In this document: piece after piece, positions 1 to 64,000 of the stretch | Position numbering within the stretch: the stretch's first letter is position 1 | Layout of the letters: each line of letters opens with the position of its first letter | NCBI GenBank assembly: GCA_050246755.1 | Contig: JBFWVL010000001.1 | Coordinates: 96,001-160,000 of the forward strand | Direction: 5' to 3' | From: Bacteriovoracia bacterium | GTDB lineage: Bacteria; Bdellovibrionota; UBA1018; CAIPTA01 | Length of the DNA: 64,000 nt | Translations under genes and position numbers: made by a program | Notes under the pieces: model-generated | Seen by the model: the letters and a program-made list of their open reading frames with translations, nothing else | Databases searched by the model: none | What the model was told of the DNA's origin: nothing

Positions 1-504
1 GACCTTTCAACCGACCTCTTCAAGGTAATCGCCGATTGGTATCATTTTGCCATCCTGGAGATGACGCATTTGCCGGGTTTCCGCTTGCGTGCCGAAAGCA
101 TCAGCAAGAGCCTAAACATCTCCAAGATAGAAGCCGAAGTGGCCATCGAACGGCTGCTGCGGTTGGAGCTCCTAGAAAAAACGGCCAAAGGATCCTACCG
201 AAAAACTCACGACTATGTTCTGGCGCAATCCCAAATTTCCGCCGGAGCCCTCAGGCAATTCCACCGTCAGTACCTCGAAAAAGCGCAGCTGGCCCTCGAG
301 GCGCAGTCTCCCCGGGAACGCGTGAGTGCCACCGACGTTCTGCCGCTAAATTCCAAGTATCTGCCCGAGGTGGATCGGCTATCGCGGGAATTTTCTTCCG
401 CCGTGCTTCGGCTTTCAGAAAAAACCGGCACCAAAGATGCCGTCTACGCCCTCGGAGTGCATTGTTTTCGCTTAACCACCGCCTATTCTGGAGAAAAATC
501 ATGA
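1..504 (+). CDS. TIGR02147-family protein (DUF4423 C-terminal region), 5'-truncated by the window edge
   Basis: Frame 1 is open from base 1 (DLSTDLFKVIADWYHFAILEM...). The 'WYHFAILE', 'LRQFHRQYLEKA' and 'VYALGVHCFRL' motifs match the family and the two copies at 31 kb. Confidence 0.85.
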   Translation, partial: DLSTDLFKVIADWYHFAILEMTHLPGFRLRAESISKSLNISKIEAEVAIERLLRLELLEKTAKGSYRKTHDYVLAQSQISAGALRQFHRQYLEKAQLALEAQSPRERVSATDVLPLNSKYLPEVDRLSREFSSAVLRLSEKTGTKDAVYALGVHCFRLTTAYSGEKS

Positions 505-1550
505 AAGCATTAATCCTTGCCGTTACCCTCGTCTTCACTTTCACCGGCCCCTGCTTCGCCTCCGGCTCCAGCGTGCGCGGCGGCGGCGACGAAGTGGCTC
601 TGGAATTCCATAAAAGCTTGTCCCGTGCCATTTCGGAACTCAAGGAACGAGACCAGGAAATATACCGTCGCATCTCGGCGGATCGCTTGCTTGATCTTTC
701 CCGGGAGGCCAAAATCGTGGTGGTCGATAATGCTCTGGAAGTGAAGATTAAAGACCTGATCCAGAATTCCGTGGCGGTGAATGTGCCGGCGAAAAATTTG
801 ATTTTGATCAATCGATCTCGCTGGCAAGCTATCGCAGACGATCGGGTAAAAGAAGCTATTTCCCTGCACGAAATCCTCAGCCTGCAAAAGTTGGAGCAAA
901 CCGGACTCTACGAGATTTCCGCGAAATACCTCGCCCTACAAGGATTGCCGCAAGAACTCTTGTCCTCCAGCCTAGCCGTCAATCGCCTCCAGCAAATCCT
1001 GGCGCTAGAGCCTGCAGACTCTCCGTATGCGGTGCTCGAGAAGCTTTTCCAGGAGGCTCGCGAGCCCTTGACGCTCCGTGATCTGGCAGTCTTGCACTCC
1101 GACCCGGCCTTTCGCTGCCAATCCACCTACTCTTTTAAAATGCGGAGCGACTCGGATCAATGGTCCGATCCCAGCGAACTCCGCGCCGTTTTGGCTGGGC
1201 AATTAGTGGTAGAAACCAAAGCCCCCGTCCCGGGACGCGTAAGCCGTGGGCCGCTCTTTCCCGGCAGCGATCCCTCTCCCGCCGCCGAGGATACCCGGAT
1301 TTTCGTCGGAACGACGGGCAATTTTGGAATGAATTCTAATCCCACTTGGAAAAACTGGCAGGACTCTTCGCTAAAGAGCGACGGCAGGAAGATCCGGCAG
1401 TCCCTGGTGGATCCCGACCAAAGAAAAAAACGCACGGACGAGGTGCGGAAAAATAATGGCCTGCTCGTGATCAAGACGATCGAAGACACGAATAACCGCA
1501 ACTGGTTCAGTATGCCCTTTATCGCCTATACCTATTGCTATAGAGAATAG
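501..1550 (+). CDS. Secreted hypothetical protein with Gly-rich N-terminus and HE-only zincin-like motif
   Basis: ATG at 501 overlaps the upstream stop (ATGA), with GGAG RBS. Signal peptide MKALILAV...CFA, then GSSVRGGG; motif LINRSRW...EAISLHEIL. Confidence 0.75.
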   Translation: MKALILAVTLVFTFTGPCFASGSSVRGGGDEVALEFHKSLSRAISELKERDQEIYRRISADRLLDLSREAKIVVVDNALEVKIKDLIQNSVAVNVPAKNLILINRSRWQAIADDRVKEAISLHEILSLQKLEQTGLYEISAKYLALQGLPQELLSSSLAVNRLQQILALEPADSPYAVLEKLFQEAREPLTLRDLAVLHSDPAFRCQSTYSFKMRSDSDQWSDPSELRAVLAGQLVVETKAPVPGRVSRGPLFPGSDPSPAAEDTRIFVGTTGNFGMNSNPTWKNWQDSSLKSDGRKIRQSLVDPDQRKKRTDEVRKNNGLLVIKTIEDTNNRNWFSMPFIAYTYCYRE

Positions 1551-1554
1551 GAAA

Positions 1555-3066
1555 CTAGTCGTCCGTCGTCATCCCATCAAACTTCGCCGGACGATTGGTG
1601 AGCTCTAGGTCCTCTTTACTGAGGGGGGCCACGCTAGAACCGGTCATCATTTTCATGCCATCCGAGGAAACCGAAGCGGGCTTGCGCCAATCGCGGGGAT
1701 GCCACATCGTGCCGGTATTGAGGTACTTGCGGCTCGTGGAATAAATCAGCCCGCAGTCCCGGTGGTAAGAGATCGTGGGACAACCGCTCTTGGCGAAGAA
1801 GGCGTAGCGGTAGTCGAATCCTCCCTGCCCGCGCGCTTCTTTCCCCTGCGCCGAGAAGTACTTGAAGCCCGCCACTTTGGCGGCGTCGTACTTGGGCAGC
1901 TCGTTGGCTTTGATGTCGATATAGGAGATGAAAACTACCGCGTGGCCGGTGCCGTTTTCGCGGTTGATATTCACGAAGGATCCGGGCTGAAGCTCCGAGA
2001 AAGGCACGAGCTCTCCCATCCCGAACTGGTTCAGCGCGTCAGCGGTTCCGTAAGCATCGAGCTTAGGGTCTACCCATATCCGGGATTTAATCCCCGTGGT
2101 CGCGAGCGAGCTCCAGCTCTTGAAGGGCAAGTACTCGTATACCGAGCGGTCGCCGGTCTCTTCCGCGTAGATATCGTAGGCGGTGAGAATTACCTCGAGG
2201 GCCGCGGCCACGCACATGGTGAGGTTGCCGTAGGTGGCCTTCAGCGTGCCGAGACCACCGTAGTCGAGGTCGTGGGTATAAACAGCTTTAATATTATAAC
2301 CCAGCAGCCCATGCTCGGCGCGGATCTTGTCCACGGCTTTCAGGATATACCCGTTGAAATTCTTGGCCGCCGGCGGAGGAGCGGCTTTCGGCCACACGTT
2401 CACATTGTAGGTTTTGGTCACCACTTCGCTGCCCGCCGTCTTGCCCGTGAACCTCAGCTCGAAGGCGCCGTGGCCGGTAAGAATGGTATTGAAGCGGAAT
2501 TTTTTCTGGTCGCTCACGTATTCGGCGGCGCCCAGGAGCGTGCCGTTCTTGGAAACTTCTACCGCGTCGATGCCCGCACTCGCCACGATGTAGAAAAGCG
2601 CGTTATCACCGTCGGTGAAATTCTGCTGGTCCTTCAGGTTTTCCACGGTGAGCATAGGGGCCACGGCTTTTACCTCCACCTTATAGTCCACGCGCGCGAG
2701 CACCTTGGCCTTCGCGTCGTAGCCCACCACGGAGAGCGTATGCTTGCCGATCTGGGCGGCGGTGAATACCGTAGCCAGACTGAAGCTGGATGAAGCGCTC
2801 GAGGCGAGCACGGCGTTATCGAGAACTAAACTAATTTTACTGATAGCGGTGGCCTTGCCGGTAACCGTCACGTTTTTGCCCACCGTATACACGGCCGCGG
2901 GCGTATCCACCTTCAGGCTGGGCTTGGGCGCGGTGGGCGGAGGCGATGGTGGGGTTTCCGGCTTCTTCCCGAAGGCGAAGACCGGCTCGGCGGTAACGAG
3001 CAGAAGGGTGAGGGTGAGAAATAAAGTGGCGACGCCTTGGCTGAAACGTGTAGTACCTGTTTTCAT
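1555..3066 (-). CDS. Secreted protein with two Ig-like domains and a C-terminal Cys/His (papain/NlpC-P60-like) domain
   Basis: Signal peptide, Pro-rich linker, two beta-rich Ig-like repeats, then TMCVAAALEV ... GTGHAVVF motifs. Confidence 0.6.
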   Translation of the reverse strand: MKTGTTRFSQGVATLFLTLTLLLVTAEPVFAFGKKPETPPSPPPTAPKPSLKVDTPAAVYTVGKNVTVTGKATAISKISLVLDNAVLASSASSSFSLATVFTAAQIGKHTLSVVGYDAKAKVLARVDYKVEVKAVAPMLTVENLKDQQNFTDGDNALFYIVASAGIDAVEVSKNGTLLGAAEYVSDQKKFRFNTILTGHGAFELRFTGKTAGSEVVTKTYNVNVWPKAAPPPAAKNFNGYILKAVDKIRAEHGLLGYNIKAVYTHDLDYGGLGTLKATYGNLTMCVAAALEVILTAYDIYAEETGDRSVYEYLPFKSWSSLATTGIKSRIWVDPKLDAYGTADALNQFGMGELVPFSELQPGSFVNINRENGTGHAVVFISYIDIKANELPKYDAAKVAGFKYFSAQGKEARGQGGFDYRYAFFAKSGCPTISYHRDCGLIYSTSRKYLNTGTMWHPRDWRKPASVSSDGMKMMTGSSVAPLSKEDLELTNRPAKFDGMTTDD

Positions 3067-3152
3067 ATCCAAGCCATCGGGAAAATGACCGGGAATACTT
3101 AGCGAGATTAGCTAATGTTAGCCGATGACAGGTTATGCCTACACGGCGGCGT

Positions 3153-3395
3153 TTACTTTACGTTGAAATAATAGAATTTGCCGCCGCTAGGATCATCGGA
3201 GAAAAAGCCTTCTTTCAGGCTGTCCCCTATCTTCTTTTGGAGACTCCCGAACACCGGACGCGCGAGCACGAAAATCATTCCCACCACCACGGCGAGCACG
3301 AGGATATACTCGAGAATGGATTGCCCACGCTCGTTGCGGAGCATTCCCCTAGAGAGGATAGCGCCGAAAAACTTCCTTATACGTATGCTCCACAT
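3153..3395 (-). CDS. Flp/Tad-type pilin-like small protein (alternative start 3344)
   Basis: RNERGQSILEYILVLAVVV: class III prepilin cleavage site G|Q with EY at +5/+6, followed by a hydrophobic helix. Confidence 0.7.
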   Translation of the reverse strand: MWSIRIRKFFGAILSRGMLRNERGQSILEYILVLAVVVGMIFVLARPVFGSLQKKIGDSLKEGFFSDDPSGGKFYYFNVK

Positions 3396-4653
3396 ATTCG
3401 AGCCCTCTTCCTTCCTGGAATACGGATTCGATCTCCCGCTTCTTCACATATTGTAGAACATCGGGATCGGCGAGCAAACGTTCTTTGAGCGCATCTCCGC
3501 CCTTCCAGGCCTCGAGCGCATGCTTCTGCACCAAACGATAAGCGGCATCGCGGGCAAGGCCGGCCTCCACGAGGGCCAGCAACACGGCACCGGAATAAAC
3601 GAGGCCGCGGGTATGCTGAAGATTCTCTTTCACCCGCTTCTCCTTCACGCGCAATCCTTCGATCAATTTACGCGAGCGCACGAGCATATAGTGCATGAGG
3701 ATGGTGGCGTCGGGACCGATCACGCGTTCCACGGAAGAATGCGAGATGTCGCGCTCGTGCCAGAGCGGAATATTCTCGAGGGCCGACTGCGCGTAGCCGC
3801 GGAGGAGGCGCGCGCAGCCCGTGAGATTTTCGGCGGAGATCGGATTTTTTTTATGGGGCATCGCGGAGCTGCCTTTTTGCCCGGCGCTGAACCCCTCCTC
3901 CACCTCGCCCACTTCGGTGCGCTGCAGGTGGCGCAGCTCCACCGCCATGCGCTCGATGCCGCTGGCGAGCAGAGCCAGGGCGGCGAAAAATTCGGCGTGG
4001 CGATCACGGGGAATTACCTGCGTGGAAACGGGCTCGGGCGTGAGTCCTAAGTAAGCGCAGGCCTTTTTTTCCACCGTGGGCGGCAAGGTTCCGTAGGAGC
4101 CCACGGCTCCCGAGAACATTCCCACCGAGATCGCTTCCACCGCGCGCGCAAAACGCTCCCGGTTACGCTGAAGTTCCGCGTAGTGCGAGAGAAAACGCAG
4201 GCCGAAAGAAAGCGGCTCGGCGTGAATGCCGTGGGAGCGGCCAATCGCGGGCAGGCGCTTGGTATCGAGCGCAAGCTTCTTCAGGGCTTTCGCCAGGAGC
4301 TTCGCCTCCGCTTCGATCAGCGCGGCCGATTCCTTCAGCTGCAGAGCGAAGGCGGTATCGACCACATCGCTCGAAGTGAGGCCATAGTGAAAATACTGGG
4401 CATCCTCGCCCACCAGCTTCTCGATCTGCATCGTGAACGCGATGATATCGTGCTTCACTATTTCTTCGTTGGCCTGGATTTGTTTTACGTTAACGCGGGC
4501 CTTGCTCGCGAGGCGCTTATAGGCCGCCGCCGGCATGATTTTCAGGTCGGCCATCGCCCGGCAGGCGGCGAGTTCCACGCGCAGCCAAGTTTTGTATTTC
4601 GCTTCTTCCGTCCAAAGGGCGGCGGCGGCCGGCAGGGTATAGCGCTCGATCAT
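3349..4653 (-). CDS. purB: Adenylosuccinate lyase
   Basis: MIERY N-terminus, HYGLTSSDVVDT, GRSHGIHAEP, SSAMPHKKNP signature. Confidence 0.97.
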   Translation of the reverse strand: MIERYTLPAAAALWTEEAKYKTWLRVELAACRAMADLKIMPAAAYKRLASKARVNVKQIQANEEIVKHDIIAFTMQIEKLVGEDAQYFHYGLTSSDVVDTAFALQLKESAALIEAEAKLLAKALKKLALDTKRLPAIGRSHGIHAEPLSFGLRFLSHYAELQRNRERFARAVEAISVGMFSGAVGSYGTLPPTVEKKACAYLGLTPEPVSTQVIPRDRHAEFFAALALLASGIERMAVELRHLQRTEVGEVEEGFSAGQKGSSAMPHKKNPISAENLTGCARLLRGYAQSALENIPLWHERDISHSSVERVIGPDATILMHYMLVRSRKLIEGLRVKEKRVKENLQHTRGLVYSGAVLLALVEAGLARDAAYRLVQKHALEAWKGGDALKERLLADPDVLQYVKKREIESVFQEGRGLEYVEHTYKEVFRRYPL

Positions 4654-5621
4654 GATTTCTCCTCGTGGCCTCGGTAATAAATTTTTTCCTGCGGGTCGGC
4701 ATCGGCGGGCGCCTGGGGAAAACCTTCCCGCAGCTTGCCGTCGCGGATCACCTTCGCGTAGTAACTCTCGTATTTTTCGGCCATATGCCGGTGCGTGAAC
4801 GCGGCCTCCACGCGGGCGCGGCAGGCCTCACCCGGAATTTTAATATTCTTGGCGGCGGCCACGAGCTCGGGGAAAGAATCAGCCAGGATCCCGCAGCTAG
4901 GATCCACGATTTCGGGCAAGGCTCCGCGAGGGGTGGCCACCACGGGCGTGCCGCAGGCGAGCGCCTCCACCACCGCGATGCCGAATGGCTCTTCCCAAAT
5001 CACGGGGAAAAGCAGCGCTGAGGCGCTCTGGAGCAACGCTAATTTCTGGGGGCCGTCCACCGTCCCGAAAGACTTCACGCCCAAATGCCAGCAGCCCGCC
5101 CGCCCGCCCGCCACGTGCAGGGGCTTGCCGGCCGCCTTGGCGATCTGGATCGCGCCCTTGAGATTCTTCACGCGCCAGGAAGCCTTGGCGAGAAAGAGCA
5201 GGTAATTTTCTTTGCGGCGCTCGAGGGGATACTCCGAAAGGTCGAGGCCGTTATGCACGAACTCCGTCCAGCCATGGCGGCTCGCGTGGTTTTTGCTCAC
5301 GAAAACGGTATTGGGGTGGAAACGCTCGCCCGCCTGGCCATTACCGCCGATATTTACCAGCAGCGGCGCCTCGACGGCAAAATTGGGAGTGCTGTAAAGC
5401 TGTACCACCTCGGTGCCGGCGGGAAGAAGCGGATCCAGGCGCTCGATCTTTTCGGGCAGAGGAAGCGTGCGGGCGAAGGGCAGCTTGCTCCCCGGCCGGC
5501 AAAGAATCGTGACTTCATGGCCGCGCTCCGCCTGCGCTTTCGCGAGCCAGTAACAGACGCGCTCGGTGCCGCCGTAGCCCGCCACCGGAAACGAAGTGGA
5601 AATCACGTGGGTGATTTTCAA
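4650..5621 (-). CDS. Glycosyltransferase family 4 (GT-B)
   Basis: GYGGTER N-terminal motif; EEPFGIAVVEALACGTPVV. Confidence 0.9.
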   Translation of the reverse strand: MKITHVISTSFPVAGYGGTERVCYWLAKAQAERGHEVTILCRPGSKLPFARTLPLPEKIERLDPLLPAGTEVVQLYSTPNFAVEAPLLVNIGGNGQAGERFHPNTVFVSKNHASRHGWTEFVHNGLDLSEYPLERRKENYLLFLAKASWRVKNLKGAIQIAKAAGKPLHVAGGRAGCWHLGVKSFGTVDGPQKLALLQSASALLFPVIWEEPFGIAVVEALACGTPVVATPRGALPEIVDPSCGILADSFPELVAAAKNIKIPGEACRARVEAAFTHRHMAEKYESYYAKVIRDGKLREGFPQAPADADPQEKIYYRGHEEKS

Positions 5622-7042
5622 TCGCGCCTCCTATCCTCTCCCTTTATCCGCTCGAGCAGATCCATGGCGGTGGCAATCTCGCCCACGAGCCCATGAAAAG
5701 GCCGGATATCGCGCGAGCAAAGCGCCAGGCCATCCAGACCGAACTCTTTCCAGTCGATGCTGCCGGGCAAATCGGGCGAAGCGGATAAACCATTTTCATA
5801 TACCCGGAGCATATCCGGAATATCCGCCAGCGATTCGAAGCGATAGTAGCGCTGGAACACGGGATCCTGCTCGAGCTTATCGGCGTCGGGCGAAAGCGCG
5901 AACGGGCGTTCCCGGAGGAAGGGCATCAGCTCGCCGAGCCGTTCCAGTGAGCGCTTAAGCACGCGGGTGATATAGCGCGCGTGGATCGTTTCCTCGGCGA
6001 AGGGCATGAGCATGCGGGCGATCACGGCCACGTGCCCGGCGGGAATCCCCCCGTAGACATCTTTGCGGAAAATTTGCAGCTGCAGGAAATTCTCCTGCTC
6101 GAGGCCTTCAGCCGGACTCACCAGGGCCACGTGGGAGCCGAGTCCTTCCGGAACCAACGCCTCCGGCATGAGCAGGGTGAAGCTCAGGCGCCAGTAGCGC
6201 GGGCGCATCGCCCTCACTCTTTCCAGCAATCGTTTCGGGCGGCGCGCGAGCGGAATCAAGTGGAGAAACTTCTCGGCATCGAGCGAACCCACCACGCGGG
6301 GGCTGCGCACGAAGCCTTCGTAGGAAGAAAGGAGAACCCCGGTGAGCCGGCCCCGCTCGAACACGATCTCTTCCACTTCGGTGGCGCGCTTCACGGTGCC
6401 GCCCGATACCATGATACGGGAAAGCAAGCGCTCTTTGAGGCCGCTGCGCCCGCCGATCGGAAAACGTACCCCGCGGGCACCGAGTTCCATGAGATCGCGG
6501 TACGCCGGAGCGCTGATCCGTGGGGGAGCCATCGAGCCGTAGAGCATCGCCTGCATCGGCCCATAAGCTTCGTAGCTCACCGGCAGCTGGAGCCTGGCAA
6601 TGAGGTCGGAAAAAGATCCCCGGCTCACTTCTTGGCCAGACAAAGCGCGCGCCAAGCCTTCCAGCTGCCCCTTAGGCAGAGGCAGCTCGCGACGCAGCTG
6701 CTGGAGCAGGGAGTCGGCGCGGTAAGAAAAATCCAGACGCAAACGCGGTGCTACGACCTGCAGGCCCGGCTCGTGAAAAGGAAATACCTCGTCGATATTC
6801 TGGTAAAGTCCGAGGCTTTGGAGAAAACGATCCAGCGGCGTATCGGCCGCGAGGCCGATCACGGGTTCGGCCGCAAAATCCCCGAGTAGTTTACCCGAAG
6901 GCACTTCGTAGAGCACGGTGGGAACCGAAGACTCCTCGAGCACCAGCACGCGAAGCCCCGTTTGGGCGGCACCCGCGGCGAGGAATAGCCCGCCGAGCTG
7001 GTTGCCGATCACGATTAGGTCGTAGCTATCGCGTAGCTGCAT
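5618..7042 (-). CDS. FAD/NAD(P)-dependent oxidoreductase, phytoene dehydrogenase-like
   Basis: YDLIVIGNQLGGL...VLVLE degenerate Rossmann motif; FPIGG; 'EVEEIVFERGRLTGV'. Confidence 0.65.
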   Translation of the reverse strand: MQLRDSYDLIVIGNQLGGLFLAAGAAQTGLRVLVLEESSVPTVLYEVPSGKLLGDFAAEPVIGLAADTPLDRFLQSLGLYQNIDEVFPFHEPGLQVVAPRLRLDFSYRADSLLQQLRRELPLPKGQLEGLARALSGQEVSRGSFSDLIARLQLPVSYEAYGPMQAMLYGSMAPPRISAPAYRDLMELGARGVRFPIGGRSGLKERLLSRIMVSGGTVKRATEVEEIVFERGRLTGVLLSSYEGFVRSPRVVGSLDAEKFLHLIPLARRPKRLLERVRAMRPRYWRLSFTLLMPEALVPEGLGSHVALVSPAEGLEQENFLQLQIFRKDVYGGIPAGHVAVIARMLMPFAEETIHARYITRVLKRSLERLGELMPFLRERPFALSPDADKLEQDPVFQRYYRFESLADIPDMLRVYENGLSASPDLPGSIDWKEFGLDGLALCSRDIRPFHGLVGEIATAMDLLERIKGEDRRRD

Positions 7043-7043
7043 C

Positions 7044-7433
7044 TCACTTCTTTCTTTGGTTCTCTACCGGAGTTACGCAGGTGCCCTTAGCCTTACAAAC
7101 AATGATGGGTTGATCGAGAATATCGGCGGCGGTGGCGGAAATTTCCGGCCTCGCCTGAATTACTTTGCGTGCCTCGAACTCCATCGTGCGCGAGCTCTTG
7201 CCCTCTTTCACGATACGTCCCACGGCCTCGATATAATCGCCGGCGTATACGGGCGCGAGGAACTCCACCGATTCGTAGGCGCGGAACAGGCCTTCATCGC
7301 CGTCGCGGTGGATGAGCAATTCGGTGGCTACGTCGCCAAAAAGGTGGAGCATCTTCGCGCCGTCGACCAATCCCCCGCCGTAATGGGCGTCTTCGGCTCC
7401 CATGCGTAAACGGATCACTACTTCTTTTGCCAT
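7044..7433 (-). CDS. kal: 3-aminobutyryl-CoA ammonia-lyase (hotdog fold)
   Basis: [12 protein letters not shown]...[35 protein letters not shown] is the Kal/beta-alanyl-CoA ammonia-lyase signature. Confidence 0.88.
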
Positions 7434-7512
7434 TTGCTCTCCCTTATTTGGTGCAGCTTACCCTAAAAATCCGTTTGGCACGGAGGCCCGAAGCCAGGAA
7501 ATACCCGCGATT

Positions 7513-8775
7513 TTAGCCCTTCGGCAGGCAATCTTCCACGAAACGGGCCACCCGCTCCCCCGCCCCCCGGTGCACTTGCAGAAAAACATGGAGCGAATCT
7601 ACGGCCCGCTGCCGCGCCCGCCCCTCGGCGTGCACCTCCAGCATCCAATCGGCCAAAATCCGCGCGCCCCCGCCTTCGGGCAAAGCCAGCGCCGCCCCCA
7701 CCGTGCTGAGAGTAACGGCTTCGGGGCTCCGGCCGTAATGCGGGCCGAAAGCCACCGGCAACCCGTGCGCGGCAGGCTCCACGATGCTGTGAATTTGGCG
7801 GCCGAATCCCCCGCCCACGTAAGCCAGGCGGCCGAGCCCGTAAATCTCGGCGAGAAAACCCCTCTGATCCACGAGCATCACCTCCGCCTTGGATCCCTGC
7901 GTGATTTGCGAAAAGCGCTGGTGCGTGAGCCCTTGGGCGTCCAAGGCTTTCTCGAGGTGGCTCAAGTGTTCCGGCGTGGGCTCGTGGGGCACGATCACGA
8001 GGGAACGAGGAAATTTCAGGCGCCGCCAGGCTTCGAGCAAAATCGTTTCATCTTTGGGCCAAGTGGATCCCGCCACGAGACAGAACTTCTGCCGCGACCA
8101 TAGCTTCAATCTTTCGCCCGCACGGCTTTCGGTGAGCGCTTTATCCACCCGCGCCAGCGCGCGATCCACCCGGGGGTCTCCGGCCACGAGGCCCCGTGCT
8201 CGGGCGTGCACGAAAGGCTCCCAGGCATTAGCGGCGATCGCGTCCACGAAAGTCCAGGCGGTAACCGAGGAAAAAAGCACGTGGCGCGCGTGCAAGCTGA
8301 GCCAGCCGAACCAGCCGAGCGGCGGCGTGGAGGCATTGATGAGCAGCACGGGCACCCCAGCTTTCTTGGCGGCGAGAACGTGGTTGGGCCAGATATCGTA
8401 GCGATTGAGCACCAGGAGCCGCGGCCGCACCAGCGCCATCAGCTCTTCCATGTCGTCGGGCCGATCTAGCGGAAGAAAATCCGCGTAGCGCACGAAGCTC
8501 CAGTCCTTCACGAGCCGAGGAACCGAAGGCGAAAAATAACTCAGCACCACCGAATAATTTCCTCTGAGGCCTTCGATCACGGGGCGCGCTTGCTCGAGCT
8601 CGCCCACGCTCGAAACGTGGAACCAAATCCGGTTTTCACCGAGATCAGCGCGGCGCCAGCGCTCAAGGAGCCCTTCCCGAGCCTGGAGAAACTCCCTCAA
8701 GCCGGGAGAAAAACGGGAGAGAAAATCCAGGAGCGAGATTAGGCGCGGCAGCAAAAATTGGTAGAGCTTTAGCAA
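7513..8775 (-). CDS. waaA: 3-deoxy-D-manno-octulosonic acid (Kdo) transferase
   Basis: IWFHVSSVGE, LPLD, AGSTW, IVPHEP, AYVGGGF, VEPAAHG motifs. Confidence 0.92.
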   Translation of the reverse strand: MLKLYQFLLPRLISLLDFLSRFSPGLREFLQAREGLLERWRRADLGENRIWFHVSSVGELEQARPVIEGLRGNYSVVLSYFSPSVPRLVKDWSFVRYADFLPLDRPDDMEELMALVRPRLLVLNRYDIWPNHVLAAKKAGVPVLLINASTPPLGWFGWLSLHARHVLFSSVTAWTFVDAIAANAWEPFVHARARGLVAGDPRVDRALARVDKALTESRAGERLKLWSRQKFCLVAGSTWPKDETILLEAWRRLKFPRSLVIVPHEPTPEHLSHLEKALDAQGLTHQRFSQITQGSKAEVMLVDQRGFLAEIYGLGRLAYVGGGFGRQIHSIVEPAAHGLPVAFGPHYGRSPEAVTLSTVGAALALPEGGGARILADWMLEVHAEGRARQRAVDSLHVFLQVHRGAGERVARFVEDCLPKG

Positions 8776-9851
8776 GGATAACCCCGGGCACGCAGCTTCC
8801 CGATCACCAGCTCCGGGCTGAGATCATATAGGCACTTTCTCGTGCCGAATCTCCAGCAAATTTTCCCGGTCTTCGAGCAAGGCCGGCAGATTAAATTGAG
8901 CCCCAGCAACAAAGATCCTTCCCGGTAAGGCGAAAATCCCATGCTCTCGTGAGTGGGGCCTTCGATCATGGCCACGTCTTTTCCCAACGCTTCGGCGATA
9001 TGTACCATGCCCGTGTCGTTACCGATCACCCAGCGAGCCTGAGCCAGCACCGCCATGCTTTCCCGCAGGTTCGTTACCCCACGCAGCGATCGGCTTTCCG
9101 GATTCACTTCTTTGGCGCCCGCGGCCACGAGATCGCACGCCACGTCTTTTTCTCCGCCCAGCACCACCACCGGAACTTTCTGTGCCAGCGCCTGCGCCAG
9201 TTCGGCGAAATAGGGCCATTCCTTGCCTTTCCAAGCACTCACCGGCAATAACGCCACGAAATCTCCGGCCGGCAAGATATCTTTCACCCTGGCTTTTTCT
9301 TCCGCGGAAACCACCAGCTTCGTGGCGAACCCAGGTGAGGGGGCCACGTGGTTTTCCCTCGCGAGCGAAGCCAATGCCACGCGCCAAAACTTTCGCGCCC
9401 TGCCTCCGCGTCCGAACCCAACCCAGGCCCCCAGGCGGCCCAACAGGATAAGCCACTCTCTCAGCCTCTCTTTTTTGGCTACGTATACCGGAGCGCTTTT
9501 TCGCAGGCGGCGGCGCCAGTTCCAGGTGCGCCAGGAATCTTGCAGGTCGAGCACGAAATCAAATTGCTGGCTCTCAAACCAGGCGAAGAATTTTTCACGC
9601 GCTGCGCCCTCACCCTCGGCACGAGGATCGAAAACATGAACGGCGGCGATATCGGGCTGCCCCGTGATAATCGGAGCGAAGCTATTTTTCGTCACAAAAG
9701 AAAGCTCGCAGCCCGCCTGGCGAAGAGGCGCAAGCACCGAGGTAGCGAGCACTAAGTCTCCGAGGGAACTTAAACGAATCACTAAGATTTTTTTGCGCTC
9801 GCTCTGCAACCATTCACTCCTGAGCCAGACGCCAAACGGCTCCGATCCCAA
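8769..9851 (-). CDS. Glycosyltransferase family 9 (LPS heptosyltransferase, WaaF-like)
   Basis: KILVIRLSSLGDLVL; GNDTGMVHIAEALG; CRPC near C-terminus. Start position uncertain. Confidence 0.9.
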   Translation of the reverse strand: MGSEPFGVWLRSEWLQSERKKILVIRLSSLGDLVLATSVLAPLRQAGCELSFVTKNSFAPIITGQPDIAAVHVFDPRAEGEGAAREKFFAWFESQQFDFVLDLQDSWRTWNWRRRLRKSAPVYVAKKERLREWLILLGRLGAWVGFGRGGRARKFWRVALASLARENHVAPSPGFATKLVVSAEEKARVKDILPAGDFVALLPVSAWKGKEWPYFAELAQALAQKVPVVVLGGEKDVACDLVAAGAKEVNPESRSLRGVTNLRESMAVLAQARWVIGNDTGMVHIAEALGKDVAMIEGPTHESMGFSPYREGSLLLGLNLICRPCSKTGKICWRFGTRKCLYDLSPELVIGKLRARGYPC

Positions 9852-9983
9852 TTTTCGGCCCCGAAAAACCTATACATTTTACACGTGACGCTACTGCTTT
9901 GATTTCCTTTTCGTAACCAAGTGTTTCCCACTAATCGTTTGCTTTCAAGGGCTTTCCTGCTAAAAACTTTGTGGTCAAGTGCG

Positions 9984-9999
9984 TGGCACGCTGATTGCT
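9984..9999 (+). promoter_or_regulatory. Sigma-54 (-24/-12) promoter
   Basis: TGGCACG-CTGA-TTGCT is an exact match to the TGGCACG-N4-TTGCW consensus, about 90 nt upstream of 10089. Confidence 0.75.
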
Positions 10000-10088
10000 C
10001 AGGGAGCGACTGGAGAGCTGGGGAAAACGGGTTTCAGTAAATCCGAAACTACGGCCGCAAACTTAGTGACCTAAAATTTTGGGGGAAT

Positions 10089-11030
10089 ATGAAACAAGTG
10101 AAACTATTGATGGGAATTTCTTTCGCGGCGATTTTCGCGGCTCAACCAGTTCTCGCGGATTCTTCCGCGGCCGTTTCCACGAGTTCCAGCCCTTCGAATG
10201 CGTTCCTCGCCAACGTGGCTAAGAATTTAAAAGCCAGCTATCTCTTCGAATTGATCGGTCCCACCACTCAATCCCTCTCCGGAAATACCGACGGCAACGG
10301 AACTAAATTAAATATCAACCACTATGCCGGCCTCGGGTATCGCCTCGGCGGCAAGTGGAGCATCGGTTTCACCCAGCCCTTCTCGCAGAATATCGACGAG
10401 TACGAGCAAAATGGCCTCACCGCCGATGGCAGGCCGGCTCCCGACGCCTTCGAAGCCGGCGATCCCTACGTTTCGATCAATAATTCCCGCATCATGGGTA
10501 GCAACTTTCTCAACGCCACTGTATCCGGCCAGCTTCGCTACTACGCTCCTCTTTCCAAGGCGACGATCAACGCCGCGAACGACGCGAAGTCGACCGAATC
10601 GGGTAACGGAAGATTCCGCGCGCTCCTGAATCCCGCCATTTCCGTAATGGATGGAGCCATCGAAATCTCGGCTCCCACTTTCTTCTACTACCAGCTTGCC
10701 CGCCGCAGCGATGCGGAGCGAGCCGCCGCCAATAAAGGCAATCCTTCCCGCCGCGACTATCGCATCCTTCCCTCGCTTATCGTAGGCTACCAAGCCACCA
10801 AAGACGTGCAGCCCTATATCGAACAAGGCGTGCTCTTGAACCACTTCACCCACAATAATAACCGATTCTCCAAGTTCGATGATGCGAGCGACGGTTACTA
10901 CGTGTCTCCCGGAGCCAATATTAACGTGGGTAAAAAACTCAGCTTAAACGTGGCGGCCTACCTTGGCCCCTACGCTTTCAACGTGAAGAAGTCTTCGCTC
11001 TACTTCGCCGCCACCTACGTTTTCCTCTAA
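10089..11030 (+). CDS. Putative outer-membrane beta-barrel protein
   Basis: Signal peptide, amphipathic beta-strands, C-terminal aromatic pattern LYFAATYVFL (BAM-signal-like). Confidence 0.7.
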   Translation: MKQVKLLMGISFAAIFAAQPVLADSSAAVSTSSSPSNAFLANVAKNLKASYLFELIGPTTQSLSGNTDGNGTKLNINHYAGLGYRLGGKWSIGFTQPFSQNIDEYEQNGLTADGRPAPDAFEAGDPYVSINNSRIMGSNFLNATVSGQLRYYAPLSKATINAANDAKSTESGNGRFRALLNPAISVMDGAIEISAPTFFYYQLARRSDAERAAANKGNPSRRDYRILPSLIVGYQATKDVQPYIEQGVLLNHFTHNNNRFSKFDDASDGYYVSPGANINVGKKLSLNVAAYLGPYAFNVKKSSLYFAATYVFL

Positions 11031-11060
11031 GCCGTTAAAAGCTAGTCCTACCAACGAATT

Positions 11061-11090
11061 AGGCTCCGCCCCCCGCGGAGCCTTTTTTTT
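11061..11090 (+). terminator. Rho-independent terminator
   Basis: AGGCTCCGC-ccccc-GCGGAGCCT hairpin followed by a T run. Confidence 0.85.
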
Positions 11091-11116
11091 CGCCTCAGGA
11101 TGGGTATCATAGGGAA

Positions 11117-11911
11117 ATGAACGCCAAAGAGCCTACCTGGTTCGTGAGAATTCAGGGCCATACCCTTGGCCCTCTCACTACCGACGAGCTAAAAGCCAGC
11201 GTAAGGGAAGGCGAGATCGGCCCAAGCGACAAGCTCACTATTTCGGGCGCAAACGAATGGCAAACGCTCGAAGACCACGACGACCTTTTGGCTTACTGGA
11301 AAAGCTTTCATAAACCCGCGCTTTCTTTCAGTCTGCCTTCGCCAAAAATTCTTTGGAAAAAAAAGGCCGCGCCGCCGGAACCGCCTCCCGTGATGGAGCC
11401 CGCGCCGAAGATAGAAGCAAAAAAAGCAGAGCAGGAAGCACCCCCACCGGCCAAAGCAGTCTCGGCCCCTAAGCCAAAAGCCGCGAAGCCGAAAAAATCC
11501 AAGCCGACTAAGAAAACGAAGGCCCCGCTAAAGGCCAAAAAAAAACCGGTTCCTCAGCCGGCCAAGGAAGAGATCCGGGAAGCCGAGCCCGTGGAAGTTC
11601 CGGAGAAAATAGTAGACGCCGTTTTTCCCGATCGCCCGCCCGTTCCCGATCTGGTGGTCCATATCCCGGAGGTACCGAGATTCTCCGCCCAGCCGGAATC
11701 GCGAAAGAAAAAATTTCGCATCGCAGCTATCGCGGCGGCCGTTTTCGTTGTGATTTTAGGTGTGGCGGGAATAAGCTATTGGGCCGGAAAAAAAACGAGG
11801 GACCTGAAAGAGTTTCCCCTTCCAGATCCCTCTAGCCCCACTTCACAACCCTCAACGGCGGGTGACCCTGTCCTGCCGTTAAGAGCGCCTACTCGTCCCC
11901 AGAGAGATTAA
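11117..11911 (+). CDS. GYF_2 (DUF4339) domain protein with Pro/Lys-rich linker and C-terminal TM helix
   Basis: WFVRIQGHTLGPLTTDEL...GEI...W N-terminal domain; hydrophobic segment IAAIAAAVFVVILGVAGISYW. Confidence 0.75.
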   Translation: MNAKEPTWFVRIQGHTLGPLTTDELKASVREGEIGPSDKLTISGANEWQTLEDHDDLLAYWKSFHKPALSFSLPSPKILWKKKAAPPEPPPVMEPAPKIEAKKAEQEAPPPAKAVSAPKPKAAKPKKSKPTKKTKAPLKAKKKPVPQPAKEEIREAEPVEVPEKIVDAVFPDRPPVPDLVVHIPEVPRFSAQPESRKKKFRIAAIAAAVFVVILGVAGISYWAGKKTRDLKEFPLPDPSSPTSQPSTAGDPVLPLRAPTRPQRD

Positions 11912-12058
11912 CCATCCTGGTTTCCCCACGCCGGCTTCCTTGCTGACGCCCAAATTCTTCTCCCCCGATCGGAATTTGGTTCTAAGTATTCATAGGCTTT
12001 TTCGGAGAAATCCTTTTCCCAACTCCGCCCCATCCTAGAGCGGTTTATCCTGCCCGGC

Positions 12059-12166
12059 TCACGCCACGAGCAGTAAAGAACCTAAAGTGACCCCAAAGAA
12101 AACAAAGATCCAAGCCGCCGCGAGCACGAGTGCCGGACTCCAGTTCGTATTTTTCGTACTCTTCAT
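12059..12166 (-). CDS. Small single-TM protein (35 aa), not in the ORF track
   Basis: MKSTKNTNWSPALVLAAAWIFVFFGVTLGSLLLVA*, with a GGGAG RBS upstream of the ATG and a sigma-54-like site upstream. Confidence 0.55.
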   Translation of the reverse strand: MKSTKNTNWSPALVLAAAWIFVFFGVTLGSLLLVA

Positions 12167-12210
12167 CTAAGCTCCCTGCCCTCATCTTGAAGGCTTCTTA
12201 CCCTAACCAT

Positions 12211-12226
12211 AGCAGCGGTTGTGCCA
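12211..12226 (-). promoter_or_regulatory. Sigma-54-like promoter for the small ORF
   Basis: Minus strand TGGCAC-AACCG-CTGCT, with conserved GG/GC spacing. Confidence 0.5.
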
Positions 12227-12404
12227 GGCCAAGGCCTTACGTAAGTACGCAGATTTCCGTGGCGCTCCGGCTCTAATCTGCTAAAAACGGGGCAAGGTTT
12301 TTACTAGGTGGGGCCACGAGGCCAAATTGACACCGCCGGCGTGCGCAAAGTGCTCCCGGCTATGCCAAAATCTCGGGGCTAAAAAATATAGGTTGTGGAG
12401 ATCT

Positions 12405-13463
12405 ATGGGGCTGCAAGGCGCGCTTCGCTTAAATGGGGTATCTAAGCTTTTCGGCGGCGATGCAAATGGCGCCGGCGTTCGCGATCTGAATATCGAAATT
12501 CAGCCGGGCGAGGGCTTTTCCTTGCTCGGCCCCTCGGGCTGCGGAAAATCCACCACGCTGCGCCTGATCGGCGGATTCGAAAGCCCCGATCAAGGCCGCA
12601 TCCTCCACGGCAATACCGACATCACCGATCTTCCGCCGCAGAAGCGCGAGATCCGCACCGTGTTCCAGCGCTACGCGCTTTTTCCCCACCTCGATGTGCG
12701 CGCGAATATTTCCTTCGGCCTGCGCATGCAGAAAAAAACCGATACGGAAATTTCCAAAAAAGTAGACTGGGCCATCCAGCTCCTGCAAATTTCCCACCTC
12801 GAGCAGCGCGCCGTTTCGCAGCTCTCGGGCGGCGAACAGCAGCGCGTGGCGCTCGCGCGCGCGCTCGTGACGGAGCCTTCGGTTCTGTTACTGGATGAGC
12901 CGCTTTCGGCGCTCGATCTGAAACTGCGCGAGCGCATGCAGCTCGAGCTCCTCGCCCTTCGCCATAAACTAGGTTCGAGCTTCTTATTCGTGACCCACGA
13001 TCAGGGCGAAGCCATGACCCTCTCCGATCGCATCGCCGTGATGAAGAGTGGGCGCATCGTGCAGGTGGGTACGCCCTACGATATCTACCACCGCCCGAGC
13101 TCGCGCTTCGTGGCGGAGTTCATCGGCCAGGCGAATTTTCTTCCGCAGAGCAAAACCGCGTTGCTCACCGGCGACCTCGCCCGCCTGCCGAAAATCGCTG
13201 GCGGCCAGGATTGGATGGTGCGTCCTGAGCATTTCACCCCCCGCGCGCTCGGCTGGCAGCCGCCCGGAGGATTCGTGGCGGTGCAGGCGCGCGTGAACGA
13301 AACGGCCTTCCTCGGCCCCGAGTGGATCATTAAGTGCACCGATAAAGATGGTTTCACCTACTTGCTCAAAACTCCGGGCTTCGAGCCTCTGCCCGCCAAA
13401 GTAGGAGAGGAGTTCGTTCTTTCCTGGGAAACGGAGGACACGTGGACCGTAGGCTCCTCCTGA
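12405..13463 (+). CDS. potA: Spermidine/putrescine ABC transporter ATPase
   Basis: GPSGCGKST, VFQRYALFPHL, LSGGEQQRVALARA, LLLDEPLSALD; first gene of a 4-gene ABC operon. Confidence 0.88.
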   Translation: MGLQGALRLNGVSKLFGGDANGAGVRDLNIEIQPGEGFSLLGPSGCGKSTTLRLIGGFESPDQGRILHGNTDITDLPPQKREIRTVFQRYALFPHLDVRANISFGLRMQKKTDTEISKKVDWAIQLLQISHLEQRAVSQLSGGEQQRVALARALVTEPSVLLLDEPLSALDLKLRERMQLELLALRHKLGSSFLFVTHDQGEAMTLSDRIAVMKSGRIVQVGTPYDIYHRPSSRFVAEFIGQANFLPQSKTALLTGDLARLPKIAGGQDWMVRPEHFTPRALGWQPPGGFVAVQARVNETAFLGPEWIIKCTDKDGFTYLLKTPGFEPLPAKVGEEFVLSWETEDTWTVGSS

Positions 13464-14236
13464 TCTCTCCCTACATCGTTTGGCTCGTGGGTCTCGTGCT
13501 CGGTCCCTTCTTGCTCATCCTCGCCACGAGCTTCGCCCTCCGCGACGAATCCGGCGCCCTGCAATTCGGCTTTCACCTCGACGCCTACCAGCAGCTGGCC
13601 GATCCGCTCTACCTCGAAGTATTGGGACGTACCGCATTGCTCGCGCTCGCCCACTCCTTACTCACGATTGCGGCCGCCTACCCGATGGCTTTCTTCCTCT
13701 CGCGCCTCGATCGCAGCCGCGCCGGCACCTACCTCACTTTGCTCCTGGTTCCTTTCTGGACCAACTACCTCATCCGCCTCCTCGGCTTCATGGAAGTGCT
13801 GCGCTGGCGCGCCTTCGGCCTCGAGTGGACCTTCACCTCCAAGGGAATGCTCGCGGCGCTTCTCTACAACTACCTGCCCTTCGCCGTGCTGCCGCTCTAT
13901 TCGGCGCTCGAAAAAATCCCCACCTCGCTCATCGAGGCCGCGCAGGATCTCGGGGCTTCCAAGCGTCGCGTGCTCACGCAAGTGCTTTGGCCCCTCACCC
14001 GCCGCCCGCTCATCATCGTTTTTCTTCTGGTATTCATTCCCGCGCTCGGCGAATTCCTGATCCCCGCCATCGTGGGCGGCGGACGCTCCTTCTACCTCGG
14101 CACCTTCCTCGAGCAGCAATTCCTCGTTTCCCGCAACTGGCCGCTCGGCGCCGCGGCCATCGCCGTGCTGCTAGTTCTCTCGGCCACGATCCTCGTGTTC
14201 GCGGGTAAATCTTTGGCCGAGGAGGAAGCCGCATGA
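13442..14236 (+). CDS. potB: Spermidine/putrescine ABC transporter permease
   Basis: PFWTNYLIR, YLPFAVLPLYSALEK, EAAQDLGA (EAA motif). Confidence 0.88.
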   Translation: MDRRLLLISPYIVWLVGLVLGPFLLILATSFALRDESGALQFGFHLDAYQQLADPLYLEVLGRTALLALAHSLLTIAAAYPMAFFLSRLDRSRAGTYLTLLLVPFWTNYLIRLLGFMEVLRWRAFGLEWTFTSKGMLAALLYNYLPFAVLPLYSALEKIPTSLIEAAQDLGASKRRVLTQVLWPLTRRPLIIVFLLVFIPALGEFLIPAIVGGGRSFYLGTFLEQQFLVSRNWPLGAAAIAVLLVLSATILVFAGKSLAEEEAA

Positions 14237-14970
14237 AAATCCTCCGCGCCTATACCATTGCGATCCTGATTTTCCTCTGGATGCCGCTCTCGGTCCTGCT
14301 CTTCAAGGGTATGTCATTGGTGGCCTTCGAGAAGCTCCTCAATAGCTCCGACGTGCTTTCCTCGTTCCGCAATTCGCTTTTGCTGGCCGCCGCCACCGCG
14401 ATCCTCACCACCGGCCTCGGCCTCACCACCGCCTTCGCCTTGCCCCTCCTCTCCACACGCCTGCGCGGTTGGGTGATTGGCTCCCTCTTGCTTCCGCTCG
14501 TACTGCCCGAGATTGCCTTCGGGATAGCCTACCTCGTATGGTTCCGCCTCCTCGGCATTCCGCTCGGCTGGACCACCCTCCTCTCCGCCCATTTCGCTTT
14601 CTGCTTCTGCTACGTGGTGCTCGTGCTGAAATCCAGCGTGGCCCAGCTCGACCCATCCCTCAGCGATGCGGCGCGCGATCTCGGAGCCAATAGCCTGATG
14701 GTTTTTCGTCACGCGATTCTTCCCCAGCTCTGGCCGGGACTCATCGCCGGCGCGATGATGGCTTTCAGCCTCTCGCTCGATGATTTCCTCATCACCTTCT
14801 TCGTAAAGGGCATCGATCAGCTCACGCTGCCGATTAAGCTCTACTCCATGATGCGGCTTCGCCTAGGAGTGGAAGTGTATGCGCTCTCGGTCATACTCTT
14901 TGGAATTTCGGTGATTTCTGTAGTAATCACTCAGCTATGGTTCATCCAATCGCAAAAGCAAAAACGTTAG
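14233..14970 (+). CDS. potC: Spermidine/putrescine ABC transporter permease
   Basis: PLVLPEI, DAARDLGA, FSLSLDDFLITFF, TLPIKLYSMMR. Confidence 0.88.
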   Translation: MKILRAYTIAILIFLWMPLSVLLFKGMSLVAFEKLLNSSDVLSSFRNSLLLAAATAILTTGLGLTTAFALPLLSTRLRGWVIGSLLLPLVLPEIAFGIAYLVWFRLLGIPLGWTTLLSAHFAFCFCYVVLVLKSSVAQLDPSLSDAARDLGANSLMVFRHAILPQLWPGLIAGAMMAFSLSLDDFLITFFVKGIDQLTLPIKLYSMMRLRLGVEVYALSVILFGISVISVVITQLWFIQSQKQKR

Positions 14971-16013
14971 CCCTTTGCCTCCTGCTCGCCGCAATGCCGG
15001 CTTGCACGAAAAAAGATTCCGCTCCCCAGAATGAGCTCCGCCTCTTCACCTGGAGTGAATATTTCCCCGATGAAGTGATCCGTGAATTCGAGAAAGAAAA
15101 TAACGCCAAAGTTCGCGTGGATTATTTCTCCTCGAACGAGCAATTACTCACCAAGCTCCAACTCTCTTCCGGCAACGCCGAGGAAGCCTACGATTTGATT
15201 TTGCCCTCGGATTTCATCGTGAAAACGATGGCCGAAATGAAACTCCTGAAAGAGCTAGATCACGCTTCGATGCCCTTCCTCGCCGACTTCGACCCCAAGG
15301 CCAAGCCCGACTACGACCCCGCCATGAAATACTCGGTGCCCATGGCCATCGGCACCACCGGCGTGGCGATCAATACGAAGCTGCTTCCCCGCTTCCTAAA
15401 AGACGCAAAGAACGGCATCACCTGGAAAGAGATCCTCGAGAGCCCCGAATTTAAGGGCAAAGTAACCCTGCTCGACGACACAAAAGAAGTGCTCCAGCTT
15501 GGCCTCCTGATGAACGGCAAGAACATCATCAACGCCACCGAGGCCGACGTGAAAACCGCCTTCGCCTACCTGAAAGCCCACAAGGCCCAGCTCAAGGGCT
15601 TCACCACCGAAACCCGGCCCGTGATCGAAGCCGATGAATGCGCCATCTGTATGGTGTATTCCGGCGATGCTCTCTCGGTGGGTAAGACCAAACCCGAGAT
15701 TATTTTTCTTATGCCTAAAGACGGCGCCACCATCTGGGCCGATAACTTCGCCATCCCCGCCAACGCCCGCAATCCGGCCCTGGCCTATAAGTTCATGGCC
15801 AAGGTGCTCTCGCCCGAAGGCGGCCAGCGCTTCACCGAACGCACCGGCTACCGCACCCCCAATACCAAAGCCCGCGCCTTGCTGTCCAAAGAAGTGGCCG
15901 CGAACGCTTCGATCTTTCCGGCTTTGAATCCTAAGCAGTTCCACTATCTGGTGGAGCGCAAGGATTTGGCCCTGCTTTCCGATAAGGAATGGGCATTGCT
16001 GAAATCGTTATAA
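14937..16013 (+). CDS. potD: Spermidine/putrescine ABC transporter substrate-binding lipoprotein
   Basis: Lipobox-like ...MPAC; FTWSEY, SSNEQL, YDLILPSDF, YSGDA, IWADNFAIP. Confidence 0.88.
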   Translation: MVHPIAKAKTLALCLLLAAMPACTKKDSAPQNELRLFTWSEYFPDEVIREFEKENNAKVRVDYFSSNEQLLTKLQLSSGNAEEAYDLILPSDFIVKTMAEMKLLKELDHASMPFLADFDPKAKPDYDPAMKYSVPMAIGTTGVAINTKLLPRFLKDAKNGITWKEILESPEFKGKVTLLDDTKEVLQLGLLMNGKNIINATEADVKTAFAYLKAHKAQLKGFTTETRPVIEADECAICMVYSGDALSVGKTKPEIIFLMPKDGATIWADNFAIPANARNPALAYKFMAKVLSPEGGQRFTERTGYRTPNTKARALLSKEVAANASIFPALNPKQFHYLVERKDLALLSDKEWALLKSL

Positions 16014-16074
16014 TTTTAGTAAGTTAGGCTATTAAGCTAAATCAGAACGCGAAAAGTACGCCGCGGATTTTCCC

Positions 16075-17418
16075 TTAGCGCCAGTCGCCCTTAGCCGCCA
16101 TGTCCGCGAACATCCCCTCGAGGATCTCGCAGCCGGCGTCCACCGTATCGGCGTCGATATTCAACGAAGGCTGCAAACGGATCGTAGGCTTATAGCTCAT
16201 CGCCAAGATCCCGCGCGAAACACCCTCTTTGTAGAATTCCTTCATGCGGGCCTCAGAAACGGGCTCCTTCGTCTGGCGATCCTTCACGAGCTCTAGCCCC
16301 AGAAACAAACCTTTGCCGCGCACTTCGCCCACAAATTCAAACTTCTCTTTGAAACGCTGCAGGTGGCCCAAGAGCCTCTCCCCCATCCGCGCCGAGTTCT
16401 CACAAAGCTTTTCTTCCTCAATTACTTTGATGGTGGTGAGCGCGGCGGTGGCCGCTAAAGGATTGCCGCCGTAAGAAGAAGAAGAGCCGGATGGATTCGA
16501 CCAAGGCTTCGCCTGCGCGATCTCCGAGGTGGTGAGCACTCCGCTCACGGGGAATCCGCCGCCGAAGCTCTTGCCCACGGTGATGATATCGGGCTCCACG
16601 CCGAAATCGTCGGACACAAAGAAGGAACCCGTGCGGCCAAAGCCCGTGATCATCTCATCGCAGATGAGGAGCGCGCCGAGTCGTTTGGTGGCTTCCTGCA
16701 TGGCTTTCAGCCAGCCTTTCGGCGGCACGATATTGCCAGCCGTGCCTTGGCAGGGCTCCACGATCACGGCGGCGATCGCGCCGGTGGTCTGGGTGCGCGC
16801 GGATTTTTCGAACATGTCCACGCAGGCCATGGCGCAGGAATCGGGCTGCTTGCCCAAAGGGCAGCGGTAGCAATCCGGAAAAGCGGGCAAGGTATGGCAG
16901 CCAGGCGCGAAGGGGCCGTATTTGGCCTTTTGTCCGTCGCCAAGCAGGCCCATCACGCCGAGGGTTTTGCCGTGAAAACCTCCCCAGAGAGAAAGGAATT
17001 CCCATTTACCGGTATAGCATTTCGCCAGGCGCATCGCGGATTCCACGGCTTCGGCGCCGCCGGAATAGAGCTGGAGCTGGTCGATCTTGCCGGGCGCATG
17101 CTCGGCCACTTTGGCCACAAGCTCGGCGCGGGAGCGCGAAGTGAAGGTGCCCACGGAGATCTTTGCCAATTGTTCTTGCAGGGCTTTTACGTATTTCGGG
17201 TGGGAATGGCCGAGTCCGTTCACGCCGATGCCGCCGATGAAATCGATGTACTCGTTGCCATCCACATCGGTGAGCCAGGAGCCCTCACCCTTCTCCATCG
17301 CCACGCCGGCCATGAGGGCGAAGCCCTGCAAACCAGGCGCGAGATTTTTTTGCTCGGCAGAAAAAATGGCGGAGGACTTGGGGCCGGGGACAACGGTGGT
17401 TCGTTTCGGTTTGCGCAT
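16075..17418 (-). CDS. Class III PLP aminotransferase (GabT/ArgD-like)
   Basis: DVDGNEYIDF, SGGAEAVE, FHGKT, DEMITGFGRTG, PDIITVGKSFGGG, VRGKGL. Confidence 0.9.
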   Translation of the reverse strand: MRKPKRTTVVPGPKSSAIFSAEQKNLAPGLQGFALMAGVAMEKGEGSWLTDVDGNEYIDFIGGIGVNGLGHSHPKYVKALQEQLAKISVGTFTSRSRAELVAKVAEHAPGKIDQLQLYSGGAEAVESAMRLAKCYTGKWEFLSLWGGFHGKTLGVMGLLGDGQKAKYGPFAPGCHTLPAFPDCYRCPLGKQPDSCAMACVDMFEKSARTQTTGAIAAVIVEPCQGTAGNIVPPKGWLKAMQEATKRLGALLICDEMITGFGRTGSFFVSDDFGVEPDIITVGKSFGGGFPVSGVLTTSEIAQAKPWSNPSGSSSSYGGNPLAATAALTTIKVIEEEKLCENSARMGERLLGHLQRFKEKFEFVGEVRGKGLFLGLELVKDRQTKEPVSEARMKEFYKEGVSRGILAMSYKPTIRLQPSLNIDADTVDAGCEILEGMFADMAAKGDWR

Positions 17419-17426
17419 AAAATCTC

Positions 17427-17452
17427 AAAAAAAACGCCCGTTTTCACGGGCG
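17427..17452 (-). terminator. Rho-independent terminator after ino1
   Basis: Minus strand CGCCCGT-gaaa-ACGGGCG followed by T8. Confidence 0.7.
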
Positions 17453-17460
17453 CCCTTTTC

Positions 17461-18804
17461 TTAATTGCCGATCTGGGCCGCGTCGGCTTCGTCCACGCCG
17501 TAGTACGTGAGGCCGAGGTGATTGATGAGCTCTTCTTTGCCGATAAAGCGCAGAGTATTCTCGAGCTTCAGCTTCTGCACTTGCAGGTCGTGTTCAGGCT
17601 TCAATCCCGGCTTCACGAGAGGATTCTTCAGGTAGAACGAAAGCCATTCCTGAATTCCTTTGAAACCGGAACGAGCCGAGAGGTCCAGGAACTGCGCGAG
17701 GTCGAGCACCAGCGGAGCAGCCAGGATGGAATCGCGGCAGAGGAAGTTGATCTTGATCTGCATGGGGTAACCCATCCAGCCGAAGATATCGATATTGTCC
17801 CAACCTTCTTTATTGTCGCCGCGGGGCTTGTAGTAATTGATCTTCACCAGGTGGTGGAGATCGCCGTAGAGGTGCGGGTAGCGCTCGGGCTCGAGCACGG
17901 AATCGAGCACGCTGAGCTTCGATACTTCTTTCGATTTGAAGGAATCGGGATCCTGCAAAACTTCGCCGTCGCGGTTGCCGAGGATATTCGTGGAATACCA
18001 GCCGGCGATGCCGAGCAAGCGGGCCTTAAGGCCGGGAGCCACGATGGTTTTCATCAGGGTTTGTCCGGTCTTGAAATCGGAACCCGCGATCGGCACGCCG
18101 CGGTCTTCAGCGAGCTTGATCAAGCAAGGAAGTTCTACGGAAAGGTTCGGGGCGCCCATCGCCATGGGAGCGCCTTCCATGATGGCCGCGTAGGTATACA
18201 TCATCGAGGGCGAGATATTGGGCGAGTTCTCTTTCATCGCCGTCTCGAAAGACTGGATGGTTTGGTGCTCGGGGCCCACGGTGAGGTAAGCCTCGGTGGA
18301 TCCGCACCATACGAGCACCACGCGCTCGCAGTTATTGTTCTTCTTGAAATTGCGGATGTCTTCGCGGAGCTGTTCGGCTAAATCAAATTTATTTTTGCCT
18401 TTTTTTACATTGGGGCCCGAGATCAGCTTCACGAACGCGGGATCGAAAACCGCGCTCATCGGCTTGATTTGCGAAAGCTCTTCCTTCACTTGCTCGAGGT
18501 GCTCTTTCTCGAGAACTTTGGCGTTCTTCGCGGCTTCGTAGGCGGTATCGTTATAGATATCCCAGCCGCCAAGCACGATGTCGTCTAGGCGTGCGAGCGG
18601 AAGGAATTCGCGGATGAGAGATTGGCGCTTTTCGGTGCGCTTCCCGAGACGGATATAGCCGCCTTCCGATAGAGAACCGATCGGCTTGGTGAAGCCTTTG
18701 CGTGCGGAGATCACACCGGCCATGAAGGTGGTGGATACGGCGCCCATTCCGGGGGTGAGAATACCTAAACGGCCAGTGGCCGGTTTAACGTTGGGGCTTT
18801 GCAT
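17461..18804 (-). CDS. ino1: myo-inositol-1-phosphate synthase
   Basis: GGWDI, WCGSTE, GSDFKTGQTLMKT, STNILGNRDG, RGDNKEGWD, CRDSILAAPLVLDL. Confidence 0.95.
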   Translation of the reverse strand: MQSPNVKPATGRLGILTPGMGAVSTTFMAGVISARKGFTKPIGSLSEGGYIRLGKRTEKRQSLIREFLPLARLDDIVLGGWDIYNDTAYEAAKNAKVLEKEHLEQVKEELSQIKPMSAVFDPAFVKLISGPNVKKGKNKFDLAEQLREDIRNFKKNNNCERVVLVWCGSTEAYLTVGPEHQTIQSFETAMKENSPNISPSMMYTYAAIMEGAPMAMGAPNLSVELPCLIKLAEDRGVPIAGSDFKTGQTLMKTIVAPGLKARLLGIAGWYSTNILGNRDGEVLQDPDSFKSKEVSKLSVLDSVLEPERYPHLYGDLHHLVKINYYKPRGDNKEGWDNIDIFGWMGYPMQIKINFLCRDSILAAPLVLDLAQFLDLSARSGFKGIQEWLSFYLKNPLVKPGLKPEHDLQVQKLKLENTLRFIGKEELINHLGLTYYGVDEADAAQIGN

Positions 18805-18865
18805 AGCGTAAATCCTCTTTCTGTGGAGGAATCCTAGTATCGCAAAGCACTAATTTCGTAAAGCG

Positions 18866-20182
18866 CTAGAGGGAAGCAATCGCCGGGTCCACTTCCGCCC
18901 CGACTACTTTGGACAAATTGGCCCAAGCCAGATGGTGATGATAAACTGCGTCAAAATAGTTTTTTGCCGTTTCCGCTCTAGCACCGTAAGCCTCAACTAA
19001 TCCTTTGGCATCCCCAAGACCCGACCCATAGCCGATCGCTTCGCCGGTGAGCCACTGCTTACCCACTTTATAGCCCTCCGTAGCGGCCTGGAGGCGCTTC
19101 TCAGCTTCTTCGAGCTCGAGGTAGGCCTTGCGTACCTCCGTGGCGATTCCCTGCCGTGCGTAGATCTCCTTGGCCTCCAGCTCATCGGCCTCGGCCTGAA
19201 ATTTACTGGCCTTGGCTTCCTGGAGCCCCCACTGGAAATCGAGCTTAAATCCCACCCCGATGGTGAAGGTGGATTTATTGTAGGGATCGTAGGCGAATGC
19301 CCCCGTCTGCACGGTGCGCACGTTGGTATCGGCCAAATCGTAGGAAGTGAGCCCGGCCAAAATCGGCCACCGCCCTTTTTTCTCGGCAATCGCCAAATTG
19401 CGTTTCGCGCTCTTTCCTTGGTCCAGCTGTTGGAACTCGGGCCGCTCTTTGGCCGCCATCTCGATATAATATTCCACGCTCTTTTTCTCGCGCTTCACCG
19501 GAATCAGCCATTTTTCTTTGGGAATCGCGGCGCCGCGCTCGGCCCCTACCCGCAAAGCGAACCCTTCCTGGGCCAGCTGGAAGTACTTCGAAATTTCGGC
19601 TTCGCGCCCTTCCACGTCGTGCAAAAAAATCTGCAGGCGGTACTTCTCTTTCGCGGCCGCCTGCTTTTTCTGTTTCCGCTCGGCCAGCGCCTTGGTGAGC
19701 TCGCCCTTGCCACCGCCGATAAAATCGAGCAGCGAATTGGCGAACTGGTAGCCGAAATAGGCTTCCTTCACTTCGTAGCGAAGCTGGAGCTCCTTTTGGC
19801 GCGATTCCGCTTCCTTTACTTTCACGCCGGCCTCGGCGGCCTTTTCGTAATTGCCTTTGCGCCCCCAGGTATAGATGGGCTGAGTAAGAGTGATTTTCCC
19901 GATGAAGATGCGGCCGATCACGTGCTTGTCTTCTTTGGACAAGCTCGCGTTTCCGGTGGCTTTGGTGATGGGCGCTCCGCCCAAGAGCATCTCGATATGC
20001 GGGCCGAACTCGCCGTCGACCCGCTTGATATCCGCGGCCGACTGCAGTTCCTGAAACCGCTGCGCGCGCAGATCGGAATTATCGCGCGCGGCGCGATCCA
20101 GGGCTTCCGCCAAACCGAGATCCTGGGCAAAAGCCGAAACACTAAGCCAGAGAGCGCAGAAAAAAAGAAGAATCGCTTTCAA
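18866..20182 (-). CDS. TolC-family outer membrane efflux protein
   Basis: Signal peptide; two OEP-like repeats (LTQPIYTWG; VKEAYF / VRKAYLEL). Confidence 0.85.
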   Translation of the reverse strand: MKAILLFFCALWLSVSAFAQDLGLAEALDRAARDNSDLRAQRFQELQSAADIKRVDGEFGPHIEMLLGGAPITKATGNASLSKEDKHVIGRIFIGKITLTQPIYTWGRKGNYEKAAEAGVKVKEAESRQKELQLRYEVKEAYFGYQFANSLLDFIGGGKGELTKALAERKQKKQAAAKEKYRLQIFLHDVEGREAEISKYFQLAQEGFALRVGAERGAAIPKEKWLIPVKREKKSVEYYIEMAAKERPEFQQLDQGKSAKRNLAIAEKKGRWPILAGLTSYDLADTNVRTVQTGAFAYDPYNKSTFTIGVGFKLDFQWGLQEAKASKFQAEADELEAKEIYARQGIATEVRKAYLELEEAEKRLQAATEGYKVGKQWLTGEAIGYGSGLGDAKGLVEAYGARAETAKNYFDAVYHHHLAWANLSKVVGAEVDPAIASL

Positions 20183-20185
20183 TCG

Positions 20186-20752
20186 TTATGCCTTTCCCGC
20201 CTTGAGGTCGGCGAGCCGGCGCGACATCGCGTCCTTGAGGCCCTGCCATTTTTTCTTTTTCAGCACGTCGCTCACTTGATCGCGAATCGAATCCACCCAG
20301 GAGATCCCGGAGATCGATACGTCCACCACGCGCCAAGATCCGTCGCTGCCTTTTTGCAAGCGGTATTCTACGTCGGTAAGGTCGGCCTTATTCTGCACCG
20401 TGCTCTTCACGGTAGCGCCGTTCCCATTTTCTTTCACGGCCTCGTAATTGATCTTCACGCCGTTAAGAAATTCGGGCGCCTTAGGATAAACCGTGCGGGC
20501 GATGATCTCTTGCAGCGTGGCGCGGAACCATTCGAAATCTTTCGCCGGCGTGGTTTTGAAATTCTTGCCGAGCGCGCCCTTGGCGAGAGCCGAAAAATCA
20601 ACGGCCCCGTTCACTTCGGATTGCTTGGCCGCGCTGTTGGCGATTTCGGGCGCGCTGGCTTTCGCGAAGATATCCTGCACCACTTCCTGGGGTTTCTGGA
20701 TCGCGGCCAAGGCGGAGAAAGGCAGTAAGAGGCAGAGGATGGCGATTTTCAT
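20186..20752 (-). CDS. mlaC: MlaC/Ttg2D-family phospholipid-binding protein
   Basis: Start at 20752 (ATGA overlap with mtaB stop); VDFSALAKGALG; WRVVDVSISGISWVDSIRDQ. Confidence 0.8.
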   Translation of the reverse strand: MKIAILCLLLPFSALAAIQKPQEVVQDIFAKASAPEIANSAAKQSEVNGAVDFSALAKGALGKNFKTTPAKDFEWFRATLQEIIARTVYPKAPEFLNGVKINYEAVKENGNGATVKSTVQNKADLTDVEYRLQKGSDGSWRVVDVSISGISWVDSIRDQVSDVLKKKKWQGLKDAMSRRLADLKAGKA

Positions 20753-22107
20753 AACAGTTCTCCTTTTAGATAATCTTTTTCGCCCACGCCCACGATGCGC
20801 GCACGCACCAGTTCGTTCGGCTTGCAATCGGCGGGAATCAGCACGCGATGATAATTCCGGGCGTGGCCCTGAGAGCAAAGCCGCGTGCCCACGCGCACTT
20901 TCTTTTCTTCGATCAAAACTTCCATCACCGACCCCACTTTGGATTGCAGGGCGCCGGCGAGCTTTTTCTCCCCAAGCGCACGGAGACGGGCGGCGCGCTC
21001 CTGAATGATGGCACGGGGCACCTCCTGCCCTCCGGCCACGATCCTGGCGGCGGTAGTATTCCGCCGCACGGAAAAAGGAAACACGTGTGCGCGCGTCCAG
21101 GGGAGACGCTCGAGCCGCGCGAAAGAATCCTCGAATTCTTCGTCGGTCTCGGTGGGAAAACCCGCGATCACGTCCATGCCCACGTAGGCGTGGGGAAGCT
21201 TTTGGGCGATCGCGCTCAGGCGCTCTTCCACTTCGCCGGCGCCGTAGCCGCGCTTCATCGCCTTAAGCACCGAAGAGTTCGCCGACTGCAGCGACACATG
21301 AAAGTGCGGGCAGAGCCGCGGCTCAAACGCCATCAGGTTCAGCAAGCGATCGGGAATTTCCGCGGGATCGAGCGAAGTGAGGCGCACACGGCGAATCGTG
21401 GTTTCGGCCAGAACTTTTTCCACGAGGGCGGTGAAATCCATCCCGCCGGATTCATAATCCGCGGCGTGGATTGCGGTGAGCACCACTTCTTTCACGCCGG
21501 CCTGCACGAGCGCATTCACTTCGGCCACGATCTCGGCGGCCGGGATGCTGCGGCTGCGGCCGCGCGCCATGGGAATCACGCAGTAAGAACAGAAAGCGTT
21601 GCAGCCGTCCTGCACTTTAAGGAAGGCCCGGGTGCGTGGCGCGCCCGAAGAATAGTCCGGGCCGATCTGCGGCGGGCGATTCTCCAGAATCCGGCTATGC
21701 CACGCGGCCCGATCGCCCGATACCACTGCGCCCGCGGATTTTTCCCCGGCGAGCCAGGAACTCACCACGTTAGCTAATTCAAACTTTCCACTATTGCGAA
21801 CCACACGCACATCTTTTCCGGCGGGAGCGGCGCCCGTGAGAACGTCGGGATCCACCTCGGCCAGGCAACCCGTGGCGATCGTGAGTCCCGCTTGCGTGGC
21901 GCGGAGGAAGTGTTTCGCTTCCTTATCCGCTTGGTCCGTAACCGTGCAGGTATTGAGCAAGTATAAATCGGGAGTTTGATCATCGGGGGCCGAACGCCCC
22001 CCCAGATTTTGCAGCGTTGCTTCAAGCGCGTGCGAGTCGGTCAGGTTCGCCTTGCAGCCCATCGTAGAAATACTATAGGTGAAAGCGCTTTTCCCCGGCT
22101 CAGTCAA
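20749..22107 (-). CDS. mtaB: tRNA t6A37 methylthiotransferase (MiaB/RimO family radical SAM)
   Basis: TMGCKAN, LNTCTVT, TGC, LKVQDGCNAFCSYCVIP..RG, HVFPFS, C-terminal TRAM-like domain. Probable TTG start about 22107. Confidence 0.88.
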   Translation of the reverse strand: MTEPGKSAFTYSISTMGCKANLTDSHALEATLQNLGGRSAPDDQTPDLYLLNTCTVTDQADKEAKHFLRATQAGLTIATGCLAEVDPDVLTGAAPAGKDVRVVRNSGKFELANVVSSWLAGEKSAGAVVSGDRAAWHSRILENRPPQIGPDYSSGAPRTRAFLKVQDGCNAFCSYCVIPMARGRSRSIPAAEIVAEVNALVQAGVKEVVLTAIHAADYESGGMDFTALVEKVLAETTIRRVRLTSLDPAEIPDRLLNLMAFEPRLCPHFHVSLQSANSSVLKAMKRGYGAGEVEERLSAIAQKLPHAYVGMDVIAGFPTETDEEFEDSFARLERLPWTRAHVFPFSVRRNTTAARIVAGGQEVPRAIIQERAARLRALGEKKLAGALQSKVGSVMEVLIEEKKVRVGTRLCSQGHARNYHRVLIPADCKPNELVRARIVGVGEKDYLKGELL

Positions 22108-23257
22108 GCGTGGCTCCCGCGGGGGAAACCGACTCGATCCAGCCTCCGCCAAGCACGGTTTCGCCCTCGTAGAGCACCACGGCTTGCCCCGGCGTGATCG
22201 CGCGCTGCGGTTCCACGAATTCGATCTCGGCGCGGTTGCCGGCAAATAAGCGCACTTTGGCGGGCGAGCCTTCATGGCGCGAGCGAATCCGCGCGGTCAC
22301 CAAGCGATCCTGGGTGAAATCGCCGCCGGCCATCCAATTGAAATCCTGCGCAATGAAAGTGCTACGGAATAAATTCTTTTCCGGTTCGAGGCGCACGTTC
22401 CCGCTATCGGGATCGATGGCGGAGATAAATAGGTCGCTGCCGTAGTTGAGTTTCTGCGCCATTTGGAGCACTTCCGGCGGGATGCCTTTTCGCTGGCCCA
22501 CCGTAAAGTGATGCACGCCGAGGTGAGCCCCCGCGATTTCGCCGGAGGGAAGCACGAAATTTCCGGGCACGAATACTCCGGGGCCCACTTTTCCCTCGAT
22601 GAATTTCGCGTAGCCTTCCGAGCCCACGAAGCAAATTTCCTGGGAGTCCGGCTTTTTTGAAACGCGCAGCAGGCCGAGCTCTTCGGCGAGCTTTCTCACC
22701 TGAATTTTGCGCAAGTCGCCCAGCGGCATGAGCGTGCGCTTGAGCTGCTCCTGCGAAAGCCCGAACAAGTAATAGCTCTGGTCTTTCAGCTCATCCACCG
22801 CGCGCAGGATCGAATAGCGGCCGCTTTGATCATCGTGGTGCACTTTCGCATAGTGGCCCGTGGCCACGAAATCGGCGCCCATTTCGAGGGCGCGCTCCAT
22901 CAAATAATCAAATTTTATGTAGTTATTGCAGAGCACGCAGGGGTTGGGGGTGCGGGCCTGCAGGTACTCGGCCACGAAGTAATCGATCACGCGGGACTCG
23001 AAGGCATCCACGGCGTTCACCACGAAAAAAGGAACGCCTAGGGTATCGCAAACACGGCGGGCGTCATTCATGTCCGAGATCGAGCAGCAGGAATCGAATC
23101 GATCCTTCTCGTCTTTCTTGGCATCGAAGGTCTGGATCGACATTCCGATCACGTCGTAGCCCTGCAATTGCAGGAGCGCGGCCGTAACGGAAGAGTCTAC
23201 TCCTCCGCTCATGGCTACCACCACTTTGCCTTTGGATTTCGATACTTGTGTGGGCAT
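22100..23257 (-). CDS. mnmA: tRNA-specific 2-thiouridylase
   Basis: AMSGGVDSS, TPNPCVLCN, ATGHY, KDQSY, DSQEICF, PQRAITPGQAVVLY. Confidence 0.96.
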   Translation of the reverse strand: MPTQVSKSKGKVVVAMSGGVDSSVTAALLQLQGYDVIGMSIQTFDAKKDEKDRFDSCCSISDMNDARRVCDTLGVPFFVVNAVDAFESRVIDYFVAEYLQARTPNPCVLCNNYIKFDYLMERALEMGADFVATGHYAKVHHDDQSGRYSILRAVDELKDQSYYLFGLSQEQLKRTLMPLGDLRKIQVRKLAEELGLLRVSKKPDSQEICFVGSEGYAKFIEGKVGPGVFVPGNFVLPSGEIAGAHLGVHHFTVGQRKGIPPEVLQMAQKLNYGSDLFISAIDPDSGNVRLEPEKNLFRSTFIAQDFNWMAGGDFTQDRLVTARIRSRHEGSPAKVRLFAGNRAEIEFVEPQRAITPGQAVVLYEGETVLGGGWIESVSPAGATLD

Positions 23258-23312
23258 TTGGGGCCGAGATTACAGGCTTCGACGCCGAACGTCAACCGCG
23301 AGCGAGCATCGT

Positions 23313-24548
23313 TTAATGGGCCGGAATTCCCGTGCGGAGCGATGCGCGCTGGGGCTGGGCGCGGATTCTTTCGACCACTCGCATCAAAACCAGCACAAAT
23401 CCCCTAATTTCTTCCTCGGTATTTCCGCTACCTAGGGAAACCCGCAATGCCGATTGCGCCGCCAACTTATCGAATCCCATTGCCAAAAGAACGTGAGACG
23501 GCAAAATCGTGCCCGAGTTACAGGCGGATCCCGAGGAGAGCGCGTAGCCCTCGAGATCGAGGCCCATCAGGAGCGATTCCCCCCTCACATCGGCGAAGAG
23601 AAAGTTGCTGGTGTTCACCAAGCGCTTTGCCTTGGAACCCTGAATCTGGGCTCCGGGCACCCCGGCCACTACTAACTCTTCCAATAATTTCCGGAGGCGA
23701 TCCGTCTCATTTAAATCTTTTTTGGCCAAGGCCGCGGCGGCGGCGCCAAAAGCCGCGATTCCGGCCACGTTCATCGTGCCTGCCCGGCGGCTGCGCTCAT
23801 GGGCTCCGCCGTGGAGGAGAGGAATCAGCTTCACGCCCCGGCGAATCAGCAGCGCCCCCACCCCTTTGGCTCCCCCAATTTTGTGCGCGGAGAAGCTCGC
23901 CAGGTCTACCGGCGCTCCCGCCAGCGTAAAACCAGGAAGCTTTCCCGGCGCCTGCACGGCATCAAGGTGAAATAAGGCGCCGTATTTTTTGGCGATCGCG
24001 GCCGCTTCGGCCCAAGGAAAGATCACGCCGGTTTCGTTGTTGGCGGCCATCATCGAAACCAGCGTGGGTTCGCCCTTCACTTCCTTGAGCAGGCCTTCCA
24101 AAATTCCGAGGTCTAATTCCCCCTGGGAATTCACCGGCATGATGGCCACGGCGGCCCCAAGCTCGGCGAGGAAGCGTAAGGTATCGAGGGTGGCTTCGTG
24201 CTCCACTTCGGTGGTGATGAAATGGGCGCGCAGCCCCAACTTCTGCTGCTGAAAGAAAAAACCCTTGAGCGCGGTATTGATGGATTCGGTGGCCGAAGCC
24301 GTGAAACAGATATCTTCCGGTTCCTCGATCCCGAAGGCGGCGGCGATCAGCTCACGTGCGTCTTCAATCGCGGCCTTGCCCTTACGGCCGGCGGCGTGGA
24401 TGCTAGAGGCATTACCAAAATTAGAATGGGAATCAGAAAGGGTGGAAGAATAAAGGAGCAGAGCACCTTGGGCGCCCTGCTCCATTATGGTCGTGGCATT
24501 ATGATCAAGATAGATCGGTTTCAATGCGCTTGTTATTGGTCTGTTCAT
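23313..24548 (-). CDS. Cysteine desulfurase (IscS/NifS group I)
   Basis: IYLDHNATT, ANNETG, HLDAVQ, SAHK, SSGSAC. Likely start MNRPITS at 24548. Confidence 0.92.
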   Translation of the reverse strand: MNRPITSALKPIYLDHNATTIMEQGAQGALLLYSSTLSDSHSNFGNASSIHAAGRKGKAAIEDARELIAAAFGIEEPEDICFTASATESINTALKGFFFQQQKLGLRAHFITTEVEHEATLDTLRFLAELGAAVAIMPVNSQGELDLGILEGLLKEVKGEPTLVSMMAANNETGVIFPWAEAAAIAKKYGALFHLDAVQAPGKLPGFTLAGAPVDLASFSAHKIGGAKGVGALLIRRGVKLIPLLHGGAHERSRRAGTMNVAGIAAFGAAAAALAKKDLNETDRLRKLLEELVVAGVPGAQIQGSKAKRLVNTSNFLFADVRGESLLMGLDLEGYALSSGSACNSGTILPSHVLLAMGFDKLAAQSALRVSLGSGNTEEEIRGFVLVLMRVVERIRAQPQRASLRTGIPAH

Positions 24549-25023
24549 TCTGGATTCCAACGTTCGTGTTCGTTGCGTTGGTGCCAGCCTGAGCAGCGGT
24601 TTTGGTATCGCCACGGGCCTTGCGAATCAAATCGCCGAGGGTGGTGGTTTCCAAATACTCTTGCATCAGCACTGCGAGGTTTTCGAAGTAGCTCTTGGTA
24701 AGAACGAATTCTACCGTGGAGTCCTTCACGTCAACCGGACCAACGATATCGCGGGCGGGGTTGATGTTCTCGCCTACCGAGAGGAGTACATCTTTCACTG
24801 CGATGTCGTCCATGGAGCGGGCTAGCAAGTAGCCGCCACCAGGGCCGCGTACGCTTTTTACTACGTTGCCTTTACGAAGGCGACGGAACAATTGCTCCAA
24901 GTAGTGTAGCGAAATCTTTTGGCGCTCGCTGATTTCCTGCAACCGAACCGGCTTTCCGCTCGAATTGAACGTAAGATCCAGAATCGCCCGCACTGCGTAT
25001 CTACCTTTAGAAGTAAGTCTCAT
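24505..25023 (-). CDS. Rrf2-family transcriptional regulator (IscR/CymR-like, cysteine-free)
   Basis: MRLTSKGRYAVRA, ISERQKISLHYLEQLF, SVRGPGGGY; no Cys in the protein. Confidence 0.92.
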   Translation of the reverse strand: MRLTSKGRYAVRAILDLTFNSSGKPVRLQEISERQKISLHYLEQLFRRLRKGNVVKSVRGPGGGYLLARSMDDIAVKDVLLSVGENINPARDIVGPVDVKDSTVEFVLTKSYFENLAVLMQEYLETTTLGDLIRKARGDTKTAAQAGTNATNTNVGIQNEQTNNKRIETDLS

Positions 25024-25091
25024 ATTCGTAACCCCCTAGGCTCTCGCCCATTCCATACTATCCATCTGATTTTTTACCATCGCGCTGATCG

Positions 25092-25116
25092 GGCATCAAC
25101 TAATCGGGTCAACTAG
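25092..25116 (-). promoter_or_regulatory. Possible Rrf2 autoregulatory site / -35 element
   Basis: Minus strand CTAGTTGACCCGATTAGTTGATGCC resembles IscR type-1 boxes (ATAGTTGACC...) and contains TTGACC. Confidence 0.35.
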
Positions 25117-25189
25117 TCACGCATCGATGCAACGCATCATATGAATGTTTTCTCCTATTGGAATAATAAAGTCAACAACCAAAAATGTT

Positions 25190-25633
25190 TTAGTCGACAA
25201 TTTTTAGTGAGGCAGAAAAAGTTATCGATCGACCAGTCGCGTCAGTCTCGAGATGCACGTCAATCGAGCGTCTCGAGATAGGCAAGTTCGGCAGTCGGAT
25301 TTGATCCGGCCACTCAATAAAATAGATTTTCTCCTCTTCGAAGAACTCGGCGCCGCCAAACTCTTCCAATCCCGAGTTACTCGATAACCTATAGAAATCA
25401 CAGTGGATTATGGGGGCAACCAAGCTTTCATACTCGTGAACAAGGGAAAAGGTAGGACTATGAACTTCTGCGGCATCTCCCCCCAGCCCACCCACAAGTC
25501 CGCGAACCAAAGTAGTTTTTCCCGCCCCCAGCGACCCTGTAATTTTTACAATATCACCTGGCTTCAAGATCCTGGAAAACTTCTCCCCAAAACGTTCGGT
25601 GGCTTCCGAATCGGGTAAAAAAACTTTCTTCAC
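25190..25633 (-). CDS. tsaE: tRNA threonylcarbamoyladenosine biosynthesis ATPase
   Basis: GSLGAGKTT, VHSPTFSLVHEY, HCDFYRL, IEWP. Confidence 0.95.
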   Translation of the reverse strand: MKKVFLPDSEATERFGEKFSRILKPGDIVKITGSLGAGKTTLVRGLVGGLGGDAAEVHSPTFSLVHEYESLVAPIIHCDFYRLSSNSGLEEFGGAEFFEEEKIYFIEWPDQIRLPNLPISRRSIDVHLETDATGRSITFSASLKIVD

Positions 25634-27189
25634 GATAAAAGTTCGCGCTGCTTTCGGAGGTCGAGGAAAGAATCTCCGAGGTGAGAAATGATATCGGAGG
25701 CCGTCATGGAGCGGTGACCAAGACGCTGAGAAGCAAAATCCCCCGCCATGCTGTGGAGAAACACGCCAAGGCAGACCGCATCTTTAGGATCCATCTTCTG
25801 CTGGCCCACAATCCCGCCAATCATTCCGGCCAGCACGTCGCCCGAGCCCGCGGTGGCCATCCCATCGTTAGGATAATGGTTCAGGTAGATATGCCCGTCG
25901 CCCGCGCAGATAAAGGTGGTGGCGCCCTTCAGCAGCACGATCGAATTAGTTTCCTCGGCGGCGCGTTCCACCATTTCCTTGGGATGATCCACTACCTCGG
26001 CCTTGGGCACGCTCAGCAGGCGCGAGAGCTCGCCGGGGTGCGGGGTGAGGATCGTAGGGCCTTTGCGGCGGTGTAATTTTTCCCGCAGCTCGGGTTTGGC
26101 GAGGAGGGTAATGCCGTCGGCGTCGATCACGAGCGGACCGCGGAAATAGTCGATAAAATCGCCCAAAACTTTTTGGGCGCGCTCATCGGTGCCCATGCCG
26201 GGCCCTACCACCACCGAGGAATAATGATTCACGGCCTCGCGGCTTTTTAGGTAGCTCTCCTCTTCCATCCAGAGGGGATGCACCATCAATTCATCTTCCA
26301 CGCGCGTGAGCAATTGCTCGTAGGAATCGTCCCAGGTGAGCACGCTCACCAGGCCGGATCCCACCCGCAAGCAGGCCCGGGCCGCCATCGAGATCGCGCC
26401 GAGCGTTCCCTTGGATCCGCCGAACAATAAAGTGTGGCCGAAAGAATTTTTATGACCATAGCGATCGCGGCGGCGCAAGAGCGGAGCCACATTGGATTTC
26501 GCGAGCGCGTGGATGCCGCCTTCGTTGCGGAAGGAAACCGGCAAGGCGATGTCCACGATGCGCAGCTCCCCGCGGTGCACGGCGCCCGGCGCGATATAGT
26601 GGCCGATTTTGGCGAAGCCGAACGCGATGGTGAGGTCAGCGTAGATGGCCTGGCCGATCACGGCGCCGGTGGTGGCGTCCACGCCGGTAGGAATATCGAG
26701 GGAGATCACGAAATCGGTTTTGGCGTTGATGATATCCACCACGTCGGCAAAAAGGCCGGCGAGCGGCCCCTTGAATCCGATGCCGAGCAAACCGTCCACG
26801 CAGAGGAAAGGCCCCGTGGCGCTCTCGAAAAATTCCTCGAGGGGGCCCACGTTATCGAGCACGACCGGGCGGATTTTTTGCTCGAGCAGAATTTCCAGAT
26901 TCTGCTTCGACTCGTCTTTGTAGGCATCGAAGCTATGAAGGAGAAATAGCTTTACGCGTTTGCCCATGGCCACGAGCTGACGCGCCACCACGAGGGCATC
27001 TCCGCCGTTCTTCCCTTTGCCGGCGAAGACCAAGATATCGGAGCCGTAATTGAGCTCTGCTTGTTTGGCGGCCACGATCTCGGCGGCGCGGAGACCTGCG
27101 TTTTCCATCAGCACGATGGAAGGAATTTTAAATTTACGAATGGCGAGCTCGTCGATGTCTCGCATTTCCCGGGATGTCACTACGCGCAT
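25630..27189 (-). CDS. nnr: Bifunctional NAD(P)H-hydrate epimerase/dehydratase
   Basis: LMENAG, GKGKNGGD, DIPTG; HKNSFG, IDADG, LTPHPGE, MATAGSGDVLAG. Confidence 0.93.
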   Translation of the reverse strand: MRVVTSREMRDIDELAIRKFKIPSIVLMENAGLRAAEIVAAKQAELNYGSDILVFAGKGKNGGDALVVARQLVAMGKRVKLFLLHSFDAYKDESKQNLEILLEQKIRPVVLDNVGPLEEFFESATGPFLCVDGLLGIGFKGPLAGLFADVVDIINAKTDFVISLDIPTGVDATTGAVIGQAIYADLTIAFGFAKIGHYIAPGAVHRGELRIVDIALPVSFRNEGGIHALAKSNVAPLLRRRDRYGHKNSFGHTLLFGGSKGTLGAISMAARACLRVGSGLVSVLTWDDSYEQLLTRVEDELMVHPLWMEEESYLKSREAVNHYSSVVVGPGMGTDERAQKVLGDFIDYFRGPLVIDADGITLLAKPELREKLHRRKGPTILTPHPGELSRLLSVPKAEVVDHPKEMVERAAEETNSIVLLKGATTFICAGDGHIYLNHYPNDGMATAGSGDVLAGMIGGIVGQQKMDPKDAVCLGVFLHSMAGDFASQRLGHRSMTASDIISHLGDSFLDLRKQRELLS

Positions 27190-27300
27190 GGAAGCCTCCG
27201 GAAAGGAGCTTAGCATAAGGAAGCGGAGGCGAATAATGGGTTTCCGATGCTGCAGAGTGCCGCCCTAGGCGCACAGGGATTTCCTTGCTAGATTCTCCCC

Positions 27301-27801
27301 ATGAAATACTTATTTGCCCTTTTCCTTCTCTCGGCTTGCGCCACTGCCGCTCCCAAATCTTCGGTTCACTCCGCCACGGAAAAAAAAGAAGAGGATGCGC
27401 CCGCTCTCTCTCACCGCGGCGGCTCTCCGCTCAAGGAGTTCACCTTCAGTAAGGAAAACGCGGAGAAGCTCTATGGTGCGCTGAAAGAAATTGGCGTGCG
27501 CCCCATTCGCGATGGCTCCGTTACCTACCTCACCGCCCACGATCTTTCCTGCACGCTCGTGCCCACCCAAAACGACGCCGCCACGGAATGCGAATATTGG
27601 GACGGTGCCCCTGGCGCGAAAAGCCGCAAGCAGCATTTGGTAAAAAACAAAAAAGGCCTCGAAAACCTGCGCCTCTTCCTCAGCGAGTACCCCGTGGAGC
27701 AAGGCGATACCGGCGCCGTGGTGCGCTTCGCCCAATGCCGGGTATACCGAGAGAGCCTGGACTGCTTTCTAGCGATTCATATGAACTATGAGGGGCCGTA
27801 A
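27301..27801 (+). CDS. Hypothetical lipoprotein
   Basis: Lipobox LSAC; four further Cys in two similar halves. Confidence 0.7.
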   Translation: MKYLFALFLLSACATAAPKSSVHSATEKKEEDAPALSHRGGSPLKEFTFSKENAEKLYGALKEIGVRPIRDGSVTYLTAHDLSCTLVPTQNDAATECEYWDGAPGAKSRKQHLVKNKKGLENLRLFLSEYPVEQGDTGAVVRFAQCRVYRESLDCFLAIHMNYEGP

Positions 27802-27941
27802 GAATTCCCCTCAAATCCCATCACGGCCTCCAGGGCGTTCGGCATATCATTCCTCAGTAAACGGCAGAAAAAACAAAAGCCAGAACCTCTCGGTTCCGGC
27901 TTTCCTATTTGGCCGGTGTTTTAACGAAATAGCCGAAGAGC

Positions 27942-28250
27942 CTATTTTTTCTTTACGCTTTTTACCACGCAGGTATCTTCCGTGCCTTTTGCGGTAACGG
28001 TAAAAAACTCCGCCGGATACTCTTGGGAACTGGCTCCGTCACTATATTGGGCAAATACTTCTACTTCGTAGCGAAGAGTATTTCCGCGAGCGCTAACCAA
28101 AACGGCATTGACCATTTCCAAGCTGCTGGTATCGACCGTTACGAACTCAAACGCCGCTTTGCTCACCGTTTCTTCACAAGTAGCCGCAGCTGCAGTTTGC
28201 GCTGCAAAGCCAGAAGCAATAAATAAGGTTAGTACGATTAAATTTTTCAT
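27942..28250 (-). CDS. Small secreted hypothetical protein (two Cys)
   Basis: GGAG RBS, signal peptide MKNLIVLTLFIASGFAAQTAAA. Confidence 0.65.
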   Translation of the reverse strand: MKNLIVLTLFIASGFAAQTAAAATCEETVSKAAFEFVTVDTSSLEMVNAVLVSARGNTLRYEVEVFAQYSDGASSQEYPAEFFTVTAKGTEDTCVVKSVKKK

Positions 28251-28366
28251 ATTTGTCTCCAAAAAAATTATAGAAATCGCTTATATTGCATTGCGCCAAA
28301 ATAACAAAGAATATTTTTATTAGGATTCGATGAAGGTTTAGCGCCTAGCTCACAATCGTCAGGGCC

Positions 28367-29575
28367 TTAGCGCAAGATTCCGGCGAGGGTTTTCTTAAAA
28401 CTCGCCGTCCAGTAATTCCCGCAGTGGCCACCGGCCTCGAACACGTGCAGGCGGGAGCCGAGCGTCTCTTCCAGGCTCGCCAGATCGCGGGGGCGCAAAA
28501 GAAAATCATCCACGCTGGTGATCACGTGGATCTTGGAATTGCGCGTATTCTTCAAGGCGCGATTCAGGCCGGCCCCCTGAATAAGCGCGGAGAAATTCGT
28601 GGAGGTTCTGCCGCGCCCGTCTAACGCAGCTCCCGCGTAGACTATATATTTTTCAAACGTGACGGAACGGAGAGAAGCTTCCACTCTCCCCCGCCGCTCT
28701 CCGCTGAAAAAATCCGGATAAGCCGCAAATAGCCCTCTGGTAATTGCCTTCAGCGACTGCTGAAAACTTTCGCCAATTACCTTTTGCCCCTTTTCCTCTT
28801 CAGCGGGCAAAAACATGCGGATCGCCTCCACGCCTTCGCGCGAAATCCCTTCCTGCGCCTGCAGGTAAGCCCAGATCAATTCGAAGTGAAGGTCCGGTAC
28901 CGAATCGGCGTTCCGCAGAGAAAGCCGGATCATGTCGTCGAGCCGGTCCATCGCGTAGTTCAAGCTCACGGGAGGATTCAAGGCGATCAACTTATCGAAG
29001 GGCAATGCGGGAGATTGGCCATTTTCGAGAATCGCATACAGCCCGCCGAGCGAAGAGCCCATCAAGAAGAGTTTTCGTGGCTGACCGCGGTTGTGCCGAT
29101 ACAATTCCACGGCGGCTTCGAACATGCGATGGGCATCCACCGCATCTTTTTGCGGCAAGCCGACCAAACCGTCGGCGGAAAAGGATTTTTGGAATTCGGG
29201 GCTGAAAGGATTGGCCAGAACCAGAGAATCGTAACCGAGGCTGGCCACCAATTCGGCGAGCACGTTCGAAATTCCCGACGAAGCCCCGCCGCCCGTGCCC
29301 GGCAAAATCAGGAATAGGCCCTTCGTGTTTGGCTGCGCAGATTTCCAAAAACGGATCGGCAGCTCTTTCCGGGAATTTGGCACAGGCAGCAAGAGATCGA
29401 CGCCGAGGTCCTTACTGGGCTGGCCGATTCCCGCGAGCACGGTGGACTGGAACCAGCTCCAGCCCTTCATCTCGGAGGGCAGAAGGGTATAGGCACGCGC
29501 CGAGGGAGAGAGGACGCAAAGCAGGAGGACGATCCGTCCCCAGCCCTTCAGCCACTTACCCTTCCTATTTCGCAT
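28367..29575 (-). CDS. Secreted alpha/beta hydrolase
   Basis: ILPGTG oxyanion region, GSSLG nucleophile, DDFL, GGHCG. Confidence 0.85.
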   Translation of the reverse strand: MRNRKGKWLKGWGRIVLLLCVLSPSARAYTLLPSEMKGWSWFQSTVLAGIGQPSKDLGVDLLLPVPNSRKELPIRFWKSAQPNTKGLFLILPGTGGGASSGISNVLAELVASLGYDSLVLANPFSPEFQKSFSADGLVGLPQKDAVDAHRMFEAAVELYRHNRGQPRKLFLMGSSLGGLYAILENGQSPALPFDKLIALNPPVSLNYAMDRLDDMIRLSLRNADSVPDLHFELIWAYLQAQEGISREGVEAIRMFLPAEEEKGQKVIGESFQQSLKAITRGLFAAYPDFFSGERRGRVEASLRSVTFEKYIVYAGAALDGRGRTSTNFSALIQGAGLNRALKNTRNSKIHVITSVDDFLLRPRDLASLEETLGSRLHVFEAGGHCGNYWTASFKKTLAGILR

Positions 29576-29652
29576 GGGGCTCGAAGTATCGAATGGGGAG
29601 GAGAAGGTCAAGGGAAAATTGACTCAACGCATTATCCTGAAGGAAGCCTAAT

Positions 29653-29685
29653 AAAAAAGGGCCAGCGCGGAAGCGCCAGCCCTTT
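29653..29685 (-). terminator. Rho-independent terminator
   Basis: Imperfect GC hairpin (AAAGGGC...GCCCTTT) ending in T6 on the minus strand, just after the 29702 stop. Confidence 0.6.
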
Positions 29686-29701
29686 GCAGTCTCCGCAAAA
29701 A

Positions 29702-30871
29702 CTATTCTGCGGTGGTAGAAGAACCCTCTTCCTTTGCGGAAGAATCGGATTCGATTTGCTTGTGCCTGGCACGCGCCTTCACGAAGTCCATGGATTCATC
29801 GTCTTTGCCGATTTTAATGCAGCGGCCATAGACCACTTCCTTATTCAGCTTTTTCTCTTCGCCGGCCGGAGTTACTTCCACCTGCATCCACTTTTCGTCG
29901 TCGGAGATAGTGTCCTTGTTGAAAGGACCATACTCGGCAGGAGCCGTTTTGAACTTCCAGCTGCGGCCATCGAACTTCTGGGTGATCTCTCCGCGAACCG
30001 GAATCGTTCCGTCTTTGTATTCGTTCAGGGTCAGGCCCGGCACGAACATCGTGGTCCGGCTAGCCAGCTCTTCGCCGCCGATGCGGTTGAAGTTAAACAG
30101 CAAACCTTTTACGCCGTTTTGCGAGGATTCCGAAACATACCAGCCCGTGCTCTTACGCTGCTGGGTGCTGTATCCGGCGGCAGGAACCGCCACCTGGTAC
30201 TTCGACCAGCACTGCTGGTAAACCGGCGCTTCCCAAATATCTTTCAGGAGAGGCTCGCTGCCCTCGAAGAACAGGCTCACCACGTTTTTGCGGGTATCGT
30301 CGGAGGTAATCGCGTCTCCGCCGGAGCGGCGAAGGGCGTAAACCAATTCGTGGACGATCAGGGCGGCCCGATCCCTGGGGCTGAGCATTTTAAAATATTT
30401 TTTATTTATCTTAATCTTGAGTTTCTTGAAGTACATGGAGCTGAATACGCTCTGGTCTCCGGTCTGCTGGGCGATCTGCACCGCTTTGCAACCCGGCTTC
30501 AAGTCCGGCAAGGTAGCGTCGGAGCTGTACGCCAGATTTTCGTCCACGTACTGCACCTTCTCTTTCAGGAGCGTGCGCAAGGAGTCCATCATGGGCTTGC
30601 CGCCGGCGGGCGTCGGGGCGGCGGCTCTAGATTTCTGCGCGAAAATATCGAGGTAGAATTTTAGGTTTCTCTGAAGCGTGCCTTGGTCCGGCAAGGGCTT
30701 CAAGTTATGCACGTGCTCGCCTTCGTAGAGGTCGAGGGTTTGCAGTTTCCCGTTACAGAGGATGCCTATGCCTCCGCCGGTGCCTACTCCACCTTCAGCG
30801 AAGCAGGAAGTGCTTGCTCCCAATAGGGAGGCAGCCAAGAGCGCTAATTTCATTTTAGGTACGTGCTTCAT
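29702..30871 (-). CDS. Secreted hypothetical protein with Gly-rich N-terminus and HE-only zincin-like motif
   Basis: GGAG RBS; signal peptide then EGGVGTGGG; IKINKKYF...AALIVHELVY. Confidence 0.75.
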   Translation of the reverse strand: MKHVPKMKLALLAASLLGASTSCFAEGGVGTGGGIGILCNGKLQTLDLYEGEHVHNLKPLPDQGTLQRNLKFYLDIFAQKSRAAAPTPAGGKPMMDSLRTLLKEKVQYVDENLAYSSDATLPDLKPGCKAVQIAQQTGDQSVFSSMYFKKLKIKINKKYFKMLSPRDRAALIVHELVYALRRSGGDAITSDDTRKNVVSLFFEGSEPLLKDIWEAPVYQQCWSKYQVAVPAAGYSTQQRKSTGWYVSESSQNGVKGLLFNFNRIGGEELASRTTMFVPGLTLNEYKDGTIPVRGEITQKFDGRSWKFKTAPAEYGPFNKDTISDDEKWMQVEVTPAGEEKKLNKEVVYGRCIKIGKDDESMDFVKARARHKQIESDSSAKEEGSSTTAE

Positions 30872-30991
30872 TTGCAGGTCTCCATTAAATTGTACTTCTA
30901 GATCTAATTTAACGCATGGCAGCAACATCCTCCTTAGCAATTTAGTCTAAAGATCGCGAAAAAAGTGACCGATAGTCATATAATGGAGCAT

Positions 30992-31804
30992 ATGGTGAAT
31001 ATCTATGCCTTTTCTGACTACCGCGCTTTCCTGAAAGCCTGGCTCCAGGAGGCTAAAACCACGAAGACTTCGAACCTCTCGCGGCTCGCGGAGGTGGCTA
31101 AGGTGCACGCCACCTTTCTCTCCCACGTGCTCACCGGCGACAAACACCTCAGCCTCGAACAGGCCGCCTTCCTCAGCGAGTACTTTGGACATACCAGGCT
31201 CGAGCGCGACTACTTCTTCGTGCTCATCCACCTCGACCGCGCGGGCACCCCTATCCTCCGCGAATACTGGGAGGAGAAAAAGCTGCAGCTCGAGAAAGAA
31301 AAAAACAAGCTCAGCGCCCGCTTCGATCCTCACCACGAGCTCACGCCGGAACAAAGGGCCACCTTCTATTCTTCCTGGCTCTACGTGGCCATCTGGGTGA
31401 GCACCGATATCGCCGGCGGCCAAACCCTCCCCCAGATCGCCGCGCGCTTTCGCCTGAAACCCACGAAGGCCGAGGAGATCATGACCTTCCTCGTGCAAAC
31501 GGGGATTTGCGTGGAAGAAAAAGGGAAGTTCCACATGGGAAAAACGCACGTGCATGTGCCCAACGAATCCCCGCTCGTGGTGAAGCACCATTCGAACTGG
31601 CGGATGAAGGCGATGCAGAGAATGGACTTTCGCGAGGAGGCCGAATTATTTTTCACCGCGCCGATGTCGATCTCGAAAAAAGATTTCGCCGCGATCCGGG
31701 AAAAGCTCAACGTGGTGATCAAAGAAGCCGTGGAAGTGGCGAAGGCCTCACGCTCCGAAGATCTCTTCTGCCTGAATATCGATTTCTTCCAATCGGAAGC
31801 GTAG
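30992..31804 (+). CDS. TIGR02147-family protein (N-terminal HTH + DUF4423)
   Basis: DYRAFLK, LSHVLTGDKHLSLEQA, FYSSW, HHSNWRMKA, LFCLNIDFF. Confidence 0.88.
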   Translation: MVNIYAFSDYRAFLKAWLQEAKTTKTSNLSRLAEVAKVHATFLSHVLTGDKHLSLEQAAFLSEYFGHTRLERDYFFVLIHLDRAGTPILREYWEEKKLQLEKEKNKLSARFDPHHELTPEQRATFYSSWLYVAIWVSTDIAGGQTLPQIAARFRLKPTKAEEIMTFLVQTGICVEEKGKFHMGKTHVHVPNESPLVVKHHSNWRMKAMQRMDFREEAELFFTAPMSISKKDFAAIREKLNVVIKEAVEVAKASRSEDLFCLNIDFFQSEA

Positions 31805-31824
31805 CGTTGGACAGGCTGAGGCTC

Positions 31825-32634
31825 CTAAACCCGGAAAAAATCCAAGTTGAACGAATAAAGCTCCTCCTCGCGCGACTCCTTAACGATCGGTTTCACGGTT
31901 TCAATCGACTGGATGAGGATTTCGCGGATGCGGACAACGTCGGAGGCGGCGATCGTTACCACGGAGGAATAATGAAGATCCGTTTCTTCCTCCTTCTCGA
32001 GAGCGAGGATGGAGCGTAACCTCCAGTTCGTATGGTGGCGCAGCGACATCACCGCGTCGTTGCCAAGGTGGATGCGCGTATTTCCCGCGAAAAAAAGATC
32101 GCCCTCCTGCCGCAGGAGACCCGCCTGCAGCAGGAAATCGATCGCTTCGTTGAATAGCTTCTGCGAAAGCCCGAGACGACGGCGCATACGGTCTTTGGTG
32201 CGGAATTCTGGGATCGTGGCCAGCACGTGCACGGCCGCGAAATGCCAGGAACTGAAATATTTCGTCTGCAAAGATTCCGAGAGAGGCTGTGCAACCCCTA
32301 GCCGTTCTTTCAGCATGAGGCGTTTGCGGCGCAGCTCCTGAATTTTTTCGTCGAAATAAGAGCGGAGGCGACCGCTGCCCGCCCTTTCGAATTGCACAAG
32401 GAGGAAGAAAAAATCCCTCTCCTCTTTTCCCTGCTCGAGTAGCGCAGCCAGGGCATCGGCTTGCTCCAAACTGAAATGGGCTACCCCCTTCAGGACCTGC
32501 GATACGTAGGCCGTTTGACAGCCCATGGCTTTCGCCATCAAAGAGCGTTGCCCTCTTCCAGCCTGAGGAAGGGATTCCAGCCAGTCACTGAGGTAGGCTT
32601 TATAGCTGTCATATTCGAAGATGGCTTTTTTCAT
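31825..32634 (-). CDS. TIGR02147-family protein (N-terminal HTH + DUF4423)
   Basis: SYKAYL, YVSQVLKG..HFSLEQA, YFSSW, HHTNWRLR, LYSFNLDFF. Confidence 0.88.
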   Translation of the reverse strand: MKKAIFEYDSYKAYLSDWLESLPQAGRGQRSLMAKAMGCQTAYVSQVLKGVAHFSLEQADALAALLEQGKEERDFFFLLVQFERAGSGRLRSYFDEKIQELRRKRLMLKERLGVAQPLSESLQTKYFSSWHFAAVHVLATIPEFRTKDRMRRRLGLSQKLFNEAIDFLLQAGLLRQEGDLFFAGNTRIHLGNDAVMSLRHHTNWRLRSILALEKEEETDLHYSSVVTIAASDVVRIREILIQSIETVKPIVKESREEELYSFNLDFFRV

Positions 32635-32770
32635 GAATATTCTTCTTAGCTTACGGCTTAATTAAGTAAAACTTTATAAATAAGGTGAAATTTAATTAGA
32701 ATCAACTATCAACCGAGTGTATTACTAGGTTATTCTCGTTTTCGTCAAAGTGACGAACGAAGGAGACCCT

Positions 32771-33850
32771 ATGGAAACCCGAATGAAGAATCTAAAAACT
32801 GCCTGCCTAACCCTCCTAGCCCTCTCCCTAGCCTCCACTGCGCATGCGGTGAAAGAAGGCGGAGATATCAGCGGCGGCGGTAGCGAAGTGGGAGGTATGA
32901 GTTACGAAAATTTCCTGCTCAAAAATAAATTCGATCCCAAGGCCCAAAGCCTCGGCGGCGAGCAAGAGCTGACGAAAATAAAATCCTTGCTCCCGTCCCT
33001 CGGCGAACGCATGGAAGGAATCTATAAAAAAAGATGGATCCTCGTGGGCGGCGACGATATCGCCCAGCTCTCGAACGTAGCTACCGGCATCCCGCTCAAT
33101 AAAAAAGAAGTGATGCTGCAAAATGAGCGCTTCGTGTACGTGAACCGCGACTGGCTGAAGAACGCCACCGCCGAAGAAAAGTCCGTTATGCTCACCCACG
33201 AGTATTGGCAGTATATCCGCGTATCGAACAATAACGCCCTAGCCAATTCCAAAGATAAATCCGCGCTCGGCGTGGAAGGAGGAATGGTAGCTCCCGGCGC
33301 CGTGCCCGAAATTAATTTCGAAATGCTCGATAATACCGAGATCACCGCTAAAGAACTCCAGGCCCTGGCAAAGAAATTTAATTTCGGCACCTACGGCACC
33401 AAAGAAGAAACGGAGAAAGCCACCGCCGAAATCGAGAAAACGAAAAAAAAGGTGCTCGCGGCCTGCGCAAAAGCCACTGCCAACGATTTAATGGATTTGC
33501 TGGAAGACGCGAAGGCACCCTTGAAACAACTCATAGAGCGCACCAGCGCAAGTTCCGGGCTCGGAGCAGAGCTGCGCCGCCAGCAGAAGAAATCCCTGCC
33601 CAAAGAGCTGGAAGATTTCGGCGACCACGAAGTGCGTGACGACAACGCCAGATGGGGAACTCCCGGAGGAAGCTCACTGGGGGCCATGAGCATGAGGCTC
33701 GAAAAATACCTCGATAATTCCGAGGCCGCCTGCAAAGCGCTCGGCGTGCGCAAGGCCGAGAAGCCAAAGATCGCCAAGCCCAAGACCAAAAAAGCCGCCG
33801 CTCCCTCCGGATCTTCCGACGAAGAATTTGGCAGCGGCTCAGCTCAATGA
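32771..33850 (+). CDS. Secreted hypothetical protein with Gly-rich N-terminus and HE-only zincin-like motif
   Basis: AGGAG RBS; signal peptide then EGGDISGGG; VYVNRDW...SVMLTHEYWQ. Confidence 0.75.
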   Translation: METRMKNLKTACLTLLALSLASTAHAVKEGGDISGGGSEVGGMSYENFLLKNKFDPKAQSLGGEQELTKIKSLLPSLGERMEGIYKKRWILVGGDDIAQLSNVATGIPLNKKEVMLQNERFVYVNRDWLKNATAEEKSVMLTHEYWQYIRVSNNNALANSKDKSALGVEGGMVAPGAVPEINFEMLDNTEITAKELQALAKKFNFGTYGTKEETEKATAEIEKTKKKVLAACAKATANDLMDLLEDAKAPLKQLIERTSASSGLGAELRRQQKKSLPKELEDFGDHEVRDDNARWGTPGGSSLGAMSMRLEKYLDNSEAACKALGVRKAEKPKIAKPKTKKAAAPSGSSDEEFGSGSAQ

Positions 33851-33938
33851 TCTAAACAAGCATTCGCTATCCACGACTAAACCCTAACCGACCGGCGCGG
33901 ACTCGCTCGCGCTCGCAAAAAAACACTAGGAGACCTAT

Positions 33939-34565
33939 ATGAAAATCGCCCTTATCGCTCTCGCCCTTGCCGCCTACCCCACCGCCTTCGCCAATTCCGT
34001 GGACGACGCCTTTAACTCCGCGGTGAAAAAACAATCGTCGCAGAAAGAGCAGAAAAAAAACCAAGAAGAAGCCAGTAAGAAATCCCTGCGCCAGAACCAG
34101 CTCATCAAGGCGGCCACTATGATCACCGCGAAAATGGGAACTTCGGTGGCCGAGCTCGGCTCCGTAAGCGTCCGCAATGATCCCTCGAATCCCAGTACCG
34201 AAACCGTGAAACTGAAAACAAAAAGTGGCCTGGTTTGCCAAGTGGAGTTCGATATGTTCCGCGAAGACAACTATCTCGCGAGAAATATCGAGCGGCAGCT
34301 TCCCACCCTAGAGGCTCTCTGCGGAAGGAAAGCTCCCAATGAACTGGCGGAGGTTCAGGCCAATAGCAGCACCGCTTCGAGGTTCTTCAGCTCGAACGGC
34401 GAAAGCGATTTGAACGATGCCTACGCCTCGCTCCGCTACTCCTGCAACTTAAACCAATGGGAAGCACGCGGCGACTGCTACGATTCCCGCGGGAACCAAA
34501 GCTATATGGGCGTGAATGAAGTGATGGCGAACGAGCTCGGAGTTCGGATCTACGATTCCAACTAA
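33939..34565 (+). CDS. Secreted hypothetical protein
   Basis: AGGAG RBS; signal peptide MKIALIALALAAYPTAFA. Confidence 0.7.
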   Translation: MKIALIALALAAYPTAFANSVDDAFNSAVKKQSSQKEQKKNQEEASKKSLRQNQLIKAATMITAKMGTSVAELGSVSVRNDPSNPSTETVKLKTKSGLVCQVEFDMFREDNYLARNIERQLPTLEALCGRKAPNELAEVQANSSTASRFFSSNGESDLNDAYASLRYSCNLNQWEARGDCYDSRGNQSYMGVNEVMANELGVRIYDSN

Positions 34566-34579
34566 GAGAAAAAACGCGC

Positions 34580-34957
34580 TCAGCCCAAGATCACGCTAGC
34601 CATCGCCATATCGCCTTCGTGGGAAAGCGAGAGAAAGATCTTGGTGGCGTCGAAATCGTGGAAGATCTCGGCGGCGCGGCCACTTAACTTAATAATGGGC
34701 GCCCCGCCCTCTTCATGCGCCACTTCGATTTCGGCGAAATCGCCGCTGGGGCCTAGGCCGAGCTTCAGCGCCTTGCCGTAGGCTTCCTTGGCCGCGAAAC
34801 GGGCGGCGAAATAGGGATAAGGGTCTTTTTTCGAGCGGCAATAAGCGATCTCGGCCGCAGAGAAAACGCGGGTCTCGAAGTGGCTGCCCTCTTTTTCCAG
34901 AATTTTACGAATGCGATCAATCGAAACCAGATCGATGCCGTGGCCCTTGATGCTCAT
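34580..34957 (-). CDS. acpS: Holo-ACP synthase
   Basis: GHGIDLV, AARFAAKEA..KA, LSLSHE. Confidence 0.95.
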   Translation of the reverse strand: MSIKGHGIDLVSIDRIRKILEKEGSHFETRVFSAAEIAYCRSKKDPYPYFAARFAAKEAYGKALKLGLGPSGDFAEIEVAHEEGGAPIIKLSGRAAEIFHDFDATKIFLSLSHEGDMAMASVILG

Positions 34958-36393
34958 TTATGGCGGGTTCCCGGAACGTCGGGGGCGCCCACGGCTTTGG
35001 CGAAAGCGGCGGCGATTTTTTTCGCGTGGGCCCGGATCATCTTTAGGTCTTCGCCCTCGATCATCACGCGCACGAGTGGCTCGGTACCCGAATAGCGCAC
35101 GAACACGCGGCCCCGCCCCGCAAGCTCTTTCTCGGCGGCGGCGATGAGCTTCTTCACTTCGGGAATGGATTCAGCCGGTTTTTTTTCCGTCACGCGCACG
35201 TCTTCCCGCACCTGCGGCATGAGCGGGATTTCTTTCTTCAGCTCCGAGAGGGATTTTCCGGTGCGGATCATGATCTCGAGAACTTTCAGGGCCGCGAGCA
35301 GGCCGTCACCGGTGGAACCGTGCTGACTGAAAATCAAATGCCCGCTTTGTTCGCCGCCGAACGTATGGCCACCTTTTTTCATTTCTTCCAAAACGTAACG
35401 GTCGCCCACGTTGGCGCGGAGTAATTTGATGCCGAGAGATTTCAAATAAAGCTCGAGGCCCATGTTCGACATGGGCGTGGCCACCACCGTATTGTTCGCG
35501 AGCTTGCCCTGGGCCTGGAGCTCGAGGGCGCAGATGCCCATGATCTGGTCGCCGTTCACGATGGCGCCGGTTTCGTCGGAAAGAATCAGGCGGTCGGCGT
35601 CGCCGTCGAGGGAGATCCCGATCTTCGCGCCGAATTCCACCACGGCGCCGGCCGCCACTTCGGGATAGAGCGCGCCGGCCCCCTGATTGATATTGGTGCC
35701 GTTGGGCTCGCAGCCCCGGGTGATCACGCGGGCGCCTAATTCCTGGAAAAGCATCGGCGCCACTTTATAGGCAGCGCCGTGCGCGCAGTCCACCACCACG
35801 GGAATATCCTGGAGGTGAAAATCTTTGGGCAGGGAATTTTTTAGCGCCACGATGTAGCGGCCGCCGGCGTCCTCGATGCGGCGGGTGCGCCCGATTTTCT
35901 CGTTGAGCGGGCGGAACGCGGAGCCTTCGTCGGTGATCGTGCCTTTGCCTTCGATGGCCTCCCACACGAGCTTCTCGATCTCGTGCTCGATATCGTCGGG
36001 GAGCTTGAAGCCGAGGTGGTCGAAGATCTTGATCCCGTTATCGTGGTAGGGATTATGCGAAGCGCTCACCACGATGCCCGCGTCTGCGCGCATATTCTGC
36101 ACCAGAAAGGCGATGGCGGGCGTGGGCAGAGGGCCGGTAAGGAGCACGTCGGCGCCCATGGAACAGATCCCGCTCGCGAGGGCCTGCTCGATCATGTAGC
36201 AGGAAAGGCGCGTGTCTTTGCCGATCAGGATGCGGGGCTTGGGGTAATGCGAGCGTTTGGTGCCGCCAGCGCGGGCGAGCAGAACGCGGGCGGTGGCGGC
36301 CCCCACCTGGAGGGCCACTTCGGCGTTCATGGGGAAGCGATTCGCCAGTCCCCTAATGCCATCGGTGCCGAAGAGTCTTTGTCTTTTCACCAC
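34954..36393 (-). CDS. glmM: Phosphoglucosamine mutase
   Basis: LFGTDGIRG, SASHNP, DGDADR, GGEQSGH, VRYSGTEP. Confidence 0.96.
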   Translation of the reverse strand: MVKRQRLFGTDGIRGLANRFPMNAEVALQVGAATARVLLARAGGTKRSHYPKPRILIGKDTRLSCYMIEQALASGICSMGADVLLTGPLPTPAIAFLVQNMRADAGIVVSASHNPYHDNGIKIFDHLGFKLPDDIEHEIEKLVWEAIEGKGTITDEGSAFRPLNEKIGRTRRIEDAGGRYIVALKNSLPKDFHLQDIPVVVDCAHGAAYKVAPMLFQELGARVITRGCEPNGTNINQGAGALYPEVAAGAVVEFGAKIGISLDGDADRLILSDETGAIVNGDQIMGICALELQAQGKLANNTVVATPMSNMGLELYLKSLGIKLLRANVGDRYVLEEMKKGGHTFGGEQSGHLIFSQHGSTGDGLLAALKVLEIMIRTGKSLSELKKEIPLMPQVREDVRVTEKKPAESIPEVKKLIAAAEKELAGRGRVFVRYSGTEPLVRVMIEGEDLKMIRAHAKKIAAAFAKAVGAPDVPGTRHK

Positions 36394-36405
36394 GAACGAA
36401 ATCTC

Positions 36406-37302
36406 CTAATCGATGCGAACCTGAATGCGGTCCGGCACCACACGCACCAGCTTCACGCCGGCCGGTAATTCAGCCTTCACTTCGCGCACGTAAATTCCGG
36501 CCTTGGTCTCGGGAACTTCCACATACGCCTGCACCCGTTCCGGGGTCAAGGAGCGGATTAAATTTGGCGGGCAGTTCACGAAGAGCGCTACTTTTTCGGG
36601 CTTGGCGCTGAATGCGCGCGAGGCCTTAACCTTCACGGGCACGCCGGCCACGCGAAAGTTAGATCCCGTGGGCTCCACTTCCACCATCACGCGGGGATCA
36701 TTTTCCTCTTCGAAGCGCACGGCGGGGTGCACGAGCACGAGCGGCACCTCCCATTTCAAGCCGGCGGGAACGTCGGCGAGATCCACGGGTTGGGAGCGCA
36801 CTTCGGAAATCTTCTCGATGATATTGCGCGGGCCCTTCACGCGCACATTCTTAGGCATGGCCTGTAAACGCACCAGGCGGTAGCCATTCGGCACTTCGTT
36901 CTTTTTCACGATCTCCACCGGCACGGTGCGAACGTCCATATGCTCGAGGATGGGATTGATCGTAGACGGACTGATCGAAAGCACGCGCACGCCGATCGGC
37001 AAATGCAGCGAATCTTTTTGGATATTGTAGAAAGCGGGGCCGGTTTTCGCCTTCGTGAGATCCACGCGGATCGTATCGAGGGAATTGGCCAGGGTGCGCA
37101 GGAAAAACTTGGAGCCCGAGAGGCGGAAACTCACGCGGTCGGGCACTTCGTTGGCCACCACCAGGCCGGAGGGCAAGTCCATCTCGAGGTTCACTTCTTT
37201 GGTGATCTCGATGGAATTGGCGCTCATCACCACGAACCAGATGCCGAAGGCCACGAAGATGGAGAGAAATTTCCAGGCGAGATTATGGAATAAAAAGTTC
37301 AT
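36406..37302 (-). CDS. cdaR: CdaR/YbbR-family diadenylate cyclase regulator
   Basis: N-terminal KFLSIFVAFGIW TM plus three YbbR-like repeats; lies between cdaA and glmM. Confidence 0.85.
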   Translation of the reverse strand: MNFLFHNLAWKFLSIFVAFGIWFVVMSANSIEITKEVNLEMDLPSGLVVANEVPDRVSFRLSGSKFFLRTLANSLDTIRVDLTKAKTGPAFYNIQKDSLHLPIGVRVLSISPSTINPILEHMDVRTVPVEIVKKNEVPNGYRLVRLQAMPKNVRVKGPRNIIEKISEVRSQPVDLADVPAGLKWEVPLVLVHPAVRFEEENDPRVMVEVEPTGSNFRVAGVPVKVKASRAFSAKPEKVALFVNCPPNLIRSLTPERVQAYVEVPETKAGIYVREVKAELPAGVKLVRVVPDRIQVRID

Positions 37303-37386
37303 GCCTCGCCTCCAGCGTCGGCACCCTGTGGGCTCTCGCTTGCACTCGAGTGCAAAAATCCCCTCCTGGGATTTTTGTCATGCCTC
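37299..37386. repeat. Palindromic REP/MITE-like insert flanked by a 9-bp direct repeat
   Basis: TCATGCCTC at 37299-37307 and 37378-37386; perfect palindrome TTGCACTCGAGTGCAA (37340-37355); hairpin CAAAAATCCC/GGGATTTTTG (37353-37377). Confidence 0.55.
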
Positions 37387-37408
37387 TCATTTAAGCTCCG
37401 CAAAAGCA

Positions 37409-38212
37409 TCACTCCACTCCCTTCACGGAACTTCCGCGGCCGAAATCGGTGAGCTCGAGGATCACGGCGAGGCTATTGGCGAGCTCTTCCTCGGAAAGCT
37501 TGGAAGAAATGCGGCCGGCCTTCACGAGGTAGGCGGCTCCGGCTTCTTCGCTCACGAGCACCACCACGGCGTCGGTATCTTCGGTGAGCCCGATGGCGGC
37601 GCGGTGGCGCGTGCCGAAGGCCTTATCTACGTTGGGATTCTTGGTGAGCGGCAGGAAACAGCCCGCGGCGGCGATCTTGCCGTCCTTCACGATCACGGCT
37701 CCGTCGTGAATGGGAGACGAAGGGATGAAAATCGAATAGAGCAGCTCGGAACGCACGGACGCGTCCAATTTTGCGCCGGTATCGATGAAATTCTTGAGGC
37801 CGGTTTCGCGCTCGATCACGATCAAGGCGCCCATGCGGTCGCGGGCCATCTGCAGCGCGGCCTTGGCCACCTCTTCCACCACCATGCGATCGAGCTGTTC
37901 CGCCTTCGAGGAGACGAAGGGATTTTTGCCCACGAACGCGAGCGCGCGGCGCAGGTCGTCCTGGAAGAGCACGATGATGATGATGAAAAGGTAGTCGAAG
38001 AAGTGCTGGAGGATCCAGTGCACGGTAAAGAGCTCGAAGTAGCTCGAGAGGAAATAGAAAACCCCGAGGAACAGGAGCCCCGTGATCATCTGGATCGCGT
38101 GCGTGCCCCTCAGGATCATGAATACCCGATAGACCACGAACGCGACCAGGATGATGTCCACCAGGTCGTGCATGCGGAATCCGTTCAGGATATTCGCGAG
38201 CAGTACGTTCAT
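37409..38212 (-). CDS. cdaA: Diadenylate cyclase (c-di-AMP synthase)
   Basis: Three N-terminal TMs; [13 protein letters not shown] (DGA) and GTRHRAA (RHR) motifs. Confidence 0.95.
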
Positions 38213-40161
38213 ACCGGCGCGGGAGTAGAGGAAGAACCGGGAATCACTCCGCCCACGGCGCCTTCATTGGTGGCGGGCGCAGAGCCGGAACCGCCGGAGC
38301 TGCTTTCTTTTTTGGCCGCCTTGGAGGGCAGCTTCACGCGCTTCATCAAGAGATCGATCTCGTCCTTATCGAGGGTTTCGTGATCGAGCAATGCCGCCGC
38401 CATCGTGTGAAGAATATCGATATTGGAGCTGAGGAGCTCGCGGGCACGGCGGTAATTCCGCTCCACGATCTCACGCACTTCGTTATCGATCATCTGCGCG
38501 GTGGCTTCCGAGAACTCGCGCACGTGGCCCATTTCGCGGCCGAGGAATACCTGTTCTTCCTTTTTGCCGAAGGTAACGGGTCCAAGGCGATCGCTCATCC
38601 CCCACTCGCAAATCATTTTGCGGGCGAGATCGGTGGCACGCTCGATATCGTTTCCGGCGCCGGTGGTCTTATGGCCGAACACGATCTCTTCGGCGATCCT
38701 TCCGCCCATGAGGAAGCCGATCATGTTCTCGGCTCGCTCCTTGGTATAGGAGAGACGGTCCTCGGTAGGCATGGTTTGCGTGAGGCCGAGCGCGAAGCCC
38801 CGGGGAATGATCGTCACCTTATGGATGGGGTCGTTGCCGGGCATCAAGTGGCCCACGATGGTATGGCCCGACTCGTGGTAGGCCGTATTCTTTTTCTCGT
38901 CGTCGCTGATCACGAGGCTCTTACGCTCGGATCCCATCAGCACTTTATCTTTGGCCATTTCAAAATCGACCATCTCGAGGAATTTCTTGCCCGTGCGGGC
39001 CGCGAAGAGCGCCGCTTCGTTCACGAGATTTTCGAGATCCGCGCCCGACATTCCGGGAGTCTGGCGGGCGATGAAATTGAGGTTCACGCCGGGGCCAAGC
39101 GGGGTTTTGCGCGCGTGCACAGTGAGGATCTGCTCGCGTCCGCGCACGTCGGGCTTGCCAACTACCACGCGGCGGTCGAAGCGTCCCGGACGCAGGAGCG
39201 CGGGATCTAGCACATCAGGACGGTTCGTGGCGGCCACGAGGATCACGCCTTCGTTGCCTTCGAATCCATCCATCTCCACGAGGAGCTGGTTCAGGGTTTG
39301 CTCCCGTTCATCGTGGCCTCCGCCCAGGCCCGCGCCACGCTGGCGGCCTACGGCGTCGATCTCGTCGATGAAGATAATGCAGGGAGCTTGCTTCTTGCCT
39401 TGCTCGAAAAGATCGCGAACCCTAGAGGCGCCCACGCCCACGAACATTTCCACGAAATCGGATCCCGAGATCGAGAAGAAAGGCACGCCTGCTTCGCCCG
39501 CGATGGCTTTGGCGAGCAAGGTCTTCCCGGTGCCGGGAGGGCCCATCAAGAGAACGCCCTTAGGGATGCGTCCGCCGAGACGGGTAAATTTTTTCGGGTC
39601 CTTCAGGAAGGCAATGATCTCTTGCAGCTCCTCCTTGGCTTCGTCTACGCCCGCCACGTCCTTGAACGTAACGCGGTTATTGCTCTCGTTCATGAGACGC
39701 GCCTTGGATTTGCCAAAGCTCATCGCCTTGCCGCCGCCGATTTGGATCTGGCGCATGAACACGAAGAAAATCCCTACGAGGAAAAGGATCGGCAGCCAGG
39801 AGAGCAGCGCTTGCTGCCAGAAAGGGGCTTTCTCCACCTGTTTCACGTTGAACTTCACCTTGTTCTGCTCGAGCATGCCGATGAGGCTATCGTCTTTGGC
39901 GTAGGAGAGAGACTTGAAGGCCGTCTTGCCCTGCACGGCCGTTTTGAATTTTCCCAAAATCACGTCGTCGGAGCGAAGGGTAACTTCTTCCACGTTCCCG
40001 GAGCGCACGTTGGCTTTGAATTCGGAATAGTCCACGTCCACGGCGGGATCTTTTAATCCCTGCTCCAGCGCCTTGAATACGAACAAAGAACCAACGAGGA
40101 TGATGGTCCAAAGCGCCATGGATTTGCTGAACTGTCGCATATTGAAGTTTTTCTTTTTCAT
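38209..40161 (-). CDS. ftsH: ATP-dependent zinc metalloprotease FtsH
   Basis: [34 protein letters not shown]. Confidence 0.98.
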
Positions 40162-40315
40162 TTCTGTCCTTTAAACCCTGGGTGGCGCAACGTTTTTGCG
40201 CTCCGAAGATCATCGTAAAAGTATCGCCCATCTGAGGCCCGGTGGCAAAAAAAAGGAGCATTCCGAAGGGAGTGCGTCATGGCGTTTCTAAGAAAAAATG
40301 GTTACTGTTAGGGCA

Positions 40316-41533
40316 ATGTCAACATCGGGCGTCACCAATAAGCTCAGCTTTCCGCTATACTTGGATTGTCATTCAACTACTCCGCTCGATCCGAAAGCGC
40401 TCGAAGCGATGATGCCGTATTTAACCACCGATTTCGGCAACGCGAGCTCGAAAAGCCACTGCTTTGGCTGGAAAGCCGAATGCGCGGTGGAAAAATCCCG
40501 GGACCGGGTGGCAAAAGTGCTCGCCGCCTCGAGCCGCGAGATCGTTTTTACCAGCAGCGCCACCGAGAGCAATAATTTCGTGCTTACCGGCGTGGTGGAA
40601 AAATACGGCCATCTGGGCAAACACATCATTACCACCGAGATCGAGCATAAGTGCATCCTCTCCACGGCGAAATACCTCGAAGGCAAAGGCGTGGAAGTTA
40701 CTTACCTGCCCGTGGACAATACGGGGAAAATCCGTCTCGCCGATCTCGAAAAGGCCATTCGCCCCAGCACGATTCTAATTTCCGTGATGATGGCCAATAA
40801 CGAGACCGGCACGATTCAGCCCGTGGCGGAAATCGGTGCGCTCGCCCGTGCGCACAACGTGCTTTTTCACACCGACGCGGCCCAGGCCGTAGGAAAAATT
40901 CCGATTGACGTGAACAAAATGAACATCGATTTGCTCTCGCTTTCGGCCCATAAATTCTACGGCCCCAAAGGGGTGGGCGCGGTGTATATCCGCCGCAAAA
41001 ATCCCCGCGTGGAGATCGAGCCCTTGCTGCACGGGGGTGGGCAAGAAAATGGTTTCCGCTCGGGAACGCTGAACGTGCCCGGGATCGTGGGCATGGGCAT
41101 GGCCGCCGAAATCGCCGGCGCTCACCTCGACCAAGAAGTGGCCCGCCTTTCTTACCTCCGCGACAAACTGCACAATGGCCTGAAGGAGCAACTGGGAGAG
41201 GTTTTTCTCAACGGCCACCCCAGCGATCGCCTCCCCGGTTCGCTGAATATTTCTTTCCCCTTTATCGAGAGCGACTCGCTCGTGGCGAATCTAAAAACCA
41301 TAGCCATTTCCAGCACTTCGGCCTGCATGAGCGCGGCCGCGATCCCCTCCTACGTGCTGGCCGCCATGGGGGTTCCCGCCGAGCAAATCCATAGCTCGGT
41401 GCGCTTTGGGCTCGGCCGATTTACCACTGAGGAGGAAATCGTGTATACTATAGACACGGTGTCCCAGTGCGTGAAGCAGCTGCAAAAAGCTTCTCCGCTC
41501 TACCAACTGAGCGAAAAAGGGGCCCAAGGATAG
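40316..41533 (+). CDS. iscS: Cysteine desulfurase IscS
   Basis: LYLDCHSTTP, ANNETG, HTDAAQ, SAHKFYGPKG, SSTSAC, SSVRFGLGRFTT. Confidence 0.92.
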   Translation: MSTSGVTNKLSFPLYLDCHSTTPLDPKALEAMMPYLTTDFGNASSKSHCFGWKAECAVEKSRDRVAKVLAASSREIVFTSSATESNNFVLTGVVEKYGHLGKHIITTEIEHKCILSTAKYLEGKGVEVTYLPVDNTGKIRLADLEKAIRPSTILISVMMANNETGTIQPVAEIGALARAHNVLFHTDAAQAVGKIPIDVNKMNIDLLSLSAHKFYGPKGVGAVYIRRKNPRVEIEPLLHGGGQENGFRSGTLNVPGIVGMGMAAEIAGAHLDQEVARLSYLRDKLHNGLKEQLGEVFLNGHPSDRLPGSLNISFPFIESDSLVANLKTIAISSTSACMSAAAIPSYVLAAMGVPAEQIHSSVRFGLGRFTTEEEIVYTIDTVSQCVKQLQKASPLYQLSEKGAQG

Positions 41534-41536
41534 ATT

Positions 41537-41860
41537 ATGGTGAACCTTACTCCCGGCGCGGTTTCGAAAATCAAAGAAGTGCAGATCGCGGAACAGAAGC
41601 CCGGCTTCGTGCTGCGCGTGAGCGTGGCCGGCGGCGGCTGCAGCGGGCTCAGCTATAAATTGGATTTCGTGGACGCCCCCACCGAGAAGGACCGCGTGTT
41701 CGAAAAAGACGGCGTGAAAGTGGCCGTGGACCCCAAGAGCTACCTTTTCCTCGAGGGCATGGAGCTCGATTACTCGGGCGGCCTCAATGGTAAAGGATTC
41801 GTGTTTAACAATCCCAACGCCAAGAAGAGCTGCGGCTGCGGGAATTCATTCTCGGCATAG
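41537..41860 (+). CDS. iscA: A-type Fe-S carrier (IscA/HesB)
   Basis: GGGCSGLSY, NPNAKKSCGCGNSF. Confidence 0.93.
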   Translation: MVNLTPGAVSKIKEVQIAEQKPGFVLRVSVAGGGCSGLSYKLDFVDAPTEKDRVFEKDGVKVAVDPKSYLFLEGMELDYSGGLNGKGFVFNNPNAKKSCGCGNSFSA

Positions 41861-41895
41861 CCGAGACAAACAATCAGCCGGCATAGCCGAGACAA
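41853..41895. repeat. 17-bp direct repeat at the iscA 3' end
   Basis: CGGCATAGCCGAGACAA at 41853-41869 and 41879-41895; the first copy forms the hairpin TCTCGGC-ATA-GCCGAGA over the stop codon. Confidence 0.6.
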
Positions 41896-41912
41896 TAAAC
41901 GGCCCACCCAAG

Positions 41913-42305
41913 CTAATCCAAAAACCGCGCCCGTTCGGCGGGCGTGGGCAAGCGGCAGGTTTCCCGCTTACCAAATAAAAAATATCGATAGCGCGCCACC
42001 AGCCCGTAGAGAAAATCGCGGATCGGCCGCGGCACCACCCAAAAAATTCGAAACGCTCCCCACAGCCCACCCAGCTGCTGCAGCACCATCAGCGCGGCGT
42101 CGGATCTCTCGAAATGCTGGCCCTGCGTCCACAAAACCACCGAGCGCAGGCTCAAGCGCGCCTCCGCGGGCAAGGTGCGCTTGCCGGTTTCTCCCTGGAT
42201 GGAGGCGAACTGGAATTTCTGGTCGAGGTCGCGCTTCACCACGAAATCCACGAAGAAATTACAGAGATTGCACACGCCGTCGAAAAAAATAATCTGTTTA
42301 TCCAA
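41913..42305 (-). CDS. DCC1-like thiol-disulfide oxidoreductase (DUF393)
   Basis: FFDGVCNLCN; YGLVARYRYFLFGK..C. Confidence 0.9.
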   Translation of the reverse strand: MDKQIIFFDGVCNLCNFFVDFVVKRDLDQKFQFASIQGETGKRTLPAEARLSLRSVVLWTQGQHFERSDAALMVLQQLGGLWGAFRIFWVVPRPIRDFLYGLVARYRYFLFGKRETCRLPTPAERARFLD

Positions 42306-43005
42306 GGCCGGCCTCTTTCAGGAAACGCTCTTTGGCGTCACGGAACTTGAAGCAGAGAATTAGCTCCAAGGCATCGGGGATCCCCTGCTCCACCCTCACG
42401 CTCGATTCTAACCAAGCTCCCGCCGCGAGGCGATGAAAGAAAAAGCCGGCGGCCTCTACCCGCTCGAAAAAATCGGGGCCGTAGAGCCATTCGTCGCCGT
42501 TTTGGTCCAGGAAAGCGCGGGGGTAGGCTTTCGGATCTTCGCCGTGGAGCTCGGAGGCGCGGCGCGATTTAGGGAGGAGCATTTTCACCGTCATGAGCGC
42601 CAAACCTTCGCCTTTGAGCGCCCGGTGCGCTTCGGAGATCGCCAGATAATCGCTGCGGATAAAGGGCAGCACGCCACCACAAAGAATGAGGTCGAAGCAG
42701 TGGTCGGAGAAAGCGAGGTGGGTCACGTCCATCTGCATGGCGCGGTGGGGAAGTTTGAGTATGGAATGAAACGTGCGGTCGCGAAGATCGATGGCGGTCA
42801 CTTTCGCGGGCGTGGAGTGCTGGGCGATATAGCGGAGCTCCGGCTCGCTCGCGCCCACGGAAAGGATTTTATCGGTGGCCTTCAGCTTCACCGTACGCGC
42901 TAGCAGCAGGAACTGCAGGCGGTGCTCGGGTTTGGAGCCGCAATGAGGGCATAGGCCGGCGGGCGCAAATTCGGGAAAGGATTCTTTGCAGAGAAAACAC
43001 TGCAT
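42298..43005 (-). CDS. Class I SAM-dependent methyltransferase with N-terminal Zn ribbon
   Basis: CFLC...CPHCGS..HR; DVTHLAFSDHCFDLILC..VL. Confidence 0.75.
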   Translation of the reverse strand: MQCFLCKESFPEFAPAGLCPHCGSKPEHRLQFLLLARTVKLKATDKILSVGASEPELRYIAQHSTPAKVTAIDLRDRTFHSILKLPHRAMQMDVTHLAFSDHCFDLILCGGVLPFIRSDYLAISEAHRALKGEGLALMTVKMLLPKSRRASELHGEDPKAYPRAFLDQNGDEWLYGPDFFERVEAAGFFFHRLAAGAWLESSVRVEQGIPDALELILCFKFRDAKERFLKEAGLG

Positions 43006-43243
43006 GCTGCCATTTTAGCACAGGCGCCGCGGGCGCGAGAAATCCCTTGCCTTTGTTGAGAATGATTCTCACAATCGAAGTAGGGAGAATTCATTGCGCA
43101 TGCCGGGCTGCCTTTCGCTGGAACTGCTGCTGATTTATGCGGGGTCAGATGCAGCGGACGCGCCTTCTGCCCAGGATGAAGAAAAAGAAGAATAGCGCAG
43201 CGCTTCTTCGGCGCCGGCTAAGCGGTGCGTTATTTTAGCTGGT

Positions 43244-43774
43244 CTACTTGATTGTTGTTTGCGATTGGCGCGTGAATCCGCGGGACGCACAGGGAGACTG
43301 CCCCGTCGCCATAAATGTGCGGCGGAACCAATCCTGGATATCAACGGCTTCCGACTCCAGCGATTCATCGCCTACCGTGAAATCGGCGTGCTGGTAAGCA
43401 TACTGGATAAAATGAGCCAATTCGTGGGCCAGGGAATCATCCATGAATCGTCCGTGCCGGGCGTAGTAGGCGCCGTCGTCGATTAAATAGATCTCGTTTC
43501 GCGCATAAGCGAAAGCGTTGGAAAAGGAGTCTGGCCGGATTCCCCACTGGGGCTCGATGGCATCCTGAAATTGAGAGAGCGGAGTTTTGCTCTCCACGTA
43601 GATGGAAGGAATCGCGATGCCGGCATCCAGCGCAATATTTTTCTTCCTTGCCACCGACTCCAGAATGCACTCGGGCGAATAAGCGAGCGAAACAGGTTCC
43701 GCTCCGCCTAACGGCGAAAACAGGCTAGAGAGCAGAAACACCGACAGGAAACGGCCGATCGAAGGAAATTTCAT
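43244..43774 (-). CDS. Small secreted HExxH zincin-like protein
   Basis: Signal peptide; SLAHELAHFIQ...LESEA. Confidence 0.7.
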   Translation of the reverse strand: MKFPSIGRFLSVFLLSSLFSPLGGAEPVSLAYSPECILESVARKKNIALDAGIAIPSIYVESKTPLSQFQDAIEPQWGIRPDSFSNAFAYARNEIYLIDDGAYYARHGRFMDDSLAHELAHFIQYAYQHADFTVGDESLESEAVDIQDWFRRTFMATGQSPCASRGFTRQSQTTIK

Positions 43775-43816
43775 CCGGCCAAGCTATCCCAGGTGCTTTC
43801 TTCGATCAAATAATTA

Positions 43817-44602
43817 CTAATCCCCGCCGGAATTCGCCATCTTCTCGCGGGCCATCGCCTTCGCGCGCGCGAACTCTAAGTTCAGCGTGCGGATATTTTC
43901 GATCTTAATTTCTTTCGGGCAAGTAGCCTCACAGGCGCGGGTATTGGAGCAATTGCCAAAGCCCTCTTCATCCATGCGCGCCACCATATTCATCACGCGG
44001 TCTTCGCGTTCGGGTGCGCCCTGGGGCAAGCGGGCCAGGTGCCCTACTTTGGCCGAGACGAAGAGCATCGCCGAAGCGTTCTTGCACACGGCCACGCAGG
44101 CTCCGCAGCCGATGCAGGTGGCGGCGTCGAAGGCCCGATCGGCGTTTTCTTTTTTCACGAGGATGGCGTTCGCATCCACCGCGTTACCCACGCGCACGGA
44201 GTTATATCCCCCAGCGGCCTGAATACGGTCGAAGGCGGAGCGATCCACCACGAGGTCTTTGATCAGCGGGAAAGCTTTGGCGCGGAAAGGCTCCACCACG
44301 AGCTCGTCGCCGTCGTGGTAGTGGCGCATGAATAATTGGCAAGCCGTGGTTCCCTTCTCGGGGCCATGGGGCTGGCCATCGATCACCATATTGCAGGAAC
44401 CGCAGATTCCCTCGCGGCAATCACTCTCGAAGGCAATCGGCTCTTGGCCCTGCTTCACCAGCTTCACGTTCAACTCGTCGAGCATCTCGAGGAAGCTCAT
44501 GTCGGCGGTTACGTGGTCCACTTCGTAGCGCTCGAATTTTCCCGGGCTATTGCAGCCCTTTTGGCGCCAGATCTTCAGCTTAATTTTCATGCTTTTTTCC
44601 AT
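43817..44602 (-). CDS. sdhB: Succinate dehydrogenase/fumarate reductase Fe-S subunit
   Basis: CREGICGSC; [11 protein letters not shown]; [12 protein letters not shown]. Confidence 0.95.
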
Positions 44603-44610
44603 GATCGCCT

Positions 44611-46527
44611 CTATTTGTAGCTACGAACGGCCAGGTGAACGTTGTCGAACTTCAATTCTTCCTTATGGCGCGCCGGCTCTTTGCCTTCGCCCATGAATTC
44701 CCAAACGCCCACGTGCGCGAAGTTTACGTCGTCGCGCTTGCACTCCCCGTCCACTTGGTATTCTTCGCGGAAATGCCCGCCGCAGCTTTCACGGCGCTCG
44801 AGGGCATCGCGGCACATCAGCTCGCCGAGCTCGAGATAATCCGCCACGCGGGTGGCGTTCTCGAGCTCCTGGTTGAGATCCTTGGAATCCCCGGGGACGC
44901 TCACGTTCTTCCAGAATTCTTTGCGCAGCTCCTGGATCAAACCGATCGCTTTCTTAAGGCCGGCTTCGTTGCGGCTCATCCCGCAGTATTCCCACATGAT
45001 CTTTCCGAGGTCGCGGTGGAACTCGAGGGCGGTTTTATTGCCCTTCACGTTCAGTAATTTCTGGATGATCGCTTCTTGCTCGCCCTTCGCCTTCTTGAAC
45101 GCTTCGTGCTCGGTCGTAATTTTCTCGAGCTTATTCGTGGCGAAGTAATTCCCGAGGGTGGAAGGAATCACGAAGTACCCATCGGCCAATCCTTGCATCA
45201 GCGCCGAGGCGCCGAGGCGGTTCGCGCCGTGGTCGGAGAAATTCGCTTCGCCGAGCACGTGCAATCCGGGAATCGTGCTCTGGAGATTATAATCCACCCA
45301 GAGACCCCCCATCGTATAGTGCACGGCCGGGTAGATCCGCATCGGTACTTTATAGGGATTTTCCCCCGTGATCTTTTCGTACATCTGGAAAAGGTTCCCA
45401 TACTTCTCGCGCACCTTATCTTCGCCGTCGCGCTGGATCACATCGCGGAAATCCAAATACACCGCCAGCTTCGAGGGCCCTACTCCGCGGCCTTCGTCGC
45501 AGGCAAACTTCGCTTGGCGGGAAGCCACGTCGCGCGGCGCGAGGTTCCCGAAGGATGGATAAATGCGCTCGAGGTAATAATCGCGCTCGGCATCGGGAAT
45601 TTCGTTCGGCGGGCGGTTATCGCCAACTTTCTTGGGCACCCAAACGCGCCCATCGTTCCGCAGCGATTCGCTCATCAAAGTTAGTTTACTCTGGTGCGTG
45701 CCCGACACGGGGATACAGGTCGGGTGGATCTGCGTGAAGCAGGGATTCGCAAACCCCGCCCCGCGCTTATGCGCGCGCCAGATCGCCGTCGCGTTGGAGT
45801 TCATCGCGTTCGTGGAAAGGTAATACACATGGCCGTAACCGCCGGTGGCCAGGATCACCGCATCCGCCGCGTGAGATTCCAGTTCTCCGGTCACGAGATT
45901 GCGCGCGATCACGCCGCGGGCCTTGCCGTCCACCATCACCAAATCGAGCATCTCGCGGCGGGAGAGCAATTCCACTCCGCCGGCGTTCACCTGCTTCATC
46001 ATCGCCGAATAAGCGCCGAGCAAAAGCTGCTGCCCGGTTTGTCCGCGGGCGTAGAAAGTCCGGGAAACCTGGGCGCCGCCGAAAGAGCGATTCGCCAGGG
46101 TGCCGCCGTATTCACGGGCGAAGGGCACGCCGAGGGCCACCGAATGGTCGATGATCTGGTTGGAAACTTCGGCCAGGCGATACACGTTCGATTCGCGGGC
46201 GCGGAAATCCCCGCCCTTCACCGTATCGTAGAAAAGCCGGTACACCGAATCGCCGTCGTTCTGGTAATTCTTCGCGGCGTTGATCCCGCCCTGGGCGGCG
46301 ATCGAGTGCGCGCGGCGGGGAGAATCGTGGATGCAAAGCGCCTTCACTTTATAACCAAGCTCCGAGAGTGAAGCCGCCGCCGAAGCCCCGGCGAGGCCCG
46401 TGCCCACCACGATCACGGAAAGTTTTCTTTTGTTCGCGGGGTTCACGAGCTTTACGTCGAACTTATGGTTCTTCCACTGCTCTTCGATCGGGCCTTCGGG
46501 ACATTTCGAATCTAAATTGAAAGGCAT
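44611..46527 (-). CDS. sdhA: Succinate dehydrogenase/fumarate reductase flavoprotein
   Basis: [39 protein letters not shown]. Confidence 0.95.
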
Positions 46528-46528
46528 C

Positions 46529-47197
46529 TTACCCTCTCCAGAAAATATAAATGGGGTTCAAGGCAAATCCGATCGCTACGGCCCAGCCGAATACTTGGCT
46601 CACGCAAAGCAAGGCCTTCTCTTTTCCGTTCGGCACCAGCCCCAGCGTCTGAATCGAGCTCCACAGGGCATGGCTTAAGTGCAGGCCCAGCACGAACAAG
46701 CAAACCAGGTACCAAGCCACGTAGCCGCCGCTGGCGAAGATTTCCGTCATCAAGCGATGCAGATCGCGGATTTCTTTTCCGTCGTGCTGGAAGGGATACT
46801 CCACCCCGAAGCGGAATTTAATTAGGTGCAAAATAATGAATACGAAAATCAGCAGCCCCGAGTACGCCATCGTCTTCGAACCGAGCGAAGCCTGGCCCTT
46901 CGTGCCCATTCCGGGATTCACCGCGTACCCCACCGGGCGCGCCTTTCTATTTTCTAGGGAAACCAAAATTCCCAAGATGGCGTGGGCCAATAAAGAAACC
47001 GCGAGCGCTACTTCCAGGGGATAATACAGGGCCTTATTCGCGGTGATATTATGCCCGTATGCGTTATACGCATCGGCGCTCACTAGATAGAGAAGGTTGC
47101 CGGCCATATGGGTGAAGACGAAGCCGCACCAAAATAAACCAGCAATGCCCATCAGCTGCTTCTTGCCGATGGATGAACAAAGATAGGCGCCCTTCAT
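46529..47197 (-). CDS. sdhC: Succinate dehydrogenase cytochrome b subunit (single 5-TM anchor)
   Basis: SSIGKK..M...G; four conserved His in TM helices; first gene of the sdhCAB operon. Confidence 0.9.
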
Positions 47198-47335
47198 ATA
47201 TTCCCCTTATGCGGTTGTGTGCGCTTTCTAAGATAGCATAAAGCCGGTTCATTTTGGACGGGTTCGCAAGATTGACGCGACTGGGCAACCCCAAAATATC
47301 CTGCACAGTGTGGATTTGTTTGGGATCATAAACCC

Positions 47336-47800
47336 ATGAAGGGTGAAAAGTTTTTCGACGTGAAAATGATCGCGCTGCTCATCGGCCTCGTTTTTCTGCT
47401 CGCCGCCATGGCCGCCCTCGGCGCGCCCTCCCTCGACAAACGCCTCTACTATACCGGCCTCGAAGCCCGCGAGTTCTTCTCCCGCCTTTCCGCGCAGGAT
47501 GCCGCCAACTACCGCCTCAACGAAATCATCGATCTCGGCTTCATCCTTCTCTATACCTTCACACTCGTGCTCACCTTCGTGCGCCTTTATCCCCGCTCCA
47601 AGCTCCTCTACTGGATCGCCTTCGCGCCGGCGGTTTTCGATCTCATCGAAACCGGTTCGATCCTTCACGTACTGAATTTCGGTGAGACATTTCCCGTGCT
47701 GAGCTGGCTGGGCGCGGCTACTTTTTTAAAGTGGGCCAGCACGGTGGTCGCGCTGGGACTGATTTTACGAGGTGGGTTGAGGAGGGTTAGTTTGGGGTGA
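47336..47800 (+). CDS. Hypothetical membrane protein
   Basis: Four hydrophobic segments; D.GFIL.Y and FDLIE motifs. Confidence 0.7.
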   Translation: MKGEKFFDVKMIALLIGLVFLLAAMAALGAPSLDKRLYYTGLEAREFFSRLSAQDAANYRLNEIIDLGFILLYTFTLVLTFVRLYPRSKLLYWIAFAPAVFDLIETGSILHVLNFGETFPVLSWLGAATFLKWASTVVALGLILRGGLRRVSLG

Positions 47801-47993
47801 GGGTTAGCTGGGATATTACCTGGCGCACGCAAACACATTGGCAAAGAGAGGTTGCGCGGCATTCTTCGTTTTGGTGCTATTGTCTCATGCGGTAGATCCT
47901 TCGGGTTTAGTGAGCGTAGCCAATAGCCAGCTAGACCAATTGAGGTAACGCACTTTTATTCACCAAATATTTTTATGCTTTCACCAATTTTAG

Positions 47994-48530
47994 CTAGAGC
48001 CCTACCACGGTTAACGGCCGATTGCCCACGCGCGTGATAAACTCCATCTTCTCTGTTTCAATTTGCCACTCTTTATCTACAAGGCGCAGTTGAAGTTCAT
48101 ATCCTGCCGTAGCACCATCCGAAGCCGTTTTTCGCAATCTGACAAAAAGTAGATCTCTTTTCTGCCAACAGAGAGACGAGATAGTTAAACGATTGTGCTT
48201 ATTTTTATCCCCAAAACCGCTCCTCAAAGATTGTCCCTTAAAAAGGGCAAATTCCTTATCTTTATAGAACCCTCTCAATGCTAAAAGAGTCGCCTCCATC
48301 TCTTCAGAAGAACTGTTATCGCTCAATAAAAATTCTTTCACCCCAGAATCTTTTGTTTTTTCTACAAAAAATTTATATGAGGCAATTTTTGCTTCTGCCG
48401 TCAAGCGCGCCTGTTCTTTCGAATCGCTATAAACGGAAGACTGGCATTTACGAGATGCGCCCTCTGCATCAAATCTCAAAAATATTGATGCCATCAAAAC
48501 TACGAAGCATACATTTAATCGCATTCTCAT
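47994..48530 (-). CDS. Secreted putative immunity protein ('LCWQ' family)
   Basis: Signal peptide; shares RL...AK, LCWQ and C-terminal strand pattern with 52466..52966. Confidence 0.6.
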   Translation of the reverse strand: MRMRLNVCFVVLMASIFLRFDAEGASRKCQSSVYSDSKEQARLTAEAKIASYKFFVEKTKDSGVKEFLLSDNSSSEEMEATLLALRGFYKDKEFALFKGQSLRSGFGDKNKHNRLTISSLCWQKRDLLFVRLRKTASDGATAGYELQLRLVDKEWQIETEKMEFITRVGNRPLTVVGL

Positions 48531-48551
48531 CTGGCACGAATAATTAGGGCG

Positions 48552-48992
48552 TTAATTCTTCGTTTGTTCGTTTTTCTTTGGAACTAAAGCCTTTGCGACT
48601 AGCTTATTCTTTTCCCGAAGCTCCACAATGAATGCATTGGGAGTTGCCAAAAAATTAACTCTGGCCGAATCGAACATGTGAGGTAAAGATCGGCTATTCT
48701 CATTATTCTGCTTAGACCGCTTAGCAAAAGACATATTTCCAGTTTGCTTCAAAAGCAGGAAGGCCGATTCAATTTCTTTTCCATTTTTATCTTTTAATAC
48801 TGCGCGCAGGTCTGTTGCAGCCGCGGACCTATGGTCTTCATCTGTTCTTTCGCGAGAATATGAAACTCTAGATAAATTTAAAGAAAATTTACCGTGGTCC
48901 TTGATCACAAGTCCCAGGATTGCGTCTTGCCCAGGCTCAATACCATGACTATTGAATGGAAAAAATAATAGACAAAAAATAATGAACTTCAT
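48552..48992 (-). CDS. Secreted hypothetical protein (putative immunity/accessory)
   Basis: Signal peptide; ATG overlaps the stop of the upstream remnant (ATGA). Confidence 0.6.
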   Translation of the reverse strand: MKFIIFCLLFFPFNSHGIEPGQDAILGLVIKDHGKFSLNLSRVSYSRERTDEDHRSAAATDLRAVLKDKNGKEIESAFLLLKQTGNMSFAKRSKQNNENSRSLPHMFDSARVNFLATPNAFIVELREKNKLVAKALVPKKNEQTKN

Positions 48993-49180
48993 TCTACCTC
49001 AAAGTTTAAATCTGCTGCGCCAGCCAATTTCAATCTAGACCATTCTCTAACTTTGATTGTTGACCAGCCGGAAGTTTTAGCTCCACTCCTAGAGCTTAGT
49101 TCCAGCCGTTTGACGTTCCTGAGAAAACCGGCCCACGCCAAATCCGTAAAAAGCCGCTTATACGCCCCTACCGACCAAAT
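48989..49180 (-). pseudogene. C-terminal remnant of an effector homologue
   Basis: Hand translation IWSVGAYKRLFTDL...KLAGAADLNFEVE* resembles the 53017 C-terminus (RWQVNVSLVPKR...VGRSAEINFSVP*); no convincing start codon/RBS. Confidence 0.5.
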
Positions 49181-49974
49181 TATTCTTTATCAAAAATCAA
49201 AATACCGAAGGCCCTGATCGTAGTAATGTCTTTTTTTACTCCAGAGAACGTGGCCTCATACTTTGTGCGCTTTAAAATCTCTCCAAGCTTAAAATCCGCC
49301 TGATTCTTCTTATTGTCATACAAATAGAGGTCGTTGTCGGCCAAGCCACTTTCAAGAAAAAGCGGCCGTGAACCTCCCGCTGACTGAGCTAGCTGGGCAC
49401 TACATTTAATTGTATCCGAGACGCCGCCCGCCCTAGAAACGATAACGCAATCTGGGGCCCGATAGAGCGCCGTAATCAGCTTGTTTCCCAAGCCGTCCAA
49501 TGCCTTTCTCGAAAAGAAAGCCGGAAAAGGCAGGATATATGAAACCTTCCGGCGCTGAACATACGCTTGAACCTCACCTTCTCCGCCATCGCCGGGGATA
49601 TTTTCAAGAGACTCGAACTCCAGCGGAAAAAGCATTATGAGCAAATAAAACACACTAAATGTAATAAAAAAAATCGGAAGAGCACTTCCCCGCACTTCGC
49701 GGAAAGCAGAAAACCTATAACGCCGCAGGCAAATCTGAAAAAATTTTACAAAGAAAAAAGCAAAGCTCGCCAGAACGCAGAGAAAAGAAATACCTTTAAA
49801 AAGGCTCGAAATAGGTACGGCAACCCAAAAATAATTGAAAAATACGAGAACTCCAAAAAATAAAATAGCCGGAATTTCAAAAACAAATAGAACCCAAAAA
49901 ATAGCGGTACTTAACAATAGAAAACTGACGTAATCCGAGCTTGGGTCTTTTAAAAATTTTCGAATTCTATTCAT
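49180..49974 (-). CDS. Membrane protein (N-terminal TMs + soluble C-terminal domain), putative immunity
   Basis: Phe-rich TM segments in the first ~115 aa; ATG overlaps the upstream remnant stop. Confidence 0.6.
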   Translation of the reverse strand: MNRIRKFLKDPSSDYVSFLLLSTAIFWVLFVFEIPAILFFGVLVFFNYFWVAVPISSLFKGISFLCVLASFAFFFVKFFQICLRRYRFSAFREVRGSALPIFFITFSVFYLLIMLFPLEFESLENIPGDGGEGEVQAYVQRRKVSYILPFPAFFSRKALDGLGNKLITALYRAPDCVIVSRAGGVSDTIKCSAQLAQSAGGSRPLFLESGLADNDLYLYDNKKNQADFKLGEILKRTKYEATFSGVKKDITTIRAFGILIFDKE

Positions 49975-50087
49975 ACCGCAATTATCTCTACGGCCCGACC
50001 ACGCATGCCGGAGGCATTTATCTTTTTAAGACTCAGTCGTCTTGTCACCAACTTAAAAGACAAATATTTAGAATCCACAAAATTCCC
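49971..50087 (-). pseudogene. Possible C-terminal remnant of an effector homologue
   Basis: GNFVDSKYLSFKLVTRRLSLKKINASGMRGRAVEIIAV*; ending resembles GRSAEINFSVP*; ATGA overlap with the next gene. Confidence 0.4.
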
Positions 50088-50098
50088 TTATCGACCAT

Positions 50099-50929
50099 CT
50101 ATTCGGCCCCGTACACTTCGATTTCACGCGTCCTGCCTTGCCCGAACCATTGAATTTTTCGAACGAGCTTTAATCCTAGCCGCGACGGCTGGTTTTTACT
50201 TAAAATTTCAACCATTGCCCTATTCGGAAAGGGGAGAACTCCCGGAAGAATCTCCCTAGAATAGACCACTGCGTCCACATGAAAATCTTTCAGGGCTAAC
50301 CGTGGCTCATTCTGACGATAAAAAAACAAAAAATATGAGGGCAGAAGAAGTAATGCTTCAAATGGTCGTATAAGAAACGCCAAAAAATAAAATACCGTAT
50401 AGCCCCACGCCTTCCCGGAGCAAAGGCAAGCTAGGGCAGATAGAGCAAAGGCGCAGAATGGCAGCTCAGACATGAATGCGCGGCTCATCCCCACGAAAAA
50501 TGGATACGTGCAGACGGTGGCTGCGCCCAGAGCGGCCGCGGCTTGGCTCAAACCCAAACCTCTTAAGACGGCCCTGCTACTGAACGTCGCTAACGCAAGT
50601 AAGGAGATGCCGAATAAAATAACCGCCGTTTCGATTGTTCCCGTTAGACAAAGAAACAAAGACCCTAGTATTGGGTGGTATGTTGAATATTGAATTTTTG
50701 AAGTAAGTAATTCATACAGCGCGGCGCCCAGTGGTCGAGTGGAAAATGTCTCCCTCCACCGGACGGCGTAGTTCCAATGGAGAAAATCATCGGATTGAAA
50801 GTCGAATGGGTTAAAATAAAAATATAGGCCAAGAAGGACACAAGGAAGAACGAGAAATATATTAGAGACCATGCACCTAAAAGAAGACTTCAGTAACGCA
50901 AATCCATTTGGGGGAAAATATGACTCCAT
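50099..50929 (-). pseudogene. Probably truncated GT-C (ArnT/PMT-like) membrane glycosyltransferase
   Basis: DD motif after TM1, RPLG, SRAFMSELPF, LIRP; only 276 aa, short for the family. Confidence 0.45.
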
Positions 50930-51059
50930 TTATCTCTTTATCCTTAAGAAAGAAAAATAAAAGACTAGGCCTACTGAAAATTCGGAATTATAAAAAATGA
51001 CAAAGAGTTCGCCCAACTAAGAACCTCCATGGCGACTCTTTTAAATTAAGAGGTCTTTA

Positions 51060-51200
51060 TTAATCTGCTATTCCTTGAGCGACTGCCTCTGAAATTAAAA
51101 TTTCTCCCTTCGCCTCACTTAATACAAACCCATAAATATACCCCTCATCACGATATTTTTTGGCCCCCAAGAATACTATAATTTTCTCGCCCACAGCCTG
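51060..51200 (-). pseudogene. 3' remnant paralogous to 52466..52966
   Basis: KKYRDEGYIYGFVLSEAKGEILISEAVAQGIAD* versus KKYRSGGGYFYRFVLSEVKGELLVSEAVAQGIGD*. Confidence 0.8.
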
Positions 51201-51299
51201 GTCGGAAAATCGAGAGAAGGTCAAAACCGAGTACCTTACAGCCGCCTAGCGTACAAATATTCTATCCCTGTAAAGAATACAGGCCCATCCTTCAGGAGG

Positions 51300-52034
51300 C
51301 TATTTTGCAGATTTCCCGAAGCAAGTTATGGGGGCTAAATCATTCCCATCAGGATCCAATTTAAAATCACAAGTCTGCGTTAGAAATAGCGAGTTGGTCG
51401 TAACGGCGCGGACATCCCATTTTCCGCCATTCCACTTTGGGAAAACCTCCCACATAAGATGCTTGGGATCGAAACCCCAAAGCATCGCCGCAAATCTCGA
51501 ATCAGAATAATACTTTGAAACCGCTAGTCTTGCTATCGCCTGCCTCTCGAGAGGTCTCATGCCTATTAAAGCCTGCGGCTCGCCAACATCTTCCCCATAA
51601 AACTCGTAGGACATGGGGCGCTTAACAATAAATAGCATGACGCAAAATAGCGCTATCGAGCCTAACAAAAAATATACATTTTTAATTCCACGGAAACTCG
51701 AGTCTCCATCGCGTGCAAAAAATAAAATAATAAATGCAGCACTCGCGGGAAGTGCAAATCCAGGAATCAAAAAAAGACTTGAGCTGGGCGAACCGTTAAA
51801 GTTTGAAATTAATTCAAATGAAAATATTAACAATGCATAAAACACCAATAAGATTCCAAAGAATGACGTTAAGGTATTCTTACTTGAGGAAAGTGAAATT
51901 TCTCTGCCGCTAAACGAAGATCGACTGAGTTTCTTCGATAAAAAGAGGGCAGCTATCACAAAAATGCTCGTGACCAATGAAAATACTAAACAGTATAGAA
52001 GTAGCCGAAACTCCTGTGATAAAAATGCCCTCAT
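51300..52034 (-). CDS. 4-TM membrane protein with soluble C-terminal domain, putative immunity
   Basis: Four hydrophobic helices, then a domain with two Cys; ATGA overlap with the 52031..52228 remnant. Confidence 0.6.
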   Translation of the reverse strand: MRAFLSQEFRLLLYCLVFSLVTSIFVIAALFLSKKLSRSSFSGREISLSSSKNTLTSFFGILLVFYALLIFSFELISNFNGSPSSSLFLIPGFALPASAAFIILFFARDGDSSFRGIKNVYFLLGSIALFCVMLFIVKRPMSYEFYGEDVGEPQALIGMRPLERQAIARLAVSKYYSDSRFAAMLWGFDPKHLMWEVFPKWNGGKWDVRAVTTNSLFLTQTCDFKLDPDGNDLAPITCFGKSAK

Positions 52035-52228
52035 GGTATTATGGTAATCAACCTTTCTACACTTGCCCCGAACGACTTCCGCTCTTCTTGGATTTTCATC
52101 TCAAGTAAGTAAATTCTGGATTCCAAAACCAAGAGCCTCGCTTGTATGCGACTAATTTTATCTGAGTTAGTTTTTGTGACATTGGCGGGAGAAACAAGAC
52201 CAGCTTGCCGAGTCAGAAAATTTTTCAA
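52031..52228 (-). pseudogene. C-terminal remnant of an effector homologue
   Basis: SDKISRIQARLLVLESRI...EERKSFGASVERLITIIP* aligns with PDRRLEIESQILILSRRI...ELEKEVGRSAEINFSVP*; an in-frame stop lies just upstream. Confidence 0.7.
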
Positions 52229-52249
52229 AAAAATTCACCGATTTTTAAA

Positions 52250-52369
52250 TTTATTCCCAACATCTATTTAGATGAAGCACTTTGCCGTGCGATTATTGCA
52301 GAAGATAACTCTTATGCTGAAATCCTCGTAAAACAGGGGGCAACGTCACCATGTGTCTCTAACCCCTAA
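52250..52369 (+). pseudogene. Ankyrin-repeat-like gene fragment
   Basis: LDEALCRAIIAEDNSYAEILVKQGA fits the ankyrin pattern (AL..A......A..Lh..GA). Confidence 0.4.
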
Positions 52370-52465
52370 GAGGCAAAATCCAAAAGCTATAATTTTCCCG
52401 AAAACTCTGCGCCCACTGACGACGGCAAAGCTTCAGCCAAATGAACTACTACTCTATGATATTCG

Positions 52466-52966
52466 CTAATCCCCGATCCCCTGAGCAACTGCTTCTGACA
52501 CCAAAAGCTCTCCCTTTACCTCACTCAACACAAATCGATAAAAATAGCCGCCGCCACTACGATACTTCTTCGATCCACCCACCAATATGTTTTTCTCAGC
52601 CTGCCAACATAGAAAATCAATCCCAATTACAATGACGCCCTTACCAGCATCAGGAATTGACGAATATCCACCTGCATAAAAAGTCTGGCCTTTAAACTTC
52701 TTAGATAACCTAGAAACGTAGAGATGCTCATCTGCATTTTTCTCTAGAGTACGATCAACAAGACCTATTTTTTTTATTTCAGTGGGCAAATTTTCAGCCA
52801 ACCAAAAAAAAACTTTCTCTTTCGCCTGGCTTTCAAGCCGAAATCTAACCGACGGCTTAACCTTTAAATCATTGACCTTTAAACACCCAGCATGGCCAGT
52901 AACACTGCATAAAAACAAAAGAAAAATAGCAAAATATTTTTTATACCAATTAACCATAAATGACAT
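52466..52966 (-). CDS. Secreted putative cognate immunity protein ('LCWQ' family)
   Basis: GAGG RBS, signal peptide; lies directly downstream of the metalloprotease gene. Confidence 0.65.
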   Translation of the reverse strand: MSFMVNWYKKYFAIFLLFLCSVTGHAGCLKVNDLKVKPSVRFRLESQAKEKVFFWLAENLPTEIKKIGLVDRTLEKNADEHLYVSRLSKKFKGQTFYAGGYSSIPDAGKGVIVIGIDFLCWQAEKNILVGGSKKYRSGGGYFYRFVLSEVKGELLVSEAVAQGIGD

Positions 52967-53016
52967 ATTACCCTCAATGACAACATCACGGTAATAAATT
53001 AAGTATGGATCACCAA

Positions 53017-56000
53017 CTATGGAACGGAAAAATTAATTTCTGCGCTTCGCCCTACTTCTTTTTCCAGCTCAGCCCCCTGAGACCTCGCGTTAGCAATTCG
53101 CCTAGATAAAATTAGAATCTGGCTCTCTATTTCCAACCGCCTATCAGGATCATTTTCATCTCTTAATCTCGACCGAAGATCAAATATATCTTGCCGCCAA
53201 GAAGCAATCGCAGACCTTAGTGCAAACCAAGGACGCTTAGGCACAAGACTCACATTCACCTGCCATCTATGACTTCCCGACACAAGCCTGAATGACTCTG
53301 CCTCTAGATATCGCTCATGATGCTTAGGTTCGACCCTAGTCCCGTCATAAAATACATTATAAACAAACATATATTCGGGATTTTCGGGAGACTTGACGAA
53401 ATCCGCCCTCAGCCTATTTCGTCCTCCTACAATATTACCTCCATCAGTATCGAGAACCACGAAAGGGCTCGGATCCTCCAATACTGGCGGCTCTAAAGCA
53501 CTTAGCCTAACAAAGGCACCAGCAATTTGTTTTCCAATTTCATGCTTACCAGCATCCAAATAGGAGTCAGCCAGAAATGAATCTACAAGCAGGCTCGACG
53601 CAAGTGGTGCCAATTGTTTACTTAGTATCTGTTTAGCTAATGAAATTTTCCGCGCCAAAACAGCAGCCCGCAATCTAGATATCTCCGCTGACAACTTTGC
53701 TCGTCCAGAGATTGCATTAACAATAAAAGCTCGATCTGGAATGTATTTAACCTCTTCATCTATTAAATCAGCTGGTATAACCACCGAGCCTAATTTAACT
53801 TTTCCATTTAAGTTATCTCGAAAAATATCTACGAATACGCCATTCGCAGTGACAGGAACAGTAAATTCCAACTCAGGCGAACCCCCAGGGAGGTTGATAT
53901 CCTCCTTTGCCGCAAATCTCGAAGATGAAATTAATTCATTGGAAATAGTCTTTAACTCAACGAGGTATTCCCCGTCGGAGTTGCTAGGAACTTCGCGATT
54001 TGAATATAAAACATACGTGCTAAACCTATTAAATACGTTTTGACTAATATTTCCTGAAATCAGAATTTGGCTCCCAGGAAAGTTCATGGTCACTTTTTGC
54101 GGACCTGGTATATTTCTTCTAAAGACCTGCACATAATCATTATAAGAAAACCAAAAAGGATTGGGGTCTATATATGGCTGAGCTGGGTCAATGCTATATT
54201 CATTCGACTGCCCTTGCATCATTACATCAATTTGGGCAAGCCTTTTTCCGCGACCTATCTCAATTGGTATAGAAAAATCATAGTTAGAATACCCCTCAAA
54301 TCTAGCTTGGGGATTAAGTGGATCAATAATTCGAGGAGCATGCCATCCCTCTTCGCCGGAGGGTGGCGAGCAGCCGGTTCTACTATCGAATCTAATACAA
54401 AAAGTGTGCCCCAGCTCATGCGCCAAACTTTTAATCAAACCACTCTGCACATGAAAAGCAGGCTCATCAAAGTTGGCCAGTCCAACCGAGTCATGAAGTT
54501 CGTGCGGCGAAGGAAACTTCTGATGAAAGTAGTTATTGGAAACAATCCCAACAAGATGAGTGATCGTCGTATCATTATAAAATTCAGTGGAATTTTCTTT
54601 ATCTACTAGCGCTTTAAGAATATTTCGATCATTTTGAATATCTAACACATCTCCCGTACCCCATACTTTTCCAATTAAAAAATCTCTAGTGAAATCTGTG
54701 TCCGCAGCCGGATAAAGTTGCTTCAAATATGGAAATCCGCCAAAAATGGAAGTCTCATAGGAAAATTCATCTGGCACCTTTGGCTCCGGACCCTTCTCAA
54801 AGCCAGTTCTAACAAAGCCGAGATGAAGGGGCTTTGTTTTTCTAACTCTGACAATAATTTTTCTTTCGGAAATAATTCCGTTTTCTGAATTCCTTAAAAC
54901 GACGTGCATTGTCTTGTTAAGACCGAGAAATGCGCTAGTGGCTGGAACAGGATTTATCTCAAATGTGACGGTTGAACTCCCGCTTTCATCTGTGATTACT
55001 GGATTTGGATGTAAAGTGATCCCATTCCATTCCATGGTCGATTTTGCAATATCGACAGCGGCATTTATTCCCGAAACCACTACATCAGCATTCTTTCCTG
55101 CCACCAGATCTACCTCTTGACCATTACAGAAAGATGTATACTGGCCGGAGCAAAGATTTGGATTTTCAACCACTTGAAACACCGAATACTCACCGGGATA
55201 AGGCTTCACATAATAGGCCGAGTAACCAGAATGGTTTGGATTTGAAGAATGGAGTCGAAATGCGGCTTCACCTTTATTATTGAAAGCACCGGCGTAGAAG
55301 GCAATGCTTAGAAAAGCTTCTGTATTTTCTGATATTGCTTTTGGATTAGCCAACATTATCGGATCTCTACCGAGCGCAAAATTGTAGAGTGCGGGTCCGT
55401 TGAAAGCACTAGCAGAAGTCGCTACTTCGTCGTTATCGTTGATTGAAAAATCATGAAGATCACACGGGAAATCGGGGTTGAGATAGCCAAATCCGGTAAA
55501 AGGAGAACTTAGGCTATCTACGTCTTCCCTCGCGTATGTTCTAGCAAGTTCTTCCACAAATCTATTTCCGGCTGAATACCTGGAAAGCAAAAGAAACTGC
55601 TGTCTTGTTGCTCCAATCATCCTAGTGCCAGAAAAAACAACAGATCCCTTGGAATTAATATCAGCACCTCCAAGGCAAATATTATCAAAATGAATTGAAC
55701 CCAAATTGGTAGGAATGGCCTCAAGAAAATTCGCCGAATTCCTAACTACTATCTCGTCAGTATTTCCCGTTCTTCTCTTATACATGAGCCAGCCATTGTC
55801 TTTCACAATAGGTTCGCCGACTATAGTCGCTGGGCGTGCGCCTTGATCCACAAACTCTAGACCGTTACCAGACGAAAAATAGATAGCGGTGGTTCGATAG
55901 CCTGCATCACTAGGATGTAAATCAACTAAAAAAGCCTGCGCAGAACCGGAGGGAGACACACTATGACCGCGAATTGCTTGAACTCTCAAATTATTTCCAG

Positions 56001-56439
56001 CAGCACCAGCGTCAACCAAGGTCTCATAATAGAGCTGTGCACTAGGCGAACTACCATTGTTTGTGAACGAGTAGACACCCCTTCCCCATCCATCTGGTGC
56101 GGTCGGAATTCCTACGGTAGGTGTAGTTATTCCATAAAATGTTCCATTGTCATCAAATGAAAGGCTCGGCAAAAAACTATTACTAAATCCAATTATCGGA
56201 ACGGGCGTCGTAAGAGGAAATTCACTCCCAATATAAAGGAGTTCATTGGCAGAATTTACGGCAACTTGACCACCATTATTTAAAGCAGGCGTTCCGTCTC
56301 TATTCTGAAATGCCGAAATCTCTTTTCCATTATATTCTAACCGAGTTCCGGGAAGCACGAGTTCAGTTTTATAGGCGTAGAATGGAGCTGCTGTCGCGCA
56401 TAGAGGAAGAAGCGCTACAAGAAAGAATACTCCTCTCAT
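53017..56439 (-). CDS. Large secreted protein: NxxGxxAF-type propeller repeats + HExxH zinc metalloprotease + C-terminal helical-hairpin/beta-sandwich module
   Basis: Start 56439 (ATGA overlap). LNNGGQVA, INSKGSVVF, INDNDEVA, FNNKGEAAF repeats; DLVAGK; SLAHELGHTF and DVMM (Met-turn-like). Confidence 0.75.
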   Translation of the reverse strand: MRGVFFLVALLPLCATAAPFYAYKTELVLPGTRLEYNGKEISAFQNRDGTPALNNGGQVAVNSANELLYIGSEFPLTTPVPIIGFSNSFLPSLSFDDNGTFYGITTPTVGIPTAPDGWGRGVYSFTNNGSSPSAQLYYETLVDAGAAGNNLRVQAIRGHSVSPSGSAQAFLVDLHPSDAGYRTTAIYFSSGNGLEFVDQGARPATIVGEPIVKDNGWLMYKRRTGNTDEIVVRNSANFLEAIPTNLGSIHFDNICLGGADINSKGSVVFSGTRMIGATRQQFLLLSRYSAGNRFVEELARTYAREDVDSLSSPFTGFGYLNPDFPCDLHDFSINDNDEVATSASAFNGPALYNFALGRDPIMLANPKAISENTEAFLSIAFYAGAFNNKGEAAFRLHSSNPNHSGYSAYYVKPYPGEYSVFQVVENPNLCSGQYTSFCNGQEVDLVAGKNADVVVSGINAAVDIAKSTMEWNGITLHPNPVITDESGSSTVTFEINPVPATSAFLGLNKTMHVVLRNSENGIISERKIIVRVRKTKPLHLGFVRTGFEKGPEPKVPDEFSYETSIFGGFPYLKQLYPAADTDFTRDFLIGKVWGTGDVLDIQNDRNILKALVDKENSTEFYNDTTITHLVGIVSNNYFHQKFPSPHELHDSVGLANFDEPAFHVQSGLIKSLAHELGHTFCIRFDSRTGCSPPSGEEGWHAPRIIDPLNPQARFEGYSNYDFSIPIEIGRGKRLAQIDVMMQGQSNEYSIDPAQPYIDPNPFWFSYNDYVQVFRRNIPGPQKVTMNFPGSQILISGNISQNVFNRFSTYVLYSNREVPSNSDGEYLVELKTISNELISSSRFAAKEDINLPGGSPELEFTVPVTANGVFVDIFRDNLNGKVKLGSVVIPADLIDEEVKYIPDRAFIVNAISGRAKLSAEISRLRAAVLARKISLAKQILSKQLAPLASSLLVDSFLADSYLDAGKHEIGKQIAGAFVRLSALEPPVLEDPSPFVVLDTDGGNIVGGRNRLRADFVKSPENPEYMFVYNVFYDGTRVEPKHHERYLEAESFRLVSGSHRWQVNVSLVPKRPWFALRSAIASWRQDIFDLRSRLRDENDPDRRLEIESQILILSRRIANARSQGAELEKEVGRSAEINFSVP

Positions 56440-59315
56440 TTTCCCCTCCCAGCCGCACCGCAAGCATCAGCGAAATCAAGCGTACATGCCCGTTGCCACA
56501 ATCTCGTCTTCGTGAAATCGTCGCCGTCTTCGGAATACATATTTCCTAGCTCGTAACAAGCACCGCCGTCGCCGGGAGGCGCCCAGCAGGCGTTGGTCAG
56601 CAGCTGCCTCTTAGCTTCACGCTCGCCGTCATACGGAAGATCGAGCTTCTTTTTTGCCAGCGGTGGCGCTCCGCTAACATTCACCGTCACGAAGGTGAAT
56701 ACGAGGTTGCCATCGTTATCCACCACGGCGAGGTTAACTCCGTAAGTACCCGGTGTTTCGTACACGTGAGAAGCCACGGCCGTCGTCGTCTCCTCCGATC
56801 CATCGCCCCAGTTCCAGCTGTAGCTGGCAATGGTTCCATCATAGTCATAAGATTCCAAGCCGTTCACATTGAGCGTGAAGGGAGCAACGCCCGAGAGCGC
56901 GCCATTACGAATGATCGCTCTAGGGGCATGGCCCGCATTCACGTTGAATACTTCCATAAAAGCCCTCTGCGGCGGCGTGAAGCCAACACCCGAGGTCACC
57001 CCCATGCTCACAAAATAATTGCGCGCGAGCGGATAGGTATAGTTCACGAACTGCCCGTTCGCGATGCCTTGCCCGTCGGGATTTAGGAAATCCGAGAAGC
57101 GCCAGTTCCAGTTAATGATGGTCCCGCCGACATTGGGATTCACGGCGTAGCTTCCGTTGAAGCTCAAGGGTGTGCCAAGGAGGACTTCGCGAGGCGGCCC
57201 GACCACAAACTGATTCACGGGCGCCATGCTGCCGCTGATTCCCGGCTGCACAAGGATAATAGCCTCTCCTTCAGCTCCATAAGCATCTCTCGTGCGGAGA
57301 CGGACATTGTAGTTTCCGGAAGCATTGTAAGCGTGAGTGACTACTGGGTCGGTAGTCACGGTCTCGCCAAACGCATCGCCGAAATTCCAGCGGTACTGCA
57401 CGATTCCGTCCGAGTCGCTCGCCTCCGACGCGTCGAACGTTACGGTGCGGGGAAAAGATCCGAGCAGGCCACTCACCCGAAATTTTGCGGTAGGCATATC
57501 GGTATCCGTAATCACCACCGTGATATTGGCCGACGTGGTGGCGCCGAGGTTATCGGTGGCCGTGAAAGTGGCGTTATAAGTGCCGGTAGCTGGGTAGTTG
57601 TGCAGAATAAAGGCAGCGGCGGTATCAAACGTGCGTTCACGGGTTCCGTCGCCAAAATCCCACCACATGGATTCGATCGTTCCGTCGGGGTCGGTTACGC
57701 CGCCGACCGCCAATGCAAGAGCTAGCCTTACCTGGAAAGGTGCGCCAGGCGTTTTCTGGTTAACGAAGGGAGCAGCGCCCAGCACGGGAGGAAAGTTCGC
57801 CACTACCGACACGGGAATGGAAACAACGGTGCTAAGTGGAGGGGTGCCGTTATCAACAATGGTTACTTCGAGAGTGTCGGTACCTTCGTTCTCACCAGCC
57901 TGGAAACTAACAAGGCCAGCGGAAGAAACGGAGGCGGTTCCGTATGCGCTTTGCTTCGTCACGAAGAAAGAGCGCACCTGCCAGAAATCCGCGTCGGCCG
58001 AAGTGATTTGGCTGGTTCTCGTCGCATTGATCCCGGCGGTGATCGAAGGAGCGGATCCCGTGGGCGCGCGGTTAGCGGGGGCGCTCACTTCAACGACGGC
58101 AAGCGAAATATTGCCGGTCATGAAGGGAGTGGTGGTTTCCGCGATACGCATTTCCATCACGTAGTAGCCAGGAACGTCCGGCGTGAAACTGTAATTTACG
58201 TCCGTGCTCACGGGATCGGTATTGATCGCGAGCGCGGAACCGGTTGGTTTCGAGATCAAGCGCCACTCGAAGGCAAGGGGCTGGTCATTCACGTCGTGGG
58301 AATTAACCGCGGTTACTTGCGCCCCTTCTCCGAGAGCGATCGGGCTGGCCACGGCTTCGGCAATTCCGATCGGCGCGGTGGGTGGAATATAGGGCTCGGG
58401 AACGATTACGGTGTCGTTCGTGGCAAAAAACGCATTTTTACGAATTGCATTCTTCACGACTCCGCCCGAGGTAAAGCGAATCTCCACGTCTTTGCTGCCT
58501 TCGGTGGAAAACACGGGAGTATTGAGCGTGATGCTCGTGGAGCCAGAGCTCGTAACGGCCGTCGTAATGCCGCCAAGTTTTACTTCGGGGCTAGAACCAA
58601 AATTGGCGCCAGAGATCGTGATCGTGGTACCACCCGCGGCGGCCACGAGGTGGGGCGTTACGTCGGAAATTCTCGGGAAATCCGTTCCGGTCGTTTGCTC
58701 CACCACGTTGAACGAAATGCTTTCTTCGCCCACGGGGGATTTTAGGGAGGCGAGAGCGGCCACGAGCTGGTTCTTGAGCGAAACCTTCTCGTCGCGCTGG
58801 GCCGTAAGCTGGGCGATCTCGGTGGGGTCGGTCGCGGCCGCGATGGCGGCGTTTAGAGAAACAATATCGGCCTCGAGCGAAACGATCGCGTCGCGGATTT
58901 GCACGGCCTGGGCTTTGTCCTGGATAAACATCGAGGCCAGGAAGGTATGCGATTTGATTTCGGTTAAGGCGCCGGCATCATAGATCCACATCTCTTGGGA
59001 AGGATGCTCGAGAGCAACGGTGGCGCCATCGAATTTACCTTCGAGCAGCACTTCACTATCCGTAAATCCCGTATTGGGAATGAGGTAGAGGCTCACGTGA
59101 TCGCCCTGGGCGGGAGTATTCGAAGGAGACACGAATATTCGCACCAGGGGATCACTCAGCTTCTTGATCTTGAGAGTCCGGTCTCTCTTGGCTTTCTCCA
59201 TCTTGGCGATGAGAGTTTTTACCTTAATATTCGTTACCGAACCCTTTGCCGCAAAGGCGGCATCGGCGAAGTTTGCAACGCAGAGAGAGAGCACTAATAA
59301 AATGATTTTTTTCAT
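56436..59315 (-). CDS. Secreted PKD/IPT-TIG/Ig-repeat adhesin-like protein
   Basis: Signal peptide, hairpin module, IPT (GGTTITISGANFG), WDFGDG/WNFGD/WRFSD/WNWGDG PKD repeats, C-terminal Cys-paired Sel1/Hcp-like repeat. Confidence 0.85.
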   Translation of the reverse strand: MKKIILLVLSLCVANFADAAFAAKGSVTNIKVKTLIAKMEKAKRDRTLKIKKLSDPLVRIFVSPSNTPAQGDHVSLYLIPNTGFTDSEVLLEGKFDGATVALEHPSQEMWIYDAGALTEIKSHTFLASMFIQDKAQAVQIRDAIVSLEADIVSLNAAIAAATDPTEIAQLTAQRDEKVSLKNQLVAALASLKSPVGEESISFNVVEQTTGTDFPRISDVTPHLVAAAGGTTITISGANFGSSPEVKLGGITTAVTSSGSTSITLNTPVFSTEGSKDVEIRFTSGGVVKNAIRKNAFFATNDTVIVPEPYIPPTAPIGIAEAVASPIALGEGAQVTAVNSHDVNDQPLAFEWRLISKPTGSALAINTDPVSTDVNYSFTPDVPGYYVMEMRIAETTTPFMTGNISLAVVEVSAPANRAPTGSAPSITAGINATRTSQITSADADFWQVRSFFVTKQSAYGTASVSSAGLVSFQAGENEGTDTLEVTIVDNGTPPLSTVVSIPVSVVANFPPVLGAAPFVNQKTPGAPFQVRLALALAVGGVTDPDGTIESMWWDFGDGTRERTFDTAAAFILHNYPATGTYNATFTATDNLGATTSANITVVITDTDMPTAKFRVSGLLGSFPRTVTFDASEASDSDGIVQYRWNFGDAFGETVTTDPVVTHAYNASGNYNVRLRTRDAYGAEGEAIILVQPGISGSMAPVNQFVVGPPREVLLGTPLSFNGSYAVNPNVGGTIINWNWRFSDFLNPDGQGIANGQFVNYTYPLARNYFVSMGVTSGVGFTPPQRAFMEVFNVNAGHAPRAIIRNGALSGVAPFTLNVNGLESYDYDGTIASYSWNWGDGSEETTTAVASHVYETPGTYGVNLAVVDNDGNLVFTFVTVNVSGAPPLAKKKLDLPYDGEREAKRQLLTNACWAPPGDGGACYELGNMYSEDGDDFTKTRLWQRACTLDFADACGAAGRGK

Positions 59316-59327
59316 GTCCGGGGTTCC

Positions 59328-59837
59328 TTAGTTCAAATTGGTAAAAGAAGAGAAATTGTAGGTCTCGCGGCCGATTCTATTTTTGAGGCCTTCTAGCTCC
59401 GCCTGGAGCCGCGTTTGGAGTTGGAGATTTTTATTGAGCTCGGCCTCAAGGGCGGCGAGGTCATCTGGGTCAGAGGTTTCGGCGATCTCGGCGCGGAGGC
59501 TTGCAATCGTTTGCTCTGTTACTTTTAGAGATTCAGAGAGGCGATCGGTTTGCCGGGCGTCGGCCAAGGAGATCAGAAAAGAAATCGCGTGGGCGCCGTT
59601 TCCTGGAACTTTAAATACCCAGAGGTCTTTGGCGGGATGCTCGAGGGTCGCAGGGTAGCCATCAAAGTTGGCGTCGAGCACCACGTAGGACTTTTCAAAA
59701 TTCGTGTTGGCGCGGATGAAGAGATTCACCTGCCCGTTCGCGGCCCGATTTTCCGAAATACTAAGAAAAGAACTGGTTTTTGGGCCGGCCAAGGCCGCAA
59801 AAGGCAAAAAGAGGCAAAGCAGTGCAATAAATTTCAT
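59328..59837 (-). CDS. Small secreted protein consisting only of the hairpin/beta-sandwich module
   Basis: GAGG RBS, signal peptide; NTNF...FDG...LEHP...W and SDPDD hairpin shared with the 56436..59315 N-terminus. Confidence 0.8.
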   Translation of the reverse strand: MKFIALLCLFLPFAALAGPKTSSFLSISENRAANGQVNLFIRANTNFEKSYVVLDANFDGYPATLEHPAKDLWVFKVPGNGAHAISFLISLADARQTDRLSESLKVTEQTIASLRAEIAETSDPDDLAALEAELNKNLQLQTRLQAELEGLKNRIGRETYNFSSFTNLN

Positions 59838-59846
59838 ATTTTCCTC

Positions 59847-60839
59847 TTACTGGGCCGTGAGGGTGATGGATACGGGCTGGCCCACGGGGGTGCGAACCTC
59901 GGCGAGGTGCGCGCGCGTGGAATTGAGCAAAGCTTGATTGCGGTCGATCTCGGCCTGGATGGCGGCGATCTCGGTAGGGTTCGTGGTATTGCCAAGAGCG
60001 GTGGTCAGGCGAGTGATCTCGGCCACGTAGAAATTAATGGCGTCGTTGAGGGATTTGGCCTCTTTCTTGTTTTGTAGAAACAAGCTGGCCACGAACTCTT
60101 GGTCGCCCGCTACGAGGGGAGAAGTGGTCCCGTAGCTCTGGCTATCGGTGATGCGCGTGAGGGGGAGATCGGATCCGGCAAAAGAGGCCGAAACGTAGAA
60201 TTCGAAATTAGAATTCGTGGGTCCGTTTCTCGTGGTGAGAAGCACGGTGGCCTTTGCGCCAACGGCGTAGCTCGGCTGGTCGGCGCTCAGAATAAGATTA
60301 TAGGTGGGAGTTGGTACGGGGTGCGGCTGGTAGCCCGGAAGGATTTCGATTCCGTTCACGAGGGCGTCCCCCACTACGCTCGCGAAATTGAGGTTGATCA
60401 CGCCGGATGGATTGGCGTTTACGGTAAACTCCCTCACGGTGGCGATCCCGATGCCCCCGGTCGCGCCCACGATATCGAAGTTGGTTAAAACCTGGGAGCC
60501 ATTGATACCGATGTTGAAAATACGGGAGCCGCCCGTGGTGTGATAGAGCTCCGCGAAATGAAGGCGAACGAGGTGGGCTGCGCCGGCCTCGAGGCCAGGG
60601 ATCGCGTAGGAGAAGTTTCCGTAGCGGCAGGTTTGGTAAACGGCGAGCGGCGCGGGGTTCGTTACTTGGCTTGCGTTGATCGGGATGCCGGTGGTGTAAG
60701 GGGTTCCGCCGCTAAAGTACTGGTCGGCGGTATAGTTTCCATTCGCCACCACCGTGCCGGCACCGATTGCGATCGGAGAGTCGGCGTGAGCAAAAGTGCT
60801 GCAGAAGAAAAGAGCGAGCGCCAAGCAGGAACGGAACAT
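59847..60839 (-). CDS. Secreted malectin-domain protein with C-terminal hairpin/beta-sandwich module
   Basis: GGAGG RBS; VYQTCRYG, VRLHFAELY, RIFNIGING, NFDIV, ALVNGIEI are malectin motifs. Confidence 0.85.
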   Translation of the reverse strand: MFRSCLALALFFCSTFAHADSPIAIGAGTVVANGNYTADQYFSGGTPYTTGIPINASQVTNPAPLAVYQTCRYGNFSYAIPGLEAGAAHLVRLHFAELYHTTGGSRIFNIGINGSQVLTNFDIVGATGGIGIATVREFTVNANPSGVINLNFASVVGDALVNGIEILPGYQPHPVPTPTYNLILSADQPSYAVGAKATVLLTTRNGPTNSNFEFYVSASFAGSDLPLTRITDSQSYGTTSPLVAGDQEFVASLFLQNKKEAKSLNDAINFYVAEITRLTTALGNTTNPTEIAAIQAEIDRNQALLNSTRAHLAEVRTPVGQPVSITLTAQ

Positions 60840-61235
60840 GAGCAACCCTCCATAGGTAGCAAAAATCACCAACCACCATGTTGGCGCACTCGACTTTCAG
60901 GCGAGATTTAAATTCGAAGGAGATAGGAACACGAAATAAACTAATCCGGCAATATCTTTTTTTTAGGCTAAAAGAGATTTAATATTCGTCCGAACTGGCT
61001 GCATTGCAACTAATGCGGCGAGAAATATACCGAAAAAAATTTACTTTTTTTCCCGTGAGAAATGATGATTTCTCGCTAGGCAGAGTGGCTGGTGTTTTTT
61101 CTAAAGAAACGAAGAAAAGACCGCACGCATTAAACTCGATGCGGCAGAATTCTTCCTACACGGTGAGAGGCGCGCGATAGCCGGAAAATAGAAAGGGCGG
61201 AGCAACTAGTGCCCCGCCCCCGCTAAGTACAATCT

Positions 61236-62174
61236 CTAATTTTTCTGCAGATACTCTTCGAGCTTGTCGAACGATCCGGTCCAGCCCTGGGTCATTCCCG
61301 CTTTGGCTTGGTGGAAGGTTTCGCGCTCGGCCGCAGAGGCCTCGCCGTAGACTTCCCACTGGATCGTCACGCGGGTTTTGTTCTCGGATTCCGCCGTGAA
61401 GCAAACCGTAGTGAGCATGGTCTCCGGCCAAGTGGGCGCCGCGGGATGGCGGGAGACATTTCCTTCTTTGTCACAGAAAATCTGCGTATAAACGAGCTTG
61501 CTGGGCTTCGTGATTTCCTTGTAGTGGATCTTCCCGTACATCGTGATCTGGCCGTTGCTCATAGAATAGAAATTCGTCCCTCCGGCCTTGATATCGGCCT
61601 CGATGCTTTTCATGGTGAAACCAGTAGGCGCCAGCCACTGGGAGAAATGCTTGGGATTGGTCCACATCTCGAACATTTTCTCGATGGGCGCCTCGAAGCT
61701 GCGGTTGATCACGAAGCGGTCCACGGGAGAGAGGAACTCGGCGAGTCGGTCCCAGGTGGAATCGCCTCCAGCCTTCTTGATGAATTTCTTGGTTTCCTTG
61801 GCGGCTTCTTCGGTGGGCAGCGCCATGGTCATTTCCATCTTGGTCTTGCCGGCTTTTTCGGAGAACTCCACCGTCACCCGGAATAGCGGGGCCTGTTCAT
61901 CGTTGCCGCCGTGGTCGTAGACCATGCGGGAATATTTTTCCACCTCGAGGTATTTGGTTTTGTTCACGTAGTCGGTGCCGTCGGGCCCGTGCATGGTGTA
62001 GTGCCAGGTGCCGCCGGTGCGGATATCGGAATTGTGCGTGGTGATGGTGAAACCACGGGGCCCCCACCAATGCGCTTTTTGCTTGGGATCGGTCCACGCG
62101 TCCCAGACCATCTTCACGGGGGCATCGTAGACGCGGCTGATATAGAGTTCGTTGGGTTTATTTTTTACGGGCAT
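61236..62174 (-). CDS. Tandem SRPBCC (AHSA1) domain protein
   Basis: Two repeats: RVYDAP..VWDAWTDP...WWGP and RSFEAP..MFEMWTNP...W; GWTGSFDKL. Confidence 0.92.
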   Translation of the reverse strand: MPVKNKPNELYISRVYDAPVKMVWDAWTDPKQKAHWWGPRGFTITTHNSDIRTGGTWHYTMHGPDGTDYVNKTKYLEVEKYSRMVYDHGGNDEQAPLFRVTVEFSEKAGKTKMEMTMALPTEEAAKETKKFIKKAGGDSTWDRLAEFLSPVDRFVINRSFEAPIEKMFEMWTNPKHFSQWLAPTGFTMKSIEADIKAGGTNFYSMSNGQITMYGKIHYKEITKPSKLVYTQIFCDKEGNVSRHPAAPTWPETMLTTVCFTAESENKTRVTIQWEVYGEASAAERETFHQAKAGMTQGWTGSFDKLEEYLQKN

Positions 62175-62514
62175 GCTTCTTTTCCTTCTTATTGATCGTT
62201 TTCAAATAGGCATCCAGCCGATCGAAACTTTCTTCCCAGAATACCCGGTAGTGCTCCAGCCATTCCGATACTTCCTTGAAAGATTCTCCATTCAATTTGC
62301 AGGGGCGCCACTGCGCTTCGCGCCCCTTCGAGATCAGGCCCGCGCGCTCGAGCACCTTGAGGTGCTTGGTGATGGCCGGGGCGCTCATGGTTTTGAGGAA
62401 GGGCTTCGACAGCTCCGAGACGCTCGCCTCCCCTTTTGAAAGGCGCACCAAGATGGCCCGGCGAGTGGGATCGCCGAGGGCCGAGAACGCGAGGCTGAGT
62501 TTATCTTGGTTCAT
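62158..62514 (-). CDS. ArsR/SmtB-family transcriptional regulator
   Basis: FSALGDPTRRAIL, ITKHLKVLERAGLI, AQWRPC. Confidence 0.93.
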   Translation of the reverse strand: MNQDKLSLAFSALGDPTRRAILVRLSKGEASVSELSKPFLKTMSAPAITKHLKVLERAGLISKGREAQWRPCKLNGESFKEVSEWLEHYRVFWEESFDRLDAYLKTINKKEKKHARKK

Positions 62515-62515
62515 A

Positions 62516-62549
62516 ATTAGCTATTTAGTTAATTAACTACTAGGTTAAT
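62516..62549. promoter_or_regulatory. Tandem palindromic operator, probably for the ArsR regulator
   Basis: ATTAGC-N6-GTTAAT (62516-62533) and ATTAAC-N6-GTTAAT (62532-62549) abut the start codon. Confidence 0.65.
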
Positions 62550-62759
62550 TATAAAGCGGGTTTCGGCGAAAATCAAGGAGGGGAAGTGCTGGGAATTGTG
62601 GGAGAAAATCTGAATTTTACTTTGGACGTTCAAAGCAGAACCGCGCTTTTATCTATTCCATAAGGGAATGTTTTACATGAATTTTATCTGCTTTTTCGAT
62701 GGATACGCGCGGGGTATAACCACCCTCGTTCAAGCAACCTCACCGCTTAAGGAGATCTT

Positions 62760-63206
62760 ATGAAACCCGTATTTTTCCTAACCGCCCTCGCTTCCGTATT
62801 CCTTGCCCACGCCGCCCATGCCACCGGCGGAGTTCAGGTGAGCTGCAATACCCCCTCCGGATCCCTCGTGGTTTACTCCAAGCTGGAATGGTCGTCGGAT
62901 GGCGATACTAAGGAAGATATCCAGCTGGTGCTCGCCAATGGCCAAGCGGTGAAAGCGGAGGAATTTTTCCTCGATTTGAATAAAAAGAAAAAGAAAACCC
63001 AGATCCTCGAGCTGAACGGAAAACCCGCCTTCAAGGTGGAGCTCATGAAATCCTCGCCTCAGCAAAAGCTAAAGCGCCCAGATTTCGGCGGCGACTGCTA
63101 CGAAAGATTCCACAATACTCACTGGCTGAAATTCACTCCCGCCGGCAGCGCGGACTACGAGAACGTGAACTGCGACGTGATCGAGACGAAATCGACTTGC
63201 GGATAG
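62760..63206 (+). CDS. Secreted hypothetical protein (4 Cys)
   Basis: AAGGAG RBS; signal peptide ending AHA. Confidence 0.7.
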   Translation: MKPVFFLTALASVFLAHAAHATGGVQVSCNTPSGSLVVYSKLEWSSDGDTKEDIQLVLANGQAVKAEEFFLDLNKKKKKTQILELNGKPAFKVELMKSSPQQKLKRPDFGGDCYERFHNTHWLKFTPAGSADYENVNCDVIETKSTCG

Positions 63207-64000
63207 TTACTGATCGCCGCGTTTGCGCGTGGAGGAAGTGATCACGGCTTCCACGCGCGCGGGCGTGTGCACCTGGCGCGACATGTCCTGGCGGAGCAGG
63301 CGCTTCTCGGCGAACTCCACGTGGCTATAACCAAATTTTACGTACTCCACGATCTGGCTCACGAGATCGAACTTCGTGAAAGGGCAGATGATATAGTAGT
63401 TGTTCGTGCCGTCCTTGGAAAAGTGCATGGCCAATTCCAGCGATTGCTCGTAGGCGATCTTTTCCCGGTCTTCGCGGGTGCTCACGCCGTCGAACTCTTT
63501 CATCACTTCCTCGGGCACGTGGATGCCGGAGAAGTTCGCGTTGAGGAATTCCCCGTTCTTGCGGCTCATGATCGGCATGAGGCCGAAGATCACCGGAAAA
63601 CGCTCCTGGGGAATATTGTACTTGGCGAGCGCGTCCACGCAGCGGTTGAACGCGTCTTTGGAGTGCACGGGCTGGGTTTCGGCGAAATCCGCACCGGCTT
63701 CGATCTTGCGGAGCAAACGCTCGGTCTCATTATTGATGTCGGTGGCGTTCGGGTTATAGGCCACGCCCACGAGCATATCCACGGGCTCTTCGAGGTCCTG
63801 CCCGCTCATGAGTTTTCCCTGGCGCATCTTCTGCACCACTTCGAGGAGCTTCATGGAATTGCCTTCGAACACGCTCTTGGCGGGTTCGGGGCCTTTGCGA
63901 ACGGCATCCCCGGTTACGGCGAGGATCGCGGCGATATTCAGGGCGGCGGCGCCGAGGATCTCGGTCTGCAGCGCGATCAAATTCTTGTCGCGGCAAGTGA
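63207..64000 (-). CDS. Methylenetetrahydrofolate reductase domain (likely C-terminus of a bifunctional homocysteine methyltransferase/MTHFR); 5' end outside the window
   Basis: TCRDKNLIALQ, ILAVTGD, KIEAGADFAETQP, IFGLMPI. Confidence 0.85.
   Translation of the reverse strand, partial: TCRDKNLIALQTEILGAAALNIAAILAVTGDAVRKGPEPAKSVFEGNSMKLLEVVQKMRQGKLMSGQDLEEPVDMLVGVAYNPNATDINNETERLLRKIEAGADFAETQPVHSKDAFNRCVDALAKYNIPQERFPVIFGLMPIMSRKNGEFLNANFSGIHVPEEVMKEFDGVSTREDREKIAYEQSLELAMHFSKDGTNNYYIICPFTKFDLVSQIVEYVKFGYSHVEFAEKRLLRQDMSRQVHTPARVEAVITSSTRKRGDQ

Follow-up and report, generated by a model that had tools for sequence, protein, structure and literature searches.

Arrays of orphan immunity genes have been described in Vibrio cholerae, where T6SS effector genes are proposed to have been displaced in succession (Kirchberger et al., 2017, PMC5361080). 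In that system, an intact effector-like gene lies behind conserved genes and is followed by unrelated small orphans, and the proposed mechanism joins a homologous upstream anchor to an illegitimate downstream end. The arrangement is alike, and the same mechanism is proposed, at the locus analyzed here, which lies in a 64,000-nucleotide stretch of DNA (the window) from a Bacteriovoracia bacterium. The two systems differ in that no T6SS component was recognized among the 14 proteins scanned here, that the present proteins carry Sec-type signal peptides as judged by eye, and that the conserved genes encode four secreted proteins that share a module and belong to no known family; additionally, the effector and immunity roles are putative here and the host is a member of the Bdellovibrionota.

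The CDI (cdiA-CT/cdiI) and Rhs orphans (PMC3150448, PMC3967940) likewise consist of startless 3′ fragments and intact small genes downstream of a full-length gene, the fragments retaining part of the family-conserved region. There the conserved part precedes a variable C-terminal toxin; an orphan therefore retains a toxin domain, and recombination can re-arm it. In contrast, the variable body is upstream and lost at the present locus, and an orphan retains the tip of the conserved C-terminal module plus the partner gene; the partner alone could therefore stay useful. A preliminary description of this DNA held that retention of the conserved tip reverses the CDI/Rhs/MafB architecture. The domain order is indeed mirrored, but the process is not different: the 3′ end of the displaced gene is kept, just as it is in CDI/Rhs orphans and the V. 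cholerae T6SS arrays. The ankyrin-type protein Bd3460 of Bdellovibrio resembles the role suggested below for the partners, being a small protective protein beside a secreted hydrolase in a predator lineage (PMC4686830); that case is described as a single conserved pair whose folds are known and whose function was tested, with no arrays, stubs or common module.

The module-bearing operon and the low-GC3 island

In the window annotation, A341, B169, C959 and D1148 follow one another in this order on the minus strand, to which all genes and frames below belong, and are succeeded by partner and orphan genes as far as J178. The four encode secreted proteins with a common module of about 155 residues, an Ig-like sandwich with a two-helix hairpin inserted ahead of the last strand, as in the AlphaFold2 model of B169 (mean pLDDT 92.1; helices 94-120 and 124-150 before the last strand 153-164). 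A341 (59847..60872) is a secreted malectin-domain protein (Pfam Malectin, E 2.1e-19) with the module at its end (207.7 bits), B169 (59328..59837) consists of a signal peptide and the module alone (157.9 bits), and C959 (56436..59315) carries an N-terminal module (194.8 bits), a TIG domain (E 6.8e-9) and four PKD domains (PKD_4, E 2.2e-49). The intact D-type gene D1148 (53017..56463; module 209.6 bits) probably starts at the ATG at 56439, which overlaps the stop of C959 as ATGA, and its product has a signal peptide as well as NxxGxxAF-like repeats, contains an HExxH region in its central part and closes with the module at its very C-terminus (53020-53538). No sequence match to D1148 was found in Pfam, NCBIfam or PDB; its structure model is poor (mean pLDDT 40.5), and a protease fold was not confirmed from it. 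Residues H682, E683, H686 and E705 are invariant in all five aligned D-type relatives, and HELxH is common to D1148, P0143, P0074, P0117 and P0152 but absent from P0006, P0022, P0045 and P0067. D-type proteins differ in body, and they may be zinc-protease effectors. In their common organization the module forms the very C-terminus, and the D-type gene is closely followed by a partner gene for a small secreted or membrane protein, often in an ATGA overlap.

The protein families and their common Ig-plus-hairpin module are undescribed. C-terminal sorting or anchoring domains are found on "choice-of-anchor" surface proteins, the C-terminal Ig-like domain of the T9SS being an example, and the present module resembles such domains as a conserved beta-sandwich at the extreme C-terminus of varied secreted proteins; one D-type relative also matches the NxxGxxAF "choice-of-anchor" repeat TIGR05002 (E 1e-5, 25.4 bits, below the cut-off of 50). 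It differs from T9SS-type domains by its long helical hairpin, by occurring also N-terminally (C959), alone (B169) or doubled (other family members), and by the lack of a specific match in PDB.

Base composition separates the array from the operon. GC3 is 0.35-0.47 in the island from D1148 (0.35) to J178 (0.40), compared with 0.59-0.73 in the A-C genes (A341 0.73, C959 0.65) and 0.69-0.76 in sdhC/sdhA outside it. The break coincides with the C/D ATGA junction, C959 being the last gene with native composition, and GC rises again at the distal island edge (47807..47808). Directly behind D1148, 50 nt away, begins E166 (52466..52966), its small secreted partner, whose nearest ESM-Atlas models are NTF2-like at TM 0.4-0.6, a lead only. 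It belongs to the E/J family together with J178 (47994..48530), an orphan second copy and the last gene of the island, a 168-aa gene of the relative G004, and frag54 (51060..51245). The latter is a 3′ fragment of a second E166-like gene that lacks a start; it shares 67% identity with the final 43 residues of E166 (E 2.7e-14) and scores 22.7 bits with the E/J-family HMM (genome-wide E 4e-4). The array also contains G276 (50099..50929), a multi-pass membrane protein; the NCBIfam model NF046093 (cell-surface glycopolymer formation) matches it weakly, at E 1.4e-4 and 21.2 bits where the cut-off is 150. Altogether the partner genes fall into at least four unrelated families, and the 14 + 17 + 11 proteins scanned contained no domain known from toxins or immunity proteins.

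Remnants at the ATGA junctions

The preliminary description held that three genes of the array start in an ATGA overlap with the stop of a short fragment resembling the module end. Read on the minus strand, its coordinates and junctions are correct: ...ATA CCA TGA / ATG AGG joins stub1 to F244, ...GCG GTA TGA / ATG AAT joins stub2 to H264, and ...GTA GAA TGA / ATG AAG joins stub3 to I146, the stop-to-stop frames spanning 52031-52234 (67 aa), 49971-50087 (38 aa) and 48989-49186 (65 aa). An ATGA overlap alone is weak evidence, since it needs only a second codon beginning with A; it is also found between C959 and D1148 and, in G004, between an intact D-type gene and the partner of that gene. The resemblance to the module end was therefore assessed separately; it holds above chance for stub1 and stub3 and is at chance level for stub2 by HMM, Smith-Waterman, anchored profile and shuffles, which leaves two stubs in place of three. 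The scores uphold the original ranking of stub1 as strongest and stub2 as weakest.

Stub1 (52031..52234) was detected with an HMM of 16 D-type tips, all foreign to the source genome, scoring 25.2 bits (E 1.3e-7 over 208 local six-frame segments) and ranking seventh of 97,309 six-frame segments genome-wide (E 5.9e-5), among the nine true modules. A 177-sequence profile gave 13.7 bits, and of the four reference tips compared by Smith-Waterman (2000 shuffles), three gave p 0.002, 0.001 and 0.0015 and the remaining one 0.095. Its recognizable part (about 52055-52171) covers the turn, the second helix and the start of the last strand. On sequence grounds stub1 is what remains of the 3′ end of a displaced D-type gene, and its stop overlaps the ATG of F244 (51300..52034), an orphan partner gene for a membrane protein with a C-terminal soluble part. 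F244 and H264 (49180..49974), an orphan membrane protein, are paralogues of one F/H family (30% identity over 103 aa, E 2.8e-4). The Atlas holds a copy of F244 beginning at residue 26, and no further relative was found among 5.8 billion proteins of similar length; neither F244 nor H264 has relatives found in other organisms, so their pairing with a D-type gene lacks comparative support.

Stub3 (48989..49186) is more decayed. It gives no HMM match and is significant against only one of the four tips by Smith-Waterman (p 0.0135), and only its last approximately 22 codons (48992-49057, ...RLKLAGAADLNFEVE) fit the final strand of the module. In an end-anchored profile built from 170 foreign modules, the last 22 residues placed stub3 ninth of 78,502 frame ends, below five true modules and three other frames, and first of the 2,684 coupled frames (stop overlapping the start of a 100-codon open frame), with a score of 10.0 against 0.4 for the next that none of 20,000 residue shuffles reached; the noisier 16-tip profile placed it at rank 169 of 78,502. 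It is best read as a decayed remnant of the module end, to judge from these 22 residues and their context. Its stop overlaps the ATG of I146 (48552..48992), an orphan small secreted protein of the I family. Stub2 (49971..50087), on the other hand, is indistinguishable from chance. This open frame fills the G276-H264 spacer and overlaps H264 by ATGA; it has no HMM match, gives Smith-Waterman p 0.23-0.65 against the four reference tips, and ranks 4,200 of 78,502 frame ends and 151 of 2,684 coupled frames in the end-anchored profile (shuffle p 0.26).

Relatives and strain variation

The same arrangement is found in relatives. A D-tip HMM from which all stubs were excluded, applied to 9,403 segments of 19 loci, detected short frames directly 5′ of small secreted genes in three of them. 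In G004 two such frames (53.2 and 39.4 bits) each overlap the start of the next gene and a third ends 6 nt before it (13.9 bits); one frame in G006 (34.6 bits) overlaps the following gene by 13 nt and one in G007 (18.5 bits) abuts it. Another G004 frame, L017, scores 31.6 bits; the ORF map shows no gene next to it on the downstream side. The stubs of relatives are 22 to 94 residues long and do not begin at a common point. One G004 stub, of 68 aa, shares 46% identity with the tip of D1148 (E 8.8e-14) and lies ahead of a gene of the E/J family, just as the intact D1148 lies ahead of E166 of the same family in the source window; orphan homologues thus do lie behind module-bearing large genes, as the preliminary description had anticipated. 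I146 is 27.7% identical over 137 aa (E 1.2e-6) to a 149-aa gene of G004; the I146 family occurs in two of the nine genomes of the family (G000 included), its sole homologues found being those of G004, one of which lies behind a second clear stub. G004 also harbors an intact D-type gene of 1167 aa (GC 0.435), which at its stop shares 4 nt with the gene of a secreted partner of 214 aa (GC 0.39), the pair being flanked on either side by normal-GC DNA. The small-gene families of the window recur in G004 in a different order, and no A-D operon adjoins its orphan array within the 18 kb fetched. C-type proteins of these "same genus" relatives are only about 37-50% identical, and orthology is therefore loose.

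Elsewhere in the source genome, M318 and M176 align with the D-type profile over positions 749-980 and 812-996, respectively (E 2.5e-21 and 3.2e-20), show no signal peptide by eye, and each overlap a small secreted K-family gene. Together with the stubs they form a graded series of D-type remnants.

Strain variation was seen in run X3 (another metagenome from a different study), where the F244 cassette has discrete borders. A 54,970-nt contig matches 51244..52173 with 18 differences in 930 bases (98% identity) and diverges at both ends; neither of its loose ends, at 52173 and 51244, occurs in the source genome at up to three mismatches. The upstream edge corresponds to codon 21 of the stub1 frame, where the HMM alignments begin (residues 21-22), and the downstream edge to the upper end of the frag54 frame. 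In the 30 bases seen beyond 52173, the X3 stub frame stays open through nine sense codons (LMLRRALKK), and codon 21 becomes E, which completes an E-T-N-S-D-K turn resembling the ETDP motif of the family. An X3 contig also matches 46000-47807 at 96.7% identity (59 differences in 1,808 bases) and is unlike the window behind 47807, the distal island edge. X3 contigs match no other part of the island, contigs of this kind being unable to show absence. Island composition and strain variation are compatible with import.

Origin of the orphan array

Stubs 1 and 3 are homologous to the module end, the island stands apart in composition, the arrangement recurs in relatives, and the F244 cassette has discrete borders in another strain. 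It is likely that modules of a large secreted protein plus a partner gene were displaced serially and left 3′ scars. D and its partner would form an exchangeable low-GC unit, new units being inserted behind the conserved A-C genes with the downstream crossover falling within the 3′ end of the D gene already in place. At every insertion the old partner would move downstream and keep the closing codons of its former D gene attached; the order of insertions is conjectural, and the mechanism we favor is homology-facilitated illegitimate recombination anchored in the A-C genes. The outcome in the window would be the intact pair D1148 and E166, followed by the orphans stub1 with F244, frag54, G276, H264 (its tip beyond recognition, if ever present), stub3 with I146, and J178. 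The tips would be scars that decay with age, kept because they abut the start of the partner gene, and they encode the conserved module because the D-type 3′ end does.

It could be argued that the fragments are merely open frames over AT-rich spacers with coincidental C-terminal likeness. Stub2 behaves exactly so, the stubs do not resemble each other (p 0.13-0.99), first-pass BLASTP gave nothing significant for any of the three, and stub3 escapes the HMM. Such an origin is nevertheless refuted for stub1 by its genome-wide rank with a profile free of source-genome sequences, and the wide margin of stub3 among coupled frames and the unmistakable stubs in the same position in relatives make it very improbable overall. 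Tandem duplication of D and its partner, with later deletion of the D bodies and no foreign import, would account for the paralogy of E166 with frag54 (67%) and J178 and of F244 with H264, as well as for the similarly low GC3 of the array genes. This is the least improbable of the alternatives but still unlikely: the partners represent at least four families without relation to each other, the stubs show no likeness at the DNA level to one another or to the D1148 tip, GC3 differs sharply from the adjoining A-C genes, the surroundings of the F244 cassette are different in the X3 strain, which also departs from the window at the edge of the island, and G004 orders the same families differently.

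Two functional readings are more remote still. The stubs might serve as homology handles for silent cassettes, recombination with the expressed D tip deleting the intervening genes and swapping the partner; every stub is located exactly where such a crossover must fall, the native ATGA coupling is intact at the stub-partner junctions, and orphan Rhs modules of Salmonella are described as being activated likewise (PMC3967940). We consider this scarcely credible, given that no direct repeat in 47900-56500 is longer than 33 nt at 73% identity and none long enough for homologous recombination links the D1148 tip to a stub, that protein identity of the stubs to that tip is low, and that stub3 and stub2 are largely decayed. 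Just as improbable is a role as translated leader or coupling peptides controlling the downstream gene, with module likeness a by-product. Such overlaps are characteristic of translational coupling, there are TTG starts at 52228 and 49141, and the "E-V" codons GAG GTA before the I146 start form a Shine-Dalgarno-like GAGG; yet start codons are poor, the homologous X3 frame remains open upstream of 52173, the stubs of relatives vary in length with no common start, and half a hairpin plus one strand, by the B169 model, would be unlikely to fold alone.

Serial displacement thus preserves the core of the earlier interpretation, an array of leftover cassettes in which at least two 3′ tips are still fused to downstream genes, minus stub2 and with effector and immunity roles kept as suggestions. 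The partner proteins may have been kept as protective, immunity-like factors, a role that we propose tentatively. Two leftover partners that still carry the ends of their old large genes would be a sign of repeated gene-pair swapping in a little-studied bacterial group.

Gene order and the module shared by the large proteins

On the minus strand, the ORF map gives A341 (59847–60872), B169 (59328–59837) and C959 (56436–59315), then D1148 (53017–56463), a large protein of the D-type (the shared module lies at its extreme C-terminus), and a small gene behind it, E166 (52466–52966), as its partner. Further along the strand come F244 (51300–52034), G276 (50099–50929), H264 (49180–49974), I146 (48552–48992) and J178 (47994–48530), three of which are preceded by a short open frame: stub1 (52031–52234, 67 codons) before F244, stub2 (49971–50087) before H264 and stub3 (48989–49186) before I146. 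The preliminary description had reported ATGA overlaps at these three junctions, and reading the DNA bore them out. The stop of C959 and the probable ATG of D1148 (56439) form another ATGA overlap, so this is the usual junction of the operon and is unremarkable alone. In the ORF listing D1148 starts at a TTG (56463); the ATG at 56439 is preceded by a GGGAGGGG stretch, shares the ATGA with the C959 stop and opens a typical signal peptide (MRGVFFLVALL...), and the protein-library representative of 1140 aa agrees with this start.

Between F244 and G276 lies frag54 (51060–51245, minus strand), a 61-codon frame without a start that is 67% identical to E166 over 43 aa; it is the 3′ end of a second E166-like gene, and thus partner genes, too, leave 3′ scars. 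Promoter-like sites (8, versus 9.6 ± 2.5 in shuffles) and terminator-like sites (12, versus 7.2 ± 2.0) gave nothing usable. No Rfam family was found in 47000–57000, and the DNA 5′ of the partner genes holds no common sequence except for E166 versus G276 (p 0.003).

A module of about 155 residues is common to A341, B169, C959 and D1148 (BLASTP E 6e-23 to 5e-4), and the genome of the window (G000) holds nine copies, including those of a paralogous operon on contig C1 (823.5–831.7 kb) and of two further frames that end in the module, M318 and M176. The AlphaFold2 model of B169 (42 sequences, mean pLDDT 92.1) shows an Ig-like sandwich with an insertion ahead of its final strand (153–164): two long helices (94–120 and 124–150) connected by a conserved T-D-P turn. 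Pfam has no model for the module. Foldseek returned 0 matches of the B169 model to the PDB at E ≤ 0.001 and generic Ig-like domains only, and an exhaustive structural aligner (VIA wide search) gave for the module model a flat list of generic helical hairpins with Z about 10. A profile search among 1.84 billion representatives found 440 proteins at E ≤ 0.001, and of 401 genomes sampled from the phylum, 22 carry the module, G000 counted. Its genes usually stand in runs of four to six neighbours, where it is N-terminal, alone, doubled or at the extreme C-terminus of long proteins; judging from this distribution pattern, the module would mediate assembly of the operon products. In a search of genome contigs with a g113 module protein, the only matches were to the unrelated repeat domain at its C-terminus, from other phyla.

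The genes of the paralogous operon (C1:823536–831663, locus L002) are A2 (344 aa), C2 (1051 aa) and D2 (1299 aa, without HExxH), and behind them, with an overlap, comes a gene for a 189-aa secreted protein; a B-type gene and an array are both absent. The ends of C-type proteins (window 56436–56700; L026 2–274; L019 10500–10644) carry a Cys-rich motif (…AC…ACY.LG.MY..(D/E)GD……C.LG…AC), a Sel1-type repeat by eye, which is kept across genera, unlike the D gene behind it.

D1148 matched nothing in Pfam, NCBIfam or the PDB sequences, and a search of genome contigs gave none. Its relatives over most of the length are P0143 (29% over 1140 columns), P0074, P0117 and P0152, all four with HELxH, and H682, E683, H686 and E705 are invariant in the five aligned sequences; by sequence, this pattern of HExxH and a downstream Glu suggests that D1148 is a putative zinc protease. 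Its AlphaFold2 model (5 sequences) has a mean pLDDT of 40.5 and the HExxH region (residues 541–798) lies below pLDDT 50, too poor for a fold search. Some D-type proteins lack HExxH, which indicates a variable body in front of a conserved C-terminal module. A predicted complex of D1148 (426–900) with E166 (27–166) scored 0.04 (mark 0.32), which speaks neither for nor against binding.

As for the small genes, the nearest ESM Atlas models to E166 are NTF2-like (TM 0.4–0.6, a lead only), F244 and H264 are membrane proteins for which no relatives were found elsewhere, and G276 shows a weak likeness to a surface-glycopolymer membrane protein (NCBIfam). Among 5.8 billion proteins, none of similar length is homologous to F244, and searches of metagenome contigs with F244 and P0152 returned none. 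No recognised toxin or immunity domain was found: at significant E, neither Pfam nor NCBIfam had a family for D1148, E166, F244, G276, H264, I146, J178 or any of 17 partner proteins of related loci. Partners of the K-family (L001 7777–8235; L016 8885–9343, 12383–12883 and 14667–15182) have a mature start of the form C-x(4)-P...(A/S)D-x-(I/V)F-x-G; to our eye these N-termini recall TIMP/NTR metalloprotease inhibitors, and Pfam gave no match.

Probable tips of displaced genes in two of the three short frames

The preliminary description had held all three stubs to be tips of the module. This stands for stub1, by HMM, and for stub3, by an anchored profile and shuffles; stub2 proved ordinary on every test. 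The decisive profile for stub1 was an HMM made from 16 D-type tips, all taken from other genomes or from metagenomes. With it, stub1 scored 25.2 bits over positions 31–69 of 75, a match that runs from the turn through the second helix and the G of the 'VG' motif into the first part of the module's last strand. The E-value was 1.3e-7 among 208 local six-frame segments and 5.9e-5 among 97,309 genome segments, where stub1 ranked 7th and outscored three of the nine real modules. It also reached 13.7 bits with a 177-sequence profile and, in Smith-Waterman comparisons with 2000 shuffles, p 0.001–0.002 against three reference tips and p 0.095 against a fourth. HMMs built from the nine modules of G000 itself gave 8–12 bits for stub1 and nothing for stub2 and stub3, and no likeness was found among the three stubs.

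Stub3 gave no local match to the module HMMs and one marginal pairwise Smith-Waterman score (p 0.0135). The anchored profile comprised the last 22 columns of the module from 170 sequences, none from G000, and scored the 22 residues before each stop codon of the genome, with width and offset set beforehand. The end of stub3 ranked 9th of 78,502 frame ends, below five true modules and three other frames, and 1st among 2,684 frames with a stop codon that overlaps the beginning of a 100-codon open frame (10.0 versus 0.4 for the next). When its last 26 residues were shuffled, none of 20,000 permutations reached its score; a first version of the profile gave the verified stubs of a relative 7.0 and 10.4. 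Stub2 had no match to the module HMMs, p 0.23–0.65 in Smith-Waterman comparisons with module tips, an anchored rank of 4,200 of 78,502 and a shuffle p of 0.26. A further candidate, C1:28476–28676, was rejected as a stub: it scored 12.8 bits with the first HMM, but over about 25 coiled-coil columns only, and 9–10 bits with the D-tip HMMs.

Composition, a second strain and related loci

Third-position GC content (GC3) is 0.73 in A341, 0.59 in B169 and 0.65 in C959, 0.69 in sdhC and 0.76 in sdhA, and 0.35–0.47 in each gene from D1148 to J178, with the break at the C959/D1148 junction. Public sequencing runs were searched for other versions of this island. The window probably derives from run X1, and contigs of X2, a run of the same study, contain pieces identical to it; the strain comparison uses only the contigs of X3, from one other study. 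A first X3 contig differs from the window at 59 of 1,808 bases over 46000–47807 (96.7% identical) and beyond continues into unlike AT-rich sequence. A second (54,970 bases, similar depth) matches the window only at 51244–52173, with 18 differences in 930 bases (98%); this segment holds F244 flanked by 139 bases on the upstream and 56 bases on the downstream side. Its upstream edge (52173) falls in stub1 codon 21, the point from which all HMM alignments of that stub extend (residues 21–22), and its downstream edge (51244) lies at the upper end of the frag54 frame. In X3, manual translation of the 30 bases past the upstream edge, in the frame of the stub, yields nine sense codons (LMLRRALKK), and codon 21 is Glu. 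The resulting ...LKK-E-T-N-S-D-K... recovers the end of the first helix and a turn of the family's E-T-D-P type; the frame upstream of F244 thus continues, over the 30 bases seen, past the point where the window's stub breaks. Neither loose end of this contig was found in G000 at up to three mismatches. These borders, with a 98% identical copy in another context, indicate that the F244 cassette is a discrete unit, and the cassette content differs between close strains with the flank conserved (X3 contigs, one other study). The X3 and X4 contigs do not cover D1148, E166 and most of the array, which does not imply their absence. Two low-depth contig joints (X4, 52234 to 46414, depth 2; X2, 47652 to 48498, side 31, depth 3.1) may reflect either structural variation in the island or noise in the assembly.

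In G004, a genome placed in the same genus, a low-GC array (0.40–0.44, versus 0.52–0.59 in the flanks) contains two stubs that resemble the D1148 tip. One has 68 codons (46% identity to that tip, E 8.8e-14) and a stop that overlaps the start codon of a 168-aa member of the E166/J178 family. The other (37.5% identity to the tip, E 7e-5) overlaps the 5′ end of a 149-aa gene, and no better homologue of I146 was found than this gene (27.7% over 137 aa, E 1.2e-6). A D-tip HMM made without any stub and run on 9,403 six-frame segments of 19 loci recovered both of these clear stubs (53.2 and 39.4 bits) together with four further short frames: one that overlaps a K-family gene by 13 nt in G006 (34.6 bits), an isolated one in G004 (31.6 bits), one that abuts a 209-aa gene in G007 (18.5 bits) and, in the G004 array, a 22-codon remnant 6 nt 5′ of another small gene (13.9 bits, E 0.024). 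The intact state is also present in G004, where a D-type gene of 1167 aa (GC 0.435) stands behind the tail of a C-type gene (GC 0.55) and its stop overlaps a 214-aa secreted partner (GC 0.39) by four bases; past this partner, GC returns to 0.57–0.59. No member of the F/H family was found in five relatives, and one of the E/J family in one of the five, already in the alignment. The G004 array (contig C14) is edged by a small two-gene pair (L016 7047–7608, plus strand), which looks like a toxin-antitoxin of the BrnT/BrnA type.

Longer remnants occur in G000 itself. M318 and M176 match the D-type profile at positions 749–980 (E 2.5e-21) and 812–996 (E 3.2e-20) respectively, each overlaps a small secreted K-family gene, and both lack a signal peptide by eye; they are longer 3′ remnants of D-type genes, of the same kind as the stubs. 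The locus that contains them (C1:32000–37100; L001 6000–11100; GC 0.38–0.45) has IS-type transposase genes between them. At another locus (L020 14232–14540, contig C39 of G007), a 102-aa frame with YD/Rhs-like repeats by eye (…YDQAGN…, …YDEIDQ…) follows a D-type gene and its small partner at a distance of a few hundred bases; it may be a piece of an Rhs gene that belongs to this variable region.

Comparison with known systems and biological meaning

Serial replacement of large genes, leaving 3′ tips and partner genes behind, was proposed in the preliminary description and is the best-supported reading of the array. Vibrio cholerae immunity arrays have been explained by the insertion of new effector-immunity modules with upstream homology as the anchor and an illegitimate downstream end; the old effector is displaced and its immunity gene stays, and one of the steps described shifts the old effector's 3′ end back (PMC5361080). 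The window fits this type VI secretion system (T6SS) displacement scheme point by point. As in those arrays, one intact large gene is followed by unrelated small orphans and 3′ remnants; the protein families, on the other hand, differ, and no T6SS family (Pfam) was found among the 14 proteins of the locus. The D-type genes are candidate effectors and their partners candidate immunity genes.

The preliminary description had further called the architecture the reverse of CDI, Rhs and MafB systems. This holds in that the retained tip is the module and not a toxin; the difference lies in domain order only and involves no new process. In CDI, Rhs and MafB proteins the N-terminal delivery region is conserved and the C-terminal toxin varies, whereas in the D-type proteins of the window the conserved module is C-terminal and the bodies differ. 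In CDI and Rhs orphans, too, a displaced gene leaves its 3′ end, which there is the toxin; with the reversed domain order of the window, what the orphans keep is the conserved module. As a consequence, they cannot be re-armed as toxins, and only the partner gene can still be of use, which is compatible with a protective role. A literature search for such orphan arrays or for the module in Bdellovibrio and Bdellovibrionota found no description, and the system, in its protein families and its module, is undescribed.

A fuller picture can be drawn only tentatively, and as a whole we consider it rather unlikely: an undescribed polymorphic effector system in which a scaffold of A, B and C proteins and swappable D-type effectors would assemble via the module, cassettes of effector and partner with foreign composition would be swapped at a fixed junction behind the scaffold, and displaced partners would pile up as orphan protective islands against the effectors of former kin. 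If true, it would amount to an arms race of predator against predator without a known secretion-system toxin architecture.

Arrays of orphan genes with the scars of displaced effectors are a hallmark of bacterial conflict systems and, to our knowledge, have so far been tied to known machines (T6SS, CDI, Rhs, T7SS). Here, in a phylum known for predation, the displacement footprint marks proteins of no known family. Its dated 'fossils', which are 318, 176, about 45 and about 22 codons long, show the decay of the scars, and the footprint provides a handle for spotting effector-like and protective proteins in these genomes as well as a hint at the role of the module-sharing operons found in 22 of the 401 genomes sampled.

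Follow-up and report, generated by a model that had tools for sequence, protein, structure and literature searches.

To our knowledge, prey recognition and attack by predatory Bdellovibrionota are largely open, and few modular surface systems are known besides the MAT fibres. The mosaic adhesive trimers (MATs) of Bdellovibrio bacteriovorus are homotrimeric beta-helix fibres, with 21 per genome (PMC10769870). Like the locus considered here, they belong to a predatory phylum and form Sec-exported surface families in which a conserved ~130-aa beta-rich domain follows the signal peptide and the binding tips are diverse. The homotrimeric beta-helix is unlike the module of the present proteins, and the terms RCC1, PKD, malectin and hairpin have 0 occurrences each in the paper (PMC10769870).

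The locus to be compared lies in a 64,000-nucleotide stretch of DNA from a Bacteriovoracia bacterium (the window). It consists of four consecutive minus-strand ORFs, A to D, located where the first-pass annotation had placed them, and one collinear module of ~150 aa is common to all four products. By analogy, the arrangement resembles the cohesin-dockerin system: co-encoded Sec-exported proteins bear modules of two kinds that complement each other, the first on a conserved scaffold rich in Ig domains, the second on catalytic or binding heads that vary. The likeness is in logic alone, as no scan gave a Cohesin or Dockerin Pfam match, and there are differences: here the types are paralogues that share a fold into which a helical hairpin is inserted, a single module rather than an array sits on the scaffold, and the pairing is only proposed. 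Rhs/CDI loci likewise join a variable enzymatic part to a conserved part, contain orphan gene ends followed by small ORFs, have an atypical composition and differ between strains, and Rhs genes adjoin module clusters in other lineages. However, the conserved recombining piece is here the C-terminal module, and the proteins are exported through Sec signal peptides. In place of a variable C-terminal toxin there is a variable N-terminal part, and this operon is without RHS/YD repeats. A loose analogy with the LXG effectors of type VII secretion, drawn in the first-pass annotation, stands insofar as a larger effector has genes for small helical partners next to its own, but the present proteins come from a Gram-negative phylum and have a beta-sandwich core; all four start with Sec-like signal peptides and none has an LXG/WXG100 Pfam match, which argues against type VII membership. 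The tripartite alpha-pore-forming toxins (Hbl/Nhe/Ahl) do not fit either, given charged hairpin helices with a single a/d seam, the beta-sandwich core and no Pfam match.

The four genes and their shared module

The operon and the region upstream of it contain the following features:

60873..61221, minus strand: intergenic region ahead of the operon, including a terminator-like hairpin (61193-61221)
59847..60872, minus strand: gene A, 341 aa from TTG 60872; signal peptide, Malectin domain (aa 42-153), C-terminal type II module (aa ~185-341; 59850-60320)
59328..59837, minus strand: gene B, 169 aa; signal peptide and one type I module, nothing more
56436..59315, minus strand: gene C, 959 aa, the conserved 'stalk'; signal peptide, type I module (aa ~52-206; 58698-59162), TIG (214-282), Ig/PKD array, 4-Cys tail (aa ~895-959; 56439-56633)
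53017..56439 (ATG) or 56463 (TTG), minus strand: gene D, 1140 or 1148 aa; signal peptide, beta-rich region at the N-terminus, putative zinc-peptidase region containing HELGH (54406-54420), helical linker, type II module at the C-terminus (aa ~995-1148; 53020-53481)

Gaps of 9 nt (A-B) and 12 nt (B-C) separate the first three genes, and C and D overlap by ATGA, in which the stop TGA of C runs into the start ATG of D. Because of this overlap and the Shine-Dalgarno-like GGGAGGGG directly upstream of the ATG, D most likely starts at ATG 56439 rather than TTG 56463; for A, ATG 60839 is the likelier start over TTG 60872. All four N-termini resemble Sec signal peptides by eye and by a crude rule, which 53 of the 58 complete module ORFs satisfy when all loci are pooled, and no outer-membrane component is encoded in the operon. 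The operon promoter is probably within 60873..61221; the hairpin there, which has a T-rich tail and a 12-bp stem that includes 8 GC pairs, terminates an AHSA1-like gene that comes before the operon.

The Malectin domain (PF11721) scores 70.5 bits in A, against a Pfam gathering cut-off of 23, and 59.7 bits in the paralogue A', which is 39% identical to A over the full length. In C, Pfam assigns 165.9 bits to PKD_4 (cut-off 27) and 36 bits to TIG (cut-off 20.9), and the paralogue C' is 33-38% identical over the full length. Most long family members have the same module-TIG-PKD architecture, and the 4-Cys tail is kept in 24 of the 29 listed C-type representatives.

The first-pass annotation had proposed that the four proteins share an unnamed module, which ends A and D, begins mature C and makes up the whole of mature B. 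Its positions are confirmed, every motif that was quoted is present in the sequences, and the relationship is supported by BLASTP pairs, a profile and a collinear alignment. The modules of B and C are 33% identical over 153 aa (E 3e-22), those of A and C 41% over 73 aa (E 2e-13) and those of B and D 28% over 88 aa (E 5e-4), while BLASTP finds no significant pairwise similarity for A-D and C-D. D is assigned to the family because the profile, in which its own row is included, scores it at 2e-56, because the collinear alignment spans all seven modules of this genome, and because its module matches that of the paralogous gene D' (E 3e-6). A profile search returned 404 representative proteins at E<=1e-3, of which 272 also reach E<=1e-10. 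Over the module, Pfam-A 2025 gave no match in the four window proteins, three paralogues, 46 long matches, 47 short matches or 32 cluster proteins, NCBIfam 20.0 gave 0 families in the four window proteins and matched 0 of 32 tandem proteins, and a profile search of PDB sequences returned coiled-coil constructs over the hairpin only. No published description of the module or the system was found, in keeping with its proposed lack of a name; the module is an undescribed domain.

AF2 predicts an Ig-like beta-sandwich with an antiparallel helical hairpin of ~55 residues inserted ahead of the last strand (pLDDT 87). In the single-module model of gene B (pLDDT 87.3, pTM 0.72), the strands are followed by helices 77-103 and 107-133 and then by the final strand. 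The sandwich part resembles Ig-like and carbohydrate-binding accessory domains (best matches 5no8_A, Z 11.5, rmsd 1.6 over 80 aa; 2c4x_A, Z 9.9). Foldseek's top whole-module match is the maltosyltransferase GlgE (4u2z_A, 5cgm_B), whose N-terminal beta-sandwich is also interrupted by a helical insert, but the superposition is poor (E 3.5e-3, TMq 0.39, rmsd 12) and GlgE is a cytoplasmic enzyme that lacks sequence similarity. The helical insert of GlgE is its dimer interface. A model of a natural tandem fusion, described below, gave Z 9.1 and rmsd 8.2 against 3zss_A (VIA). Each hairpin helix of the module has a single conserved a/d hydrophobic seam, which is as compatible with a hairpin standing by itself as with a bundle.

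Two module types and their proposed pairing

The module is present in 17 of the 401 sampled Bdellovibrionota genomes and, judging from named members, the family is restricted to this one phylum. Within these 17 genomes, 71 of the 77 matches have another match within 10 kb, and of 22 places examined (20 from relatives and this genome itself, the window and L006), 19 have their module genes side by side in one direction. Tight operons of homologues are found in two classes of the phylum, where synteny and two-type composition are kept at 15-30% module identity, and the gene order seen here recurs at L011 and L015, which belong to the same family. The operons also conserve stand-alone module proteins; elsewhere the module is found at either terminus or in tandem. 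Clusters hold 2 to 7 modules, and therefore have no fixed stoichiometry. Bdellovibrio-family genomes have only 1-6 clustered profile matches each, and this genome has three module loci with evident paralogous duplication.

The two subtypes distinguished at first reading, B with C and A with D, correspond to the two halves of a 65-module tree, A' and D' falling in the same half as A and D. The deepest split is weakly supported (82, drawn open) and only a 22-row clade is firm (SH-aLRT 99); it holds B, C, C' and every TIG/PKD stalk. Types I and II are ancient paralogues of one domain. Type I is carried by the conserved TIG/PKD stalk and by small proteins such as B, and type II by malectin, RCC1 or PQQ beta-propellers, LamG, a C39 peptidase and the HExxH domain of D. 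Both types are found in 18 of 19 multi-module places; label shuffles average 14.1 and reach 18 in 381 of 20000 trials, a modest statistic that treats places as unrelated and is inflated by kinship. All places with exactly two modules combine I and II (4/4), and all tandem proteins in the tree join opposite halves (6/6). One locus of this genome (L007) has two type II modules, zero type I modules and no signal peptides; both modules may be orphans. In the AF2 model of a 354-aa natural II-I' tandem fusion, made with 32 homologues, pLDDT is 92.3 and pTM 0.86, and both modules are therefore predicted in one fixed arrangement, although the 18-residue linker is modelled at low confidence. The two modules could pack via their sandwiches instead of their hairpins.

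Heterotypic docking of type I on type II, together with cassette exchange of the heads, is the reading we favor, at a probability of roughly 0.45. After export, the type I module would bind the type II module; the conserved Sec-exported stalk (C) would carry type I and the variable heads A and D type II, and the operon product would be a stalk bearing a glycan-binding head and an enzyme, with which surfaces of prey or polymers would be bound and attacked. Recombination at or in the conserved module sequence would swap the operon's head-encoding 3' end as cassettes, leaving orphan module 3' ends. From the co-occurrence of the types and from natural fusions modelled as one rigid body we infer a hetero-oligomer, and we likewise infer I:II binding, an extracellular location and a role in predation. 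A more ambitious version appears somewhat unlikely: a Bdellovibrionota-specific two-type docking domain that would join a TIG/PKD stalk to interchangeable, cassette-swapped lectin, propeller, peptidase or Rhs-linked toxin heads, making a cellulosome-like and polymorphic-toxin-like prey-attack platform from a fold without a named relative. As a compact, expressible domain that is modelled with confidence, comes in two partner types and has natural fusions, the module makes the binding hypothesis directly testable in vitro. Specific pairing would offer a new orthogonal protein-docking pair for engineering; if pairing is not specific, the module is still a new domain of unknown function.

The resemblance of the sandwich to 5no8_A and 2c4x_A would also suit a shared address or anchor, through which each protein attaches alone to one common component of the envelope or of the prey surface, be it a glycan, peptidoglycan or an outer-membrane protein, and no hetero-oligomer forms, on the model of SLH and choline-binding domains. 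Anchoring repeats, too, occur at either terminus, in tandem or alone, and the variable number of modules per cluster agrees with this. We consider such an anchor unlikely, since it leaves unexplained both the joint presence of two ancient types in 18/19 places and the fact that fusions are always of opposite types, gives no role to the 169-aa module-only protein, and has against it a rigid two-module model that points toward module-module contact. A role limited to spacing or folding, with no part in assembly, is improbable; the operons would then have arisen by tandem duplication and domain shuffling among secreted proteins that act separately. Ig-like domains are common as spacers in secreted proteins and the three loci of this genome attest to paralogous duplication, but the persistence of synteny and two-type composition over both classes, the conserved stand-alone module proteins and the intact module 3' end at cassette junctions all speak against it.

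The fourth gene and the low-GC block

The identification of D as a protease is tentative. HELGH conforms to the HExxH zinc-binding motif, and HELxHxxC[IV]R[FY]D, including the H, E, H and following D, is invariant in four homologues. Compared with HExxHxxGxxH/D, the D motif HELGHTFCIRFD has the Gly replaced and the Asp one position later. In Pfam, however, Reprolysin_5 is below threshold (13 bits against a cut-off of 27, E 0.12), and a language-model search gives a lead to M66/M12 clusters, with M66/Reprolysin_3 clusters at scores of 0.92-0.94; no PDB sequence homologue was found. D is a putative zinc peptidase and a candidate member of the metzincin clan (M12/M66-like). A search of 400 other genomes of the phylum did not find this cargo.

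The proposal that the enzymatic fourth gene is exchangeable is borne out by what replaces it and by its borders. At the paralogous locus, a C39-like peptidase is present in place of D, and a genus relative has a tandem-module protein in the fourth-gene position; the module is the sole part shared by D and D'. The GC content falls from 56% to 43% precisely at the C/D junction (gene GC 0.43 for D vs 0.52-0.58 for A-C), and the ATGA junction is identical in a contig from a second sample. A related strain has A and B at ~96% identity, and in the same strain no match of at least 90% is found for D or for most of C. Downstream of D, the remainder of the low-GC block and an orphan module end comprise the following:

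47994..52966, minus strand: low-GC block remainder, six ORFs, GC 0.40-0.44
52466-52966, minus strand: ORF, 166 aa, secreted or lipoprotein-like
52034..52234, minus strand: orphan type II 3' remnant (second helix and last strand)
51300-52034, minus strand: ORF, 244 aa, membrane
50099-50929; 49180-49974 (membrane), minus strand: ORFs
48552-48992; 47994-48530 (secreted), minus strand: ORFs

The remnant matches the type II HMM at E 2.2e-5 (HMM positions 116-154), has an in-frame stop codon just upstream, and is coupled to the next ORF through an ATGA in which its own TGA and that ORF's ATG overlap. In one relative, a contig that matches 51244-52173 breaks off within the remnant, and two further orphan module remnants are found in a genus relative (L029). 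Here an orphan fragment with small downstream ORFs lies beside a full-length gene, as in a cassette locus of the Rhs/CDI type. A mechanism for the proposed head exchange is visible, with breakpoints within the module gene, and the conserved stalk combined with a catalogue of natural heads could make target specificities readable.

The same orphan fragments, small downstream ORFs and low-GC cassette block would also fit clusters that are accessories of a Sec-dependent polymorphic toxin system, in which modules serve as adaptors for toxin loading or presentation, the small ORFs encode immunity proteins, and the part of the toxin is played by Rhs/YD-shell proteins in Bdellovibrio and by peptidases in the present operon. 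A Rhs-family ORF is present in the flanks of 9 of the 22 places, Pfam confirms four such ORFs of the genus Bdellovibrio (RHS_repeat/TEN_YD-shell) and one in G153 (RHS_repeat), and one protein has a weak N-terminal module match followed by NHL and RHS repeats. Yet this is hardly probable, as this genome has no Rhs gene near any of its three loci and RHS matches only on another contig, the five genomes searched hold 2-5 Rhs genes each but just one or two beside a module cluster, 6 of the 9 Rhs-flanked places are from one genus and probably represent one event, and the variable part, C-terminal in classical systems, here precedes the conserved module. The ORFs of the low-GC block have no Pfam or NCBIfam match above cut-off; one of them, of 146 aa, matches at 28% identity over 137 aa an ORF that comes after an orphan module in a genus relative.

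The operon and its module

Genes A to D lie head-to-tail on one strand.

Genes of the operon (window positions, strand, product)
59847-60872, minus: gene A, ORF of 341 aa
59328-59837, minus: gene B, ORF of 169 aa
56436-59315, minus: gene C, ORF of 959 aa
53017-56463, minus: gene D, ORF of 1148 aa counted from TTG

The spacing is 9 nt between A and B and 12 nt between B and C. C and D meet at an ATGA in which the stop codon of C (TGA) shares bases with an ATG; GGGAGGGG precedes this ATG, and D therefore probably starts at 56439, giving a protein of 1140 aa; the public-collection entry of D (P0008) is also 1140 aa long. A terminator-like hairpin (61193-61221) ends the upstream AHSA1-like gene, so the unit probably begins within the 363-nt spacer ahead of A. 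Upstream (window 61236-62514, minus) are genes for an ArsR-type regulator and for a protein with two AHSA1/SRPBCC domains; both are probably unrelated to the operon, and the strong terminator-like hairpin stands between them and it. The N-termini of all four products have the appearance of Sec-like signal peptides, as do, by a crude rule, those of 53 of the 58 complete module-bearing ORFs from all loci studied. Pfam recognizes Malectin in A and TIG plus four PKD domains in C and matches neither B nor D, while NCBIfam added nothing for the module in the window proteins.

The first-pass annotation had proposed a module common to all four proteins. BLASTP among them pairs B with C (33% over 153 aa, E 3e-22), A with C (41% over 73 aa, E 2e-13) and B with D (28% over 88 aa, E 5e-4), with no significant match for A-D and C-D; the proposal is borne out by the seven modules of the genome, from the window and the paralogous locus L006, which align without internal gaps. 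The AF2 model of mature B (pLDDT 87.3, pTM 0.72) has seven strands and two helices (77-103 and 107-133) that meet at a conserved [TS][DN]P turn; one more strand closes the fold. The sandwich resembles Ig or CBM domains, its top structural match being 5no8_A (Z 11.5, rmsd 1.6, 80 aa). For the whole module, the only top Foldseek match is the N-terminal sandwich of GlgE, which has a helical insert (E 3.5e-3, TMq 0.39). The VIA wide search with a single module returned only generic helical hairpins (Z ~10, residues 76-135), and the ESM Atlas gave no usable feature match for B and structural neighbours at TM ≤ 0.48 (e.g., DUF4349, 0.40).

A profile of the seven modules, searched against 1.84 billion proteins, found 404 representative proteins at E ≤ 1e-3, including 272 at E ≤ 1e-10, with the following architectures.

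Architectures of module-bearing proteins
Stand-alone module, ~165-195 aa
Tandem modules, ~335-365 aa
Module N-terminal on TIG/PKD proteins, 750-1150 aa
Tandem modules, then an RCC1 propeller
Module C-terminal on malectin proteins, ~340 aa
Module C-terminal on proteins of 800-1300 aa without Pfam domains

That the module belongs to no named family, as also suggested earlier, agrees with Pfam, which covers it in none of the 46 + 47 + 32 proteins scanned. NCBIfam gave no match among 32 tandem members, and a profile search of the PDB found no related sequence. Names were found for seven of the 30 representatives looked up; four give an organism, always Bdellovibrio or Bdellovibrionales, under 'RCC1 domain-containing protein' or 'hypothetical protein', and the other three are named only 'hypothetical protein'. 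The literature searched held no printed description of the module system. Among papers on Bdellovibrio, those that mention RCC1 do not treat these genes, none turned up with malectin, and those with the PKD domain appear unrelated; papers on hairpins, sandwiches and hetero-oligomers were likewise not relevant.

At E ≤ 1e-5, 17 of 401 sampled Bdellovibrionota genomes carry the module (by family: f1, 4/7; f4, 2/58; f9, 1/2; f21, which takes in the Bdellovibrio genus, 8/53; f22, 1/100). The matches are clustered, 71 of 77 having a second match within 10 kb. At 19 of the 22 places examined (20 in relatives or the genome itself, plus the window and L006), two to five module genes follow one another directly in the same orientation. 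In the window's family the recurring order is a protein of ~350-390 aa, one of ~170-180 aa, the TIG/PKD protein and a variable fourth gene.

Gene order in relatives
L011: 388-177-980-1255 aa
L015: 376-168-754-339 aa
L014 and L024: interrupted by contig ends

Two module types, stalks and heads

In the best-supported reading, a new domain would exist as two complementary types, type I and type II domains would link a conserved stalk with exchangeable heads, and the heads would turn over as cassettes. The closest known systems are cohesin-dockerin, polymorphic toxin loci and the MAT fibres of B. bacteriovorus (PMC10769870); the likeness to them is one of logic only, the domain not being common to them.

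In a quick IQ-TREE phylogeny of 65 modules (LG+G4), B, C, its L006 paralogue C', every TIG/PKD stalk and some small proteins form a 22-row clade (SH-aLRT 99); the other half holds A, D, their paralogues A' and D', and most head-bearing modules. These halves correspond to the two subtypes (B with C, A with D) of the first-pass annotation, although the deepest split of the tree has weak support (82). In every lineage studied, TIG/PKD stalks carry modules of type I. The partners of type II modules are malectin, RCC1 or PQQ-like propellers, LamG with PKD, PEGA, CarboxypepD_reg, PAP2, a C39 peptidase, a domain like that of D, or none. Three of the family matches are homologous to the cargo of D (aa 315-990) at 27-31% identity, and all three end in a module. 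HELxHxxC[IV]R[FY]D is invariant across the four; assignment of the cargo to a peptidase family is weak.

The C-terminal tail of C (window 56439-56633, minus) comprises ~45 aa with four cysteines, preceded by a Lys/Glu/Arg-rich stretch. It is conserved in 24 of the 29 stalk proteins among the representatives listed and absent from Bdellovibrio-genus stalks. The tail, which we take to be reminiscent of a Sel1-like repeat, is not called Sel1-like here, as Pfam found nothing for it at E ≤ 5, and that candidate was dropped.

Tandem proteins are natural fusions of types I and II: all six in the tree unite opposite halves. AF2, run with 32 homologues on one tandem protein (P0011, 354 aa), gave two complete modules and an 18-residue low-confidence linker (pLDDT 92.3, and at least 91.5 in all five models; pTM 0.86). 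Since this pTM is reached despite two domains on a floppy linker, the modules are predicted to take a single fixed arrangement, which lends indirect support to pairing. VIA found no solved chain that superposes on both hairpins of the tandem model at low rmsd (best, 9t56_A, 96 aa at 3.4 Å).

A rival to pairing of the types is that each protein anchors independently. The hairpin helices carry one conserved a/d seam each, which fits a lone hairpin and a bundle alike, and complex prediction for the four window modules, with the module of D as partner, gave an ipSAE of 0.00 in both runs, which weighs neither way on binding. Another rival makes the module a mere spacer, to be set beside the co-occurrence of the types. 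Both halves are present in 18 of the 19 places with at least two modules, against a mean of 14.1 (sd 1.8) in label shuffles, 381 of 20000 of which reach 18, a significance inflated by kinship; all four places with exactly two modules combine types I and II. The sole multi-module place without both types is L007, with two of type II.

The head end of the operon

As to the third part of the stalk-and-head reading, the turnover of heads, the head end of the operon bears the marks of a cassette site. The same genome holds two further module loci.

Paralogous loci (locus positions, strand, content)
L006 (G000:C1:822000-838000; cluster ~823.5-831.7 kb), 1537-9664, minus: three genes, A', C' and D'
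L007 (G000:C1:28000-42000), 5025-5555 and 8096-9052, minus: third locus, ~60 kb before the window

L006 encodes a malectin-module protein (A', 344 aa), a module-TIG/PKD protein (C', 1051 aa) and a protein that combines Peptidase_C39_2 with a module at its C-terminus (D', 1299 aa), and has no B-like gene. A and A' are 39% identical and C and C' 33-38%, each over the full length, whereas D and D' have only the C-terminal module in common (25% over 121 aa, E 3e-6), the cargo being Peptidase_C39_2 in D' and HELGH in D. The small ORFs 3' of D and those 3' of D' show no likeness.

At the C/D junction, GC drops from 0.54-0.58 across C to 0.41-0.48 within ~100 nt. This is the right edge of a block of low GC (0.40-0.44 vs ~0.56 around) that extends for ~8.5 kb (47.9-56.44 kb), containing D and six more minus-strand ORFs, followed by sdh genes; the left edge, at ~47.8-48.0 kb, adjoins sdhCAB, and no tRNA gene lies near the block. 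The junction is genuine and not an assembly artefact, since contigs from two samples cross it: a single contig of the probable source run covers 46288-60994, and a second-sample contig shows zero differences over 55954-56724. With the query used, the cargo of D had no match among 400 further Bdellovibrionota genomes.

Orphan module ends (positions, strand, content)
52034-52234 of the window, minus: type II module of which the 3' end remains, coding for the second helix and the last strand (HMM E 2.2e-5)
1495-1701 and 2771-2947 of L029 (G215:C14, genus relative), minus: orphan ORFs of 68 and 58 aa

The window orphan has an in-frame stop upstream and ends in a TGA that shares bases with the start codon (ATG) of the following ORF, which codes for a 244-aa membrane protein; it resembles an older cassette that has been displaced. 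Of a D-like module, the L029 orphans retain just the end of the hairpin and the last strand, at 44% identity to D. Small secreted ORFs come after each of them, and one of these ORFs resembles the window's 146-aa ORF (28% over 137 aa).

In a wastewater metagenome run (X3, matches at ≥90% identity), a relative with ~96-98% identity matches the flank up to 47807, where the low-GC block has its left boundary, then 51244-52173, ending inside the orphan, and A and B (59256-61007); nothing matches at ≥90% over D or most of C. As contigs can miss sequence, this is a hint, not proof, of strain-level exchange at the head end. The X3 contigs themselves diverge at the start of C (59256) and at 47807.

The two type II modules of L007 (proteins of 176 and 318 aa) are non-adjacent. 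Their low GC (0.44 and 0.38) and lack of signal peptides suggest that they may be orphans, possibly silent copies. An ORF between them is similar (33% identity, E 3e-22) to one that adjoins orphan modules in a genus relative.

Rhs neighbours in other genomes

The remaining rival, the module as an adaptor for Rhs-type toxins, draws on Rhs-family ORFs in the examined flanks of nine of the 22 places: six Bdellovibrio-genus loci and one each in G153, G169 (a 102-aa fragment) and G337. Pfam confirms five, four of the Bdellovibrio genus with RHS_repeat and TEN_YD-shell, and that of G153 with RHS_repeat and DUF6531 and no TEN_YD-shell match. The five genomes searched have two to five Rhs genes each, with a module cluster next to just one or two of these, and in the window's genome all RHS matches lie on another contig, with none on that of the module loci; the association is therefore a lead on a secreted-weapon theme and not a property of the window operon. 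Five RHS elements are named for strain HD100 in passages of a study of Bd0109 (PMC3818213), which mention no module-like neighbours of these elements.

At L008, L014 and L017-L022 (Bdellovibrio genus and G153), Rhs/YD-shell proteins of 1150-1470 aa with Sec signals adjoin module clusters. At L016 (G248; 13466-18001, plus), a teneurin-like protein of 1512 aa, which runs off the end of the examined stretch, directly follows a tandem-module gene; besides CarboxypepD_reg it has a weak N-terminal module match (aa 40-103) and, further on, TEN_NHL and RHS repeats.
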